The notes under the pieces are model-generated. The model did not search any database and had not been told where the DNA came from. It saw nothing but the letters and a program-made list of their open reading frames with translations. From a bacterium BMS3Abin14 (lineage in GTDB: Bacteria; BMS3Abin14), in the NCBI GenBank assembly GCA_002897695.1, contig BDTG01000043.1, positions 7,934-71,933 of the forward strand: a stretch of DNA of 64,000 nucleotides. The letters run 5' to 3'. The translations under genes were made by a program, and so were the position numbers. Positions 1 to 64,000 of this stretch are shown here, one piece after another (the stretch's first letter is position 1; each line of letters begins with the position of its first letter).

Positions 1-357
1 TCCAATAATGACCTTCTGAGCAGCAGGATACAGAACTACCGCCGGATGAACGAAAGGCGGGTGGTCTTTTCCCTTGGAGTTACCTACCAGACCACCGCCG
101 GGAATCTGGAGGCTATCCCGGGCTGGATTCGGGATATCATTCAATCACAGGAGAAAGTACGTTTCGACAGGGCACACTTCAAAACCTACGGGGATTTTTC
201 TCTTAACTACGAGGTTGTCTACTACGTTCTCGGCAGGGATTATGCCCTTTATATGGATATCCAGCAGGATCTCAATCTGGCGATATTCCGGAAGTTCGAG
301 GAAAAGGGTGTGGAGTTCGCCTATCCGACGCAGACGGTGTTCGTAGAAAAGTCATGA
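1..357 (+). CDS. Mechanosensitive ion channel (MscS family) C-terminal portion; 5'-truncated by window edge
   Basis: Open frame from nt 1 with no upstream stop. C-terminal beta/alpha-beta domain-like sequence (…FDRAHF…VEFAYPTQTV…) resembles MscS C-termini. Confidence 0.5.
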   Translation, partial: SNNDLLSSRIQNYRRMNERRVVFSLGVTYQTTAGNLEAIPGWIRDIIQSQEKVRFDRAHFKTYGDFSLNYEVVYYVLGRDYALYMDIQQDLNLAIFRKFEEKGVEFAYPTQTVFVEKS

Positions 358-459
358 GGGTCATCGTAACAACGAGTACCTGGCGTTGAAACCTGTTTTC
401 TCACGCCCGCTCGTCACACAGAAACGCGACTCGCTTAAGGCGCAAAGGACGCCAAGTCA

Positions 460-1026
460 TCAATCCTTCCGGCTGTACCCGTAACTTCCCAAAGCGTCCC
501 CCAGCGACCTGTAGGAACGGTCCGGCGGTAAAAAGGCCAGGGGGTTGATTATCCCCATCCTGATCTTTCCATCCTCGTCGAAAGCATCCTCGGCAACATG
601 GGTCGCCACGATCTCCCCCAGAAACATGTCGTGAATCCCCAGCGGGACTATTTCGGTAAGGCTGCACTCGAGCGCGACGGAACACTCCTCGATGAGGGGA
701 GGGGACACCTTTTCGGCCGGGGCAGCGGTCAGGCCTGCTTCCTTGAATTTGTCCACGTTCTTCCCGGAGATGATGCCGCAGAGGTCAACCTTTCTGATAA
801 TCTCCACAGGGGGGATATTGACCACAAACTGGCCTGTCTCCTTGATGATGCCGTGGGAGTAGCGGCTGGGCCTGATGCTTATGCTCACCATGGGAGGGTC
901 GGAACAGATGATGCCTGCCCAGGCGATGGTGATGATGTTGGGTCGCCCCCCCTTGTCCTGACAGGTAACCAGGACGACTGGAGCCGGGCACAGGAATGTT
1001 GAGGGTTTAACTGATCGTTTCTTCAT
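460..1026 (-). CDS. Flavin reductase-like (FMN-binding) domain protein
   Basis: 188 aa; VVLVT…GRPN…TIAW motif pattern typical of the flavin reductase-like domain family. Confidence 0.7.
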   Translation of the reverse strand: MKKRSVKPSTFLCPAPVVLVTCQDKGGRPNIITIAWAGIICSDPPMVSISIRPSRYSHGIIKETGQFVVNIPPVEIIRKVDLCGIISGKNVDKFKEAGLTAAPAEKVSPPLIEECSVALECSLTEIVPLGIHDMFLGEIVATHVAEDAFDEDGKIRMGIINPLAFLPPDRSYRSLGDALGSYGYSRKD

Positions 1027-1046
1027 CTTATCCTCGTTTCAGAATA

Positions 1047-1262
1047 GTCCAGAGTCCAGTGTCCAGAGTCGCAGATTCAAGTCCGAAACGCATAAAAAGA
1101 GGTGACATTGGGTTAAGTCTTGATAGTTTGAGTTTTAGCGGAAACCAAGCTAAGGAGACCACCCAATGTCACACGGTTATATTAGCATTGAGGAGCGTGA
1201 AATCATAGCGTTTATGTCCCCGTGCCTGTCTTTCCCCTCTGGACACTGGACTCTGGACTGGT
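1047..1262. repeat. 23-bp perfect inverted repeat built of (GTCCAGA) heptamers, bracketing a 166-bp segment with a nested 12-bp stem
   Basis: 1047-1069 agtccagagtccagtgtccagag equals the reverse complement of 1237-1259. Inner stem ggtgacattgggt (1101-1113) pairs with acccaatgtcac (1161-1172). Confidence 0.7.
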
Positions 1263-1278
1263 TTCCATACCTCGACAC

Positions 1279-2010
1279 TCACAGTATCTGTGCAAGGAAC
1301 AGCTTTGTACGTTCGTTCCGGGGATTGTTGAATATGTCCTGAGGCGTTCCAACCTCTACGATTTTTCCCTCGTCCATGAATATAGTCCTGTCGGCCACCT
1401 CTTTCGCGAAACCCATCTCATGGGTGACGCAAACCATGGTCATCCCCTCGCGTGCCAGCGTTTTCATGACATCCAGAACCTCACCGATCATCTCCGGATC
1501 CAGAGCCGAGGTTGGTTCGTCAAAGAGCATGATCTTTGGCTGCATGGCAAGCGCCCTGGCTATAGCCACCCGCTGCTGCTGACCGCCCGACAGCTGCCCC
1601 GGGTGGACAGGAGCTTTCTCGGGGATCCCCACCTTTTCCAGCAGCTTCATGGCGATCTCCTCGGCCGCCCTGGTGGATCGCCCCCGGACCTTTGTCTGGG
1701 CGATGGTTACGTTGCCCAATACAGTCATATGGGGAAAGAGGTTGAAGCTTTGGAAAACCATACCCACTTCCGCCCGGACCTTGTTTATATTGGTTTCGAG
1801 ATCGGTGAGCGAGATTCCGTCGATAACGACCTCCCCTTTGTCAACAGTCTCCAGATGGTTCAGGCAGCGCAGGAGTGTGCTTTTCCCTGAGCCGGAGGGA
1901 CCCATGATGACCACCACCTCGCCCCTGTCGACGTGCATGGAGACATCGGTCAGGGCGTCGACCTGATGAGTGGTGTAGAAGGTCTTGGAGATGTCCCGTA
2001 CATCAATCAT
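1279..2010 (-). CDS. Polar amino-acid ABC transporter ATP-binding protein (GlnQ/HisP family)
   Basis: Walker [10 protein letters not shown], signature [15 protein letters not shown], Walker [13 protein letters not shown]. Confidence 0.9.
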
Positions 2011-2082
2011 GGTCGACTCGCAAAGTTCATCATGCAGGATGGGTGCAAGGCATGTATCCTGAAGAGATTTTTTTCGCGGGTA

Positions 2083-3066
2083 TCAATCAATAGTCGCATA
2101 CCTCCTCTCGAGGTACTGGACGAACATGGAAAGGGAGAAGGTCAGCATGAGATAGAGGGCCGCCACGGTAAAGAAGGCCTCGAATGGGTTGAACGTCGAG
2201 GTCGCGATCTCGCGGCCCGCCTTGGTGAGATCGGTAATGGCAATTATCGATACCAGGGACGAGTCCTTGATAAGTGATATGAACTGGCCCGCCAGAGGCG
2301 GCATTATGCGTTTGAGAGCCTGTGGAAGAATTATGAACTGCATGGCCTGGGGATAGGTCATGCCAAGGGACCTGGCGGCCTCCATCTGTCCCCTGTGAAT
2401 GGACTGGATCCCGGCTCGCACGATCTCCGCCACGTACGCGCCGGCGAAGAAGGAGAGGGCCAGGATTCCGGCAACCTCGTTGGACAGTGAGAATAGCTGT
2501 CCGATGAAGAAGTAGAAGATGTAGATCTGGACCAGAAGAGGGGTCCCACGGATCAGTTCGATGTATCCTATGGCCAGCCATTTGGGCGCGGGGCTGGAGG
2601 ATATGCGCGCAAGACCGGTAATGAGTCCGATGAACACCGCCAGGATAACCGAAATGAAGGACATTTTAAGGGTGAGCCATAGACCGATGAGGAGAATTCC
2701 CGGCACCCATTTTTTATATGATCCGATGACATCCCCTGAATCCAGGTTGTCGCCCTCGTAAACCTCTACTTCTCCGGCAGGCACCCGGTACGTTTCGTCC
2801 TTTCCGTCGAAAGTGCGCAGGACGACCACTCTGTCTTTCCCGTCATCCCTGATGGCCGAGACAGTGCCAGGGTCCGTTGCCGTTATATCTATCTGTTTAT
2901 GGAAATAGAGATATCGGGGCATTCGCTGCCATTGCCAGATGTAATCAATCTTTTCTGTGGCCCTTCCGATTCCGAGGACCATGCCGAGGAGAACGAGGAC
3001 GAGGATACTCCAGGAGATGCTGTGTCGAACCCTTACATCACGGGACAGGCGTTTTAAAGCATTCAA
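2083..3066 (-). CDS. Polar amino-acid ABC transporter permease (HisM/GlnP family) with ~110-aa N-terminal extension
   Basis: C-terminal two-thirds matches the His/Glu/Gln/Arg/opine permease family (…ELIRGTPLLVQIYIFYF…). Operon with the ATPase and the binding protein. Confidence 0.85.
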   Translation of the reverse strand: MNALKRLSRDVRVRHSISWSILVLVLLGMVLGIGRATEKIDYIWQWQRMPRYLYFHKQIDITATDPGTVSAIRDDGKDRVVVLRTFDGKDETYRVPAGEVEVYEGDNLDSGDVIGSYKKWVPGILLIGLWLTLKMSFISVILAVFIGLITGLARISSSPAPKWLAIGYIELIRGTPLLVQIYIFYFFIGQLFSLSNEVAGILALSFFAGAYVAEIVRAGIQSIHRGQMEAARSLGMTYPQAMQFIILPQALKRIMPPLAGQFISLIKDSSLVSIIAITDLTKAGREIATSTFNPFEAFFTVAALYLMLTFSLSMFVQYLERRYATID

Positions 3067-3180
3067 CAGGGGTTTTCCCCTTCAGGATGTCAGGATGAAA
3101 ACGGTTACCGGGGAGGCTGTACCGCTCCCCCCCGGTAACCGGAGGATCGTCAATCGGAGAGATTCTTTACGAGGCCGCCC

Positions 3181-4002
3181 TTACTGGACGGTCTTTACCC
3201 AGTCGGTGCCGATGATCCACTTATTGTAGATCCGGTCGTAGCGGCCATCCCCTTTGACCTGGCGCAGGAAATTGTTCAACCAGTTGAGAAAATCCGGATC
3301 ACCCTTCTTGACCGCCCACCCGAGAGGCTCGAAGGTGAAAGGCTTATCAAGGAACACCAGCTTTCCCTGACCCTTCTGGGCGAAGAAAACCGAGCAGTAC
3401 GGCAGATCATACACGAAGGCGTCAGCGCGGCCGTTGATGACCTCCATGGCAGCTTCAGGTTCAGTTTCGAAACTTTTGTAGTTGGCTTTCGGGATGAGCC
3501 TCTTGGTCGCCTGTTCCCCGGTGGTTCCCAGCTTGGAAACCACCGTGTATTTTTTATTGTTCAGGTCCCTGTAACTTTTGACCTTGCCCTCCAGTTTTTT
3601 GGAGATGAGGATAGTCTGCCCGACGATGATATATGGATTAACAAAGTTGATCTTCAGGTTTCTCTCCTGGGTTATGGTCATGCCGCTCATGATGATGTCG
3701 AATTTGTTCGTTAAAAGGGCGGGGATAATACCGTCCCAGGCAGTGTTGACGAGCTTCAGTTTTACGCCCATGGACTTGGCCATCTCTTTGGCCATGCTAA
3801 CGTCAAAACCGACGATATCTCCTCTTTTGTCCCTCATTTCAAATGGGAGATATCCCGTCTCCAGCCCGACGCGCAGGGTGCCTGATCGAATGATTGACTC
3901 AAGGGTTGAACTCTTGGCCAGATCGATGTTAGCGGCATGCACCGGCAGTGACGGAAGAACAAGAACAGCGGCAAGTGTTAATAAAGCGGCGAAACGTTTC
4001 AT
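3181..4002 (-). CDS. Family-3 periplasmic substrate-binding protein (polar amino-acid ABC transporter)
   Basis: Signal peptide (…LPVHA/AN), SBP_bac_3-like sequence (GFDVSMAKEMAK…GIIPAL…FDIIMSGMTIT). Confidence 0.85.
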   Translation of the reverse strand: MKRFAALLTLAAVLVLPSLPVHAANIDLAKSSTLESIIRSGTLRVGLETGYLPFEMRDKRGDIVGFDVSMAKEMAKSMGVKLKLVNTAWDGIIPALLTNKFDIIMSGMTITQERNLKINFVNPYIIVGQTILISKKLEGKVKSYRDLNNKKYTVVSKLGTTGEQATKRLIPKANYKSFETEPEAAMEVINGRADAFVYDLPYCSVFFAQKGQGKLVFLDKPFTFEPLGWAVKKGDPDFLNWLNNFLRQVKGDGRYDRIYNKWIIGTDWVKTVQ

Positions 4003-4022
4003 TGCTCCCTCCTAAGTGAAAT

Positions 4023-4061
4023 TTGACAGGGTTGTAAAAAGTCCATCAATGGCTTTTTACC
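4023..4061 (+). repeat. Family-2 dispersed motif copy (TTGACAGGGTTGTAAAAAGTC) with hairpin GTAAAAAG…CTTTTTAC
   Basis: Seen directly. Same ~21-nt motif at 13864, 53891 and, reverse-complemented, at 40807, 5868 and 34467. Confidence 0.7.
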
Positions 4062-4083
4062 GGTTAAGTATCCTGAAACAGCT

Positions 4084-4281
4084 TCAGTACGATTTTCCTT
4101 CGTCAAGGAGTTCGCAAAGGACCATTCGAACTCCGCAGTCCGGGCACCTGGGGATTTCTTCCTTGGGAAGGTAGATGATCGCTGTCCGGCCGCACTTGGG
4201 ACATTTCACCTGAACGGCCTCGGCTTTTTCACGCAACCCAACACCTCCTTCTTCCTTATGAAAATATATCATCGCTGTCAT
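4084..4281 (-). CDS. Small zinc-ribbon protein (two CxxC pairs), hypothetical
   Basis: 65 aa; CPKCG…CPDCG. Confidence 0.45.
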   Translation of the reverse strand: MTAMIYFHKEEGGVGLREKAEAVQVKCPKCGRTAIIYLPKEEIPRCPDCGVRMVLCELLDEGKSY

Positions 4282-4360
4282 ATCGGGTCAATGAGCGTGT
4301 TCGCCCGCCACAGATCTTTCCATGCAGGCTAATTCCCTGGACCGGGCATGGAAAGGCATG

Positions 4361-4389
4361 TTGACAGTGATCGGGGGCTGCCTTAAAAT
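4361..4389 (+). promoter_or_regulatory. Near-consensus sigma70 promoter TTGACA-N17-TAAAAT upstream of membrane-protein gene
   Basis: TTGACA at 4361-4366, 17-nt spacer, TAAAAT at 4384-4389; RBS aaggagg follows at 4399-4405. Confidence 0.5.
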
Positions 4390-4410
4390 GGCGCCGTCAA
4401 GGAGGTTTAT

Positions 4411-4806
4411 GTGGAGGATTATCTGGTCCCGATTCTGGGTTCAGTGACAGGCGTGAAAATGGCCCAGTGGAAGGTTATCTTTTTCTTTTCACTGAAAGTT
4501 TTTCTTTTCTGTGTCCCTTTTATTGTTCTGGGTCTGCTCATCGAACATGACGTGATCCGGGTGCCTGTGAAAAACAGGGTTATCAAGATCTGCGTGGCGC
4601 TTCTGTTTGCCACTCCTGTTTTTCTTTTCGGTCTGTTTAACTTTATTGCTCCACGGCTGCCCGATGCATTCTGGGCCACCCATTCCACCCTGGAACAGTT
4701 CTGGATCATGGAAGGAAAATGGTCTCCGCTTGTTCTCATGGCAATTGTGATCCTTTTTGTGCTCCTGTATCTCCTTGAGACGATAGGTGGAGAGCTGACG
4801 AAATAG
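4411..4806 (+). CDS. Hypothetical integral membrane protein (GTG start)
   Basis: 131 aa with 3-4 hydrophobic helices; strong promoter and RBS immediately upstream. Confidence 0.5.
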   Translation: MEDYLVPILGSVTGVKMAQWKVIFFFSLKVFLFCVPFIVLGLLIEHDVIRVPVKNRVIKICVALLFATPVFLFGLFNFIAPRLPDAFWATHSTLEQFWIMEGKWSPLVLMAIVILFVLLYLLETIGGELTK

Positions 4807-4932
4807 GATCTTGGGCTTTTTGGACTTCCGAACAGAAACCCGTCGATGGCTATTGACATGATTGGCAATTTGTACTAATGGTTCCCTTTCGTTTCGGGTT
4901 GTTCTGTCTATTCAGCGAGGAATCAAGCAGCG

Positions 4933-5361
4933 ATGAAAACGTTCAGTGCAAAAAAGGAAGAGGTTCAAAGGCGGTGGGTCGTTGTGGATGCTGAGGATGC
5001 CGTTCTCGGAAGGCTCGCTTCCCAGGTTGCCAGCATCATCAGGGGAAAGAACAAACCGATTTTTACTCCCCATGTGGACACGGGTGATTTTGTTATAGTT
5101 GTGAACGCCGAAAAGGTCCGGTTGACCGGCAATAAACTTGATCAGAAGTTTTACTATCGCCACTCCGGCTATCCAGGCGGCATCAAGGGTGTCTCCGCCC
5201 GGGACCTGCTTCAAAAAAAGCCTGAAATGCTGGTCAGGAATGCCGTTCGGGGGATGCTTCCCAAAAACAGGCTTGGCAGACAGATGATAGGTAAACTGAA
5301 GATATACGCAGGACCGGAGCATCCCCATGAGGCACAGCAGCCCAGGAAAGTCTCCATTTGA
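4933..5361 (+). CDS. rplM: 50S ribosomal protein L13
   Basis: 142 aa, typical L13 sequence (…[36 protein letters not shown]…). Confidence 0.95.
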
Positions 5362-5397
5362 CTCCACCTATTTGATCCCAGAGGGTAAATATTAAAG

Positions 5398-5790
5398 ATG
5401 GAACAGACGACATACTACGGGACAGGGAAAAGAAAGACCTCCATTGCGCGCGTATGGCTGAAGGAGGGGGATGGAAAGATCCATATCAACAGGAAAGAAG
5501 CTGACGGATATCTGGGCAGGGAAACCCTGAAGATGATAATCATGCAGCCCTTCGATGTGACGGGGACCGTTGGACAGTTTGATGTCAATGTCACTGTCAA
5601 GGGCGGCGGTGTCAGCGGCCAGGCCGGGGCCATAAAACATGGTATCAGCAGGGCCCTCCTTAACATCTCGGGCGAATACAGGAAGCCGCTTAAAAAAGCG
5701 GGATATCTGACCAGGGACGCTCGAGAGGTTGAGCGTAAGAAGTATGGACAGAAGGGCGCCCGTGCGAGGTTCCAGTTCTCCAAACGTTGA
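5398..5790 (+). CDS. rpsI: 30S ribosomal protein S9
   Basis: 130 aa ending …[11 protein letters not shown]; conserved L13-S9 operon. Confidence 0.95.
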
Positions 5791-5813
5791 TCTTTCCTCG
5801 ACAGGAATTTTCA

Positions 5814-5847
5814 GGGGAAGGGCCGTTGCGGCTCTTCCCCTTTTTTA
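5814..5847 (+). terminator. Rho-independent terminator after rpsI
   Basis: GGGGAAGggccgttgcggCTCTTCCCC stem followed by TTTTTTA. Confidence 0.7.
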
Positions 5848-5947
5848 TCCACCGTGAAACGCTTTATGGGCTTTTTACGACTCTGTTAATGATTTGTGAT
5901 ATGATTCAATACCTTGGCTGTTCAGGGTAATGTAGACGGGAGGGACG

Positions 5948-6994
5948 ATGACCGCCAGAGTGGGCATAATCGGGGCAACGGGTTATACGGGGATGGAGCT
6001 CATCCGGATTCTGCTGCGTCACCCCGAGGCGGACCTGACATACGCCTCGTCCAGAAGGTGGGCCGGAAAGCATCTTTTCGAGGCATTTCCAGCCTTGTCC
6101 GGACAGACGGACCTGAGGTTCAGGGCCTTGGATCCGGCCGAGGCAGCCCTGGAATCGGACCTGGTTTTCGTTTGCCTTCCCCACGGGGGGGCCATGGATA
6201 CCTCAGCTGCCCTGATGGAAAAAGGGGTTCGAACCATCGACCTGAGCGCCGACTTCAGGTTGCGGGAACGGGAGGTCTACGAGGAGTGGTATGGTCCCCA
6301 CAGTCAGGCCCAACTGCTTTCGGCCGCCGTAAACGGCTTCCCCGAGCTTTTCCGGGGGGAAATATGTGACGCTTTACTTGTGGCCAACCCGGGGTGTTAT
6401 CCGACCAGCATAATCCTGGGGTTGGTCCCGCTTGTGGAAAAGGGTCTTCTGAAGACGAATTCTATTATTGCAGACTGCAAGTCCGGTGTAAGCGGAGCCG
6501 GAAGGGAACCTAAGGATAATCTCCATTTTCCAGAGGTGGAGGGCAACTTCTCGGCCTATGGAATTGCCGGCGTGCACAGGCACACTCCCGAGATTGACCA
6601 GGAACTGACCAGGGTAGGGGGGATGGAAGTCAAGGTGACCTTTTCCCCGCATTTGCTTCCGGTCAGCAGGGGGATATTCTCGACAATCTATGCCGAACCA
6701 GCTGATTCCCTTGATGAGGAAGCCGTCTGTGATCTGTACAGGGAACGATACGGGGATGAGCCGTTCGTACGGATCCGTGAGAATCAGGAACCGCTTCCGA
6801 CCTTGAAGGAGGTTCGCGGAACCAACATGTGCATCATCGCCCCCAGGATAGATCGGAGAAACGGAAAGGTGATAATTATATCCTGTCTGGATAATCTTGT
6901 GAAAGGGGCCTCCGGACAGGCTGTACAGAACATGAATGTCATGCTGGGCCTTCCCGAGACCCTCGGGCTGCTGGATCTGCCCCTTATTCCGTAG
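5948..6994 (+). CDS. argC: N-acetyl-gamma-glutamyl-phosphate reductase
   Basis: 348 aa; N-terminal GATGYTG NAD-binding motif; ArgC family. Confidence 0.95.
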   Translation: MTARVGIIGATGYTGMELIRILLRHPEADLTYASSRRWAGKHLFEAFPALSGQTDLRFRALDPAEAALESDLVFVCLPHGGAMDTSAALMEKGVRTIDLSADFRLREREVYEEWYGPHSQAQLLSAAVNGFPELFRGEICDALLVANPGCYPTSIILGLVPLVEKGLLKTNSIIADCKSGVSGAGREPKDNLHFPEVEGNFSAYGIAGVHRHTPEIDQELTRVGGMEVKVTFSPHLLPVSRGIFSTIYAEPADSLDEEAVCDLYRERYGDEPFVRIRENQEPLPTLKEVRGTNMCIIAPRIDRRNGKVIIISCLDNLVKGASGQAVQNMNVMLGLPETLGLLDLPLIP

Positions 6995-7266
6995 GAGAAA
7001 GTTCAAGGCCCGGAGTCCAGGGTCCAACGGTTACTACAGATCCTTTCGTTTTACAGGGCCGAAAAAATCCATTCATGGTTTTTTTCTTCACCACAACCCC
7101 ACGCGGTGCCGGGTAATTAACAAAAAGTCCAATTATATCGAAAGGTTACGGCTTAACATCCAGCCTGTTTTTCTTGACACCCCATCGGTCGCGTGTTAAC
7201 TCTTAATCGAGATATGGGCAATGGGCAATAAAAGCAAGTTTGGCGTTCGAATTTCAAGGTTGTTTC

Positions 7267-7296
7267 CACTCTGGACTCTGGACTCTGGACTCTCCC
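7267..7296 (-). repeat. (GTCCAGA)3 tandem heptamer repeat, antisense orientation
   Basis: ccactctggactctggactctggactctcc on + strand; followed by a 9-bp GC stem-loop at 7292-7330. Confidence 0.7.
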
Positions 7297-7352
7297 GGCC
7301 TGAGCTTGCCGAAGGGCCGGCGGCCGGGAGTTGAACCGGTAAAGGGGATCAA

Positions 7353-10016
7353 ATGCCTGGGTTGAAGATCCTTGTCATTGAGGATGACCAGTTTTTTCAG
7401 CAATATGTCAACGACCTCCTGCAGGATTTTAACGTTGACCTTATTAACGCCATGGATGGCGAGGAAGGGCTTCTCCTTGCCCAATCGGAGAAGCCTGACC
7501 TGATCCTTACCGACATTGAAATTCCTAAAATCCAGGGATTTGTCCTGTTGAACCAGTTAAAGGAGATGCCTCAGACAGCCGATATTCCCGTGGTCCTCAT
7601 GTCCGGGAAGGTGGAAAAGGACCTTCTTGACAAGCATTCACGGCTGAGCGTTCACGCCGAAGGGTACCTCCTGAAGCCTTTTTCCCGGGCTGAGCTCCAC
7701 GGAGAAATCACCAGAGTCATGGGGCCGGATGCCCTGACGGCGGACGGAGTTTCCGGTGATGCTTCCGCAGAAGAATCACTGCCCGTGGCGCCTGCCCCCG
7801 TCTTGCCCCCCACCGCTGAAGGGGCCGGGATTAAGAAACGATCCAGGCCGCTGGTCCTTGTGGTTGATGATTCCTCCTATGTTTTAATCCAGACAAGCGA
7901 TCTCTTAAAGGAAGCCGGGTTGGATGTCGATGTTGCCATGGATGGGGATGCAGGCCTTGCCAAATGCATGGAGATCAGGCCGGACATCGTTCTCCTGGAT
8001 GTGCAGATGCCTTCAAGCAACGGTTTCATCGTCTGTGAGACGCTTAAGAAAAACCCGGACACGAGAACAATTCCAGTAATTCTCATGTCGGCAGTGGTTG
8101 ATACTGATTCATTTGAACGGCATTCCAGGCTGAAATACCATGCCGACGCCTATCTGCAGAAGCCCTTTAAGAGGGCCGAACTGCTGGATCTGATTTTCGG
8201 GCACCTTGCGATGGATCCATCGTCGGACGGAGTGCAGAGCAGGACCGGTTTTCTTTTTCAGGATGAAAACAGATTGCCGGTGGAACAGTCGGAAAGGGAA
8301 ACCCGGTTGGCTGTCAGGCTCGCCGAAATTGAAGGCAAACTTAATGAGGCGGCTGAATTGCTGGAATCGCACCGATCCCGGGAGGAGGCTTTCCAAAAGG
8401 AGATCGATAATCTTCGGAAGGATAATGATCAGTTTGCCGAGGAACGGAAAGAAGAACTTCGCCAATGGGAGGATCGTAGAAGACGGCTTGTTGAAAAAGT
8501 CACAATTGCTTCCAGACGTGCAGAAGAGGCAGTCGGGGAAGCCGAGGAGATCAGGAACAATGGCCTGAAGCTGAAAATGGACATGGAAGCAGCCCTTATG
8601 GCCAAGGCCGAAATAGAGGAACAGGCCAAATCTGTAGTTGAGGGCATGAAGAATAGTCTGGGCGGCGCCGAATCGGATGATGGCCTTGCTCGTCTCGGCA
8701 AGGAGAATATTGAGCTGCGGAGCCGTCTGGCTGAGGCAGGGGCCGGAGCAGCAAGCCTGGTGCGGCTGCAGTCCGATCTGGACCGGGCCAGGGAGGAAAA
8801 CCGTGAGCTCAGGGAGTCCATGTCTTCCATGCCGGACCGCTCGGGCTTGAATGAGGAAATAAAAAACCTCCAGGAGCAACTGAAAGCTGCCAACGCCGGG
8901 ACCACCGCCGGCAACGAGGAGAAACTTGGACTTCAATCCACCATCGATTCACTGCATGCCGAGAAGGGGAAAGCTCGGGAAGAGGAAAAAAAGGCAGCTG
9001 AAAAAATGGCCGAGGCCCTCGATGATTTTAACCGGATCCGGGTGGAGGCTGAGAATTTAAGAGCACAACTGGCCGAGGCTCAGCAATTGGCCCTTCAGAC
9101 GGAGACACTGGAGAAAGAGCTGGATTCCCTGAGAACGACGGCAGGGGAAGCCAAGGGGTTGCGGGACCTCAATGGAAAATTGCGTGCTGAACTGGAAGGG
9201 CTAAAGCAATCCTGCGCGGCCCTTTCCGAAAGCCTGGAGCACGAACGCGAGAAAATGTCCATTGCTCAGAAAGAGGCCGAATTTGCCCGAAAGGAGTTGG
9301 AAGGTGCGCAGGAGGAAAGAAAACGTTCTGCCGGGCTGAAAAGGGATCTTGAGGAGAAGACGAACAGGTTGGAGACATTGCAGGCTCAAAGCCGGATACT
9401 GGAAAAGGAAAATCATCTTTTGCAGGAGCGCCTCCAGGCCGGAATTCAATCGGGCGGCGTTTCGCTTCAGGCGGGGCAGGCCAACCCTCAGGAGGAACTC
9501 CTTTCCAGCCGGTTAAGCCAGTTGGAGCAGGTCCTGAGGCGAACCGTAGGTGATGCCCAAGCTGTTCTCATGGATCAACAGGGTAAGGAGAAGGGGCTTG
9601 AGGAGAAGATAAACACCCTTGTGAATACCCTTGAGGCTGAACGGAAAGAGCATGGAAAAGAAAGGGAGGAATGGCGTTCCCGTGAAGTCGACCTCAAAAA
9701 TAGCATGGAGGAATTTTTTGATGAGCGCAGCAGACGGATGGGGGAGGAATTGTCACGGCTTTACCCCATTCCCGTCGCAAGGGCGCAGCGCCCCCTTGAG
9801 GTAGTTCGTCCGGGCCGCCGATTTGGATCTTTTGCCCTCATTGGCCTGCTTTTGCTGATAGCCATTCTCCTGGGCTACCTGGTGATCTCACGATTACCGG
9901 AGAAAAAACTCCCCGCCGGCCAGGGGAGGCTTCAGGGACAGACTATGATATTACCACATGGCCCAGGGCGGCCCGACCCCGGCCAGGGCATAATACAGCA
10001 ACCCGTCAATTGTTGA
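7353..10016 (+). CDS. Tandem response-regulator receiver (REC-REC) protein with ~550-aa coiled coil and C-terminal transmembrane anchor
   Basis: Two CheY-like domains each with a phospho-acceptor Asp (LILTDIEIP; IVLLDVQMP) and K (LLKPF / LQKPF). Residues ~295-830 are heptad-rich, E/K/R/L/A-rich. C-terminal hydrophobic FGSFALIGLLLLIAILLGYLVI. Confidence 0.85.
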   Translation: MPGLKILVIEDDQFFQQYVNDLLQDFNVDLINAMDGEEGLLLAQSEKPDLILTDIEIPKIQGFVLLNQLKEMPQTADIPVVLMSGKVEKDLLDKHSRLSVHAEGYLLKPFSRAELHGEITRVMGPDALTADGVSGDASAEESLPVAPAPVLPPTAEGAGIKKRSRPLVLVVDDSSYVLIQTSDLLKEAGLDVDVAMDGDAGLAKCMEIRPDIVLLDVQMPSSNGFIVCETLKKNPDTRTIPVILMSAVVDTDSFERHSRLKYHADAYLQKPFKRAELLDLIFGHLAMDPSSDGVQSRTGFLFQDENRLPVEQSERETRLAVRLAEIEGKLNEAAELLESHRSREEAFQKEIDNLRKDNDQFAEERKEELRQWEDRRRRLVEKVTIASRRAEEAVGEAEEIRNNGLKLKMDMEAALMAKAEIEEQAKSVVEGMKNSLGGAESDDGLARLGKENIELRSRLAEAGAGAASLVRLQSDLDRAREENRELRESMSSMPDRSGLNEEIKNLQEQLKAANAGTTAGNEEKLGLQSTIDSLHAEKGKAREEEKKAAEKMAEALDDFNRIRVEAENLRAQLAEAQQLALQTETLEKELDSLRTTAGEAKGLRDLNGKLRAELEGLKQSCAALSESLEHEREKMSIAQKEAEFARKELEGAQEERKRSAGLKRDLEEKTNRLETLQAQSRILEKENHLLQERLQAGIQSGGVSLQAGQANPQEELLSSRLSQLEQVLRRTVGDAQAVLMDQQGKEKGLEEKINTLVNTLEAERKEHGKEREEWRSREVDLKNSMEEFFDERSRRMGEELSRLYPIPVARAQRPLEVVRPGRRFGSFALIGLLLLIAILLGYLVISRLPEKKLPAGQGRLQGQTMILPHGPGRPDPGQGIIQQPVNC

Positions 10017-10143
10017 TGATTTTGCAAAAAGTCATCGATAATCTCCCTCTCGCTCTCTATGGGAGAGGGTCAGGGTGAGGGCTTGGAACCGGGTGGATTT
10101 ACCAGGGACTTTTAACGAGTCCATCAACACGTCGAGGTTATCG

Positions 10144-11955
10144 ATGGACAGGATTCAGGACCTGCTCAGTCAGGTAAGGAAAAATCCTAATCGCCCCGAC
10201 CTTCACAGCAGCCTTGGGAGGCTGTATCTTCAGAGGGGCGACAGGGTTGCTGCATCGAAACACTTTCTTTCCTCTGCAAGGCTCTTCGCCGACAGGAGAA
10301 GTCCATCCCGAAACATCAACAAGGCTGTGGCATCCCTGAGAAAATTGATCCGCGATTTTCCCGAAAATCATGACTCGTATTATCTGCTGGCTGATCTTCA
10401 TCTGGAAATGGAAGATACGGAATCGGCCATCGTTATTTATCGTTCCCTCGCCGATATATACCAGAGGGACGGAAAGCTCCTCATGGCTGTTTCGGTATAC
10501 GACAAGATAACCAACTCCGATCCTGAAAATATGGATGGGTGGATAAAGTTTGCGGACCTGAATAAAGAGGCGGGTATGCCCTTCCACTCATCACATTCCT
10601 ATATGCGGGCTGCGTTCCTGAGCTCCGGCATGGGCAGATCGTCCGAGGAGTACGATCTTGCCCTGAGAGCGCTTAAGGTGGACCCGGAAAACAAGCCCGC
10701 GCTTGAGTTGATAGGCCGCCTCATAAAAGAGGGCAATGGGGCAAAACATGATATGGAAGAATTGGTTTCCCTGTCAAGGGAACTGGACAGAGATGGCCAT
10801 TCGGAGCAGGCTCTGACCCTCATTTCTATGCTGGAAAGCGCTTCCGGGGAGCAACGATTTGCCGTCATGGCCGCACAGATGCGTGAGAGGTTGGGCAAGG
10901 ATGGAACACCGGAGACGGAAATTGCCCATCGTAATAAATCATTTTCAGGCAAGTACTCCGGCATGAAGGTTCTCATTGTCGATGATGAGAGGGAAATCAT
11001 TCTTCTGCTTGAACAGATACTCAAGGAGGAGGGATTTCAGGTTCTGATGGCCAGGGATGGTCAACAGGGATACGACATTTTCATGCGTGAAAGGCCTCGT
11101 CTGGTGGTCTCGGATGCGATGTTGCCCAAACTGCACGGCTTTGAACTGTGCAAGAGAATAAAGGAGGAAGCCGGCGAGTCCACAAGGGTGATGATCCTGA
11201 CTGCGGTGTACAAGAAGTACAAATACAAGGGCAAGGTAGAGAAAGAATATGGCGTTGATGAGTATCTGGACAAACCTTTCCAGATCACGGAGTTTATTGA
11301 CACCCTGTATCGAATGGCCAAGGCGGTATCCGGCAAGCCGGACATGAAAAATGCTGCCCTCGATAATGGGAAAAATTCGGCCGAAGGTCTTTTTTTCCTG
11401 ATTGCAGGGGATAATGAGGAGCTTCTTTCCGAGGTCTCGTCCTTTTGCGACCGGAAAGGCTGTGCGTTCAAGGCTGTTCGGGATGCAAAGTCCATGATCT
11501 CTTTCCTCGAGGGAGTAGTGCCGGACATCCTGCTGGTGACCGATCAGCTGCGTGATCTGGCGCCCCCCGCAGCTGCCTGGCTGGTTGAAAGGGTGTTGGG
11601 TATTCGATCTGCCACGAGGGTGTTCATCACAGGAAGCGCCATTCCCGGGGAACGGGACTCCTCCGACTTTCATCACACTGTTTCGGCGCCCGTTAATTTT
11701 GAAACTCTCAATGCAATCGTCCGGTTGCACAGAGGTGCCGATGCCCGTACCGGCCTGAGGGGAAAAGAGAAAAAAATCGGGGTAGACGGAAGACGGATGG
11801 AGGCATTGATCAGGAGCAAGGTCGAGAGGGTATTGAAGAGCCAATATCAGCTGGAACACTACTACACCGGAAAGATCCAGAAGCTGGAGGATGAACTCGG
11901 GGCTATCAAGGCCAGGGGCAAAGGGAAAGACACGGCCAGGGGAAACGGCCAATGA
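10144..11955 (+). CDS. TPR-repeat protein with central receiver (REC) domain and C-terminal degenerate receiver-like domain
   Basis: TPR-like N-terminal half. REC block KVLIVDDEREII…VVSDAMLPKLHGFELC…YLDKPF. Alternative GTG start at 10075 directly after the upstream terminator hairpin; ATG at 10144 preferred. Confidence 0.75.
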   Translation: MDRIQDLLSQVRKNPNRPDLHSSLGRLYLQRGDRVAASKHFLSSARLFADRRSPSRNINKAVASLRKLIRDFPENHDSYYLLADLHLEMEDTESAIVIYRSLADIYQRDGKLLMAVSVYDKITNSDPENMDGWIKFADLNKEAGMPFHSSHSYMRAAFLSSGMGRSSEEYDLALRALKVDPENKPALELIGRLIKEGNGAKHDMEELVSLSRELDRDGHSEQALTLISMLESASGEQRFAVMAAQMRERLGKDGTPETEIAHRNKSFSGKYSGMKVLIVDDEREIILLLEQILKEEGFQVLMARDGQQGYDIFMRERPRLVVSDAMLPKLHGFELCKRIKEEAGESTRVMILTAVYKKYKYKGKVEKEYGVDEYLDKPFQITEFIDTLYRMAKAVSGKPDMKNAALDNGKNSAEGLFFLIAGDNEELLSEVSSFCDRKGCAFKAVRDAKSMISFLEGVVPDILLVTDQLRDLAPPAAAWLVERVLGIRSATRVFITGSAIPGERDSSDFHHTVSAPVNFETLNAIVRLHRGADARTGLRGKEKKIGVDGRRMEALIRSKVERVLKSQYQLEHYYTGKIQKLEDELGAIKARGKGKDTARGNGQ

Positions 11956-12830
11956 CAGCCAAACTCAACAGCATTCAGAGCATGACCGGCTACGGCAGGG
12001 ATGTGTACGATACATCCAATGGCACCATAACGGTGGAAATTCGTTCCCTTAATCACCGATTTCTCGACCTTTCATTGAAAGTCCCCAGGGAATACCTTTA
12101 CCTGGATCCCGGCATCAGGCAGATGATGCGAAAAAGACTTTCACGCGGAAAGGTGGAAATTTTTGTCTCCATCAAGGGCGGTTCAATCGGTCTTTCCGTG
12201 GATGTTGAGCGTGCGAAGGAAGTCGCAAGACTCCTGGCAGACATCGCGAATATAGTAGACGACAGGGTTGGTCTGGAACACCTGCTTGCTTTTGGCGACA
12301 TTATCAGGCCAGGTGATGATGAGGACCGGGAGAATACCGCAGATGCCATTAAAAGCGCCGCAATGGGCGCTCTCGCCAGGCTTCTCTCCCACAGGGAAGA
12401 GGAGGGGACGGCGCTTGTTGAGGAGCTTGAGCCGAGAATATCCCTCCTGCGTGAGATAATGGCCCGGATAGAACCGCTCGCCCGTTCGGTTCCTGAGAGA
12501 TCAAGGCGCCAGGTAATGGATTTCATTGAGGGCATCGAGTTCCACGGCAAGGTTGACCCCCAGCGGGTCGAAGCCGAGGTGGCTATCCTGTCCCAAAAAG
12601 TTGACGTTTCGGAGGAGGTGACCCGCCTTTTTACCCATCTGGATGCCATGACGGAGACCCTTCGTGTCGGAGGGGCCGTGGGAAGACGGCTGGATTTTAT
12701 CATTCAGGAGATGCAGCGGGAGATGAACACCCTCGGTTCCAAGGCAGGGATAATGGGTGTCTCCCCCCTCGTGGTTGATTTCAAATCGGAGTTGGAAAAA
12801 ATCCGCGAGCAGGTCCAGAACATTGAGTAA
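11952..12830 (+). CDS. yicC: YicC family stress-induced protein (YicC endoribonuclease family)
   Basis: 292 aa; N-terminal TGYGR motif; conserved yicC-gmk-rpoZ gene order. Confidence 0.85.
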   Translation: MTAKLNSIQSMTGYGRDVYDTSNGTITVEIRSLNHRFLDLSLKVPREYLYLDPGIRQMMRKRLSRGKVEIFVSIKGGSIGLSVDVERAKEVARLLADIANIVDDRVGLEHLLAFGDIIRPGDDEDRENTADAIKSAAMGALARLLSHREEEGTALVEELEPRISLLREIMARIEPLARSVPERSRRQVMDFIEGIEFHGKVDPQRVEAEVAILSQKVDVSEEVTRLFTHLDAMTETLRVGGAVGRRLDFIIQEMQREMNTLGSKAGIMGVSPLVVDFKSELEKIREQVQNIE

Positions 12831-12842
12831 CGCGAGGAATCC

Positions 12843-13478
12843 ATGAAGATTTACCCGGACGAAAACGGCCGGGAAGGGAAGGGGATCCTGTTCGTTATCT
12901 CCTCTCCGTCCGGTGGAGGTAAATCTACCATAGCCAGACGGTTGATCGCCGCCTTGTCCGGGATCGTCATCTCCGTATCGCACACCACCAGGGAACCCAG
13001 ACAGGGGGAGGTTGACGGTTCCGAGTATCACTTCGTTTCGCCCGAGGAGTTCGAACGAATCAGGGCCGGGGGAGGTTTTGTCGAATGGGCTGAGGTCTAT
13101 GGAGAATTTTACGGCACCTCCAGGAAGGAGATCGACCGGATAACCGGAACGGGGAAGGATGTGCTTCTGGACATTGATGTGCAGGGAGGGCAGCAGATCC
13201 GGGAACGTTTTTCGGGAGCTGTACTGATTTTTGTCGTGCCTCCGGAAAGGGCCGAGCTCGAAAAGAGGCTCCAGAAAAGAGGGACCGAATCACCTGATCA
13301 GATAAATCGGCGTCTTGCTGCTGAGGCCGGTGAGCTTGCCTTGATACCGTATTATGATTATGCTATTCGAAACGATGACCTGGAGGAGGCGTTTTGTGCT
13401 GTCCGTTCCATTATAACGGCCGAACGCTGCCGGGTGTCCAGGCGTGCCAATAATGAAGTTTCAGCGAGGAGGTATTAA
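12843..13478 (+). CDS. gmk: Guanylate kinase
   Basis: P-loop SPSGGGKST and HTTREPRQGEVDG motifs. Confidence 0.9.
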   Translation: MKIYPDENGREGKGILFVISSPSGGGKSTIARRLIAALSGIVISVSHTTREPRQGEVDGSEYHFVSPEEFERIRAGGGFVEWAEVYGEFYGTSRKEIDRITGTGKDVLLDIDVQGGQQIRERFSGAVLIFVVPPERAELEKRLQKRGTESPDQINRRLAAEAGELALIPYYDYAIRNDDLEEAFCAVRSIITAERCRVSRRANNEVSARRY

Positions 13479-13482
13479 CAGT

Positions 13483-13818
13483 ATGGATTTGAGAGTCCTT
13501 GAAAAATCTCTTGAAAATCAACCCAACCGATTCGAATTGACGATGATGGCTGTCGCCAGGGCGAGGGAACTCAGCGCCGGGGAGAAACCGTTGATTGAGG
13601 TCAGCAAAGACGAGAAGGTGGCAATCGTGGCCTTAAAAGAGCTTGCCGCCGGCCTTCTTGTCCCGGCTACCCTTGAGGAGATGGAGAGCATCCGGGAGGA
13701 GACAAGACTCGAGAGAGAGAAAGCACGGAGGAAGGCCATGGAGGCCGTCGAAGCCGAGGCGGAAAGCGAAATGAACAGCCAGAGCGCTTCGTCCGCCGAC
13801 GGGTCGACTTCTCCCTGA
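13483..13818 (+). CDS. rpoZ: DNA-directed RNA polymerase subunit omega
   Basis: Conserved N-terminal region (…NRFELTMMAVARAREL…) with acidic tail. ATG at 13483 with RBS gaggagg preferred over the overlapping 13444 start. Confidence 0.8.
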   Translation: MDLRVLEKSLENQPNRFELTMMAVARARELSAGEKPLIEVSKDEKVAIVALKELAAGLLVPATLEEMESIREETRLEREKARRKAMEAVEAEAESEMNSQSASSADGSTSP

Positions 13819-13863
13819 CGCAGCAGCTTTCAATACACGCCCAGATTGCATCCCCGCCCGTAT

Positions 13864-13904
13864 TGACAGGGTTGTGAAAAGTCCGTCAGCGACTTTTTCT
13901 ACCT
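13864..13904 (+). repeat. Family-2 motif copy (TTGACAGGGTTGTGAAAAGTC) with hairpin GAAAAGTC…GACTTTTC
   Basis: Seen directly, in the rpoZ-spoT intergenic region. Confidence 0.7.
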
Positions 13905-13990
13905 TGCCGTACTTGATGACTCCCTGAAAAGCCATCACAATAACGGACGGGGGTTTTTTCTCGCGTGGGGAGATCACTGAGGCCAATCAG

Positions 13991-16153
13991 ATGATAAGGC
14001 TGGGTGACATACTTGATCGGGTCCAGAGCTACAATTCGAAAGCTGACCTGGAACTCATCAACAGGGCATATGTTTTTTCGGCCAAGGCCCATGCCGGGCA
14101 TGTCCGCCAATCCGGGGAGCCGTATCTCATTCATCCCATCGAGGTTGCGTCTATCCTGACCGAGATGAAGATGGATGTGACTACCATCGTGGTGGGGCTG
14201 CTCCACGACACAGTCGAGGACACGGAGATTACCCGTGAGGACCTCCAGCGTCATTTTGGCGAGGAGACTGCCTTTCTGGTCGATGGATTGACAAAGATCA
14301 GCCGTCTGGAGTTCGCGACTTCGCAGCATGCACAGGCTGAAAACCTTCGACGGATGATCATCTCAATGGCCAAGGACATTCGGGTCATTATGGTGAAGCT
14401 CGCGGATCGGCTCCACAACATGCGCACCCTGGAACACCTCAACCCGGAAAAGCAGGTGAAGATTGCCGGGGAGACCATGGATATCTACGCCCCCCTGGCG
14501 AACCGGCTCGGGATTTCCTGGATCCAGGGAGAGCTGGAGGACATATCATTCCGGTATCTTCACCCCGAGGCATACAGGGCGCTGAATGCCAAGGTCCAGG
14601 CCAGGCGCAAGGAGTATGAGACTTACATCAAGAAAGCCATCAAGATCCTGAACAAGGCCATTGCAGACCATAACATTGATGGTGAAGTGACGGGACGGAT
14701 CAAACATCTGTACAGCGTCTATAGCAAGATGAAAGCCCAGAGCCTGACCTTTGAACAGATATACGATCTCATCGCTTTCAGAATACTCGTGAATTCGGTC
14801 AAGGACTGCTACGGTGTTCTGGGGATTATCCATTCAATGTTCAAACCGATCCCCGGCAGATTCAAGGACTATATAGGTGTTCCCAAGTCGAATCACTATC
14901 AATCCCTTCATACCACGGTCATCGGCCCCTTCCGTGAGCAGATGGAGGTCCAGATCCGTACATGGGAAATGCATCAGACAGCCGAAGACGGGATTGCCGC
15001 CCACTGGCGTTACAAGGCCGGCGAACAGCCCGTTCCGGACAAGGATATCAAACGATTTACCTGGTTTAAGCATATTCTGGAAGAGCTGAGTGATCTGGAA
15101 GATCCAAGGGAACTGATGGAAACGGTGCGCACTGATCTGTTCCCTGACGAGGTGTATGTTTTTACCCCCAAGGGACAGGTCAAGGAATTCCCCCATGGCG
15201 CTACCCCTATTGATTTTGCCTACAGCATACATACCGATGTCGGCAACTGGTGTGTCGGCGCCAAGGTCAACGGTCGAATTGTTCCCCTGAAGTACAAATT
15301 GAAGAATGGGGACATGGTCGAGATTACAACTTCGAAAAACCATAAACCAAGCAAGGACTGGCTGAAGCTGGCCGCGACAAACAGCGCCAGATCAAAGATC
15401 CGCAACTTCATTAAAAGGGAAGAAAGAGAAAAGAGCCTGGGGATAGGGGAGGAACTGCTGGACCGTGAACTCAAGAAGATGGGCACAAGCCTCAAGAAGG
15501 TGCTCAAGACCGATGCGCTTGAAAAGGTCGCTTCAACGTTCGGGTTCCATAAAGCGCAGGACCTGATCGCCACGGTGGGATTTGGAAAATATTCCTCCAG
15601 GCAGATCCTCGGCAGATTGTTCCCTGCGGAACAGATTGACGACATGCTCGGTCATGAAGAAGAGGTAAAGGCCAGGACCAAACAGGCCCGGGTCCGGGCG
15701 CAAAAGGACGGGATCGTGGTGGATGGAGTCGATGATCTCATGGTCCGATTCGCCCATTGCTGCAATCCGCTTCCGGGAGATGAGGTCGTGGGGATAATCA
15801 CACGCGGCAGAGGTATCTCCGTGCACACTGTGGATTGTCCTAACGTACTTGCCGAAGGGTACGATCACGACCGGATGGTGAAGATCAATTGGGATACCAG
15901 GGCAAAGGTCCCGAGGCTTGTCAGGATAAGGGTGATCTCGGAGGATAAAAAAGGAATTCTGGCCGAGATGACAGCAGTAATTTCATCCCGGAATATCAAT
16001 ATTTCCCATGCCGATATCAGTACGACGGCCGATTTAAGGGCCGAGAACATCTTTGAGGTCCAGGTGGAAGATCTTGGGCAGCTTCAGAGCCTCCTGAAAA
16101 ACCTGGAGGCTGTTAAAGGAGTGATGTCGGTGCAGAGGATCAAGGCAAAGTGA
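13991..16153 (+). CDS. spoT: Bifunctional (p)ppGpp synthetase/hydrolase (RelA/SpoT homolog)
   Basis: 720 aa; HD hydrolase domain (HD…TVEDT), synthetase domain, TGS and ACT regions; gmk-rpoZ-spoT synteny. Confidence 0.95.
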   Translation: MIRLGDILDRVQSYNSKADLELINRAYVFSAKAHAGHVRQSGEPYLIHPIEVASILTEMKMDVTTIVVGLLHDTVEDTEITREDLQRHFGEETAFLVDGLTKISRLEFATSQHAQAENLRRMIISMAKDIRVIMVKLADRLHNMRTLEHLNPEKQVKIAGETMDIYAPLANRLGISWIQGELEDISFRYLHPEAYRALNAKVQARRKEYETYIKKAIKILNKAIADHNIDGEVTGRIKHLYSVYSKMKAQSLTFEQIYDLIAFRILVNSVKDCYGVLGIIHSMFKPIPGRFKDYIGVPKSNHYQSLHTTVIGPFREQMEVQIRTWEMHQTAEDGIAAHWRYKAGEQPVPDKDIKRFTWFKHILEELSDLEDPRELMETVRTDLFPDEVYVFTPKGQVKEFPHGATPIDFAYSIHTDVGNWCVGAKVNGRIVPLKYKLKNGDMVEITTSKNHKPSKDWLKLAATNSARSKIRNFIKREEREKSLGIGEELLDRELKKMGTSLKKVLKTDALEKVASTFGFHKAQDLIATVGFGKYSSRQILGRLFPAEQIDDMLGHEEEVKARTKQARVRAQKDGIVVDGVDDLMVRFAHCCNPLPGDEVVGIITRGRGISVHTVDCPNVLAEGYDHDRMVKINWDTRAKVPRLVRIRVISEDKKGILAEMTAVISSRNINISHADISTTADLRAENIFEVQVEDLGQLQSLLKNLEAVKGVMSVQRIKAK

Positions 16154-16161
16154 GGTATTGA

Positions 16162-16194
16162 AGTCCAGAGTCCAGAGTCCAGAGGGAGAAAGAG
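16162..16194 (+). repeat. (GTCCAGA)3 tandem heptamer repeat immediately downstream of the spoT stop
   Basis: agtccagagtccagagtccagagggagaaagag, 8 nt after the stop codon. Confidence 0.75.
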
Positions 16195-16224
16195 CGCTCT
16201 CTAGACTTTCACGGGAGGAGTGTT

Positions 16225-16611
16225 ATGCAAAGGAAGATAATCCAGACAGATAAGGCCCCGGCGGCAATCGGGCCCTACAGCCAGGGAACCGTGCTGGGAG
16301 ACCTGGTTTTTACCGCGGGCCAGATTCCACTGGATCCGGAAAGCGGAAAGCTCCTGAAAGGGGGCATTACCGAGCAGGCCCGGCGGGCGATCGAGAATCT
16401 TGGGGCGGTTCTCAATGAGGCCGGCAGCGGTCTCGACGGGGTTTTGAGGCTGGACGTTTATATGGCCGACCTGAGTCAGTTCTCAGCCGTCAACGAATTT
16501 CTCGGGGGTGTTTTTCCGGAAAACCCTCCGTCGAGGGTGACCGTGGAGGTGGCCGGGCTCCCCATGGGGGCGCAGATTGAGATCGCGGCAATCGCCGCAA
16601 TCAAAAAATAA
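16225..16611 (+). CDS. ridA: RidA family protein (YjgF/L-PSP reactive-intermediate deaminase)
   Basis: 128 aa, typical RidA sequence (…APAAIGPYSQG…VTVEVAGLPMGAQIEIAAIA…). Confidence 0.9.
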   Translation: MQRKIIQTDKAPAAIGPYSQGTVLGDLVFTAGQIPLDPESGKLLKGGITEQARRAIENLGAVLNEAGSGLDGVLRLDVYMADLSQFSAVNEFLGGVFPENPPSRVTVEVAGLPMGAQIEIAAIAAIKK

Positions 16612-16802
16612 AATTAAGGTTCATCCGGGAAATGATTACCTGCATGATGACCGGAGCCACCATACAGGCCGCATGAGATTGCCGCGCCTACAGTTTCACT
16701 CCGGCTCGGAATGACAGCAAATTTATCCAGGCACTTGTTTCCAAGATGATCCAATAATGGAAATAATGGAGACAGTTTGGGTCGAGACCGGGCGAGAATC
16801 TT

Positions 16803-16994
16803 CTAAACGGCTTTCTCGAAATTGCCGGTGCGTATGCAGCGGGTACAGACCATGGCCTTCCTGACCTCGCCGTTTTCCCTGATCCTGACCGGCTGGAGGT
16901 TTGGAAGGTATCGTCTCTTTGTCTTGTTGTGAGCGTGGCTTACATTGTTGCCGACCATGGGCCCCTTGCCGCAGATGTCGCATGTTCGTGCCAT
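16803..16994 (-). CDS. rpmB: 50S ribosomal protein L28
   Basis: 63 aa; [12 protein letters not shown]…[19 protein letters not shown] matches the L28 family. Confidence 0.9.
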
Positions 16995-17106
16995 GATGCC
17001 CTCCGGGGTAAATTATTTAAACGAATAAACTTGCGGTAAAAGCTCTGGATTGCTAACATAATCCCCAGCAAAATGCAAGATGCCTATTTGACGAAAGGGT
17101 GGGAAA

Positions 17107-26991: not shown

Positions 26992-27717
26992 GTGCCGCCA
27001 ATGAATCGGGAGATCGGGGAACATCTGAGGCTTCTCAGGGAAGAGTCCGGGGTGGACCTGCATTCTCTGGCCGCACGAACCAGGATCGGCGTAAGGCAGC
27101 TCAAAGCCCTGGAAAACGGTGATTTCGAGTACCTTTCCGGTACCGTTTTCGTCCGTGGGTACATCCGTAATATCTGTTCCGAACTCAATCACAGCCCCCG
27201 GAAACTTCTCAAAATGCTGGATGAGACGCTTCTTGAGGACGAACCCGAAGAACTGCCGGCCCCCACCGGCGGCGCCAGGAGAGTATTGCTGCCGGTAGCA
27301 GTTGCTTCCGCCATTTTCCTGGCCCTTTTGGTCGGGAGCTATCTGCTCCATGGGGGAAAGGGTGAGGTTCGGCCTGCGGACGGGAACAGGCAGGGGAAGA
27401 TTGCGGCCACTGCCGGCCTCCTGCCGATGGAAACCGATGAACGGGCTCTGAGCAATGCTGATGCCTTCCTTTACCTTGACCTCGTTGTCAACGCTGTCGA
27501 AAAGACCTGGCTCAGGATTAGCACTGACGGGTCCGAACCCTGGGAGACCACGATGAAACCCGGTGACGTTGTTCATCTGAAGGCAACAGAGAGCATAGAA
27601 CTGCTTATCGGGAATGCCGGGGGGATATTCTTCGAGCTTAACGGAAAGCGATTTGGCCCGCCCGGGTCCCACGGGCAGGTTATTTCCCATTACCTCATTA
27701 CAAGGGATAATTTATAA
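26992..27717 (+). CDS. rodZ: Cytoskeleton protein RodZ (HTH-XRE, TM, C-terminal DUF4115)
   Basis: N-terminal HTH (…LRLLREESGVDLHSLAARTRIGVRQLKALE…), TM helix, C-terminal RodZ_C-like beta domain. Confidence 0.8.
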   Translation: MPPMNREIGEHLRLLREESGVDLHSLAARTRIGVRQLKALENGDFEYLSGTVFVRGYIRNICSELNHSPRKLLKMLDETLLEDEPEELPAPTGGARRVLLPVAVASAIFLALLVGSYLLHGGKGEVRPADGNRQGKIAATAGLLPMETDERALSNADAFLYLDLVVNAVEKTWLRISTDGSEPWETTMKPGDVVHLKATESIELLIGNAGGIFFELNGKRFGPPGSHGQVISHYLITRDNL

Positions 27718-27770
27718 GAGAAGGTTTGGGAGTTTGAGGTTTGAAGTAAAACCTGGAACCTGTTTTTAAG

Positions 27771-29807
27771 GTGGAATCTGAATTGTCTGTCGAAAAATTG
27801 CGAAACATAGGGGTGATTGCCCACATAGATGCGGGCAAGACCACCACGACGGAGCGAATCCTTTTTTATACCGGCAAGATACACCGTATGGGTGAGGTTG
27901 ATAATGGGACTGCCCAGATGGATTGGATGCCGCAGGAGCAGGAGCGTGGTATAACCATTACCTCTGCCGCGACAACCTGCCGATGGCGGGATTTTTTCAT
28001 CAATATCATCGACACACCCGGCCATGTTGATTTTACTGCCGAAGTTGAGAGGTCTCTCCGCGTCCTTGACGGCGCCGTGGTAATTTTTTGTGCGGTTGCA
28101 GGTGTTCAGCCGCAATCCGAAAAGGTCTGGAGACAGGCTGATAAATACCATGTTCCACGTATAGTATTTGTTAATAAATTGGACCGTATAGGGGCGAATC
28201 ATGATAAAACACTTGAAGACATGAAATCCATCCTCGACGCTGCGCCCCTTCCGTTGCAGATGCCCGTCGGTGAAGAATCCCTCTTCTCCGGCGTGGTGGA
28301 TCTTCTTTCCATGGAACTCATTACCTGGGGCGAGGGAACTGCGGACCCCATTAAATCCCCGGTGCCCGAGGAGCTGAAGGAAGAAGCTTCCCTGTGGAGA
28401 GATTCCCTTCTGGAACTTCTTTCCGAGTCCGATGAGAGGGTGATGGAACTTTTTCTGGATGGAGAGGATGTGCCCGCCGAACTGGTGATGGAGGCGGTTC
28501 GCAGCGGGACCCTCAGGAGGGAATTCTACCCCGTCCTGTTCGGATCTTCCCTGAGGAACAAGGGTATTCAGCCGCTGCTCGACGCCATCGTTGATTATCT
28601 TCCGTCCCCTCGGGACCTTCCGGCCGTGTCGGGAAGCTGGAAGGGCGAGAAAATTTTCCGGGCGCCTGACCCCGACGAACCGTTCAGCGCCCTTATGTTC
28701 AAGATCATGACCTATTCGGGAAGACCCAACCTCCACTACGTCAGGGTATATTCCGGGAGCCGCCGGTTCGGTGAAAAGATGTTCAATGCCAGATCCGGTA
28801 AGGTGGAGAGAGCCCTGAAAATTCTCCGAATGCACGCTAACCGCAGGGAGGAGATACGACGAATGGATGCTGGAGACATCGTTGCGTTGGTTGGGCTCAA
28901 AGACGTCCGTTCAGGGGACACGCTGTGCGATGAACAGGCTCCCATCGTCCTTGAGGAACTCTCCTTTCCGGAGCCGGTCATATTTATCGCCATTGAGCCG
29001 AAAAGCGCCAAAGACCAGGAGAGGATGATGGAGGTCCTGGCCTTGCTGGCCAGGGAGGACCCCAGTTTCGTGGTCAAGGTGGATGAGGAAACAGGCCAGG
29101 TCATACTCAGCGGCATGGGCGAGCTTCACCTTGAGGTGCTTGTCGACAGGCTTTTTCGGGATTTCAAGGTCGAAGGGCGGGTGGGCAGGCCCCAGGTGTC
29201 GTATCGCGAGACCATCACCGGGCAGGTCACGGCTCAGGAGAGGTTCGCCAGGGAAATAGCGGGAAAAGAACATGAGGTGTCCTTAACTCTCATGCTTGAA
29301 CCGCTGCCGCATGGTGGGAAAGTCCATTACGTAGATGTCTGCCCGGACGATAGTATCCCGGTCTCTTTCAAGGATATTGTCGCTCAGAGCATCAGCGATG
29401 CGGCGTCCAGCGGAGCCCTGGCCGGATATCCGGTGATTGACATCCAGGCAACCTTGCTGGATTGTGCCTACAACCCCGAGCGTTCCACCGACATTGCCTT
29501 CCGCGCCGCCGCCGTCAACGCCTTCAACAGGTGTTTAAGAGAGGGCGCCCCGGTACTTCTGGAGCCGGTCATGTCGGTGGAGGTTGAAACGCCGGAAGAA
29601 TTTACGGGTGATGTAATGGGAAGCCTCAATGCCAGGCGTGCGGTGATCCAGGGAACGGACAGGCATTGTAATGTGGAGGTTGTAAGGGCAAAGGTGCCCC
29701 TCAAGGAGATGTTCGGATACACTACATCCCTGAGGTCGGTCACCCAGGGGAGGGGTGTGTTTTCCATGGAATTGTCGCACTATGATCCGGTGGAGAAGGA
29801 ATCGTGA
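27771..29807 (+). CDS. Elongation factor G paralog (EF-G2-like translational GTPase)
   Basis: G domain AHIDAGKTT…DTPGHVDF…NKLD and EF-G domains II-V; 678 aa, shorter than canonical FusA; not in a str operon context. Confidence 0.85.
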
Positions 29808-30616
29808 CGTTCGTCGTGTTCACAGATCTGGACGGCACACTCCTTGACCATCGCACCTACGGTTTCAGAATGGCCCTGCCTGCTCTTGACATGCTCCTCA
29901 GGAGAAATGTCCCTGTTGTGCCGGTCACCAGCAAGACCTCAGACGAGGTGCGTTGGTGGATGGGTATCCTCGGGCTCAAAGGACCCTTTGCCTACGAAAA
30001 TGGCAGCGGAATCATCATCCCCGAAGGCTACTTCCCCGGAAAAATCAAGGGGGCTTCCGGTCAGAAGGGCGGGCTGAGGATTTCCACCGGCAGGGAGATC
30101 GGTGATGTGCGAAATGCCTTGAGGAATATTGCCGTTGAGCTTGGGTTGTCCATCCGGGCCTACGGTGACATGTCAAGCGACGAAATTACGGCGGCTACGG
30201 GCCTGCAGGGTAAGGAGTTGGAGAACAGCAAAAGGCGTGAATTCGACGAGCCATTCCTCGTAAATGGGGACTATGACCACGACGATTTCGTTAATGCCGC
30301 AGCGGCCAGGGGGATGACAGCTGTCCGCGGCGGTCGTTTTCACCATCTGCTCGGTGATTGTGACAAGGGTAAGGCTGTGCGTTTTCTGATGGATCTCTTC
30401 CGCAGGAAAGACGGAAATGTCATTTCCATTGGAATAGGTGACAGTGAAAATGACATGGGCCTTTTTCAATCTGTGGACCGGCCTTTTCTGGTTCAGCGTC
30501 CGGATGGGACCTACTCCTCCGGAATTCCGGAGGATGAGGCCGAGAGGGTCGCCGGCCCCGGTCCTGCGGGATGGCGGATGGCCGTAGAAGGGTTTGTCTC
30601 AAATGCAATCAATTGA
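29804..30616 (+). CDS. HAD-IIB hydrolase, mannosyl-3-phosphoglycerate phosphatase (MPGP/YedP) family
   Basis: DxD motif FTDLDGTLL; HAD-IIB C-terminal GDSENDM; GTG start overlaps the EF-G stop (GTGA). Confidence 0.7.
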
Positions 30617-31277
30617 GTCCCTGCTGGGGTATAGCTTCCGGGACAAAAGGCTTCTGACCCAGGCCTTAACCCACTCCTCGGCCGTATCCGAGGGCAGGTC
30701 CGATGGCCCGGACTATCAGCGGTTGGAGTTCCTTGGTGACGCGGTCCTTCAGCTTGTCGTCTCCCAGGTTCTCATGTCTCGTTACCCACAGCGGAGTGAG
30801 GGGGACCTCAGCTTCATCAGGTCGGAAATTGTCAGGAAAGAGACCGTGGCCGACAGGGGTGAAAAGATAGGGATACTCGATCACGTAATAACGGGGGCAA
30901 GCCTCGCATCCGCCGAAAATGCAGCTTTCCGGACACTGGCGGCCGAGACCGTGGAAGCCCTCCTCGGGGCAGTTTTTCTGGACGGTGGTTGGGATGCCGC
31001 CAGGGGTGTGACCATTCTGGTCCTGGGGGACCTGCCGAATCCGGGGGATGGCCTGAAAGGGGCTAAATCCCATCTGCAGGAGATTATCCAGAGCCGTTTC
31101 GATGGAGATGTCCCCACCTACACGGTTGAGGAGGTAAACCGCGGAGTCCCGGAGAACAGGTTTCGGGCCGCGGTTTTCCATGCGAAAAGGCTTCTCGGCA
31201 CGGGTTTAGGGAGGAGCAAGAAGAGGGCTGAGGAATCGGCGGCCGAAAAGGCCCTCAGAAAGTTGAAAAAGCCATGA
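30594..31277 (+). CDS. rnc: Ribonuclease III
   Basis: RNase III signature ERLEFLGDAVL; C-terminal dsRBD. Confidence 0.9.
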   Translation: MSQMQSIESLLGYSFRDKRLLTQALTHSSAVSEGRSDGPDYQRLEFLGDAVLQLVVSQVLMSRYPQRSEGDLSFIRSEIVRKETVADRGEKIGILDHVITGASLASAENAAFRTLAAETVEALLGAVFLDGGWDAARGVTILVLGDLPNPGDGLKGAKSHLQEIIQSRFDGDVPTYTVEEVNRGVPENRFRAAVFHAKRLLGTGLGRSKKRAEESAAEKALRKLKKP

Positions 31278-31329
31278 GATGCCGTTGTCGGGAGCGCAAG
31301 CGCTGCAGCAGTTTTCCGCCGGGTTTTTC

Positions 31330-32223
31330 ATGGTAGCCGCATATAAGTCGGGTTTTGTCGGTATCCTGGGCAGGCCGAATGTCGGGAAGTCTACCCTCCT
31401 CAACACCCTTTGCGGGGAGAAACTCGCCATCATATCGGCCAAGCCGCAGACAACCCGGAATCGCATCCTCGGGGTCCTGCACGGCTCCGGTTTCCAGGTC
31501 GTTTTTCTTGACACACCCGGGATGCATGAGTTCGGAAAAGCGCTGAACCGGTACATGCGCAGGGTTATCGAAGGTGTGGTAAAGGACGTGGACACCGTGA
31601 TTTACATGGTGGATGCGACCCGTGAACAGGGCCGGGAGGATGCACTCGCGTTGGACCTGATCCCCGCAGGGACGGACAAACCGGTCATTCTGGTGGTCAA
31701 CAAGATGGATCAGGCGGGGGAGAGAAAGACCGGAGAACGCGTCAAATTGCTGGAGGATGCCTATCCGTTCAGCGGCATTTTCCCCGTGAGCGCCCTGAAG
31801 GGCACAGGCGTAAACCACCTGCGAGAGCAAATCATTGAGGACCTGCCGGAGGGGGTCCCGTATTTTCCGGAGGATATGGTTACCGACCAGCCCCTGGACT
31901 TCAGGTTGGCGGAGATCATCAGGGAAAAACTGTTTGACCTGACCGGGCAGGAAGTTCCCTACGCCACGGCTGTTGTTGTAGAGGAGCTGTCACCCCGGGA
32001 CGACGGTCTGCTCGAGGTTTCCGGTATGATCTTCGTCGAGAGGGAGACACAGAAGGGCATTATTATCGGCAAGGGCGGAAGGATGATCAAGGATGTAGGC
32101 CAGGCCGCTCGCCTTGACATGGAAGAATGGCTGGGCCGAAAAATATACCTGGCCCTGCGGGTCAAGGTCAAGAAGAGATGGACCGACAGGGAAGGGCTTC
32201 TAAGACATCTTGGTTACAGATAA
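31330..32223 (+). CDS. era: GTPase Era
   Basis: G1 GRPNVGKST, G3 DTPG, G4 NKMD, C-terminal KH domain; rnc-era-recO synteny. ATG 31330 preferred over 31279. Confidence 0.9.
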   Translation: MVAAYKSGFVGILGRPNVGKSTLLNTLCGEKLAIISAKPQTTRNRILGVLHGSGFQVVFLDTPGMHEFGKALNRYMRRVIEGVVKDVDTVIYMVDATREQGREDALALDLIPAGTDKPVILVVNKMDQAGERKTGERVKLLEDAYPFSGIFPVSALKGTGVNHLREQIIEDLPEGVPYFPEDMVTDQPLDFRLAEIIREKLFDLTGQEVPYATAVVVEELSPRDDGLLEVSGMIFVERETQKGIIIGKGGRMIKDVGQAARLDMEEWLGRKIYLALRVKVKKRWTDREGLLRHLGYR

Positions 32224-32259
32224 ATTATCGGCGGAAAACCGCCCGGGAGAGGGTGAAAG

Positions 32260-33612
32260 ATGTATATCAGCAAGATCGATACCCTGATTGACAGCATCAG
32301 AAAACTCGTCAGGCGTGGAGCCAACCAGAACGTGAAGAAGATCATCGAGAAGATGCACGCCGCCGACGTGGCCTATATTTTCAGATACCTTAACGATAAC
32401 GAACAGTCGGTGATCTTCGGCCTTATTGACGATCCCGAGACCTCATCCGAGCTCCTCAGCCAGCTGGATACGCCCGCGAGTGCCAATATCCTCACACGTA
32501 TCGGGGCTCAAGGGGCTGCTGTCCTTCTCAAAACAATGGATCCTGACGATGAGGTGAGCGTTCTCGAGGAAGTGAACGAGGATGTCCGTGAAGAAATACT
32601 GAGCTTCATGTCCACCTCCCACAGCGAGAGGGTGGAGGAGCTGTTCCAATATCCTGAGGACAGCGCCGGGCGAATCATGAATACGAATCAGTTCGTGCTC
32701 TTTGAGGACGTGACTGTGTCTGATGCCATCGGAGATCTTCAGCGAAAGGGCGCCGACTCGACCGAGATGGTCTTTTATCTTTACGTGATCGATAAACGCA
32801 ATCATCTTGTGGGGGTTTCCTCCCTGAGGCAATTGCTCCTTGTCCCTCCGGAAACCGCAATCAAGAGTGTGATGACGCAGGATGTGGTCAGTGTGAAGCC
32901 GGAGACCGACCAGGAGGAGGTTGCGAGAGTTGTTGAGCGGTACGATCTGCTGGCTGTCCCGGTGGTTGACCATGAGAACAAGCTCCTGGGGATCGTTACG
33001 GTCGACGATGTCATCGATGTTATCCGGGAGGAGGCCACCGAGGATATCCTGAAGATGGCGGGCACGGGTGATGAGTACCTGTCCAGGTCCATTTTCCGGC
33101 GTGCAAGAATGAGGTTCCCATGGCTACTGGCGGCTTTCGTAGGCGAGGGTATCGGTATCCAGTTCATGCACTTTTTCCACGGGACCCTTGAACAGATTAT
33201 CGCTCTGGCCAACTTCCTCCCCATTATCCTGGCCATGGGGGGCAATATCGGCAGTACTTCCGTCACCATCGTTGTTCGCGGGCTTGCCACCGGCCGTCTG
33301 AATGTTAAAGAATTGGGAAAGGTTATTCTGAAGGAGTTGGGGGTTGCGCTGATTCTCGGTGGGATTTACGGAGTCCTGCTCCTGGCCCTTGTTTATATCC
33401 AGTTTGGCGATATCAGCTATCTCGGTTTTGTGGTTGGATCCAGCCTTCTGATCTCCATGCTCATGGCCGCTGCCGTCGGTACCCTGATGCCGATCATCCT
33501 GCACCTGTCCGGGGTTGATCCGGCGGTAGCCACCGGTCCTTTCGTCACCAGCACCATAGACAGTCTCGGAATTCTCGTTTATCTGGGAATGGCAACTCTG
33601 GTGCTGATATAG
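32260..33612 (+). CDS. mgtE: Magnesium transporter MgtE
   Basis: N domain, two CBS domains, five C-terminal TM helices. Confidence 0.9.
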   Translation: MYISKIDTLIDSIRKLVRRGANQNVKKIIEKMHAADVAYIFRYLNDNEQSVIFGLIDDPETSSELLSQLDTPASANILTRIGAQGAAVLLKTMDPDDEVSVLEEVNEDVREEILSFMSTSHSERVEELFQYPEDSAGRIMNTNQFVLFEDVTVSDAIGDLQRKGADSTEMVFYLYVIDKRNHLVGVSSLRQLLLVPPETAIKSVMTQDVVSVKPETDQEEVARVVERYDLLAVPVVDHENKLLGIVTVDDVIDVIREEATEDILKMAGTGDEYLSRSIFRRARMRFPWLLAAFVGEGIGIQFMHFFHGTLEQIIALANFLPIILAMGGNIGSTSVTIVVRGLATGRLNVKELGKVILKELGVALILGGIYGVLLLALVYIQFGDISYLGFVVGSSLLISMLMAAAVGTLMPIILHLSGVDPAVATGPFVTSTIDSLGILVYLGMATLVLI

Positions 33613-33621
33613 GGTAACTGA

Positions 33622-34374
33622 ATGGGCAATATCCACCAGACAGATGCCATAGTGCTATCGCGGACCAAGGTCGGAGAGGAGGATAGCATCCTCACCTTTC
33701 TCACCAGGGATTTCGGACTGTTGAGGGCGGCTGCCGGTGGCGCAAGGAGCCTGAAAAGAGGGCAGACCGGGCGTCTGGACCTTTTCGTCCTCAGCAACAT
33801 CCGGTTTTACGTTTCGGATAAACCGGAAAAACTGTGCCGAATCCGTGCGATTGATGTTGTGGAACCCTACCTGGGGATCAGGGAGGATTTTAAGCGGCTT
33901 TGTGTGGCTTCCGCCATGGCCGAACTGGCTGCACACTGTGTCCAGGAGGGCGACCCTGTTCCCGCCGTTTTTGAACTCCTGTCAGCCTGTCTGGGCCTGC
34001 TTGGCGACGGAGTGGCCCCTATGCGTGTGCTCCTCATCTTCGAGATGAGGTTTCTGAAGGAACTTGGACTGGCCCCTGAACTGTCCAGATGCCTGATCTG
34101 TGGAAAAGAGATTACGGGAAAGTCATTCATCAGCCCCCCAAAGGGCGGACTTCTTCACCCGGAATGCTCGTCTGGAGGAGAAGATGAGGAACTCACATCG
34201 GGGGATCTGGCAACCCTCCGCTTTATCGCCGGTAAATCAATGAGTTCCATCGGCAGGTTGTCCATAACGGATGGTTCGGCGGGTAGAATATGTGCGGAAC
34301 TGAACCGTTTTTCGGCACACCATCTCGGGTTTGAGGCGAAAGCGCTCAGGGTCTTACTGCAGAACGTGCCATAA
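33622..34374 (+). CDS. recO: DNA repair protein RecO
   Basis: N-terminal OB fold, zinc-binding CxxC…C region (CLICGKE…HPEC). Confidence 0.85.
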   Translation: MGNIHQTDAIVLSRTKVGEEDSILTFLTRDFGLLRAAAGGARSLKRGQTGRLDLFVLSNIRFYVSDKPEKLCRIRAIDVVEPYLGIREDFKRLCVASAMAELAAHCVQEGDPVPAVFELLSACLGLLGDGVAPMRVLLIFEMRFLKELGLAPELSRCLICGKEITGKSFISPPKGGLLHPECSSGGEDEELTSGDLATLRFIAGKSMSSIGRLSITDGSAGRICAELNRFSAHHLGFEAKALRVLLQNVP

Positions 34375-34521
34375 AACAGTGCATCTCCTTACCCTTCCTC
34401 TCCCTGGAAAACTTGACATCATGGGGCATTAGCGGTTAATTGTCCCACTTGGCAGAAAGAGCTGTAGACTATTTTTACGACCATATCACACATATCACAG
34501 TTGTTTTGAGAGGAATGGGCA

Positions 34522-35433
34522 ATGACGGAGAAAAAATCGTACCAGCAGGTTGTCCTTGACCTTGAGCGGTTCTGGGCCGAAAAAGGCTGCGTTATTCAGC
34601 AGCCCTACGACCTGGAGGTGGGCGCGGGAACCCTTAATCCCGCCACGCTGCTGAGGGTCCTGGGCCCCGAACCATGGAACGTGGCATACGTTGAGCCCTC
34701 CAGGCGTCCAACGGACGGGCGGTACGGGGAAAATCCCAACCGGCTTCAGCATTACTATCAATATCAGGTTATCCTTAAACCATCACCCGACAACATCCAG
34801 GACCTCTATTTAGAGAGCCTTTATGCCCTCGGTATTGATCCCAACCGGCATGATATCCGGTTTGTTGAGGATGACTGGGAGAATCCGACGGTGGGGGCCT
34901 GGGGGCTCGGATGGGAAGTCTGGCTGGATGGGATGGAGATTACCCAGTTTACGTACTTTCAGCAGGCGGGAGGCATCGACCTGAAACCTGTGTGTTCTGA
35001 GCTCACCTACGGGCTTGAACGAATTACAATGTATCTGCAGGGTGTGGACAATGTGTACAATCTGATCTGGACAGACGGTGTGACTTACGGGGACGTCCAT
35101 CACCAGGGGGAGGTGGAGAACTCCACCTACAACTTCGAAACAGCGGACACGGCCATGCTCTTTAATCTGTTTGACATGTACGAGGCCGAATCCCGGAGAA
35201 CCCTCGAAAGGGGTTTGGTCCTGCCCGCCTACGACTACTGTTTGAAGTGTTCCCACACGTTCAACCTGCTGGATGCGCGAGGAGCCATCAGCGTAACTGA
35301 GAGGACAGGTTTTATTCACCGGGTGAGAAATCTCTGCCGGGCCGCCGCCGAGGCCTACGTCGCCCAGCGGGAGGCGATGGGATACCCCCTCATGGGGAAG
35401 AACCTTCTGCCGGAGCAAAAGGGACTGGAGTGA
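34522..35433 (+). CDS. glyQ: Glycine--tRNA ligase alpha subunit
   Basis: 303 aa, highly conserved GlyQ sequence (FQQ…[10 protein letters not shown]…). Confidence 0.95.
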
Positions 35434-35463
35434 CTTCATGTCCAACGTCCAGCGGGGTAGAAC

Positions 35464-35493
35464 AGTCCAGAGTCCAGAGAGAAGAAAGGCGGA
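35464..35493 (+). repeat. (GTCCAGA)2 heptamer repeat in the glyQ-glyS spacer
   Basis: cagtccagagtccagagagaag; a degenerate copy gtccaacgtccagcgg lies at 35439-35454. Confidence 0.65.
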
Positions 35494-35587
35494 CGCGGGG
35501 GACGAAAGGGTGTGGCAGGAGTGGACTCCAGACCCCAAGATCCAGGACCCTGAATGATCGAACTCGAAAACTGTGAGGATTTAATAG

Positions 35588-37657
35588 ATGAATCGTGAGC
35601 TGATTTTGGAGATAGGCACTGAGGAGATCCCTGCAGGCTACCTGCCGCCGGCAATCGAACAGCTCAAGAAGCTGGTAGTCAAGGAGCTGGCAGGACAGCG
35701 CCTTTCCCACGGAGATGTCGCTGTTTACGCGACGCCCAGGCGCCTTGCGTTGATAGTTCAGGGTGTATCCGAAAGGCAGGATGCAAACGTAAAGGAGGTC
35801 CTTGGACCGGCCCGGGGTGTGGCATTTGGTGATGACGGCAAGCCCACCAGGGCGGCGGAGGGGTTCGCCCGGGGTCAGGGAGTGGCGGTTGGGGATCTGA
35901 AGATCATTGATACACCCAGGGGCGAGTACGTCGCGGCCGTAAAGGAGGAGACCAGCGCACCTGCCATGGAGATCCTTCCCCAGATGATGTCGCGAATGAT
36001 CACCTCTCTTCACTTTCCCAAATATCAGCGCTGGGGGTACGGGAATCTGAGATTTCCAAGACCCATCCGATGGATACTGTGTCTTTTAGGCACCGAGATT
36101 GTTCCCTTTGAACTTGACGGTATCGTTTCCGGACGGAAAACCAGAGGACACAGGTTCCTTTCTCCCGGACCTTTTGAGGTGCCGAATACGGGCGAATACC
36201 TGAAGATCATCAGGAATGCCAATGTCGTCCTGGATCAGGACGAGCGACGGAAGATCATCGAGGCCGGGGTCATCAAAGCCGCGGCCGGTGTCAACGGCGT
36301 CCCCATCGACGCCCCTGAACTGCTGGATGAGGTGACCTTTCTTGTTGAGTATCCAGTAGTGCTGCTCGGATCCTTTGAGGAAAAGTATCTTTCCCTGCCG
36401 TGGGAGGTCCTGATCACCTCCATGGGATCCCACCAGCGGTATTTTGCCGTAATCGACGGCAAGGGAAACCTTCAGCCCAACTTTATTACAGTCAGCAATA
36501 CCAGGACGGACGATGACACCGTGGTCATCAAGGGCAATGAGCGTGTGCTTCGGGCGAGACTGGAGGACGGCATGTTCTTCTTCCAGGAGGACAGGAAAGT
36601 TCCGTTGGAGCAGAGGATCGAGGAGCTCAAGGACGTCGTCTTCCAGGAGAAGCTCGGGACCTCTTTTGAGAAGATGGAGAGGTTCTCGGAAATCGCCCGG
36701 ACCCTCGCGGAGGCTGTGGCGCCCGATCGGGTGGATGAGGTCCTCCAGGTTGCCTATTTGTGCAAAGGGGATCTTGTGACCCAGATGGTGGGTGAGTTTG
36801 CGGACCTTCAGGGGGTTATGGGAAAGGAATACGCCCTGCTCGAAGGCGTCGGGGAAGAGGTCGCGCAGGGTATTGTCGATCACTACCTGCCAAAGACCTC
36901 CGGGGGAAAGACGCCCGGAACTGTCGGCGGGGCGGTGGTCAGTATTGCGGACAGGCTCGATACCGTTTGCGGATGTTTCGGCATCGGGATCACACCCTCT
37001 GGGACAGCCGATCCCTACGGTCTCAGGCGCCATGCCCTTGCCATTATCGCCATCCTAATGGACCAGGGTTGGAGGGTCTCCATATCCGACATGATGGTCC
37101 GTTCCCTGGATCTTCTCCAGGGAAAGATAGATATTCCGTCAGAGGAAGTCACGGCCAGGCTGCATGAGTTCTTCAAGGGGCGGCTGCAGAACCTTTTCAC
37201 CGGAAAAGGCCATCGTTACGATCTGGTGCAGGCTGTTCTCGAGGAGCAGTGGGAGGATCCCGTTGATGCCGCCGCGCGACTGGAGGCGCTTGGAGATTTC
37301 GCACAGCAGGCTGGATTCACCGATCTGATGTTGTCCTTCAAACGGGTTATGAATATCATCCCGGCTGATTTCCGGGGATCCTTGAACCGGGACGTTCTGT
37401 CCGAAAAAGCGGAAAAAGAGCTGCTTGAGGCTGCCGATTCCGTCGGGAACCAGGTGAAAGGCATGCTGGCTGCGGGAGACTATAGTGGCGTTCTTATTGC
37501 CCTGGCCGCACTCAAGGCGCCGGTTGACGGTTTTTTCGACGGAGTCATGGTCATGGACAAGGACCCGGAGGTCAGGGAAAATCGACTCTCCATCCTTGCA
37601 GCAGTTTCCACACTTTTCGAACGGATAGCCGACTTCAGAAAGGTTGTTACTGAATAG
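35588..37657 (+). CDS. glyS: Glycine--tRNA ligase beta subunit
   Basis: 689 aa; GlyS family. Confidence 0.95.
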   Translation: MNRELILEIGTEEIPAGYLPPAIEQLKKLVVKELAGQRLSHGDVAVYATPRRLALIVQGVSERQDANVKEVLGPARGVAFGDDGKPTRAAEGFARGQGVAVGDLKIIDTPRGEYVAAVKEETSAPAMEILPQMMSRMITSLHFPKYQRWGYGNLRFPRPIRWILCLLGTEIVPFELDGIVSGRKTRGHRFLSPGPFEVPNTGEYLKIIRNANVVLDQDERRKIIEAGVIKAAAGVNGVPIDAPELLDEVTFLVEYPVVLLGSFEEKYLSLPWEVLITSMGSHQRYFAVIDGKGNLQPNFITVSNTRTDDDTVVIKGNERVLRARLEDGMFFFQEDRKVPLEQRIEELKDVVFQEKLGTSFEKMERFSEIARTLAEAVAPDRVDEVLQVAYLCKGDLVTQMVGEFADLQGVMGKEYALLEGVGEEVAQGIVDHYLPKTSGGKTPGTVGGAVVSIADRLDTVCGCFGIGITPSGTADPYGLRRHALAIIAILMDQGWRVSISDMMVRSLDLLQGKIDIPSEEVTARLHEFFKGRLQNLFTGKGHRYDLVQAVLEEQWEDPVDAAARLEALGDFAQQAGFTDLMLSFKRVMNIIPADFRGSLNRDVLSEKAEKELLEAADSVGNQVKGMLAAGDYSGVLIALAALKAPVDGFFDGVMVMDKDPEVRENRLSILAAVSTLFERIADFRKVVTE

Positions 37658-37810
37658 CCCGCCATCTCCTGTCGTCCCAAATCGCCAGAATGTTCTTGAC
37701 CGGAATCGTGGAATTGTACCAGAATGGGCCCGGATAGGGTTTTTCGTTCATGAGTCTTGAGGATCTTGTCCGTCTTATTGTTGGTCGAACAGCTGAAGGG
37801 AACTGGGAGA

Positions 37811-39118
37811 ATGGGAGCTTTCAGAAAGAATGGTTGTGGATATTTTCCGCTTTTTTTGACGGTCTTGGGTTGTCTGGTGGTTCTTGCATCCATGGTTCCT
37901 GTCGCCTGGGCAGCTGAATATTCCCTTTCTTCCAGATCCTATCTCTATCTCCACGAACGTGATAACGCAATCGGTCCCAATGACCATCTGGCTCCCCTTT
38001 ACGAGTACCTGTCCCTTGACGTATGGGACCTCAAGGAGGCTAATCTATCGTTCCATTCGTACGGATGGGGGAGGGTCGATCTCGCGGATGCATCAGCAGG
38101 CGGAAGGAACAGCGGCGACATTTCCAGCGCCTACCTCCAATACCGGTATCCCACCGGAAACGGCCAGGCGAAACTGGGCAGGTTCTTCCTGGCCGAGGGT
38201 ACTACCACCGAAACCCTGGACGGCCTTTTTCTGAAGGGCACAGGGAAAGGGGGCTTCGGCGCGTCATTCTACGCCGGGAACCCGGTGGAGAACTCAATTA
38301 TAGCTTCGGGGGGAGGGAACTCCCTCGTGGGGGGAAGGGTCTTTTACGTCCGTCCCGGTCTTGCCGAAGCCGGTTTTGGCTACCTCTTCGAGAATGGGGA
38401 TTTTCAGGGTAAAAACCGGGAGGAAGCAGGCGGCGATCTCTGGGTGCGTTTCGCGCCTTCATGGGATCTCACCGGTAAGATTGTTTACAACCTGACCACC
38501 AGCGAACTTGCCTCTCATCGGGTAGCGTTCCGCCTGGTCCCCGTCAACACTATTGACCTTGAACTGGGCACTGAAGGTTACCGCTACGATGGTCTGTTTC
38601 AAAAATCCCTTCATCCGGCGTTTCTGCCGCCGTCCGCAAATGGCAGCGACAAGGTCCGAAAACTGTTCGCGGACTGTGACTGGCAGGCCACTGAGAGACT
38701 GTCCGTTCAGGCCGGCGTCAAAAGAATCCACCACGACGCCGATGATCCGGGTGACGCTGCCTACGGAGAGCTTGGCTTTCGCCTTCAGATGGAAGGGGTC
38801 CTGAACCTGCTCGGTTTTTCGGCAGCCCTTCAGACTGCCGATCTGTCGGAGAACGAATATCGGGAATTAAGAGGATGGCTCATGGGAACCGTCAGGAAGT
38901 GGAGTTTTTCCCTCGATGCCCTGACCTATCTCTACGAGGTGCCCGTCAACGGAGTGGATACCTCCACCCAGATTGTAGGCTCTGCCGGTTGGAAGGCCAG
39001 TACCCTTCTTTCTCTTTCCGGCGACGTGAGATACACCCGGAGCCCCCGGTATGCCAAGGATCTGACCATACTGCTCAGGGCGGACTTTGCCCTGGACGGA
39101 TCATGGGGAGGGAAGTAA
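37811..39118 (+). CDS. Secreted Gly-rich protein, putative outer-membrane beta-barrel (porin-like), adjacent to multihaem cytochromes
   Basis: Signal peptide …LASMVPVAWA/AEY; alternating amphipathic beta-strand-like segments; Gly-rich stretches. ATG 37811 preferred over the listed 37757. Confidence 0.5.
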   Translation: MGAFRKNGCGYFPLFLTVLGCLVVLASMVPVAWAAEYSLSSRSYLYLHERDNAIGPNDHLAPLYEYLSLDVWDLKEANLSFHSYGWGRVDLADASAGGRNSGDISSAYLQYRYPTGNGQAKLGRFFLAEGTTTETLDGLFLKGTGKGGFGASFYAGNPVENSIIASGGGNSLVGGRVFYVRPGLAEAGFGYLFENGDFQGKNREEAGGDLWVRFAPSWDLTGKIVYNLTTSELASHRVAFRLVPVNTIDLELGTEGYRYDGLFQKSLHPAFLPPSANGSDKVRKLFADCDWQATERLSVQAGVKRIHHDADDPGDAAYGELGFRLQMEGVLNLLGFSAALQTADLSENEYRELRGWLMGTVRKWSFSLDALTYLYEVPVNGVDTSTQIVGSAGWKASTLLSLSGDVRYTRSPRYAKDLTILLRADFALDGSWGGK

Positions 39119-39120
39119 TT

Positions 39121-39585
39121 ATGAGGTACGTGAGGGGATTTCTGCTTTTTGTGCCGGTGCTGCTTCTCCTGACCGCCTGCTCCGGGTTATCCACAAGAGA
39201 GTCGGTACCGCTCCGCCACCCGGAGGAGCTTGAGCAGGGCAGGGTCAACTGTCTCGAATGTCACGAAGACGAAACGTCCGGAGCCCTTAAACCCTACGGC
39301 TCTTTCCCGCACACGGCGGTTTTTCTCAAGGAACACGGATCTTACGCCTCTCAGACCCAGAACCTCTGTTCCACCTGTCACTCACCCTCCTGGTGTCAGA
39401 CGTGTCATGCCGTCCGTGAGGAACTCAAGCCTGGAATCAAGTACGGCAATCGTCCTGATCTGGGCCTGCCCCATCGGGGAGATTTCATAATACAGCACCA
39501 GAAGGAAGGGAGGATCGACCCGGGATCGTGTCTGACTTGTCACGGCAACCGGAACAACCGGGTATGCGGCAGGTGCCATCATTGA
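39121..39585 (+). CDS. Pentahaem c-type cytochrome lipoprotein
   Basis: Lipobox LLTAC; five CxxCH motifs (CLECH, CSTCH, CQTCH, CLTCH, CGRCH) in 154 aa. Confidence 0.8.
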   Translation: MRYVRGFLLFVPVLLLLTACSGLSTRESVPLRHPEELEQGRVNCLECHEDETSGALKPYGSFPHTAVFLKEHGSYASQTQNLCSTCHSPSWCQTCHAVREELKPGIKYGNRPDLGLPHRGDFIIQHQKEGRIDPGSCLTCHGNRNNRVCGRCHH

Positions 39586-39609
39586 TGACTTCGTGAAAAG
39601 TCATCAATG
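39580..39609 (+). repeat. 12-bp-stem hairpin CATTGATGACTT…AAGTCATCAATG (family-2 related) overlapping the cytochrome stop codon
   Basis: Seen directly; related AAAAGTCATCAAT core also at 10014-10043. Confidence 0.6.
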
Positions 39610-39771
39610 CGCCCACTTGGGGGCCTCAAATCGAAGATTTGTGAGGAGAGCGGAAATGACACTTTTCGCTTTCCGTGGAGTAAAAGGTAACGGATGCACT
39701 TTTTACGACTCTAATAATATATACAGAGCCCGCGAACCAGGGAAACTGTCTGTGATATTCCGGAGGTTGAG

Positions 39772-40431
39772 ATGAAAACAGGGATAAACAGGATAAAAAG
39801 GGAACGGGGAATTGCCGCGGGCCTTTCATCGCCCTGGATACCCGGTGTCTGGGCCCACCCCCTCACCCACACGGATCCGGTAGTATCCCACGGCCAGTTC
39901 AAGGGCACCCCTGACGAGACTGTTTGCATCAACTGCCATGATGTCAACAACCAGTTCGGCAACATGCCCACGCCGTTCTGTCACAACTGCCATGGAAGTT
40001 CCCATAGCGTTCCCTCTCTGGACCACAACCAGGTTGCGCCGCTGCAGGTGGATTTCGATGGGAACTGTTCCGGTTGCCACAGTATCGACGGTTCTGCCCA
40101 GTCATTCGCCCCCGCGTGTACCACCTGCCACAAGGGGGGAAGCCCCTACATCTACACTAACTGCAGGTCCTGCCACGGAAAACCCCCCGACGGCGGAGCC
40201 CCCGTATACAGTAATTTCCCCAATCTGCAGGGGAAGCATGACAAACACAAAAGCGTCGCCACCTGTTCCGACTGCCACAGCGGCGGCGGATCGGGCGCGG
40301 GTCTCAACCACGGTTATGACAACATTGTGAACCTCCAGGCGCCTTCTGGAATCACCTTTTCTCCGGGGAGCGGCAACGTAACCTGTGCCGGTACGTGCCA
40401 CGAGAATCACAACAACCGACAATGGTACTGA
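39772..40431 (+). CDS. Multihaem c-type cytochrome (6 CxxCH plus one CxxxCH)
   Basis: CINCH, CHNCH, CSGCH, CTTCH, CRSCH, CSDCH and CAGTCH; weakly hydrophobic N-terminal region. Confidence 0.75.
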   Translation: MKTGINRIKRERGIAAGLSSPWIPGVWAHPLTHTDPVVSHGQFKGTPDETVCINCHDVNNQFGNMPTPFCHNCHGSSHSVPSLDHNQVAPLQVDFDGNCSGCHSIDGSAQSFAPACTTCHKGGSPYIYTNCRSCHGKPPDGGAPVYSNFPNLQGKHDKHKSVATCSDCHSGGGSGAGLNHGYDNIVNLQAPSGITFSPGSGNVTCAGTCHENHNNRQWY

Positions 40432-40520
40432 ACCACACCCTGTCGATGACATATGGGTTGAGTTGTGTGACGACCCGGCAGTGGATAGCGAAGGAGGAAG
40501 CTTCGCCAGGAAGCGAAGGA

Positions 40521-40597
40521 TGGTGCCCCCGGCAGGACTCGAACCTGCGGCCCCAGGATTAGGAATCCTGTGCTCTATCCTGCTGAGCTACGAGGGC
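40521..40597 (-). tRNA. tRNA-Arg (anticodon CCT), CCA encoded
   Basis: Reverse complement folds as a cloverleaf: acceptor GCCCTCG/CGGGGGC, D-stem GCTC/GAGC, anticodon stem CAGGA/TCCTG with loop TTCCTAA, T-arm GCAGG-TTCGAGT-CCTGC, discriminator A and CCA. Confidence 0.85.
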
Positions 40598-40806
40598 ATT
40601 TGAAGCCTGAAAACGAGTAATGGAAACTAGCACTCAATAATACCGGTGTCAATGCAGGTGCAGCCCCGCAACCCATGCCGGATCAGCATTCTCCGGTGTG
40701 TAACCGACAATTCTCTCCTTGACCATCCCTGGATTTACATATATTTTCCCAAGTTAGCAAATATGTTAATTACTGAAATTTCGGGTCATCGCAAAAACGA
40801 GTATTT

Positions 40807-40830
40807 GAAGACTTTTTACGACCCTGTCAG
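40807..40830 (-). repeat. Family-2 motif copy (reverse orientation), 62-85 nt upstream of the UDP-sugar dehydrogenase gene
   Basis: gaagactttttacgaccctgtcag is the reverse complement of ctgacagggtcgtaaaaagtcttc. Confidence 0.65.
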
Positions 40831-40891
40831 TATGTGACTGAAAACTTTTTTCTCGCATCCGTTTGTCACACACATTAACCGGAGACCAACC

Positions 40892-42199
40892 ATGTCGAAT
40901 CTAGCTGAGCTGAAAAAAAAGATTGAAACCCGAACCGCGGTGTGTGCGGTAATCGGCCTGGGATATGTGGGCCTTCCCCTGGCCGTGGAACTTGCACTTG
41001 CCGGTTTCAATGTTGTCGGGATAGACAACGACCCATCCAAAGCCGCCCGCGTCCTGGAAGGGGAGTCGTACATACCGGACGTGCCCTCCGATGTCCTTAA
41101 AAAGGTCACTGAATCAGGCGCCTTTTCCGCAACCGTCGATTTTTCCGTCCTCTCGGATTGCGACACCGTCAACATCTGTGTGCCGACTCCCTTGAACAAG
41201 ACCAGGGATCCGGATATCTCCTTTATTGTCGACAGCCTCGAGGGGATAAAACCTCATGTTCACTCGGGGATGATGATAATTCTGGAAAGTACCACCTACC
41301 CCGGGACCACCGATGAGATCGTTGTGCCTGCCGTTACGGGGACAGACCTGAAGTTGGGGAAGGACATCTTTGTCGCATTCTCACCGGAAAGGGTGGATCC
41401 GGGGAACCCGACATTCAATACCAGGAACATCCCTAAGGTGGTAGGCGGCGCAACCTCCAAATGTACTGAAGTCGCGGTCCTCTTTTACAGGCAGTTTCTG
41501 GAAAAGGTCTTTCCTGTGAGCACCACGGCCGTCGCCGAGATGGTGAAAATCCACGAGAATACCTTCAGAAGTGTTAATATCGGTCTGGTCAACGAACTGG
41601 CCCTCATGTGCGACCGGCTGGAAATCGATGTCTGGGAGGTCATCGAAGGCGCTTCAACCAAACCTTTCGGGTTCCTTCCGTTCTATCCCGGCCCCGGCCT
41701 CGGGGGACACTGCATACCTATCGACCCCTATTACCTCTCCTGGAAGGCCCGTTCGGTAGGTTTCGAGGCCAGATTTATCGAACTGGCAGGGCAAGTCAAC
41801 AGTTTCATGCCCACCCACGTGGTTTCCAGAGCGGTTGACGCCCTTAACGATGTCGGCAAAGCGTTAAAAGGCGCCCGCATCGTGATTTTGGGGGTGGCGT
41901 ACAAGAAAAATATCGACGACCTGCGTGAATCGCCTGCTCTGGACATCATGAATCGACTGAGTGATAAAGGGGTTCAGCTTTCCTTTTCCGATCCATACAT
42001 CCCCACCCTTGACATCGGGGAACGTTCTTTCACCGCAGTTGAGGCTACGCCTGACCTCCTGCAGATGGCCGATCTCGTGATCATCGTCACCGATCACGAC
42101 CTGTTCAATTACGACATGATCGTGTCAAACGCACCCCTCATACTCGACACGAGAAATGCGCTCAAGGGAAAGAACGGGCCGAAGATCTGGAGAATCTAG
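40892..42199 (+). CDS. Nucleotide-sugar dehydrogenase, UDP-N-acetyl-D-glucosamine 6-dehydrogenase-like (WbpO/TviB family)
   Basis: UDPG/MGDP dehydrogenase family with N-terminal extension before GLGYVG, as in WbpO/TviB-type enzymes. Confidence 0.8.
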   Translation: MSNLAELKKKIETRTAVCAVIGLGYVGLPLAVELALAGFNVVGIDNDPSKAARVLEGESYIPDVPSDVLKKVTESGAFSATVDFSVLSDCDTVNICVPTPLNKTRDPDISFIVDSLEGIKPHVHSGMMIILESTTYPGTTDEIVVPAVTGTDLKLGKDIFVAFSPERVDPGNPTFNTRNIPKVVGGATSKCTEVAVLFYRQFLEKVFPVSTTAVAEMVKIHENTFRSVNIGLVNELALMCDRLEIDVWEVIEGASTKPFGFLPFYPGPGLGGHCIPIDPYYLSWKARSVGFEARFIELAGQVNSFMPTHVVSRAVDALNDVGKALKGARIVILGVAYKKNIDDLRESPALDIMNRLSDKGVQLSFSDPYIPTLDIGERSFTAVEATPDLLQMADLVIIVTDHDLFNYDMIVSNAPLILDTRNALKGKNGPKIWRI

Positions 42200-42215
42200 A
42201 TATTGGAGGCCGCGT

Positions 42216-43169
42216 ATGAATGATCGGGTGCTCGTTACCGGCGGTGGGGGGTTCATCGGATCGCACCTGGTCCGTGGGCTCCTGTCTGAGGGTTACAGGG
42301 TATCCGTGCTCGATAACTTCATGACAGGACACAGGAAAAACCTCCAGGAAGTTGCGGGCGATATCGAAGCCGTCTGGGAATCGGACGTAAGGGACCTTCA
42401 ATCCTGTCTGAAAGCCGTGAAGGGCGTCACCGCCGTGTTCCATCTCGCGGCCCTCGCCTCGGTTTCGGGAAGCATTGAGGAACCGATCCTCTCCCATGAG
42501 ATAAACCTCACCGGCACCCTGAACATGCTTCAGGCCGCACGGAAAAATAGCGTTCAGGGATTCATCTTTTCCTCATCCGCGGCTGTTTACGGGGATGGTC
42601 CCGCCATGCCGAAAAAAGAGAACATGAAACCTGATCCGATGTCCCCTTATGCACTTCACAAGCTTGCCGGGGAATACTACTGCAGGCAATATTCAGCTCT
42701 TTTCGGTCTAAAGACAGCATCCCTGAGATACTTTAACGTATTCGGCGCCCGGCAGGACCCTGAAAGTCAGTACGCCGCCGCGGTTCCCATTTTCATGTCG
42801 GCCATCCTGAAGGACGAACCGGTCCATATCTACGGGGATGGGGAGCAAACCAGGGACTTTGTCTACGTCGGGGACGTGGTACGGGCCAATCTTCAGGCCC
42901 TCAGGTCCGAGGGGCTCAACGGACAGGTGATGAACATCGCCGGTGGAGAGAAGGTCACTATTAACGGGCTCCTGAAGGCTCTCGAAGCCGTCTCGGGCGT
43001 ATCGGCCGAAAAGGTGTACTCCGATCCACGGCCAGGTGACATAAGACACTCCAGGGCTGATATTTCAGCGGCTTCCGCCCATATCGGCTACAAACCGGCA
43101 GTTGGTCTCGAGGATGGTTTACGCAGGACCTTTCAATGGTTCCGCAAGGCCCGGTGGGCCGGGCAATGA
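42216..43169 (+). CDS. NAD-dependent epimerase, UDP-GlcNAc(A) C4-epimerase-like (WbpP/TviC family)
   Basis: GGGGFIGS Rossmann motif, YxxxK catalytic motif (YALHK); paired with the WbpO-like gene. Confidence 0.8.
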   Translation: MNDRVLVTGGGGFIGSHLVRGLLSEGYRVSVLDNFMTGHRKNLQEVAGDIEAVWESDVRDLQSCLKAVKGVTAVFHLAALASVSGSIEEPILSHEINLTGTLNMLQAARKNSVQGFIFSSSAAVYGDGPAMPKKENMKPDPMSPYALHKLAGEYYCRQYSALFGLKTASLRYFNVFGARQDPESQYAAAVPIFMSAILKDEPVHIYGDGEQTRDFVYVGDVVRANLQALRSEGLNGQVMNIAGGEKVTINGLLKALEAVSGVSAEKVYSDPRPGDIRHSRADISAASAHIGYKPAVGLEDGLRRTFQWFRKARWAGQ

Positions 43170-44275
43170 TCTCCCGCGACGGTTTCGCGCTGAAAGTCCT
43201 GAAGCACATGAAGAGCGCGCTCGTCGTCATTGACAGGGAGGGAAGTGTGCTTGTCCTGAACCGGTCTGCAAGAAAAATCCTCTCCCTCGGCAACGAGGAC
43301 ATCGCAATAGGGAAAAGCTGCAGAGATGTCTTTGCGGCCTACCCGTATCTTTCGGATCTGCTCATGACCTCCTTCGACATCCACACTCTGCCGGATCGAG
43401 CCGAGCTGGAATTGAAGGGGCGGCCTGCCGGAGACCGGAAGGTTGTAGGGTACACCCTTTCCCCGGTTTACGGGGACGATGGTGAACGGCTGGGAACGGC
43501 CCTGTTCTTCAAGGATCTTACTGAGGTTGAACGCCAGGAAACGAAGGAACGGATCAGGGATCGCCTTGTATCCCTGGGTGAGATGGCTGCCTGGCTCGCG
43601 CATGAGATACGCAACCCTCTTGCCGCCATCGAGGTATCCGCCGGCCTCCTTTTGAAGGATGAGAAGGATCCATCACGCACGGAATCCGTACGGGATATCC
43701 TTTCGGAAGTTAAAAGGCTCAATACGATTATTACCCAGACCCTGGATTTCGTCCGATCCAGGCCTTTGAACCTGCAGTACTGTGATCTCAACGCGGTGCT
43801 CACCGACACCCTGAATGAATGCCTCCAGGGCAGGAATGACATCGAAATTTCGCTCACATTGAACGATATCGGCCCCGTGCTCCTTGACACACCCCAGATC
43901 TCCCATGCGCTGGGAAACATCATTGTCAACTCCTGTGAGGCGATGCCCGATGGAGGTACATTGAGCGTGTCCATATACACAGTGCCTTCGGAAGCGGGAG
44001 GTCAGGTTCCCGAAACTTTCACGAATCATGTCGTACGGGAAATGGAGAACATCGTGGTGGAGATAGCCGATACGGGTGTCGGAATCCCGGAGGATGTGAT
44101 CGGCAAGGTCTTCACCCCTTTCTTTACTACAAAAAACGGTGGAACGGGGATCGGCATGTCCCTTGCCCAGAAAGTGGTTACGGAGCACTGGGGTATTCTG
44201 GACATTGAAAGCGCCTATGGAAAAGGGACCAAATTCAAGGTTATACTACCCAAATTCACATCTGTGGAGGGTTAG
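43166..44275 (+). CDS. Sensor histidine kinase (PAS - HisKA - HATPase_c), cytoplasmic
   Basis: H-box AHEIRNPL, N/G1/G2 boxes (…NSCEAM…, DTGVGI, GGTGIGMS). Start overlaps the epimerase stop (ATGA). Confidence 0.8.
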   Translation: MISRDGFALKVLKHMKSALVVIDREGSVLVLNRSARKILSLGNEDIAIGKSCRDVFAAYPYLSDLLMTSFDIHTLPDRAELELKGRPAGDRKVVGYTLSPVYGDDGERLGTALFFKDLTEVERQETKERIRDRLVSLGEMAAWLAHEIRNPLAAIEVSAGLLLKDEKDPSRTESVRDILSEVKRLNTIITQTLDFVRSRPLNLQYCDLNAVLTDTLNECLQGRNDIEISLTLNDIGPVLLDTPQISHALGNIIVNSCEAMPDGGTLSVSIYTVPSEAGGQVPETFTNHVVREMENIVVEIADTGVGIPEDVIGKVFTPFFTTKNGGTGIGMSLAQKVVTEHWGILDIESAYGKGTKFKVILPKFTSVEG

Positions 44276-44299
44276 ACAGCATTACAACAGGAGATTTGA

Positions 44300-45671
44300 C
44301 GTGGGCAGGTTTCTGATAGTGGAAGACCAGGCGGTGCTTCGCAAGGGCATCGTCAAGGTGTTTATTGCCGATGGTCACAATGTGGACGAGGCGGCAGATG
44401 GTGAGACAGCACTTCAATTGCTGTCCCGGTGGAATTACGATGTGGTGATCACGGACCTTAAACTTCCCGGGATCAGCGGGATGGAGGTCCTGAAGCATTC
44501 GAAGGCCAACGCTCCGGCCACCGACGTGTTGATCATGACCGCCTACGGGACCATCGAAACAGCCATCGAGGCCATGAAACTTGGGGCCTTTGATTTCCTG
44601 CAGAAGCCGTTCGGCATACCGGAGCTGGAAATGCGCGTTGAAAAGGCTCTGCAGCAGAGAATGCTGAAAAACGAGGTGGATTATCTGCGTCATGAGAGGG
44701 ATATCGTCTACAGGATTGAGGACTTTATCGGGGAGAGCCCGGCCATAAAGAAAGTTTACCGCGATGTATCCAGGGTGGCTCCATCCTCAACCAACGTCCT
44801 TATCACCGGTGAGACCGGGACCGGAAAAGAACTTATCGCCGGGGCGATCCATTACAACAGCCCAAGGGCAAAAAACAGCTTTATCAAGGTTAACTGCGCT
44901 GCCATCCCGGAAAACCTTCTTGAGAGCGAGCTGTTCGGCCATGAAAAGGGGGCGTTCACAGGTGCTGTCAACCAGAGAATAGGGCGTTTTGAACAGGCGA
45001 ACGGCGGGAGTATCCTCCTGGACGAGATCGGGGACATGAGCCCCCTTATTCAGGCCAAGATACTCCGTGTGATCCAGGACCGGCAGTTTGAAAGGCTCGG
45101 AGGCAATGCGGTCATTACGTCGGATGTGAGGATCATAGCGGCTACCAACAAGGACCTCGCCAGGGAGATGGAGATAGGTACATTCAGAGAGGATCTGTTT
45201 TACCGTTTGAATGTCGTTCACATCCCTCTTCCCTCCCTCAGGGAACGGCAGGGGGATATCCCCCTGCTCACGGATTTCTTTATCAAGCGCTTTAACGGGG
45301 AATTAAAGAGGGATGTCAAGGGTGTCGGTGAGCAGGCCATGAAGACCATGCTCAGCTACACATGGCCGGGAAACGTCCGGGAGCTGGAAAATGCACTTGA
45401 GCGAGCGGTTCTCATGTCTGACGGTGACTATCTGGATGTGTCGGACATTAATATCTCCGCCCCTGTCATGCCATTCAGGGATGTTCATACCCCCGGCACC
45501 TCCCCGCTCGATCTCAAGGACCTGGAAAAGGAGGCGGTCCTGGAGGCCCTGAGAAAGACTGACTATGTCCAGAAGGACGCCGCAGAGGTCCTCGGAATCT
45601 CAAAGAGGGTCATGCACTACAAAATCCAGCAGTTCGGCATCAAGCATCCCCGATGGATCAAAAACCGATAA
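44300..45671 (+). CDS. Sigma-54-dependent transcriptional regulator, NtrC-type (REC - AAA+ sigma54-activation - Fis HTH)
   Basis: REC with ITDLKLP; Walker [15 protein letters not shown], Walker [20 protein letters not shown]-terminal HTH; GTG start with RBS aggag. Confidence 0.9.
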
Positions 45672-45673
45672 CG

Positions 45674-45716
45674 AAAGTCCAGAGTCGAAAGTCCAGAGTC
45701 CAGAGGGGAAAAGCGG
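45674..45716 (+). repeat. (GTCCAGA) heptamer repeat cluster directly after the stop of EBP1
   Basis: gaaagtccagagtcgaaagtccagagtccagaggggaaaagcggg. Confidence 0.75.
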
Positions 45717-45992
45717 GCAATGCGCTGTAGGCTCTGGGCTATGGGTAAAGAGGTCCAGAAAACAATGTCCAATGACCAGCGATGTCATTGCGAGGAGCAT
45801 CGAGGGAAACGAGAGTGACGGTTTACCACGTCGAAGCCACAGGAGCGAAGACGGGCGGCAATCCAGAAGGCGGAACCTTTATAACATATTGACAACATGA
45901 CTGCCTAAAAGTTATTACAAAATTGAAACATCTCATGGAATTGTGTGCAGAAATCTGTTCTGCCGGGGGGCGAGGGGAGTCGGAAGTTGGCA

Positions 45993-47345
45993 ATGGTGCT
46001 GGTAGTAGAGGATGATCTTGATTTCAGGGAACTTGTGGCTGGAGTTCTGTCGGAAAACGGGTACAGGGTTGACGAGGCGCCTGACGGTGAGACGGCCCTC
46101 CAGCTGATCGGCAATACAAAGTATGACGTCATTATCTGTGACGTAAAGCTCCCGGGGATTTCCGGCATGGATGTGCTCCGGGAGGCCAAATCCCAGTCGC
46201 CAGACACTGAAGTCCTCATAATGACCAGTTACGGATCAGTGGACAGCGCCGTAAAATCCATGAAGATGGGCGGGTTCGATTATCTTCAGAAACCGTTTGG
46301 CCTTGCTGAACTTGAGATGAGGGTAGAAAAGGCGGTTCGCCACAGGATGCTCTGCAATGAGGTCTCCTATCTCAGGCACGAGCGTGACATCATATACCGG
46401 TTTGAGGACATCATCGGAAGGAGCCACTCGACCAGGGAGTTCCTGGAGGAGGCTGAACGCGCTGCGATGGTGGACGGCCCGGTCCTTCTTTACGGAGAGC
46501 CGGGAACCGGTCGAAAACTCATTGCGGGGGCGATCCATTACAACAGCGAACGTCATAGCGGGGGTTTTGTGCGTGTCAACAGCGCCGGCATGCGGGAAAG
46601 ATACCTTGCCGGCGACCTCTTCGGCCACGTACGGGGCGCTTTTGACGGCGCCGGCCGCGCCAGGACCGGGCGTTTCGAACAGGCCAATGACGGCACCATC
46701 CTCCTCGAGGAAATCTCCCATGTTTCCCTTGACAACCAGGACCGTATTCTCGAGTTTCTTGAAACCGGAAAACTCCTTCGGATCGGACACTCGAAGTCCA
46801 TTTCACTTGACGTCCGCCTTATTGTCACATCAAGCACGGACCTTGGAAAGAAGGTGCGCGAAGGGGGGTTCCGCGAGGAACTGTATTCATTGATATCTGC
46901 CACCACCATTCGGGTTCCCCCATTGAGAAGTCGAAAGGAAGACATTCCCCTCCTTGCCGAATATTTTTTGAGATCTCTTCCAAAAGAGCTTATGAAACAG
47001 GATGTTGTCAGTATCTCCTCCTCAGCTTTCGTGAAGCTCACAGAGTATCCATGGCCCGGGAATATCAGGGAATTGAAGAACGTTATCGAACGTTCCGTTC
47101 TGACCGGCACCGGGGAGATAATTGAGGCGTCGGACATCCAGCTGCCCGATGAGAATGTGGCTTCCTCAGGATACTCGGGACTGATTCTGAAAGAAATGGA
47201 GAAAGCCGCCGTTGTGGACGCACTGAGGAGAGCAAACTTCGTTCAGAAGGACGCCGCAAAGATACTGGGCATCACAAAAAGGGTGATGCACTACAAGATC
47301 CAACAGTTCGGGATCAAGCATCCCCGGTGGATTAAGAACAGATAA
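45993..47345 (+). CDS. Paralogous NtrC-type regulator with degenerate AAA+ motifs (putative ATPase-inactive pseudo-EBP)
   Basis: Same architecture and an almost identical C-terminal HTH (VQKDAA…[21 protein letters not shown]). Walker A GEPGTGRKL (K to R), GAFDGA in place of GAFTGA, Walker B ILLEEI (D to E). ORF opens at GTG 45945; ATG 45993 preferred. Confidence 0.8.
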   Translation: MVLVVEDDLDFRELVAGVLSENGYRVDEAPDGETALQLIGNTKYDVIICDVKLPGISGMDVLREAKSQSPDTEVLIMTSYGSVDSAVKSMKMGGFDYLQKPFGLAELEMRVEKAVRHRMLCNEVSYLRHERDIIYRFEDIIGRSHSTREFLEEAERAAMVDGPVLLYGEPGTGRKLIAGAIHYNSERHSGGFVRVNSAGMRERYLAGDLFGHVRGAFDGAGRARTGRFEQANDGTILLEEISHVSLDNQDRILEFLETGKLLRIGHSKSISLDVRLIVTSSTDLGKKVREGGFREELYSLISATTIRVPPLRSRKEDIPLLAEYFLRSLPKELMKQDVVSISSSAFVKLTEYPWPGNIRELKNVIERSVLTGTGEIIEASDIQLPDENVASSGYSGLILKEMEKAAVVDALRRANFVQKDAAKILGITKRVMHYKIQQFGIKHPRWIKNR

Positions 47346-47347
47346 AG

Positions 47348-47380
47348 AAAGTCCAGAACTGTTCTTCCCCTCTGGACTCT
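47348..47380 (+). repeat. GTCCAGA-derived hairpin directly after the stop of EBP2
   Basis: aaagtccagaactgttcttcccctctggactct forms an 8-bp stem AGTCCAGA/TCTGGACT. Confidence 0.7.
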
Positions 47381-47396
47381 TAATCAGGAGGTTAAA

Positions 47397-48704
47397 ATGC
47401 ACATTACAGTTATCGGAACCGGGTACGTCGGGCTGGTGACAGGAACCTGTTTCGCCGAGTTCGGGGTTGATGTTACCTGCGTGGACAACGATCCGGAGAA
47501 GGTCTCCATGCTCAAGAAAGGCAAGATCCCCATTTACGAGCCCGGGCTCGAGGAGATGGTGAGGAAAAATACTGATGAGGGGAGGCTGCACTTTTCCACC
47601 AATATCGTTGATGGAATTGAAGAATCCCTGGTTATCTTCATCGCTGTCGGAACGCCACCCCGGGAGGATGGAAGCGCCGATCTGACCTATGTGGAGGATG
47701 TGGCCGGCAGCATCGGGAAGAACATGAACGATTACAAGGTGATCGTTACCAAGAGCACAGTTCCGGTGGGAACAGGAGAGAGGATTCGGGAGATCATTTC
47801 CGGCTACAGGCCGGACAACGATTTTGATGTCGCCTCGAACCCGGAATTCCTGCGGGAGGGATCAGCTATCGAGGATTTCATGCGGCCTGACCGTATCGTT
47901 ATCGGGGCGGAAAGTTCCCAGGCCAAGGCCATTCTCAAGGACCTGTACAAGCCCCTGTATCTCATCGAAACGCCCTTTGTGATAACCAACGTCGTTACGG
48001 CCGAACTTATAAAATACGCCTCCAACGCCTTTCTGGCCACCAAGATCTCCTTTATTAACGAGATGGGAAATATCTGCGAGGCCATTGGAGGCGATGTCAA
48101 CGTTATTGCCAGAGCCATGGGGCTTGATGGACGGATCGGCCCGAAATTTCTTCATGCCGGACCGGGCTACGGGGGGTCCTGCTTTCCCAAGGACACCAGC
48201 GCCCTGACGCGGATCGCCAGGGAGGTGGGAGAGCCGACCGGAATCGTGGAATCGGTGATCAGGGTCAATGAGAAGCAGAAGATGAGAGCATTTGAGAAAG
48301 TCCTGCATGCCTCCGGCGGCTCGCTCATGGGAAAAACGGTCGCCCTTCTCGGCCTGGCGTTCAAACCCAATACCGACGATTTTCGGGATGCCCCCGCCGA
48401 GGTAATTATTCGGGGGATCACAGGTGGAGGCGGGAACGTGAAAGCATACGATCCCGCGGCCATGGGACAGGCAAGGGATGTCCTCGGCGACGATGGGATA
48501 AAATACTGCAAAAATGCCTATGATGCCGTTGAGGATGCCGATGTGATGGTAATCGTCACCGAGTGGAATCAATTTCGTCTCCTGAACCTGGCCAGGTGCA
48601 TGGAACTTATGAAGGAGCCTGTCCTCGTTGATCTCCGAAATGTCTGCGACCCGAATCTCACACGGGAGATGGGGTTTAAATACATATCCGTTGGAAGACC
48701 GTAA
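47397..48704 (+). CDS. ugd: UDP-glucose 6-dehydrogenase
   Basis: GTGYVG NAD motif; catalytic Cys region GGSCFPKD. Confidence 0.9.
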   Translation: MHITVIGTGYVGLVTGTCFAEFGVDVTCVDNDPEKVSMLKKGKIPIYEPGLEEMVRKNTDEGRLHFSTNIVDGIEESLVIFIAVGTPPREDGSADLTYVEDVAGSIGKNMNDYKVIVTKSTVPVGTGERIREIISGYRPDNDFDVASNPEFLREGSAIEDFMRPDRIVIGAESSQAKAILKDLYKPLYLIETPFVITNVVTAELIKYASNAFLATKISFINEMGNICEAIGGDVNVIARAMGLDGRIGPKFLHAGPGYGGSCFPKDTSALTRIAREVGEPTGIVESVIRVNEKQKMRAFEKVLHASGGSLMGKTVALLGLAFKPNTDDFRDAPAEVIIRGITGGGGNVKAYDPAAMGQARDVLGDDGIKYCKNAYDAVEDADVMVIVTEWNQFRLLNLARCMELMKEPVLVDLRNVCDPNLTREMGFKYISVGRP

Positions 48705-48709
48705 CCACC

Positions 48710-49693
48710 GTGGAAATACAGGCAAAAGACCCCGCTTCGGGGAGAATTGCACCCGGTAAGGTCCTCGTGACGGGCGGAGCGGGATTTATCGGATCCCATC
48801 TGTGTGAGAGACTGCTGGAGCTTGGCTGTGAGGTGGTATGCCTGGACAATTTCAACGATTTTTACGACCCGGCCATTAAGAGGCATAATATTGCCGGTCT
48901 GTTGGCGAATCCGGGTTTTTCCCTCCATGAGGGGGACATAAGGGATGTGACCCTTGTGAATACACTTTTCGAAGGGGAAAGGCCGGAAGCTGTGGCCCAC
49001 CTCGCCGCCATGGCCGGGGTCAGGCCCTCCATCGAGGAACCGGTTCTCTATTACGATGTCAACGTGACCGGGACTGCAGTCGTACTGGAGGCCGCAAGGA
49101 AGCAAGGGGCTTCCAATTTTATCTTCGGATCCTCTTCCTCGGTGTACGGGAGCCAGGAAAAGACACCCTTTAGTGAAAAGGACCCCGTGAGCCGTCCTAT
49201 CAGCCCTTACGCGGCATCCAAGGCGGCGGGAGAGCTTCTGTGCCACACCTGCCATCACCTTTTCGGTATGCCCATAACCTGTCTCCGCTTTTTCACCGTT
49301 TACGGGCCGAGGCAGAGGCCCGAGATGGCAATCCACCTTTTTGCGAAACTCATTAGAGACGGAAAAGCTGTTACCGTGTATGGTGATGGTCACAGCCGGA
49401 GGGATTATACATTCGTCGAGGATATTATTGACGGAATTGTGAGATCGCTTGAAAGGCCCCATGGATACGAGATCTTCAATCTCGGCGAGTCCAGGACCGT
49501 TGAGCTGCTTGAGTTGATCGGGTTGATCGAGAAGGGGGTCGGCCGCAAGGCAATTCTGAGGATGCTTCCGGTTCAGCCAGGTGATGTCCCTGTCACTTTC
49601 GCGGATATTGACCATGCCCGTTCTTCTCTGGGCTACAACCCCTCCACACCCATTGAGGAGGGAATCGAGAGATTCATCGAGTGGTTTTCTTGA
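48710..49693 (+). CDS. NAD-dependent epimerase, UDP-glucuronate 4-epimerase-like
   Basis: GGAGFIGS, YAASK catalytic motif; directly downstream of ugd. Confidence 0.75.
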   Translation: MEIQAKDPASGRIAPGKVLVTGGAGFIGSHLCERLLELGCEVVCLDNFNDFYDPAIKRHNIAGLLANPGFSLHEGDIRDVTLVNTLFEGERPEAVAHLAAMAGVRPSIEEPVLYYDVNVTGTAVVLEAARKQGASNFIFGSSSSVYGSQEKTPFSEKDPVSRPISPYAASKAAGELLCHTCHHLFGMPITCLRFFTVYGPRQRPEMAIHLFAKLIRDGKAVTVYGDGHSRRDYTFVEDIIDGIVRSLERPHGYEIFNLGESRTVELLELIGLIEKGVGRKAILRMLPVQPGDVPVTFADIDHARSSLGYNPSTPIEEGIERFIEWFS

Positions 49694-49747
49694 GAAAGCC
49701 ACGAATGGATTTTTTATGACCCTATCAAGACAAAAGGGAGTCGAGCC

Positions 49748-50026
49748 ATGTCATTCGATCGAAAAAACATATTGAAAGAGGCGAAATCCAAGGTCTTTGT
49801 TATTACGGAGCATTATGAATTCATAGGGCTGCTTCATCTCGTCAACATTGACCGGAGGGAAAGCGACGTCCTGAATGACGAAAAACCGTTCATCCACCTC
49901 ACGGATGTCGAGGTCAGGGTCAAGGCTACAGGCAAGAGCAGCCAGGTGCCTTTCGTGGCCATCAACAAAAGAAACGTCATCTGTGTTATCCCGTTTGAGT
50001 CAAGCAAAAGTACCCAGAAAGAGTAG
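49748..50026 (+). CDS. Hypothetical small protein (92 aa), lower GC than neighbours
   Basis: ORF with RBS gggag; no recognised domain. Confidence 0.35.
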   Translation: MSFDRKNILKEAKSKVFVITEHYEFIGLLHLVNIDRRESDVLNDEKPFIHLTDVEVRVKATGKSSQVPFVAINKRNVICVIPFESSKSTQKE

Positions 50027-50033
50027 CACGGGA

Positions 50034-50696
50034 ATGATAGACCTGCACGCCCACACCTTTGCCAGCGACGGTGAACTTCTACACTCGGAGCTCATCCGAC
50101 GGGCCATTTCGGCCGGGTATCGGGCCATCGGTATTACGGACCATGCTGATGAAACGAATTTGGAAGAGCTTGTGAGCCGGGCTGTCAGGGCATCGGACGC
50201 GTGGAAGGGCACAGCAAAGCTCCAGGTCGTTCCAGGTGTGGAGATTACCCACGTTCCCCCTGAAAGAATCCCCGGGTTAGCCGCAAGAGCCAGGGAATTG
50301 GGCGCGCTTCTGGTAGTAGTGCACGGAGAGACCATAACGGAGCCCGTTACTCCGGGAACCAACGCGGCCGCGGCCGGATGCCGGGATGTAGACATTCTGG
50401 CCCATCCCGGCCTTATTTCCAGGACAGATGCCGCACTGGCTGCTGAAAATGGGGTTTTCCTGGAGATTACCGCCAGACCGGGCCACTCTGCCGCCAATGG
50501 CCACGTGGCTGCTGTCGGAAGGGCCTCCGGGGCGCCTCTCGTTCTGAATACGGATACCCATGCTCCCGGCGATCTCATCAGCCTGGACATGGCTGCAATA
50601 ATTCTGGAGGCGGCGGGACTCGATTCCAGTGAGGGAGAAACCGTTATCCGGAATGCCGGCCGCCTTCTGAGCGCCATCATGGCGCACGGACGGTAA
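50034..50696 (+). CDS. PHP-domain metal-dependent phosphoesterase (histidinol-phosphatase family)
   Basis: N-terminal MIDLHAHT…SDG, internal ITDHAD, HGET, C-terminal …NTDTHAP histidine/aspartate motif set of PHP domains. Confidence 0.7.
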   Translation: MIDLHAHTFASDGELLHSELIRRAISAGYRAIGITDHADETNLEELVSRAVRASDAWKGTAKLQVVPGVEITHVPPERIPGLAARARELGALLVVVHGETITEPVTPGTNAAAAGCRDVDILAHPGLISRTDAALAAENGVFLEITARPGHSAANGHVAAVGRASGAPLVLNTDTHAPGDLISLDMAAIILEAAGLDSSEGETVIRNAGRLLSAIMAHGR

Positions 50697-50764
50697 CTCC
50701 AGCATGGATCAGTTGCAATAACATAAAATTTTCAGTTCTATCAAAATAATACGGAGGATAGTTA

Positions 50765-51496
50765 ATGGGTTACGTTAAAAAAAGAATCCGAAAGAGGAAG
50801 ACCACCGATCCTGACGAGTTTGTCTCATTCTATCAGCGGATACTGGACCGGACTCGGGACAATCTCAACCTTGTCCTGTACTCCGGCACAGCCATCGTCC
50901 TGGTGGTTTTTGTCGTTTTCGGCCTTATGTGGAACAGGGCAAACAGGGATAAAGCCGCAGGCGAGGCGCTTGGCGCTGCTGTTTTAAACTATCAGTCTCA
51001 GACATTTGAGAATGGAACGACAGATGCCCAGACGGTAAAAGATGTGCTGAGGCAATCCTTGAAGTCCTTCAGGAAGGTGTCATCCACGTATCCGGGAACA
51101 CTTCAGGGAAATTCCGCAACCCTCTACGCTTCCAACATACTTGTCCGCATGGGCAGCTACAATGAAGCGGCCGCGGTGTTGGAAGATCTCATTTCCAGAG
51201 AGCCGGATTTTGCCGAAAAACTTCGCGTGTCATATCTGCTCGGGCGTGCATACGAGGGTGGCGGAAACTACGAAAAGGCCCTCTCCGTCTATGGAAACCT
51301 GCTGGAAAACAGCGGCGTTGAGATGCGTCCTGTCCTCATGATGGACCGTGCCAGATGCTTTGAACTCAAAGGTGACAGGGACAAGGCAGCCGAAACATAC
51401 CGCAATGTCATTCAGGATTTCTCCGACAGCGTTATAGGGCTTAAGGCAAAATCCGAACTGGCCCTTCTGGGTGAATCCACAGAAGAATCCCCTTGA
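50765..51496 (+). CDS. Single-pass membrane protein with TPR-like periplasmic domain (YfgM-like)
   Basis: Basic N-terminus, one TM helix (LVLYSGTAIVLVVFVVFGLMW), helical TPR-like C-terminal domain. Confidence 0.5.
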   Translation: MGYVKKRIRKRKTTDPDEFVSFYQRILDRTRDNLNLVLYSGTAIVLVVFVVFGLMWNRANRDKAAGEALGAAVLNYQSQTFENGTTDAQTVKDVLRQSLKSFRKVSSTYPGTLQGNSATLYASNILVRMGSYNEAAAVLEDLISREPDFAEKLRVSYLLGRAYEGGGNYEKALSVYGNLLENSGVEMRPVLMMDRARCFELKGDRDKAAETYRNVIQDFSDSVIGLKAKSELALLGESTEESP

Positions 51497-53256
51497 GACG
51501 TATTCTTTCCGGCAACGAAGCCATTGCCCAGGGCGCCCTGGATGCAGGGGTTTCCCTCGCATCTGGATACCCTGGCACACCGAGCACGGAGATTCTGGAG
51601 AACATCTCCAGGCTCGGTGGGGTGAGGGCCATTTGGGCCCCAAACGAAAAGATTGCCGTGGAACTGGCCAGCGGTGTTTCCTACGCCGGGCACCGGACAC
51701 TTGCCGCCATGAAACATGTTGGCGTCAATGTGGCCGCAGATCCTCTTTTTACCATTGCCTATACTGGGATCAGGGGAGGTTTCGTCGTCGTCACGGCTGA
51801 CGACCCGTCCCTTCACAGTTCCCAGAATGAGCAGGATAATCGCCGGTATGCCTCATTTACCTGCATCCCGATGCTCGAGCCTTCCAACAGCCAGGAGGCC
51901 CTCGATTTTACCAGGGAGGCGTTCGTTTTAAGCGAGAGATTTGACCTTCCTTTTTTCCTCAGGACCACTACGAGGATCTCCCATGGAAAATCAATCGTCG
52001 AGGTCTCAAAGTGGGAAGAGAGTGGGGAACGACCTGTTCCCGGACTGGTAAAAGACCCGGCCAAGTACGTAATGGTCCCCGCCAACGCCAGGGCAAGGCA
52101 CAGGGACCTGTTCGAGCGGGTCGCGCGCGTGGCCGCCTTTTCCGAAACATTCCCCTTTAACAGGGTCGAGTCGGCGGATTCCGCCCTGGGAATAATTACC
52201 TCGGGCGCAAGCTACAATTATGTCAGGGATGCGTTTCCCAACGCCTCCATATTGAAGCTTGGACTGGTGTTCCCTCTGCCGACGCGCATGATCCTGGAAT
52301 TTGCCGAAAATTGCGAGAGGCTCATCGTGGTCGAGGAGTTGGAGCCCCACATCGAGGAGTGGGTCAGGGGGCTTGGTATAAAAGTTGAGGGGAAATCCAT
52401 TATCAGCCGCCTCGGGGAACTTGATTCGGGTATTGTCCGACGGGCCATTGAGGGGCGCGGTGAGGACCCTGTTGTACCGGCCCATGAACCGGAGGTTGTA
52501 CCCGTCAGGCCCCCCGTCATGTGTATCGGATGCCCTCACAGGGGGATATTTCACCTCCTTTCCCGGAAGAAAATTTTTGTGGCGGGTGATATCGGATGCT
52601 ACACGCTTGCCGTGACTCCACCACTGTCAGCCATTCACACCACCGTCTGCATGGGCGCAGGAATCAACCAGGCGGCCGGAATGGAGGCTGTTCTTCCGGA
52701 TCAGCACGGCAAAGTGGTGGCGGTCATCGGCGATTCGACCTTCCTGCACAGCGGCATGGGGGGTGTTTTGAACATGGCCTTCAACCGCATCCCCGCGACT
52801 GTCCTCATCCTTGACAACTTCACCACGGCCATGACAGGCCGTCAGAACCACCCCGGGAGCGGCTTTGACATGAAGGGCAACCGTACCCGGCAGGTGAACT
52901 GGGATACCCTGTTGCGGGGGTTGGGTATCGAACACATAAGGATCGTTGACGCATACGACCTGGAGGAGATCGATGCGGCGCTGATGGAGGAGATGAACAG
53001 GGATGCGCCGTCGGTTATCGTCGTTCAGGGCGCCTGCATGCTGCTGAAGAACCAGCCGGTCAAAAGGGAGCCGCCCTATGAGATCTACGAGGATAAGTGT
53101 ACCGACTGCGGCATATGCCTGCGTATCGGCTGCCCGGCCATTTCGAGGAAGGACGGCTTGCCCGGTGAAAAACCGGTCATTGATCCCAGGGAGTGCACGG
53201 GCTGCAGCCTCTGTTTCCAGGTTTGCCGCTTCGAGGCTATCGGGGTGCTGAAATGA
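51493..53256 (+). CDS. iorA: Indolepyruvate:ferredoxin oxidoreductase alpha subunit
   Basis: 587 aa; TPP-binding region GDSTF…; C-terminal 2x[4Fe-4S] (CTDCGICLRIGCP…CTGCSLCFQVC). Confidence 0.9.
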   Translation: MRRILSGNEAIAQGALDAGVSLASGYPGTPSTEILENISRLGGVRAIWAPNEKIAVELASGVSYAGHRTLAAMKHVGVNVAADPLFTIAYTGIRGGFVVVTADDPSLHSSQNEQDNRRYASFTCIPMLEPSNSQEALDFTREAFVLSERFDLPFFLRTTTRISHGKSIVEVSKWEESGERPVPGLVKDPAKYVMVPANARARHRDLFERVARVAAFSETFPFNRVESADSALGIITSGASYNYVRDAFPNASILKLGLVFPLPTRMILEFAENCERLIVVEELEPHIEEWVRGLGIKVEGKSIISRLGELDSGIVRRAIEGRGEDPVVPAHEPEVVPVRPPVMCIGCPHRGIFHLLSRKKIFVAGDIGCYTLAVTPPLSAIHTTVCMGAGINQAAGMEAVLPDQHGKVVAVIGDSTFLHSGMGGVLNMAFNRIPATVLILDNFTTAMTGRQNHPGSGFDMKGNRTRQVNWDTLLRGLGIEHIRIVDAYDLEEIDAALMEEMNRDAPSVIVVQGACMLLKNQPVKREPPYEIYEDKCTDCGICLRIGCPAISRKDGLPGEKPVIDPRECTGCSLCFQVCRFEAIGVLK

Positions 53257-53876
53257 TCGATGTCTCATCCGGGATCTTCAACGTCCTCATTGTGGGCGTA
53301 GGGGGTCAGGGCACCATTCTCGCCAGTGAATTGCTGTCGTACGTTGCTCTTGCGGCAGGCTACGACGTGAAGAAAAGCGAGGTCCACGGGATGTCCCAGA
53401 GGGGTGGGCGGGTGGAGTCCTATGTCAGGTTCGGGAAGCAGATATATTCACCCCTGATTCCCAAAGGGGAGGTGGACTTTCTGGTGGGTTTTGAACTGGC
53501 CGAAACATTACGGAGCATCGAGTGGCTTTCGGCCGGTGGTATCATCCTCACCGACACCAGGGCCATTCTGCCCTACACCTCCCAGGTAGGAGAGTCCCCA
53601 TATCCCTTCGATGCCCTTCACAGAATCAGGCGGCGGGGGTTCGATCCCCGGGTTGTAGAGGGGGAGAAGCTGGCGGCACAGCTCGGTGAACCCAAGGCGG
53701 CAAATGTCGTCCTCATGGGGGCGCTGGCAAGGCTTCTCCCTGTTGACGGGGATGTCTGGAGGTCGGTGATCAGGGAAAACATGCCGGGGAATCTGGCGCC
53801 TGTTAACCTGGAGGCGTTTGAGCTGGGATATGGATCGGGGATATTGACACAAGGACACGATTCGTCTACAAAATAA
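53253..53876 (+). CDS. iorB: Indolepyruvate:ferredoxin oxidoreductase beta subunit
   Basis: N-terminal GVGGQGT motif; start overlaps the iorA stop (ATGA). Confidence 0.85.
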   Translation: MIDVSSGIFNVLIVGVGGQGTILASELLSYVALAAGYDVKKSEVHGMSQRGGRVESYVRFGKQIYSPLIPKGEVDFLVGFELAETLRSIEWLSAGGIILTDTRAILPYTSQVGESPYPFDALHRIRRRGFDPRVVEGEKLAAQLGEPKAANVVLMGALARLLPVDGDVWRSVIRENMPGNLAPVNLEAFELGYGSGILTQGHDSSTK

Positions 53877-53890
53877 AATCCTGTTTCCCG

Positions 53891-53915
53891 TTGATAGGGT
53901 GGTAAAAAGTCGTAT
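53891..53915 (+). repeat. Family-2 motif copy (TTGATAGGGTGGTAAAAAGTC)
   Basis: Seen directly, just downstream of iorB and ~160 nt upstream of paaK. Confidence 0.6.
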
Positions 53916-54074
53916 TTCGCTCGAATGTGTCATTACGAGCGAAGCGTGGCGGTCCCTTGCCTCGTGATATTATTACGGGCTGCCGTGTCGTTGATCTCCT
54001 TTCAATGACGGGCATGGGTTTTTTGCGGCCCTGATAACGTTGAGCTTTGGCCTTTATGCAGGAAAGGAGACACA

Positions 54075-55378
54075 TGATCTGGGACGAAGAATTCGAAACC
54101 ATGCCGAGGGAGGCACTGGAATCGCTGCAGGCTTACAGGCTCAGGAAAATCGCCGAGAGGGTTTACGCTACCGTACCATTTTACAAGGAGGCCTTTGACA
54201 GGGCAAAGGTTCATCCATCCCGGATCAAATCCCTGGATGACCTGAAAAGATTGCCGTTTACAAACAAAACCGACCTCAGGGATAACTATCCTTTCAAGCT
54301 CTTTACCCTTCCGTTGCACGAGGTCGTCCGTATTCACGCGTCTTCAGGGACAACCGGAAAACCGACAGTTGTGGGGTATACCCGGCGGGATATCGATACA
54401 TGGTCATCACTCATGGCCAGGACCTTGTCCTGTGCCGGCGTTCAAAAAGGGGATGTGGTTCAGAACGCCTATGGCTATGGCCTTTTTACCGGCGGGCTCG
54501 GGTTTCACTACGGATCGGAGAAGCTGGGAGCCACCGTTATCCCCATCTCCGGGGGGAACACAAAGCGGCAGATCATGATCATGGAGGACTTCGGCAGCAC
54601 GGTCCTCGTCTGCACCCCTTCATATGCCCTGACCATCGCGGAAGCCATGGATGAAATGGGGGTCACGAAGGACCGGCTCAAACTACGGATAGGTATCTTC
54701 GGCGCTGAACCGTGGTCCCGGAACATGCGCCAGCAGGTCGAGGCCAGGCTGGGTATTCAGGCTGTTGACATCTACGGCCTTTCCGAAGTTATCGGGCCGG
54801 GAGTCAGCGTCGAGTGCATCGAAGCCCAGAACGGACTGCATATCTTCGAGGACCACTTCATCCCGGAGGTGATTGACCCGGATACGGGGGATGCGCTTCC
54901 ATTCGGCGAGGAAGGGGAGCTCGTATTTACGACCCTGACCAAAGAGGCATTTCCGGTTATCAGGTACCGGACCAAGGATATAACCCGGCTGTTCCCGGAA
55001 CCGTGCCGCTGCGGCAGAACCCATGTGAGGATGGACCGCGTGACAGGCCGCACCGACGACATGCTCATCATCAGGGGCGTTAATTTCTTCCCAAGCCAGA
55101 TTGAGAGCCTCCTCATGAACATTGATGGACTTGAACCCCATTATCAGATTATAGTTCGGAGGGAAGGCACACTGGATACCCTGGAGGTGAGGATCGAGGT
55201 CAACGAGGCAGTGTTCTCCGATGAAATAAGGAAGCTGGAGGCCCTGGAAAAAAAGGTGACAAGTGAATGCAAGGAAATCCTGGGGATCTCGGCCAGGATA
55301 AAGCTGGTTGAACCGAAGACCCTTCAACGGTTCGAAGGGAAGGCAACAAGGGTCATCGACGAGCGAAAAATTCAGTAG
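54075..55378 (+). CDS. paaK: Phenylacetate--CoA ligase
   Basis: AMP-binding [10 protein letters not shown] motif and PaaK family length. ORF opens at 54047; ATG 54075 with RBS ggaaaggaga preferred. Confidence 0.9.
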
Positions 55379-55388
55379 GGGGTTCAAG

Positions 55389-55814
55389 ATGAAGGTCAAA
55401 CAGGTTTCCGTTTTTATGGAGAATAAAGCCGGCAGACTTGCTCAGATAACACGGGCGCTCGGAGACGAGGGCATCAATATCCTTACCTTGTCCCTTGCCG
55501 ACACGGCCGATTTTGGCATATTGAGGCTTATGGTCGGTGACACCGGGAAGGCGGTTCGCGTTCTGAAGGCAGCCGGGTTTACCGTAGGAGAAAACGATGT
55601 TCTGGCGGTTGACATCCCCGATCAGCCGGGCGGGCTGGCGGACTTCCTTGAGCTCATCGGGGTCAATGACATCAATATCGAGTATATGTACGCATACAGG
55701 AAGGGCGGTAAGTCCATCCTCATATTCCGGTTTGAGGACCTGGACCGGGCGGGAAAGATCTTTGCCGATACCCCGTTCAAGCTCCTTTCAAGCGAGGAGC
55801 TATACGGGCTTTAA
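55389..55814 (+). CDS. ACT domain-containing protein (tandem ACT)
   Basis: 142 aa; commonly co-clustered with iorAB/paaK. Confidence 0.75.
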   Translation: MKVKQVSVFMENKAGRLAQITRALGDEGINILTLSLADTADFGILRLMVGDTGKAVRVLKAAGFTVGENDVLAVDIPDQPGGLADFLELIGVNDINIEYMYAYRKGGKSILIFRFEDLDRAGKIFADTPFKLLSSEELYGL

Positions 55815-55896
55815 ACGAGGCGCAACGCATTTCAGCGATAAAACGCGTTGTGGGCGAAATAAACTACCAGGAGGTAGGGGGCGGGAGGAAAAGGAT

Positions 55897-57072
55897 ATGA
55901 ATTGGATCAGGAAAACGACGGTTTTGTGTGCCGCTTTGACCCTGGCCGTGGCCATGGTTGTCGGTTCGGCGGGTCCCGCAGCGGCACGTAAGGTGTACAA
56001 GATCGGCGCGCTCTTCGCAACCAGCGGGCCGGCATCCATGCTCGGGTTGCCCGAGAAAAACACGGCGTCCATGCTGGAGGAATCCATCAACAGCCAGGGC
56101 GGGATCAACGGTACGCCGATTAAACTGATTATCTACGATACCCAGGCCGATCCGACCAAAACCGTCACCGCGGCAAAGAAGCTTATCAAGAAGGATAAAG
56201 TCGACGTCATTATCGGGCCCACCACCTCGGGAGCTACCCTTGCCATAATAGACGTGATTCAGAAGGCCGAGATACCGTTGATCTCCTGCGCGGCATCGGT
56301 CCGTATCGTTCAGCCGGTAAAAAAGTGGGTATTCAAGACGCCCCAGACCGACGTCATGGCAGTTGAAAAGATCTACGCCAAGCTTCAGAAAGAGGGAAAG
56401 AAGAAGATCGCCATAATCACGGTCAGCAACGGGTTCGGCGATTCGGGCCGGGTCCAGCTCAAGAAGTTCGCAAATAAATACGGCATTACCGTCGTAGCCG
56501 ATGAACGGTACGGTTCCAAGGACACGGATATGACGGTTCAGATGACCAAGATAAAGGGCACTGATGCCGAGGCCATTATCTGCTGGGGAACAAACCCCGG
56601 GCCTGCCGTCATCGCCAAGAACAGAAAGCAGTTGGGCATAACGATCCCGCTGTACAATAGCCACGGCGTTGCCTCAAAGAAGTTCATCGAGCTTTCCGGC
56701 GGCGCTGCCGAGGGGACCTTTCTCCCCGCAGGCAGGTTGCTCGTAGCAGACCAGCTGCCCGATTCCGATCCCCAGAAGGCCGTTCTGGTCGGCTACAGGG
56801 ACAACTACGAGAAGAGGTTCGGTGGTTCCGTCAGTACCTTCGGCGGACACGCCTACGACGCCTTTAATATCGCTGTGCAGGCCCTAAGAAATCTCTCCGA
56901 CAAGAAGATGGATCCCACCAGGGGAGCGATTCGCAGCGCGATAGAGAAGATTCACGGTTTCGTCGGAACGGGCGGAGTGTTCAACTTTTCACCCGAGGAT
57001 CACAACGGCCTCACCCAGGACGACTTCGTCATGATCAAGATAGAGAACGGTAGCTGGAAACTGGCCGAGTAA
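55897..57072 (+). CDS. Branched-chain amino-acid ABC transporter substrate-binding protein (LivK family)
   Basis: Signal peptide, periplasmic-binding-protein type-I fold sequence. ATG 55897 with RBS gggaggaa preferred over the listed ORF start. Confidence 0.85.
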   Translation: MNWIRKTTVLCAALTLAVAMVVGSAGPAAARKVYKIGALFATSGPASMLGLPEKNTASMLEESINSQGGINGTPIKLIIYDTQADPTKTVTAAKKLIKKDKVDVIIGPTTSGATLAIIDVIQKAEIPLISCAASVRIVQPVKKWVFKTPQTDVMAVEKIYAKLQKEGKKKIAIITVSNGFGDSGRVQLKKFANKYGITVVADERYGSKDTDMTVQMTKIKGTDAEAIICWGTNPGPAVIAKNRKQLGITIPLYNSHGVASKKFIELSGGAAEGTFLPAGRLLVADQLPDSDPQKAVLVGYRDNYEKRFGGSVSTFGGHAYDAFNIAVQALRNLSDKKMDPTRGAIRSAIEKIHGFVGTGGVFNFSPEDHNGLTQDDFVMIKIENGSWKLAE

Positions 57073-57081
57073 AATAAATCA

Positions 57082-57169
57082 ATCCAGAGTCCAAGGCCTT
57101 CCGCGGTGTAGCCCGAAGGACGAAGACGGGTCCAGAGTCCAAAGAATAGGGGGGCCGAATTTCGGCCCC
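57082..57169 (+). repeat. Two TCCAGAGTCCAA units separated by a GC stem, followed by a perfect hairpin GGGGCCGAA-TTTCGGCCCC
   Basis: Seen directly in the livK-livH spacer, beginning 10 nt after the stop codon. Confidence 0.7.
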
Positions 57170-57194
57170 CTCGTATGTCCAAGGGACGCAGAAC

Positions 57195-58079
57195 ATGACC
57201 TTATCCCAGCAGATTCTTCAGTACATCATAACCGGTGTGACCATCGGAAGCGTCTATACGCTTATAGGGCTTGGTTTCAACATTATCTACAACGCCACGG
57301 AGATCATCAACTTCGCGCAGGGGGAGTTCGTCATGCTGGGCGCCCTTTTTACGATTTCGGGCGTGCAGCTGCTGCATCTTCCCCTGATCGCGGCCTGCGT
57401 TCTGGCAACCCTGGCAGTGGCCCTTGTCGGGGTGATATTCGATTTCACTGCCATCAGACCTCTTAAAGAAGCCAACCCAATCACGCTGATCATTATCACC
57501 ATCGGAGCGTCCATCTTCATCAGGGGGATTGCGAGCCTTGTCTGGGGAAAAGAACCATATCTCTTGAAGGCTTTTTCGGGCGAAGAGCCGATTCCTTTTT
57601 TTGGCGCCGTTCTGCAGCCGCAGAGCATCTGGGTCATGGCGACCGCATTTATCATCGTCATGGGATTGAGGCAGTTTTTTGGAAAGACGCTCACCGGAAA
57701 GGCGATGATGGCCAGCGCCGTTCAGCCCCGAGCCGCAAGGCTCGTGGGCATCGACGTGCGGAACATGGTCCTTCTGTCCTTCGGCCTCAGCGGAGCCGTC
57801 GGTTCGCTTGCCGGCATTGTTATTTCCCCCATAAGCATGGCCCAGTACGATATGGGCGTAATCCTGGGCCTTAAAGGTTTTTGCGCGGCCATCATCGGCG
57901 GTCTGGGAAACCCATGGGGGGTGGTGGTGGGTGGCATCTCACTCGGTGTTCTGGAATCGTTGGGAGCGGGCCTGATCTCCAGCGGGTACAAGGATGCCAT
58001 CGCCTTCATTATTCTCCTGCTCATGCTCTTTTTTCGGCCCCAGGGGATTCTCGGCAGAACCAGGGGAGACCGGGTGTGA
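57195..58079 (+). CDS. livH: Branched-chain amino-acid ABC transporter permease LivH
   Basis: 294 aa, 8 TM helices, LivH family. Confidence 0.9.
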   Translation: MTLSQQILQYIITGVTIGSVYTLIGLGFNIIYNATEIINFAQGEFVMLGALFTISGVQLLHLPLIAACVLATLAVALVGVIFDFTAIRPLKEANPITLIIITIGASIFIRGIASLVWGKEPYLLKAFSGEEPIPFFGAVLQPQSIWVMATAFIIVMGLRQFFGKTLTGKAMMASAVQPRAARLVGIDVRNMVLLSFGLSGAVGSLAGIVISPISMAQYDMGVILGLKGFCAAIIGGLGNPWGVVVGGISLGVLESLGAGLISSGYKDAIAFIILLLMLFFRPQGILGRTRGDRV

Positions 58080-59068
58080 ACATCCGGTCCGGTCTGAGGT
58101 CACCTTACGCAGGATTCATCCTGTTTGCCGTTCTCGCTCTTTGCATGCCCCTGTTGGTCACCAACGATTACTATCTGAACCTTCTCGTCATAATAGGCAT
58201 CAATTCCATCACCGTCATAGGGCTGGATCTTCTCATGGGATATACCGGCCAGATATCCCTTGGCCATGCGGCGTTTTACGGGCTGGGGGCCTATGCGTCC
58301 GGGATCCTTTCTGTCCGCTATGGATGGCCCGCCCTGGCTGAACTTGCCGTAGCCCTCATCGTCGTCGCATCCATCGCCTTTCTTATCGGCATTCCCACCC
58401 TCAAGCTCCACGGCCACTACCTGGCAATGGCGACCCTGGGCTTCGGCATCATAGTCTACATTGCCTTTCAGGAGATGGATTTCCTCACGGGCGGCCCCTC
58501 GGGGTTGGTGGGGATCAAGCCCATGTCCATTTTCGGTATTCCCTTCGAATCCGACAGGGCATATTATCTTCTGGTCTGTGGTTTTCTTCTCGTTTCTCTC
58601 ATCCTTTCCATAAACCTAATCCGGTCGCGGGTGGGCAGGGCGCTGCGCGCTATCCACGGGTCCGAAGTAGCTGCCTCTGTCCTGGGTGTGAACACAGCTC
58701 GTTTCAAGGTCGGTATCTTTGTCCTCTCAGCTATGTACGCCGCAACGGCGGGATGGCTGTATGCCCATTACATCGGGTTTATCAGCCCTAGCTCTTTCGG
58801 TTTCCTCTTTTCAATTAAACTGGTGACCATGGTTGTCATCGGGAGCCTGGGCAGTGTCTGGGGAGGGATATTCGGGGCCGCTCTCCTGACAAGCCTGCCC
58901 GAATTTCTCGCATTTTTTGAGAATTATGAGAGCGCGGTTTTTGGATTTGTACTTCTGGTTGTCATGATATTCATGCCGAGGGGACTTCTTCGGGGGGTTG
59001 AGGAGCTCATGATACGTGTCTTTGGCGCCTTTACCGGTCAGTCTGCCGGAGCAGGTGATAAAAGGTGA
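58076..59068 (+). CDS. livM: Branched-chain amino-acid ABC transporter permease LivM
   Basis: GTG start overlapping the livH stop (GTGA); LivM family membrane protein. Confidence 0.85.
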   Translation: MNIRSGLRSPYAGFILFAVLALCMPLLVTNDYYLNLLVIIGINSITVIGLDLLMGYTGQISLGHAAFYGLGAYASGILSVRYGWPALAELAVALIVVASIAFLIGIPTLKLHGHYLAMATLGFGIIVYIAFQEMDFLTGGPSGLVGIKPMSIFGIPFESDRAYYLLVCGFLLVSLILSINLIRSRVGRALRAIHGSEVAASVLGVNTARFKVGIFVLSAMYAATAGWLYAHYIGFISPSSFGFLFSIKLVTMVVIGSLGSVWGGIFGAALLTSLPEFLAFFENYESAVFGFVLLVVMIFMPRGLLRGVEELMIRVFGAFTGQSAGAGDKR

Positions 59069-59823
59069 GTCCCTTACTCAAAACGGAAAAACTGACGAAG
59101 TATTTTGGCGGTGTCAAGGCCCTTAACGGGGTAGACATAGAGGTGCGCCGGGGGATCATACAGTCGGTCATCGGGCCCAACGGAGCCGGCAAAACGACTT
59201 TTTTTAACGTGGTGTCCGGAATTTTCCGGCCTTCCGCGGGCGAGATAGTCTTCGACGGGGAGCTGATCACTGGAATGCAGTCCCACAGAATCGCCTCCCG
59301 CGGCCTCACAAGGACCTTTCAGAATCTGCAGCTTTTTTCCGAGATGACGGTCCTCGAGAACGTTATGGTGGGGATGCACCTGCGATCGAGCTCCGGATTT
59401 TTTTCATCTGCGGTAAAGCTGCCTTCGGCGATCAGGGAAGAGCGAGCTATCCGGGAACGTTCCATGGATTGGCTGCGATTCGTGGGCCTCGATGAACAGT
59501 GGGAACGGATAGCCTCCGGCCTCCCGTTCGGAAACCAGAGGCTCCTCGAGATGGCCAGGGCGCTGGCCTCGGAGCCCCGTCTCCTGATGCTGGATGAACC
59601 GGCGGCGGGGTTAAACAACAGGGAGACACAGGACCTTGCCGAACTGATTGTACGCATCAAAAACGAAAATATTACGGTGCTCCTGGTGGAACACGATATG
59701 GACCTGGTCATGGAGGTTTCAGAACGCGTTATGGTGATGGATCAGGGAAAGGTTATTGCCCAGGGTGATCCGGAGGCTATCCGCAAGGACGAAAAAGTGC
59801 TCAAGGCCTATCTCGGGGTTTAG
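59065..59823 (+). CDS. livG: Branched-chain amino-acid ABC transporter ATP-binding protein LivG
   Basis: Walker [10 protein letters not shown], signature and Walker B LLMLDEPAAG. Confidence 0.9.
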   Translation: MSPLLKTEKLTKYFGGVKALNGVDIEVRRGIIQSVIGPNGAGKTTFFNVVSGIFRPSAGEIVFDGELITGMQSHRIASRGLTRTFQNLQLFSEMTVLENVMVGMHLRSSSGFFSSAVKLPSAIREERAIRERSMDWLRFVGLDEQWERIASGLPFGNQRLLEMARALASEPRLLMLDEPAAGLNNRETQDLAELIVRIKNENITVLLVEHDMDLVMEVSERVMVMDQGKVIAQGDPEAIRKDEKVLKAYLGV

Positions 59824-59860
59824 TAGATCCGTGAGGAAGGCCGAAGGAGGTAGCTGACCG

Positions 59861-60601
59861 TTGCTGAGGGTCCGGAATATTACCACATACTACGGACGAA
59901 TCCAGATCCTGAAGGGGATCTCCATCCATGTGGGGGAGGGGGAGATCGTTGCTCTTATAGGGGCCAACGGAGCAGGCAAGACAACATTGATCCACACCAT
60001 AAGCGGGTTATTGAAAGTGCAGAGCGGGACGATTAAACTCGGAGACAAGGAGATCCAGAACCGTCCCCCGGAGTGGATCGTGAGGCGAGGGATCTCCCAG
60101 GTCCCGGAGGGCCGCCTTGTTTTTGCGCCCCTCAGCGTGGAGGATAACCTTAAACTGGGAGCCTACGTCAGGTATCGTGCGGGGAAAAAGGATGAGATAT
60201 CCCGGAGTCTGGAGGAGGCATTTGCCCTTTTCCCGCCCCTTGAGGAACGAAGATCCCAGCAGGCCGGCACTTTAAGCGGAGGGGAACAGCAGATGCTGGC
60301 TGTCGCAAGGGCGCTTATGGCGCAGCCGAAACTCCTGCTCCTGGACGAGCCTTCCCTGGGGTTGGCGCCCATCGTTTCAGCGGAGATCTTCAGGGTCATT
60401 TTACGGTTGAGGGAAAGCGGGGTCACGATCCTCCTGGTTGAACAGAATGCCCATGCGGCCCTCGCGGTAGCCGATCGCGCCTATGTGCTGGAGACCGGGA
60501 CCGTGGTTCTTCAGGACAGCGCCGACCGATTATTGCAGAACCGGGAGGTCCAGCGGGCATACCTGGGCAAGGGGAAGAAGGAGATCTGGGACGCCGATTG
60601 A
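59861..60601 (+). CDS. livF: Branched-chain amino-acid ABC transporter ATP-binding protein LivF
   Basis: Walker A GANGAGKTT, LSGGEQQMLAVARAL, LLLDEPSLGL; TTG start with RBS gaaggagg. Confidence 0.9.
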   Translation: MLRVRNITTYYGRIQILKGISIHVGEGEIVALIGANGAGKTTLIHTISGLLKVQSGTIKLGDKEIQNRPPEWIVRRGISQVPEGRLVFAPLSVEDNLKLGAYVRYRAGKKDEISRSLEEAFALFPPLEERRSQQAGTLSGGEQQMLAVARALMAQPKLLLLDEPSLGLAPIVSAEIFRVILRLRESGVTILLVEQNAHAALAVADRAYVLETGTVVLQDSADRLLQNREVQRAYLGKGKKEIWDAD

Positions 60602-60663
60602 GCGTGGGGCAGGGTCCCGGGCGTTTGGACATTTACAGGAATGTGTGATCAAGAGGGTTTCAT

Positions 60664-61974
60664 ATGAATAACTACAGGGCATGGAACGAATCGGCCGAAA
60701 AGATGTCCCGGGATGAACTGGAACAGCTTCAGTTCGAGAGGCTCCAATCCACACTGAACCGGGTTTACAGGAACGTAAAGTTCTACCAGCGTCGTTTCGA
60801 CGATCTGGGCCTCCAGCCGTCCGACATACGGACCATGGACGATCTGGAAAAGATCCCCTTTACGACAAAGGATGACCTGCGCGAGAACTATCCCTACGGG
60901 ATGCTCGCGGTTCCCCTCAGGGAGGTTGTCCGCATTCACTCCTCGACGGGAACAACCGGCAAGCCAACCGTTATCTGTTATTCGCGAAACGACCTGGACA
61001 AGTGGAGTGAACTGGTTGCCCGTATCCTCACCTCCGGAGGCGTTACGAGGGACGATGTGGTCCAGATCGCCTTCGGATACGGTCTTTTTACCGGGGGGTT
61101 CGGACTGCACGCCGGCGCTGAAAAGATCGGCGCCTCGGTTATTCCTGTCTCCAGCGGCAACACAGCGAAGCAGTTGATGATCATGGAGGATTACCGCACT
61201 TCCGCACTTGTGTGCACCCCCTCCTATGCCCTGTTTATCAGCGAGGTGATGGAGAAAAACAGTATCGACCTCCGGAGGCTAAGCCTGCGTTACGGCCTTT
61301 TCGGCTCCGAGCCATGGTCCGAAAGGATGAGGTCGGAACTCGAGGAGAAGCTGGGGATAGTAGCTACCGACAATTATGGCCTTTCTGAGGTCATGGGCCC
61401 GGGCGTGGCCGGGGAGTGCATCGTAAAATCAGGTCTTCACCTCAATGAGGACCACTACCTTCCGGAGGTTATTGACCCGGACACCGGGGAGCGCCTGCCC
61501 ATGGGCAAGGTCGGGGAACTGGTGATTACCACCATAACCAACGAGGCGATGCCCCTGATACGTTTCAGAACCAGGGATCTCACACGCCTTTATGTTGACG
61601 ATTGTCCCTGCGGACGATCCCTGATAAAAATAGAGAAGGTGAAGGGCCGATCCGATGACATGATCATCATCAAGGGGGTGAACGTCTTTCCGAGCCAGGT
61701 TGAGGAGGTACTCAGCCAGTTCGAGGGTGTTACCCCCCACTATCAGATCGTCCTGTCGCGAGACGGCGCCCTGGATTCGATGGCGGTTCTTGTCGAAATC
61801 ACGGAGGCCTTCTTTTTCGACGAGATGAAAAAGCAGCGCGACCTCCTTGACCGGATAAGGGAGGACCTTCGCAGCACACTGGGCCTCGGGGTGAATGTCA
61901 AGCTCGTGGAACCGAAAACCATCGAGAGGTTCGAGGGAAAGGCGCAAAGGGTCGTGGACCGGAGGGAGTTGTAG
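60664..61974 (+). CDS. paaK: Phenylacetate--CoA ligase (second paralog)
   Basis: [11 protein letters not shown]; ~55% identical to the first PaaK. Confidence 0.9.
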
Positions 61975-61979
61975 GAACG

Positions 61980-63020
61980 ATGAAAAAGGCGTTGATCACA
62001 GGCATTACGGGGCAGGATGGATCCTATCTCGCTGAGTTTCTTCTGGCGAAAGGCTACGAGGTTCACGGAATCATCAGAAGGGCCAGCACTTTCAATACCG
62101 CACGGATCGACCACCTCTATGTGGATACTCACATCAACAACGTCACCTTCTATCTTCATTACGGGGACTTAGCGGACCCAAGCCAGATTTACAACATCAT
62201 CCACAACATCCATCCTGACGAGATCTACCATCTTGGGGCCCAGAGCCACGTTCGCGTCAGCTTCGACATCCCGGAATACACAGGCGACGTTACGGGACTG
62301 GGGACGATACGGCTCCTCGAGGCGATCCGGAGGAGCGGGATCAAGACCCGCTATTACCAGGCGTCCAGCAGCGAGATGTTCGGTAATTCACCCCCTCCCC
62401 AGGGCGAGAACACGGTATTTTATCCCAGGAGCCCCTATGCGGCCGCAAAGGTTTACTCCCACTGGATGACCGTAAACTACCGGGAGGCGTACAGCCTTTA
62501 CGCATGCAGCGGCATCCTTTTTAACCACGAAAGCCCAAGGAGGGGTGAGACGTTCGTTACCCGGAAGATAACCCGGGCTCTCGCCAACATCCAGGCGGGC
62601 AGGCAGAAGAAACTTTATCTGGGGAACCTTAAGGCCGGCAGGGACTGGGGGTTCGCCCCCGATTACGTCAAGGCCATGTGGATGATCCTCCAGCAGGAGC
62701 GCCCGGAAGATTTCGTCATCTCAACAGGTGAGACGCACACCGTGGAGGAGTTCCTCGTTGAGGCGTTTTCCTACGCCGGGCTCGATCATCAGAAATACGT
62801 CGAGATCGATCCAAAATATTTCAGGCCCACGGAGGTGGACGTTCTCACCGGTGACTCCTCCAAAGCCCGCCGCGTACTCGGCTGGAAGCCCCTGGTCTCC
62901 TTCAGGGAACTCGTCAGGATCATGGTTGACTCCGACATGGAGGCCGCAGGCCTCACTTCGCCGGGGGAGGGAAAAGCGATTCTGGCGGAGAAGGACTTCG
63001 GATGGATAAAGAGACCCTAG
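61980..63020 (+). CDS. gmd: GDP-mannose 4,6-dehydratase
   Basis: [16 protein letters not shown]-terminus; YAAAK catalytic motif. Confidence 0.95.
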
Positions 63021-63049
63021 ATGTGGGCGACAGCACCGATAGGGGTGGT

Positions 63050-63988
63050 ATGGATCTGAGGGAAAAGAATATTCTGGTTACCGGCGGCGCCGGGTTCCTG
63101 GGCGGTTTCGTCACCCGGGCGCTCAGGGATGAAGGAGTTTCGTCGTCCAGGATACACATACCAAGGAGCCGGGATGTTGACCTCAGAATCCAGGAAAACT
63201 GTGTCGCCGCCGTAAGGGGGAAGGAAGTCGTTATCCACCTCGCCGCCAGTGTCGGGGGGATCGGGTTCAACAGGAGAAACCCGGGAGTTCTCTTCTACGA
63301 CAACATCATTATGGGCGCCAACCTCATGGAGGCGGCCCGTCTCGAAGGTGTGGAGAAGTTTGTTCAGGTGGGCACCGTATGCGCCTACCCCAAAAACACC
63401 CCTGTTCCGTTTTCCGAGGATTCCCTCTGGGACGGGTATCCCGAGGAAACCAACGCTCCCTACGGCGTAGCCAAAAGGGCGCTTCTGGTTCAGGCTCAGG
63501 CCTACCGGGAACAGTATGGATTAAATGCCGTATTTCTCCTCCCGGTCAACCTCTACGGGCCCAACGACAACTTCGACCTGGAGGATTCCCACGTTATTCC
63601 GGCCCTTATCAGGAAGTGCGTTGAGGCGGTGGATGGGGGAAGGGATATTCTCGACGTCTGGGGCTCAGGAAACGCAACACGGGAGTTTCTTTACGTACAG
63701 GACTGCGCAAGGGGAATTGTTCAGGCCACCCGTGATTACGATGGTTCCGAACCTGTGAACCTGGGATCCGGCAGGGAGATCACCATAAGGGACCTGGTGG
63801 GGCTCATTGCGAAACTCACAGGCTTTACGGGATCCATAAGGTGGAACCTCACCCGGCCGGACGGCCAGCCGAGGAGATGTCTCGATACCTCCAGGGCCAG
63901 GGCGTTCGGTTTTTCGGCCACCACATCCCTGGAGGATGGGCTTGCCCGCACCATCAGATGGTACCGTGAACACGGGAAGGAAATTTAA
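63050..63988 (+). CDS. fcl: GDP-L-fucose synthase (GDP-4-keto-6-deoxymannose epimerase/reductase)
   Basis: GGAGFLG, YGVAK motif. ATG 63050 preferred over the listed 63002, which overlaps gmd. Confidence 0.9.
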
Positions 63989-64000
63989 TGGGCGATCTTT

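Follow-up and report, generated by a model that had tools for sequence, protein, structure and literature searches.

A degenerate family of EBP-type regulators beside sugar-nucleotide genes in the candidate phylum BMS3Abin14

Two paralogous EBPs lie in tandem among genes for sugar-nucleotide enzymes in bacterium BMS3Abin14, the uncultivated namesake of a candidate phylum. The region, part of a 64-kb stretch of DNA (the window), appears to consist of two adjacent transcription units within a core-chromosome synteny block of this phylum. Sequence comparison shows the second regulator, EBP2, to be a selected, phylum-wide paralogue of EBP1 with a predicted phosphorylatable receiver and the same DNA-recognition helix, and to be devoid of catalytic and sigma-54-contact residues, so that control of the sugar-acid genes is probably not sigma-54-dependent. 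Judged by these features, EBP2 represents a new family of atypical EBP, found here beside an active paralogue. The best explanation of the region as a whole, to which we assign a probability of about one half, is that of two units in which EBP2 is a sigma-54-independent regulator of its own operon and the kinase–EBP1 pair an extra input.

Table 1. Features of the two transcription units and their borders (positions in the window)
Feature	Position	Strand	Basis or remark
tRNA-Arg(CCT), left boundary	40521..40597	-	ARAGORN; Rfam tRNA 69.5 bits
Candidate sigma-70-type promoter of operon 1, TTGACC-17-TATTTT	40719..40747	+	consensus match only
UDP-N-acetylhexosamine-type 6-dehydrogenase	40892..42199	+	Pfam, TIGR03026
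WbpP/WbgU/TviC-like SDR 4-epimerase	42216..43169	+	PF01370 217.6 bits
Soluble PAS-HisKA-HATPase histidine kinase	43166..44275	+	ATG overlaps epimerase TGA
EBP1, REC-AAA+-HTH sigma-54 activator, NtrC1/AtoC type	44301..45671	+	PF00158 239.8 bits
Repeat-rich spacer	45676..45866	+	between EBP1 and EBP2
Conserved upstream element of EBP2	45889..45930	+	candidate promoter plus operator
EBP2, degenerate (atypical) EBP	45993..47345	+	PF00158 161 bits
UDP-glucose 6-dehydrogenase (Ugd/TuaD-like)	47397..48704	+	TIGR03026 468.7 bits
SDR epimerase, UDP-glucuronate 4-epimerase group	48710..49693	+	PF01370
DUF6812 small protein, 92 aa	49748..50026	+	PF20660 46.2 bits
PHP-family metal phosphoesterase	50034..50696	+	NF004981 287.7 bits vs cut-off 117

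The seven-gene order given by the first-pass annotation, from the first dehydrogenase to the second epimerase, is correct, with all genes on the plus strand (Table 1). That annotation regarded the regulators as a single embedded unit; between EBP1 and EBP2, however, lie 321 nt that contain a separate, conserved promoter-like element, which points to two transcription units, not one. Unit 1 (40892–45671) would comprise the HexNAc-type dehydrogenase, the WbpP-like epimerase, the soluble PAS kinase and EBP1. Unit 2 would begin at the sigma-70-like element (45889–45930) and comprise EBP2, Ugd, the GlcA-epimerase-like SDR, DUF6812 and PHP. The PHP gene was rightly noticed downstream of the second epimerase, but the DUF6812 gene in between had been missed. 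An alternative start of the second epimerase at 48746, as in the public record, is possible. As other genes precede operon 1 in the relatives, its candidate promoter is not conserved there, and the tRNA was the sole match of the Rfam search.

Profile and PDB matches bear out the enzyme families proposed earlier, at family level. The first dehydrogenase scores 409.8 bits with TIGR03026 (cut-off 189.8), and its best solved relatives are Cap5O (the top match, 223 bits), a UDP-ManNAcA dehydrogenase and an NDP-GalNAcA dehydrogenase. It stays under the equivalog cut-offs for UDP-ManNAc dehydrogenase (255 vs 459) and TviB (214 vs 592), and is at least as near to UDP-ManNAc dehydrogenases as to WbpO/TviB; we assign it at family level to the WecC/Cap5O/WbpO/TviB clade, with a predicted HexNAc-type substrate class. 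The closest solved relatives of the WbpP-like epimerase are WbgU and WbpP (~250 bits), its score with the TviC model being 229.5 bits, under the cut-off of 760. Ugd passes TIGR03026 and reaches 562 bits with the TuaD model (cut-off 700), and the second epimerase matches PDB 5u4q (273 bits) and the Bacillus cereus UDP-GlcA 4-epimerase 6zl6 (204 bits). The same two enzyme families in the same pairing order are thus found here as in WbpO/WbpP, TviB/TviC and the Ugd/UDP-GlcA 4-epimerase pairs, but all equivalog models score below cut-off and the products are predicted only; for the UDP-GalNAcA pathway (WbpO/WbpP or TviB/TviC) the similarity is at family level only. The suggested link to a surface polysaccharide is supported, and indeed strengthened, by gene neighbourhoods in relatives: the block comes directly after a Glycos_transf_4 initiating transferase in L089 and L090, it is immediately preceded by a complete Wzx / sulfotransferase / Wzy / GT4 / Bac_transf cluster in L085, and polysaccharide-initiation genes occupy in relatives the slot of the window's tRNA-Arg(CCT).

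EBP1 starts with GTG behind an AGGAG ribosome-binding site, a start picked by alignment with L002, and has all motifs intact (Walker A GETGTGKE, Walker B ILLDEIG), in agreement with its description as a canonical sigma-54 activator. The EBP1 gene of L086 has two frameshifts; intact near-identical proteins (P0068, P0069) and a duplicated segment at the frameshift argue against decay, and an assembly error is therefore likely. The kinase lacks any hydrophobic segment (19-aa hydropathy peaks at 0.85), as expected of the cytoplasmic PAS sensor proposed earlier; its H, N, G1 and G2 boxes are all intact, as are the Asp, Thr and Lys of both receivers. The ATGA at 43166–43169, previously taken for two overlapping start codons, is the epimerase stop over the kinase start. 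Translational coupling of sensor and epimerase holds for the window and for L089, with a 1-nt overlap, but not for L086, with its 190-nt gap. Assignment to the PEP-CTERM/exosortase system PrsK-PrsR was rejected, as scores lay under the TIGR02915/TIGR02916 cut-offs (EBP1 413 vs 502.6, kinase 74 vs 300).

In EBP2 of the window the motifs read GEPGTGRK, GAFDGA, ILLEEIS, TSS for ATN and YSLIS for YRLN, with Walker A K>R, Walker B D>E, sensor I N>S and loss of the second Arg finger; the receiver and HTH are intact and a fold-level match to PF00158 is kept. The same losses run through the family (~70 sequence clusters; counts from 72 degenerate sequences): Walker A K>R in 65/72, Walker B D>E in 64/72, sensor I N>S in 66/72, and the GAFTGA Thr replaced by P, D or E in 68/72, with the Arg fingers lost and the sensor II Arg kept. 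Among the receiver residues, D53 is present in all 68 sequences covering the column, K103 in 71/72, T81 in 67/72 and D9 in 63/72. The gene was first labelled a pseudo-EBP, and the mutation of several catalytic motifs could indeed be taken for the decay of a pseudogene copy of EBP1. Such decay is refuted by the conservation data and is scarcely credible: the frame is intact, the same substitutions occur in ~70 clusters, the receiver and HTH are fully conserved, and dN/dS is ~0.16 overall (0.18 in the AAA+ domain).

EBP2-type sequences form a monophyletic clade, sister to the EBP1 clade, in the one NJ tree built, which carries no support values. The two proteins of the window share 51% identity overall and 73–80% in the receiver–AAA+ linker, and are near-identical in the HTH and C-terminal tail (31/33 residues; some 90% across the final 30 codons). 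Third positions differ in 15 of the 37 identical codons at the 3' ends, which rules out recent gene conversion and points to selection. The receiver alpha1 helix, in contrast, reads EDDxDFRELI in EBP2 and EDQxVLRKGIV in EBP1, and that of EBP2 is unchanged in lineages without the kinase, which speaks against EBP2 as a cognate partner of the kinase. Because this specificity helix differs, it is doubtful that one kinase serves both EBPs.

Chance does not account for the arrangement: 12 independent related loci share it, with EBP2 at 43–82% identity (a further locus, L001, is from the same organism as the window). All loci examined have EBP2, provided that the contig extends to its position. Across the 12 loci, the first gene of the conserved block on the upstream side of Ugd-epimerase-DUF6812-PHP is EBP2 wherever the contig covers this stretch. 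The series EBP2-Ugd-epimerase-DUF6812-PHP is intact in L002, L082, L084–L087, L089, L211 and L212, and EBP2-Ugd is also found on the short contigs L083 and L090; small genes are inserted between EBP2 and Ugd in L084, L090 and L212. Kinase and EBP1 are limited to the window and 3/12 related loci (L002, L086, L089), and EBP2 occurs without EBP1 in L082, L084, L085, L088, L090 and L211. No EBP1 was found in the available stretch of L212, which stops short of the first dehydrogenase; the sequences of L083, L087 and L212 do not span the whole stretch upstream of EBP2. The sigma-54-dependent control put forward earlier is thus not a conserved logic of these loci.

The upstream element of EBP2 consists of a -35-like TTGACA, 18 nt and then TATTACAAAAnTGAAACA; the window copy has TTGACA (45889–45894), 18 nt and TATTACAAAATTGAAACA (45913–45930), inside which lies an invariant inverted repeat, TTnCA-N4-TGnAA, at 45915–45928. 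It was found ahead of EBP2 in 10 loci, being unique in each locus and in the window (chance expectation 0.10), and is missing from L211, the most divergent locus. PWM and regex scans gave no further copies beside other genes; the single additional strict match, at 11079, falls within an ORF. The -10-like box TATTAC, without the usual final T, was missed by a simple sigma-70 scan, and palindromy is weak beyond the 5+5 invariant bases. We consider the element a candidate promoter plus operator; it could be a promoter only. A metagenome scan with TATTACAAAANTGAAACA gave at least 120 matches, mostly on lower-GC contigs and taken as chance, with no EBP2 or Ugd homologue beside them among the matches listed. 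No conserved promoter upstream of Ugd is common to all loci. In the spacer, an AGTCCAG heptamer array forming a hairpin follows the EBP1 stop and precedes a GTCATTGCGAGGAG...GGCAATCC element; the spacer overall folds no better than shuffled sequence. A scan with a weighted -24/-12 consensus found no credible sigma-54 promoter in the 64-kb window, in line with the earlier remark on the cluster itself, or in 8 related loci, the only matches being low-scoring and in coding sequence; the window also contains no rpoN. Together with the sigma-70-like element of EBP2, the negative promoter scan argues against sigma-54-dependent control.

In the explanation that we prefer, EBP2 would be a phosphorylation-controlled DNA-binding regulator, independent of sigma-54, of its own operon, and so also of UDP-GlcA/GalA supply. 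It would probably work by autoregulation through the TTnCA-N4-TGnAA repeat, which overlaps its -10-like box. The kinase–EBP1 pair would be a clade-specific added input, in which the kinase most likely phosphorylates EBP1 to drive sigma-54 promoters outside the window; EBP1 may recognize the same sites as EBP2 because the DNA-binding helix is shared.

The model of the first-pass annotation is different: EBP1 (and EBP2) would be phosphorylated by the PAS kinase, the sigma-54 promoters switched on by EBP1 would belong to genes elsewhere, for glycosyltransferases or export, and EBP2 would be only an accessory. It draws on the fully canonical EBP1, the kinase–epimerase overlap (ATGA in the window, 1 nt in L089) and the frequent sigma-54 control of cell-exterior functions (PMC3162934, PMC4641369). 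We nevertheless find it rather unlikely, as 9 of the 12 related loci have sugar genes and EBP2 but neither kinase nor EBP1 (three of them, as stated, incompletely covered upstream), a protein search gave ~9 EBP1-type against ~70 EBP2-type clusters, the promoter scans were negative and the coupling is lost in L086. EBP2 could instead be an antagonist or partner that damps or gates EBP1, by mixed dimers or rings or by competition for enhancer and phosphoryl groups, loosely like the HrpR/HrpS or RedR1/RedR2 pairs. Tandem paralogy with the identities given above favours this, and there are documented cases of paralogous EBPs that interact (PMC3105312, PMC10084136, PMC9542535). The different alpha1 helices speak against it, Arg-finger loss would poison rather than complement a ring, and EBP2 stands alone in most lineages, so that acting on EBP1 is not its general function; we hold this alternative to be unlikely.

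Still less probable, in our judgement, is the absence of any regulatory link; the gene order would then have been kept by descent in a phylum that rearranges slowly, with regulators that control unrelated genes. The same block runs on through TPR, IorAB, PaaK, ACT and Liv genes in at least five loci; as it contains functionally unrelated genes (TPR, IorAB, PaaK, Liv), adjacency by itself is weak evidence for regulation, and the closest outgroup kinase–EBP pair has a housekeeping context. However, L082 keeps exactly EBP2-Ugd-epimerase-DUF6812-PHP though both flanks differ, the EBP2-Ugd gaps of 20–91 nt (window, L002, L089, L211) suggest co-transcription, and EBP2 alone is preceded by the conserved element.

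EBP2 combines what characterizes an atypical EBP: homology to EBPs, a lost GAFTGA and non-consensus ATPase motifs. It shares the REC-AAA+-HTH architecture (REC in some), the lost GAFTGA and the non-consensus Walker motifs with VpsR, NtrX, TyrR, PhhR, HupR, HsfA and Caulobacter NtrC. VpsR acts with sigma-70 and controls polysaccharide genes (PMC6158489), and a Thr>Pro change in the GAFTGA of NifA inactivates that protein (PMC4641369). EBP2 is not orthologous to NtrX (NtrX model 283.5 bits vs cut-off 600; solved NtrX 216.7 bits vs 328.9 bits for Aquifex NtrC4) and probably to none of the others. It differs from the known atypical EBPs in being more thoroughly degenerate, with Walker A Lys, Walker B Asp, sensor I and Arg fingers all changed, and in adjoining, in one clade, an active paralogue with the same DNA-binding helix. 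In FleQ, an Arg-Asn after Walker A contacts c-di-GMP; both EBP1 and EBP2 have Gly-Ala there, and a FleQ-like c-di-GMP receptor was discarded. The best solved relatives of EBP2 are Aquifex aeolicus NtrC1/NtrC4 and DctD-type activators, which unlike EBP2 are active ATPases and sigma-54 activators. In NtrC1 and DctD, receiver dimers control assembly, and the conserved receiver–AAA+ linker of EBP2 fits such control. In HrpR/HrpS, RedR1/RedR2 and VnfA/AnfA both partners are reportedly catalytically competent, and HrpR and HrpS are not known to have a receiver domain. Like EBP1 and EBP2, these pairs are tandem or co-occurring paralogues possibly acting at the same promoters (PMC3105312, PMC10084136, PMC9542535), but EBP2 is dead and usually alone; degenerate and often without EBP1, it is not half of a co-dependent pair of this kind.

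Atypical EBPs are, to our knowledge, a handful of unrelated cases, and the route from sigma-54 activator to sigma-70-type regulator is poorly understood. One phylum here brings together three stages, an active ancestor-like EBP1, a partly degenerate clade (GAFTGA lost, Walker A Lys kept) and a fully degenerate clade, with one shared DNA-binding helix and one genomic slot beside uronic-acid precursor genes. A tentative and rather improbable extension is that EBP2 is a stable, phylum-wide 'retired' AAA+ activator, a dead subunit still sensing phosphorylation and bound to its ancestral enhancer. Alone it would act as a sigma-70-type repressor or activator; beside an active paralogue it would share sites or rings and set the threshold of sigma-54 activation. 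If true, EBP2 would represent, in a living lineage, an intermediate on the way from a sigma-54 activator to a conventional regulator. The EBP proteins are small and soluble, so heterologous biochemistry is feasible without growing the organism. The proposal is a first regulatory hypothesis for glycan synthesis in this candidate phylum, though of modest practical weight, as it adds a further regulator family, with an inferred mechanism, from a lineage that is not in culture.

The PHP gene is of the PRK06361 type with only remote PDB matches, and neither profile nor PDB searches supported a CpsB/YwqE-type tyrosine phosphatase. DUF6812 is, by sequence identity, the most conserved gene of the block (75–86% to most relatives, range 49–86%, vs 52–82% for EBP2 in the same loci). 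Its structure model (pLDDT 65.6) gives weak Sm/LSm matches, and the protein possibly has an Sm-like fold.

EBP2, the second of the two adjoining enhancer-binding proteins (EBPs) in the window, is degenerate but functional. It is 51% identical to EBP1, the canonical sigma-54 activator, from which it differs in Walker A (GEPGTGRK versus GETGTGKE in EBP1), the sigma-54 contact loop (GAFDGA versus GAFTGA), Walker B (EE versus DE), sensor I (Ser versus Asn) and the Arg finger region (YSLIS versus YRLN). It retains the receiver Asp, Thr and Lys, the sensor II Arg and the HTH. A database search found this degenerate pattern in about 70 sequence clusters, against only about nine of the EBP1 type. Among 72 degenerate sequences, the Walker A Lys is replaced by Arg in 65, the GAFTGA Thr by Pro, Asp or Glu in 68, the Walker B Asp by Glu in 64 and the sensor I Asn by Ser in 66. 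Receiver D53 is present in each of the 68 sequences covering its column, and K103, T81 and D9 in 71, 67 and 63 of the 72, respectively. The dN/dS ratio is 0.16 for EBP2 (0.18 in the AAA+ domain) and 0.09 for EBP1. The first-pass annotation had called EBP2 a 'pseudo-EBP', but the recurrence of the pattern, the dN/dS ratio and the intact receiver and HTH refute a pseudogene. In one neighbour-joining tree without support values, the degenerate proteins all fall in a single clade, sister to the EBP1 clade, with a basal subgroup that has lost GAFTGA and retains the Walker A Lys. The best solved relatives of EBP2 are NtrC4 and NtrC1 of Aquifex.

The seven-gene order proposed from the first reading was borne out, with all genes on the forward strand. 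However, the PHP phosphoesterase is not the next gene, as a 92-aa DUF6812 gene had been overlooked. The ATGA overlap between the first epimerase and the kinase is real and joins a stop codon to a start codon, not two starts. The kinase lacks a hydrophobic segment, and its catalytic boxes are all present. The sugar-enzyme assignments hold at the family level but not at the equivalog level, since none of the equivalog models reached its cut-off in the profile search. The first dehydrogenase clusters with enzymes of the Cap5O/WecC and GalNAcA types, the first epimerase with WbgU and WbpP, and the second with UDP-GlcA 4-epimerases. Candidate products are UDP-GalNAcA or UDP-ManNAcA for the first pair of enzymes and UDP-GalA for the second.

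Positions of genes and non-coding elements (window positions unless a related locus is named; first seven genes from the ORF listing and profile searches)
Feature	Position	Strand	Remark
Nucleotide-sugar dehydrogenase	40892-42199	+	
SDR epimerase (first)	42216-43169	+	
ATGA overlap	43166-43169		
PAS-HisKA-HATPase kinase	43166-44275	+	
EBP1	44301-45671	+	REC-AAA+-HTH activator
EBP2	45993-47345	+	second REC-AAA+-HTH protein
UDP-glucose 6-dehydrogenase (Ugd)	47397-48704	+	
SDR epimerase (second)	48710-49693	+	
DUF6812 gene	49748-50026		precedes PHP gene
PHP phosphoesterase	50034-50696		3' of second epimerase and DUF6812
EBP2 upstream element	45889-45930		
Other strict TTnCA-N4-TGnAA match	11079		
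MITE-like element	45784-45866		L002 2350-2690; L082 9133-10000; L089 6909-7491; L088 5566-6103
Heptanucleotide arrays	1046-1075, 1237-1259, 7268-7293, 16162-16184, 35464-35479, 45676-45705		unit AGTCCAG
Two large response regulators	7353-11955		
Outer-membrane protein and cytochromes	37757-40431		
gmd and GDP-fucose-synthase-like gene	61980-63988		window edge
Split EBP1 orthologue	L086 4661-6057		

We compared the window with 12 related loci. The order EBP2-Ugd-epimerase-DUF6812-PHP is kept in nine of them (L002, L082, L084-L087, L089, L211 and L212) and EBP2-Ugd in the short contigs L083 and L090; small genes are inserted between EBP2 and Ugd in L084, L090 and L212. Only in L088, whose contig ends about 330 nt after EBP2, were none of the four genes that follow EBP2 seen. 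The short gap between EBP2 and Ugd (51 nt in the window, 20-91 nt in L002, L089 and L211) suggests co-transcription. The kinase-EBP1 pair is confined to a single subclade, consisting of the window, L002, L086 and L089; L082, L084, L085, L088, L090, L211 and the stored stretch of L212 lack it, and the sequences of L083 and L087 stop short of that side. The nearest outgroup has a canonical EBP and a PAS kinase in housekeeping surroundings that lack sugar genes. In L086, two frameshifts break up the EBP1 orthologue, which also has a duplicated 10-residue segment. Since intact proteins of near-identical sequence are known elsewhere, an assembly error is likelier than decay.

Among non-coding sequences, one element alone is conserved: it precedes EBP2 and consists of TTGACA, 18 nt and then TATTACAAAAnTGAAACA. 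It is present in ten loci and unique in each, with the invariant bases TTnCA-N4-TGnAA. Its -10-like TATTAC is imperfect and its palindrome weak beyond the invariant bases; conservation far past the -10 box suggests a candidate promoter with an overlapping operator. The only other strict match to these bases in the window lies inside the gene of a 626-aa TPR-receiver protein.

The HTH and C-terminal tail of EBP1 and EBP2 are near-identical (31 of 33 residues; about 90% over the last 30 codons), with many synonymous codon differences, which rule out recent conversion between the 3' ends and point to selection for the same DNA specificity. The receiver-AAA+ linker is also highly conserved in both proteins (73-80% identity). 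In two-component systems, partner specificity resides in the alpha1 helix of the receiver. Here the EBP1 orthologues all have EDQxVLRKG(I/V)V, and the EBP2s have EDDxDFR(E/D)L(I/L), with or without the PAS kinase. Judging from these motifs, this kinase is thus probably the partner of EBP1, and a different phosphodonor probably serves EBP2.

The best-supported reading of these sequence data places EBP2 in a new family of EBP-like response regulators, atypical and independent of sigma-54, that is tied to a uronic-acid precursor operon. EBP2 would probably autoregulate through its upstream element, and kinase-EBP1 would be a clade-specific sigma-54 input sharing the DNA specificity of EBP2, with targets outside the window. 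The first-pass annotation proposed instead sigma-54 control of an acidic surface polysaccharide, and is partly supported overall. A surface-glycan role gains support from relatives, as a Glycos_transf_4 initiating transferase (L089, L090) or a complete Wzx/sulfotransferase/Wzy/GT4/radical-SAM/GT4/Bac_transf cluster (L085) lies upstream of the first dehydrogenase. As that annotation had noted for the cluster, no credible -24/-12 promoter was found in the window, nor in eight related loci, and no glycosyltransferase, flippase or rpoN gene lies inside the 64 kb.

It is also possible that EBP2 acts as an antagonist of EBP1 or forms a heteromer with it, but this would be limited to the clade carrying both. 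In the known interacting pairs, both partners are reportedly active. Interaction between paralogous EBPs is itself documented (PMC3105312, PMC10084136, PMC9542535). A further rival denies any regulatory link whatever between the regulators and the sugar genes. Synteny extends on through TPR, IorAB, PaaK, ACT and Liv genes, so part of the conservation of the block is simple inheritance; L082, on a 2.78-Mb contig, keeps the five genes with different flanks on both sides, which argues for a functional unit. As an atypical regulator, EBP2 is closest in kind to VpsR, NtrX, TyrR, PhhR, HupR and HsfA (PMC6158489), apparently without orthology to them, judging by its comparison with NtrX. Neither the enzymology nor the occurrence of regulators in glycan loci is out of the ordinary. 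What is unusual is a dead paralogue found across the phylum with its receiver and DNA-binding helix retained, and it lends itself directly to tests in vitro.

Within the block, DUF6812 is conserved more strongly than any other protein: its identity to most relatives is 75-86% (full range 49-86%), and the figure for EBP2 at those loci is 52-82%. Its predicted model (pLDDT 65.6, medium confidence) gives weak yet uniformly Sm/LSm matches. DUF6812 may serve the operon as an RNA-binding partner.

The window is core chromosome of BMS3Abin14, namesake of the GTDB candidate phylum Ca. Hudomiota. The phylum is active in sediments, among them those behind the data of PMC12400630. EF-G, Era, MgtE, RecO, GlyQS, an outer-membrane-like protein, multihaem cytochromes and tRNA-Arg lie upstream, and a TPR protein, IorAB, PaaK, a Liv transporter and gmd-fcl downstream. 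Where relatives have glycan-initiation genes, the window has a beta-barrel-like outer-membrane protein without a Pfam match followed by two multihaem c-type cytochromes, which could form a porin-cytochrome module. At the window edge lie a GDP-mannose 4,6-dehydratase gene (gmd, above cut-off) and a GDP-fucose-synthase-like gene, possibly the start of a further glycan cluster outside the window. Two large response regulators adjoin each other: an 887-aa protein with two receiver domains and the 626-aa protein with TPR repeats and a receiver.

Small PF05635 ('23S rRNA intervening sequence protein') genes interleave the sugar-nucleotide genes of L084, L086, L088, L090 and L212, joined by toxin-antitoxin genes in L088, L090 and L212; the window has no such genes. 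A MITE-like element, starting GTCATTGCGAGGAG and containing GGCAATCC, occupies the EBP1/EBP2 spacer and the same spacer in several relatives, with multiple copies in L082 and L089. Tandem heptanucleotide arrays fill intergenic DNA of the window and of L002, L082, L084-L086 and L088-L090, the units in relatives being GTTTGAG, CCGTGAA, AATCACT or GGAAACT; they are often inverted pairs able to form long hairpins between genes.

Follow-up and report, generated by a model that had tools for sequence, protein, structure and literature searches.

A conserved clade of degenerate EBP-like response regulators, probably sigma54-independent, at a nucleotide-sugar locus of uncultured bacteria

More than 97% of EBPs carry the Thr of the GAFTGA loop, a residue on which contact with sigma54 depends (PMC3105312). 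Atypical EBPs, in which GAFTGA is missing and the Walker motifs are changed, work at sigma70 promoters or repress (VpsR, NtrX, HupR, TyrR, PhhR and HsfA; PMC6158489). One of them, VpsR, is without ATPase activity, functions together with sigma70-RNAP and governs polysaccharide genes (PMC6158489). The regulator considered here, EBP2, the function of which is read from its sequence, resembles V. cholerae VpsR, Brucella NtrX and R. capsulatus HupR in having a REC-AAA+-HTH architecture from which GAFTGA has been lost and in which the Walker motifs are non-consensus. None of the three is orthologous to EBP2, which among solved structures stands closest to the canonical NtrC1; the Walker changes are K to R plus D to E in EBP2 but N-D in Walker B of VpsR; and, unlike VpsR, NtrX and HupR, part of the EBP2 family has a canonical sister gene (EBP1 in the present case) next door.

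The tandem, co-oriented arrangement of EBP1 and EBP2 recalls HrpR/HrpS of Pseudomonas syringae, for which "partial paralogue degeneration" has been described, the two subunits handling nucleotide unequally, and in which a Thr to Ala replacement in the GAFTGA of either partner abolishes activation (PMC3105312). In HrpR and HrpS alike the Walker A Lys and the GAFTGA Thr are retained, and both proteins are required, whereas EBP2 has neither residue and has lost all that activation calls for; the Hrp proteins also lack the receiver domains present in EBP1 and EBP2, and the EBP1/EBP2 pairing does not appear to be conserved across the EBP2 family, to judge from the position next to the pseudo-EBP gene. 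The best match in sequence and structure is the A. aeolicus NtrC1/DctD type, which shares with EBP2 the receiver and the coiled-coil linker; NtrC1, however, has the full catalytic set and GAFTGA, while in EBP2 Walker A has no Lys, Walker B has Glu for Asp and sensor I has no Asn, and the R299-equivalent finger and the L1 Thr are missing. P. aeruginosa FleQ, a c-di-GMP-switched EBP, uses its AAA+ scaffold for sigma54-independent control of sigma70-dependent exopolysaccharide genes but is still a functional ATPase and sigma54 activator, unlike what is predicted for the degenerate EBP2. The Arg/Asn following Walker A in FleQ bind c-di-GMP; EBP1 and EBP2 have Gly/Ala there (LIAGAIH), and a FleQ-type c-di-GMP site was rejected for both paralogues on this ground. 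With an EBP architecture lacking GAFTGA, and with both Walker A and Walker B non-consensus, EBP2 is best read as a further representative of the atypical class already described.

Locus organization and promoters

Members of the pseudo-EBP family sit between two UDP-sugar dehydrogenase/epimerase pairs (Table 1), the second of which is followed by genes for DUF6812, PHP, TPR and indolepyruvate:ferredoxin oxidoreductase (IOR) proteins. The order EPIa, pseudo-EBP, UGDb-EPIb-DUF6812-PHP-TPR-IOR recurs across loci, a pair of the UGDa-EPIa type also lying 5' of the pseudo-EBP in relatives, and the downstream UGDb-EPIb neighbourhood is kept wherever the locus extends far enough for it to be seen; on this synteny, the neighbourhood is the likely regulatory target of EBP2. 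Since UGDa-EPIa overlaps the kinase (HK) gene downstream, UGDa-EPIa and HK-EBP1 probably form one operon. The HK probably serves EBP1 as its cognate kinase, and a similar kinase of 368-379 aa precedes the EBP1-clade genes of four further loci (L084, L107, L108 and L109), that of L084 being 68% identical to the one in the window, i.e., in the whole 64,000-nucleotide stretch of DNA analysed.

Table 1. Features of the locus, with positions given in the window
Feature	Positions	Strand	Evidence
UGDa, TviB-like nucleotide-sugar 6-dehydrogenase	40892-42199	+	ORFs, NCBIfam matches
EPIa, TviC/GalE-like epimerase	42156 or 42216-43169	+	ORFs, NCBIfam matches
Histidine kinase (HK), soluble PAS-HisKA-HATPase, 379 aa	43136-44275	+	Pfam, NCBIfam (AtoS-like)
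EBP1, canonical NtrC1-type sigma54 activator	44301-45671	+	similarity, HMMs, motifs
GTCCAGA tandem heptamer array	45676-45705	+	just 3' of EBP1 stop codon
Conserved sigma70-type promoter of EBP2 gene	45889-45928	+	comparison of orthologous loci
EBP2, degenerate pseudo-ATPase EBP paralogue	45987/45993-47345	+	ORF, HMMs, motif reading, model
Inverted heptamer pair, AGTCCAGA - 13 nt - TCTGGACT	47350-47378	.	51-nt EBP2-UGDb gap
UGDb, TuaD-like UDP-glucose 6-dehydrogenase	47397-48704	+	ORFs, NCBIfam, synteny
EPIb, NAD-dependent epimerase	48710-49693	+	ORFs, NCBIfam, synteny

The original prediction, made from the sequence of the window, had placed EBP1 at 44300-45671, of which the end stands while the start does not, position 44300 being out of frame and the gene beginning with GTG at 44301. 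For EBP2 the predicted frame from ATG 45993 is correct, and the TTG at 45987 matches the ATG-GCT-GTA start of the orthologues.

The EBP2 gene is preceded by a sigma70-type promoter of the -35/-10 form TTGACA-N18-TATTAC, in which TTGACA (45889-45894) is separated by an 18-nt spacer from TATTACAAAATTGAAA (45913-45928), the promoter lying 80 nt 5' of the ATG. Fifteen non-redundant orthologous loci share the block TTGACA-N18-TATTACAAAWWTGAAA, the rest of the intergenic region not being conserved, and it occurs a single time in the window. A simple promoter scan, which demands T at -7, overlooks it; in that scan no intrinsic terminator came up in the gap separating EBP1 from EBP2. That the 16-mer following the -10 might be the operator bound by the invariant HTH is speculation, its weak dyad symmetry, seen in some loci only, being unconvincing in AT-rich DNA. 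As to sigma54, TGGCAC-N5-TTGCW with ≤2 mismatches gave 10 matches in the window against 25 expected from shuffled sequence, with none in the relevant intergenic regions, and GG-N10-GC scoring 5' of EBP2, UGDa and UGDb across all loci yielded no conserved or convincing -24/-12 promoter. An Rfam scan of 40300-50200 returned tRNA only, and no riboswitch or leader was found in that interval.

GTCCAGA indeed follows the stop codons of both paralogues, as had been noted (45677, 45691 and 45698 after EBP1; 47351(+) and 47371(-) after EBP2), but the proposal that this 3' element was duplicated together with the gene does not hold. The window contains 40 copies of the heptamer where 9.8 would be expected, with tandem arrays between genes at several places unrelated to one another, and other heptamers occupy the equivalent positions in related genomes; it is a genome-wide intergenic repeat and no part of the regulator, and the same distribution rules it out as a shared regulator-binding site. 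In three loci (L086, L093 and L095) inverted heptamer arrays at the EBP2-UGDb position flank an inserted PF05635 gene, and no literature linking heptamer arrays to PF05635 genes was found.

Degenerate motifs and their conservation

EBP1 and EBP2 share 51% identity from end to end (E = 1e-169), and Response_reg, Sigma54_activat, AAA_lid_14 and HTH_8 domains are found in both, the Sigma54_activat (PF00158) score being 240 bits for EBP1 as against 161 bits for EBP2 (E = 2.4e-47). EBP1 carries GETGTGKE (44808-44831), GAFTGA (44949-44966) and LLDEIG (45015-45032). The three substitutions originally predicted for EBP2 are read directly from its sequence: Walker A is GEPGTGRK (46494-46517), with R174 in place of the catalytic Lys; the L1 loop is GAFDGA (46635-46652), with D218 in place of the sigma54-contacting Thr; and Walker B is LLEEIS (46701-46718), with E239 in place of Asp. 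The list of three was nevertheless incomplete, having overlooked sensor I, which reads IVTSS instead of IAATN (46821-46835; Asn to Ser 281), and the loss of the trans arginine finger, where L300 of FREELYSLIS (46869-46898) is aligned to NtrC1 R299, the counterpart of PspF R168 and the trans-acting arginine finger. The equivalent of R293 is present in EBP2 and missing from most of the degenerate clade. Also retained in EBP2 are the sensor II Arg (WPGNIRELKN, 47052-47081), the receiver Asp50 (46134-46157) and Lys100, and the HTH and tail (47277-47342), so that the predicted survival of the receiver, the AAA+ scaffold and the Fis-type HTH is borne out by the domain HMMs and by the identity of the HTH tail to that of EBP1.

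The fold of EBP2 is predicted to be intact, with a mean pLDDT of 84.8 for the AF2 model and an AAA+ domain that superimposes on those of NtrC1, ZraR and FlrC at 1.5-2 Å rmsd (TM ~0.93). The top PDB sequence match is A. aeolicus NtrC1 (4l4u, 1ny5; E = 5e-97), and the structural matches include NtrX (5m7n) and VpsR (7v2b). Residues 104-129 are predicted by AF2 to form a linker helix, and the linker sequence is conserved; with its acidic pocket, Asp, Lys and coiled-coil linker to the AAA+ domain, EBP2 fits the receiver-controlled NtrC1/DctD type. Because receiver and linker are NtrC1-like, analogy implies that the AAA+ assembly of EBP2 would be under negative control by the unphosphorylated receiver dimer.

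The substitutions are shared by a whole clade. In a motif table of 120 homologues, the degenerate (Rx) clade comprises 61 full-length members, all of which (61/61) have the Walker A Arg; Glu in Walker B is found in 98% and Ser in sensor I in 92%, and no member has kept the GAFTGA Thr, most having D, E or P there. Among 19 aligned members, 46-83% identical to EBP2, 96 columns are invariant, and D10, D50 and K100 of the receiver are invariant as well. The Rx clade has 100% bootstrap support, as has its grouping with a subclade that retains the Walker Lys and lacks GAFTGA, and this larger group joins the EBP1 clade at 97%. Since that basal subclade, with GAFTGA gone, still has the ATPase motifs, the loss of function looks stepwise, to judge from the tree. 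A comparison of EBP2 with its 82%-identical orthologue (L105) gives a dN/dS of 0.16 overall and 0.18 in the AAA+ domain.

Orthologues with intact K, GAFTGA and DE, which would have spoken for a sequencing error or strain-specific decay, were looked for, and some 60 homologues under purifying selection share the EBP2 substitutions instead; the pseudo-enzyme character that had been predicted for EBP2 is thereby upheld as far as alignments can tell, and the dN/dS favours conserved degeneration over recent decay. What lacks support is the notion of a recent tandem duplication, as synonymous sites between EBP1 and EBP2 are saturated and the split from the EBP1 clade predates the diversification of the degenerate clade. 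The degeneration of EBP2 is, on this comparative evidence, an ancient, selected state common to the whole regulator family. The family appears narrow, since it collapses to very few clusters, with a Walker A Arg in 3 of the best 150 representatives at 50% identity. When metagenome contigs were searched with a DNA pattern specific to the Walker A Arg, 16 of 18 loci were family members; when genome contigs were scanned with the clade alignment and patterns general to EBPs (YxWPGN[IV]RE), the matches listed included no clade members and were canonical EBPs only, at ≤40% identity.

Relation of EBP2 to EBP1 and its kinase

Because the degeneration is ancient and selected and the family is often without an intact partner, EBP2 most probably works as a regulator in its own right and is not a copy that broke recently. 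An alternative that we consider unlikely, while taking it seriously, is that EBP2 is a dedicated partner of EBP1, with which it would form mixed dimers or rings on shared enhancers, throttling or vetoing EBP1 as a dominant-negative brake. The genes are adjacent and co-oriented, with HK-EBP1 directly 5' of the pseudo-EBP, in the window and in two further loci (L084 and L109), and lie ~13 kb apart, again with HK-EBP1 5', in CP070719.1; across these four the EBP1 tree is mirrored by that of EBP2, as functional partnership would also give. Against this, the four genomes belong to one subclade only (98% bootstrap), and in 8 of the 12 informative loci, all from other subclades, HK-EBP1 is absent from that position (L086, L088, L094, L095, L097, L098, L099 and L106), it being noted that these are mostly short metagenomic contigs in which absence is judged at the pseudo-EBP position and a partner may lie elsewhere. 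In L107, an EBP1-clade HK-RR pair is found in an unrelated context.

The final 21 residues of EBP1 and EBP2 are identical, the recognition helix and C-terminal tail are likewise the same in both, and the linker (ELEMRVEKA...YLRHERD) is almost the same, which would also favour a partnership. Over the C-terminal segment pS is 0.72, which rules out gene conversion as the source of the identity, and the identity is evidently held by selection. The conservation of HTH and tail, however, reaches well past the pair, even to canonical EBPs at 45% identity, and the identity is therefore weak evidence of a special tie between the two. There is a precedent in HrpR/HrpS, tandem EBP paralogues that enter one hetero-hexamer (PMC3105312), but the EBP2 gene has its own conserved sigma70-type promoter, and no sigma54 promoter for EBP1 was found within the locus. 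If mixing does occur, the identical HTH and the near-identical receiver-linker would provide the route to co-assembly, and each interface with EBP2 in a mixed ring would be short of the cis catalytic residues or else of the trans finger, and of a sigma54-contacting loop as well. It is conceivable, though we rather doubt it, that in genomes with both proteins EBP2 co-assembles with EBP1 on shared enhancers in this way, with the EBP2:EBP1 ratio, set by the separate sigma70 promoter and a separate kinase, acting as an analogue brake on the sigma54 motor.

The receiver α1 helix, which is the main kinase-specificity surface, differs consistently between the clades (EDDxDFREL in the EBP2 clade and EDQxVLRKG in the EBP1 clade), and this difference argues, at the level of sequence, against a shared kinase. 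It also weighs against EBP2 acting on the adjacent HK as a drain, be it as phosphate sink or as decoy receiver, an improbable reading for which the conserved Asp50, Lys100 and acidic pocket, and the position of the gene beside an HK-RR pair in this genome, could be cited; most family members have no adjacent kinase, and the AAA+ and HTH domains, needless for a sink, are under strong purifying selection. The roles originally proposed for EBP2, as a modulator or anti-activator of EBP1 or as a phosphate sink, are thus weakened by its own promoter, by the eight loci without HK-EBP1 and by the α1 helix, while mixing of EBP1 and EBP2 where both occur is possible.

That EBP2 could still be a working sigma54 activator tolerant of motif variants is very doubtful. 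Public records label the protein ZraR or sigma-54-dependent regulator, PF00158 does match, the K to R and D to E exchanges are conservative and the sensor II Arg is in place; yet five independent functional elements have changed together, the trans finger is now Leu, no -24/-12 promoters were found nearby, and the Thr that is replaced clade-wide is the one needed for sigma54 contact (PMC3105312). Finally, that EBP2, its catalytic residues gone, is a functionless, decaying duplicate or a sequencing artefact is refuted by the dN/dS, the invariant columns and the conserved promoter, together with an intact ORF and an identical protein in an independent MAG assembly.

Proposed mode of action and significance

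With a little more confidence than doubt, EBP2 is therefore taken to represent an old, conserved clade of atypical EBP-like response regulators, derived from an EBP1-like sigma54 activator and acting without sigma54. The clade would have given up ATP hydrolysis through the Walker A, Walker B and sensor I exchanges and the lost arginine finger, and sigma54 contact through the change of the GAFTGA Thr to Asp, Glu or Pro, while the AAA+ fold and the Fis-type HTH persist, along with a receiver that can be phosphorylated and a coiled-coil linker of the NtrC1 type. EBP2 could thus be a phosphorylation-controlled DNA-binding regulator, an activator or repressor at sigma70 promoters, with the flanking nucleotide-sugar genes and possibly its own promoter as targets. 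Its AAA+ domain would serve as a scaffold for oligomerisation and perhaps for nucleotide binding: the charge-conserving, co-varying exchange of K/D for R/E suggests that the nucleotide pocket is maintained, and, Arg and Glu being conservative replacements, slow ATP turnover may persist. Having the same recognition helix, EBP1 and EBP2 may meet on the same DNA sites in this genome, which would be an add-on outside the core function of the family.

Given its public annotation as ZraR or sigma-54-dependent regulator, EBP2 would be miscounted as an activator in sigma54 regulon reconstructions of these uncultured bacteria. The family is a well-delimited, selection-maintained addition to the small set of atypical EBPs, and with the co-varying Lys/Asp to Arg/Glu pair nature has set up an experiment that asks if an AAA+ pocket can be retained as a nucleotide-binding switch once catalysis is gone. 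Should EBP1-EBP2 mixing prove true, EBP2 would be, to our knowledge, the first natural dominant-negative EBP subunit, and the locus, if the brake operates, would document the stepwise turn of sigma54 activators into sigma70-type regulators. A canonical sister, a GAFTGA-less form with intact ATPase motifs and a fully dead form are all tied to one nucleotide-sugar locus, and this series makes the order of the conversion from sigma54 motor to sigma54-independent regulator testable.

The locus and its degenerate activator paralog

The region from 40.9 to 53 kb holds a series of genes all on one strand, in which the dehydrogenase-epimerase pairs UGDa-EPIa and UGDb-EPIb flank a PAS kinase gene (HK), the canonical NtrC1-type sigma54 activator gene EBP1 and its paralog EBP2, the pseudo-EBP. 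UGDa, EPIa, HK and EBP1 overlap or abut consecutively, with gaps of 321 nt between EBP1 and EBP2 and 51 nt between EBP2 and UGDb; the rest of the window is ordinary chromosome, including relA/spoT, recG, an EF-G paralog, glyS and tRNA-Arg.

Features of the locus and of the window
Feature	Position	Strand	Basis
Two-receiver response-regulator-type protein, 887 aa, no further Pfam match	7353-10016		
TPR-repeat and receiver protein, 626 aa, adjacent to the 887-aa protein	10075-11955		
Small multihaem c-type cytochrome, c3/c7-like CxxCH repeats, just upstream of UGDa operon	39772-40431		
tRNA-Arg(CCT), just upstream of UGDa operon	40521-40597	-	
UGDa, TviB-like nucleotide-sugar dehydrogenase	40892-42199	+	ORF + family match
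EPIa, TviC/GalE-like epimerase	ends 43169	+	ORF + family match
HK, soluble PAS-HisKA-HATPase kinase	43136-44275	+	ORF + family match
EBP1	44301-45671	+	ORF + family match
Conserved promoter block	45889-45928		
EBP2	45987/45993-47345	+	ORF + family match
UGDb, TuaD-like UDP-glucose dehydrogenase	47397-48704	+	ORF + family match
EPIb	48710-49693	+	ORF + family match
DUF6812, PHP, TPR, indolepyruvate:ferredoxin oxidoreductase (IOR) genes	after EPIb	+	family match
GTCCAGA array	1046-1075	+	
GTCCAGA array	1237-1259	-	
GTCCAGA array	7268-7293	-	
GTCCAGA array, just after relA/spoT	16162-16184	+	
GTCCAGA array	35464-35479	+	
GTCCAGA array	45676-45705	+	
GTCCAGA inverted pair	47350-47378		

The originally predicted EBP1 start, 44300, misses the reading frame by one base; the codon that agrees with the orthologues is GTG 44301. 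The deposited EBP2 annotation starts at ATG 45993, and the orthologues begin two codons earlier (ATG-GCT-GTA), at a position whose counterpart in the window is TTG 45987, with a better-spaced GGGGAG Shine-Dalgarno. The identical EBP2 protein is on deposit from the unclassified "bacterium BMS3Abin14" and also from another MAG, under the names ZraR or "sigma-54-dependent Fis family regulator".

The two paralogs are 51% identical over their whole length and have a common Response_reg, Sigma54_activat, AAA_lid_14 and HTH_8 architecture, with all canonical elements present in EBP1. The degenerate Walker A (GETGTGKE in EBP1, GEPGTGRK with R174 in EBP2), L1 loop (GAFTGA versus GAFDGA, D218) and Walker B (LLDEIG versus LLEEIS, E239) of the original prediction are confirmed and were even understated, since sensor I (IAATN versus IVTSS, Asn to Ser) and the arginine-finger segment (FREELYSLIS in EBP2) are changed as well; Leu300 of this segment aligns with the trans-acting finger R299 of A. 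aeolicus NtrC1. EBP2 still has the linker, the HTH, the sensor II Arg and, in the receiver, the acidic pocket, Asp50 and Lys100. An AlphaFold model of EBP2 built with 19 clade sequences has a mean pLDDT of 84.8, and its AAA+ domain superposes on those of NtrC1, ZraR and FlrC at 1.5-2 Å, so that the scaffold is, as modelled, intact.

Conservation and ancestry of the degeneration

A motif survey of the best 120 homologues yielded 61 full-length proteins with these changes, of which 100% carry the Walker A Arg, 98% the Walker B Glu and 92% the sensor I Ser; the L1 Thr is substituted throughout, mostly by D, E or P, and both arginines of the FRxDLYYRL segment are gone in most. The orthologues thus lack the intact Lys, GAFTGA and DE that were named originally as refuting the prediction, and the degeneration is conserved rather than decay. 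Across 19 representatives, whose identity to EBP2 ranges from 46 to 83%, 96 columns are invariant, and dN/dS against an 82%-identical orthologue (L105) is 0.16 overall and 0.18 in the AAA+ domain, the value for the EBP1 orthologue pair being 0.09.

In a neighbour-joining tree (100 bootstraps), the clade with the Walker A Arg (Rx) is monophyletic (100%) and groups at 100% with a small basal subclade (Kx; P0033, P0049, P0062, P0066), the EBP1 clade being sister to both (97%). GAFTGA and sensor I are gone from Kx, but its Walker A Lys remains, as does the Walker B Asp in most of its members; the loss of motor function therefore looks stepwise, with the sigma54 contact going first and catalysis second. 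The Lys/Asp to Arg/Glu changes co-vary (K with D, R with E) and preserve charge at both positions, which suggests that the nucleotide pocket was probably maintained rather than abandoned. The one exception, P0051 (L086, 5247-6611), combines R with D (IFIDEV) and may be either an intermediate or a sign that coupling between the two changes is not strict. Other related homologues degenerate differently: P0140 and P0086 combine GEGGTG(R/K)R with a shorter L1 loop and with L(S/G)D at Walker B, and P0146 has GEPGTGRE, GGFARA and LFLKEI, so that motor function may have been lost more than once around the family.

Synonymous sites between EBP1 and EBP2 are saturated (pS 0.78), and the duplication is, by this measure, ancient. 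The identical C-terminal segment also has a pS of 0.72, which rules out recent gene conversion as its source and indicates that the identity is kept by selection. The linker (ELEMRVEKA...YLRHExD) and the HTH/tail (VQKDAAxLLGISKRV(I/M)...) common to both proteins also occur in more distant canonical EBPs; identical DNA-reading residues are therefore expected subfamily-wide and are not special to the tandem pair. In two-component systems, kinase-regulator specificity is set mainly by the receiver alpha1 helix, whose sequence is EDQxVLRKG(I/V)V throughout the EBP1 clade and EDDxDFR(E/D)L(I/L) among the degenerate clades; this argues that EBP1 and EBP2 likely answer to different kinases.

Neighbourhood, promoter and intergenic repeats

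A DNA pattern specific to the Walker A Arg retrieved 18 metagenomic loci, 16 of them family members, to which longer contigs were added through exact-protein look-ups. In every sufficiently long contig UGDb-EPIb(-DUF6812-PHP-TPR-IOR) lies 3' of the pseudo-EBP, and on the 5' side, where sequence exists, come either EPIa or HK-EBP1 or inserted genes. Four loci have HK-EBP1 in the interval from EPIa to the pseudo-EBP, namely the window, L084, L109 and the 2.78-Mb genome CP070719.1 (L108), in which other genes spanning ~13 kb, plus an assembly gap, separate it from the pseudo-EBP; all four belong to a single subclade (98% bootstrap). HK-EBP1 is absent from that position in seven loci of the large GETGTGR(L/Q) subclade (L086, L088, L094, L095, L097, L098, L099) and in the Kx locus L106, and L107 has an EBP1-clade gene with a 379-aa PAS kinase in unrelated housekeeping surroundings. 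A single lineage has thus inherited the pairing found in the window, which is real but no constant of the family. The EBP1 orthologue of CP070719.1 is annotated as partial (383 aa) in this "complete" MAG; an N run breaks its 3' end (L108, ~9150-9260), so it is not biologically truncated.

Between genomes, the intergenic DNA 5' of the pseudo-EBP cannot be aligned, apart from one block in 15 non-redundant loci, TTGACA, 18 nt and TATTACAAAWWTGAAA, placed 62-107 nt before the start codon (287 in L086); its 16-mer is unique in the window. The block is a sigma70-type -35/-10 arrangement, as judged by sequence, with an extended conserved downstream part as candidate discriminator/start region or operator. 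A conserved -24/-12 element is lacking upstream of UGDa, EBP2 and UGDb alike, near-consensus sigma54 sites are fewer in the window than in shuffled sequence, and no Rfam element was found at the locus. Just before the UGDb ATG, L084 (~4120-4146), L086, L091 and L095 have a conserved leader, CTGAAAAACCGGAGGTTTTTCCATG, in which GAAAAACC and GGTTTTTC can pair across the Shine-Dalgarno GGAGG, possibly as an RBS-sequestering hairpin. The window, with ...AATCAGGAGGTTAAAATG before UGDb, lacks this leader.

The heptamer GTCCAGA does follow both EBP1 and EBP2, as originally noted, but it is not a 3' element duplicated with them: the window has 40 copies against 9.8 expected, a count attained by no shuffle, in short tandem arrays at many intergenic sites, unrelated ones included, often directly past stop codons, and homologous positions in relatives (L084 4052-4144; L086 6611-7510; L090 1635-1895; L093 1424-2135; L095; L098) hold other heptamers (ACCAGAA, GTTCCAR, GTTTTGR, CTCAAAC, ACGTTGG, GTGCACY/CTGATAA). 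It is a lineage-wide intergenic repeat phenomenon and no relic of the duplication; the arrays resemble cyanobacterial STRR heptamer repeats. L086, L093 and L095 each carry, between the pseudo-EBP and UGDb, a PF05635 gene (23S rRNA IVP/four-helix-bundle) that is inserted in the opposite orientation and bordered on both sides by inverted arrays of one and the same heptamer; the inverted pair after EBP2 looks like an unoccupied version of this site. No paper tying heptamer arrays to PF05635 genes was found.

Possible modes of action

Atypical EBPs (TyrR, PhhR, HupR, HsfA, NtrX, VpsR) have no GAFTGA and altered Walker motifs, and act at sigma70 promoters or repress; VpsR, which has no ATPase activity, controls polysaccharide genes (PMC6158489). 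EBP2 fits this class, and its somewhat probable function is that of a sigma54-independent, phosphorylation-controlled DNA-binding regulator of the adjoining nucleotide-sugar genes, with an AAA+ domain that would serve assembly and perhaps nucleotide sensing. The analysis shows that EBP2 lacks every catalytic and sigma54-contact determinant, keeps its fold, is under purifying selection, has a sigma70-type promoter of its own and is conserved in its linkage to UDP-uronic-acid genes.

An anti-activator of EBP1, as originally suggested, is a rather improbable role and would apply to genomes carrying both genes. In a mixed ring every EBP2-containing interface would be defective, in cis or in trans. 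In HrpR/HrpS, Thr to Ala in the GAFTGA of either partner abolishes activation (PMC3105312). A simple phosphate sink, also put forward originally, is unlikely given that the alpha1 helix of EBP2 is unlike that of EBP1; a residual sigma54 activator and a pseudogene are unlikely too.

Of the top 150 representatives at 50% clustering, just 3 have an Arg in Walker A, which makes the EBP2 family a narrow one; as far as found, it is also undescribed. An EBP-derived regulator that abandons sigma54 is of a kind already known, and what is out of the ordinary here is that a canonical sister adjoins it, that Kx provides an intermediate form and that the conservative substitutions co-vary.
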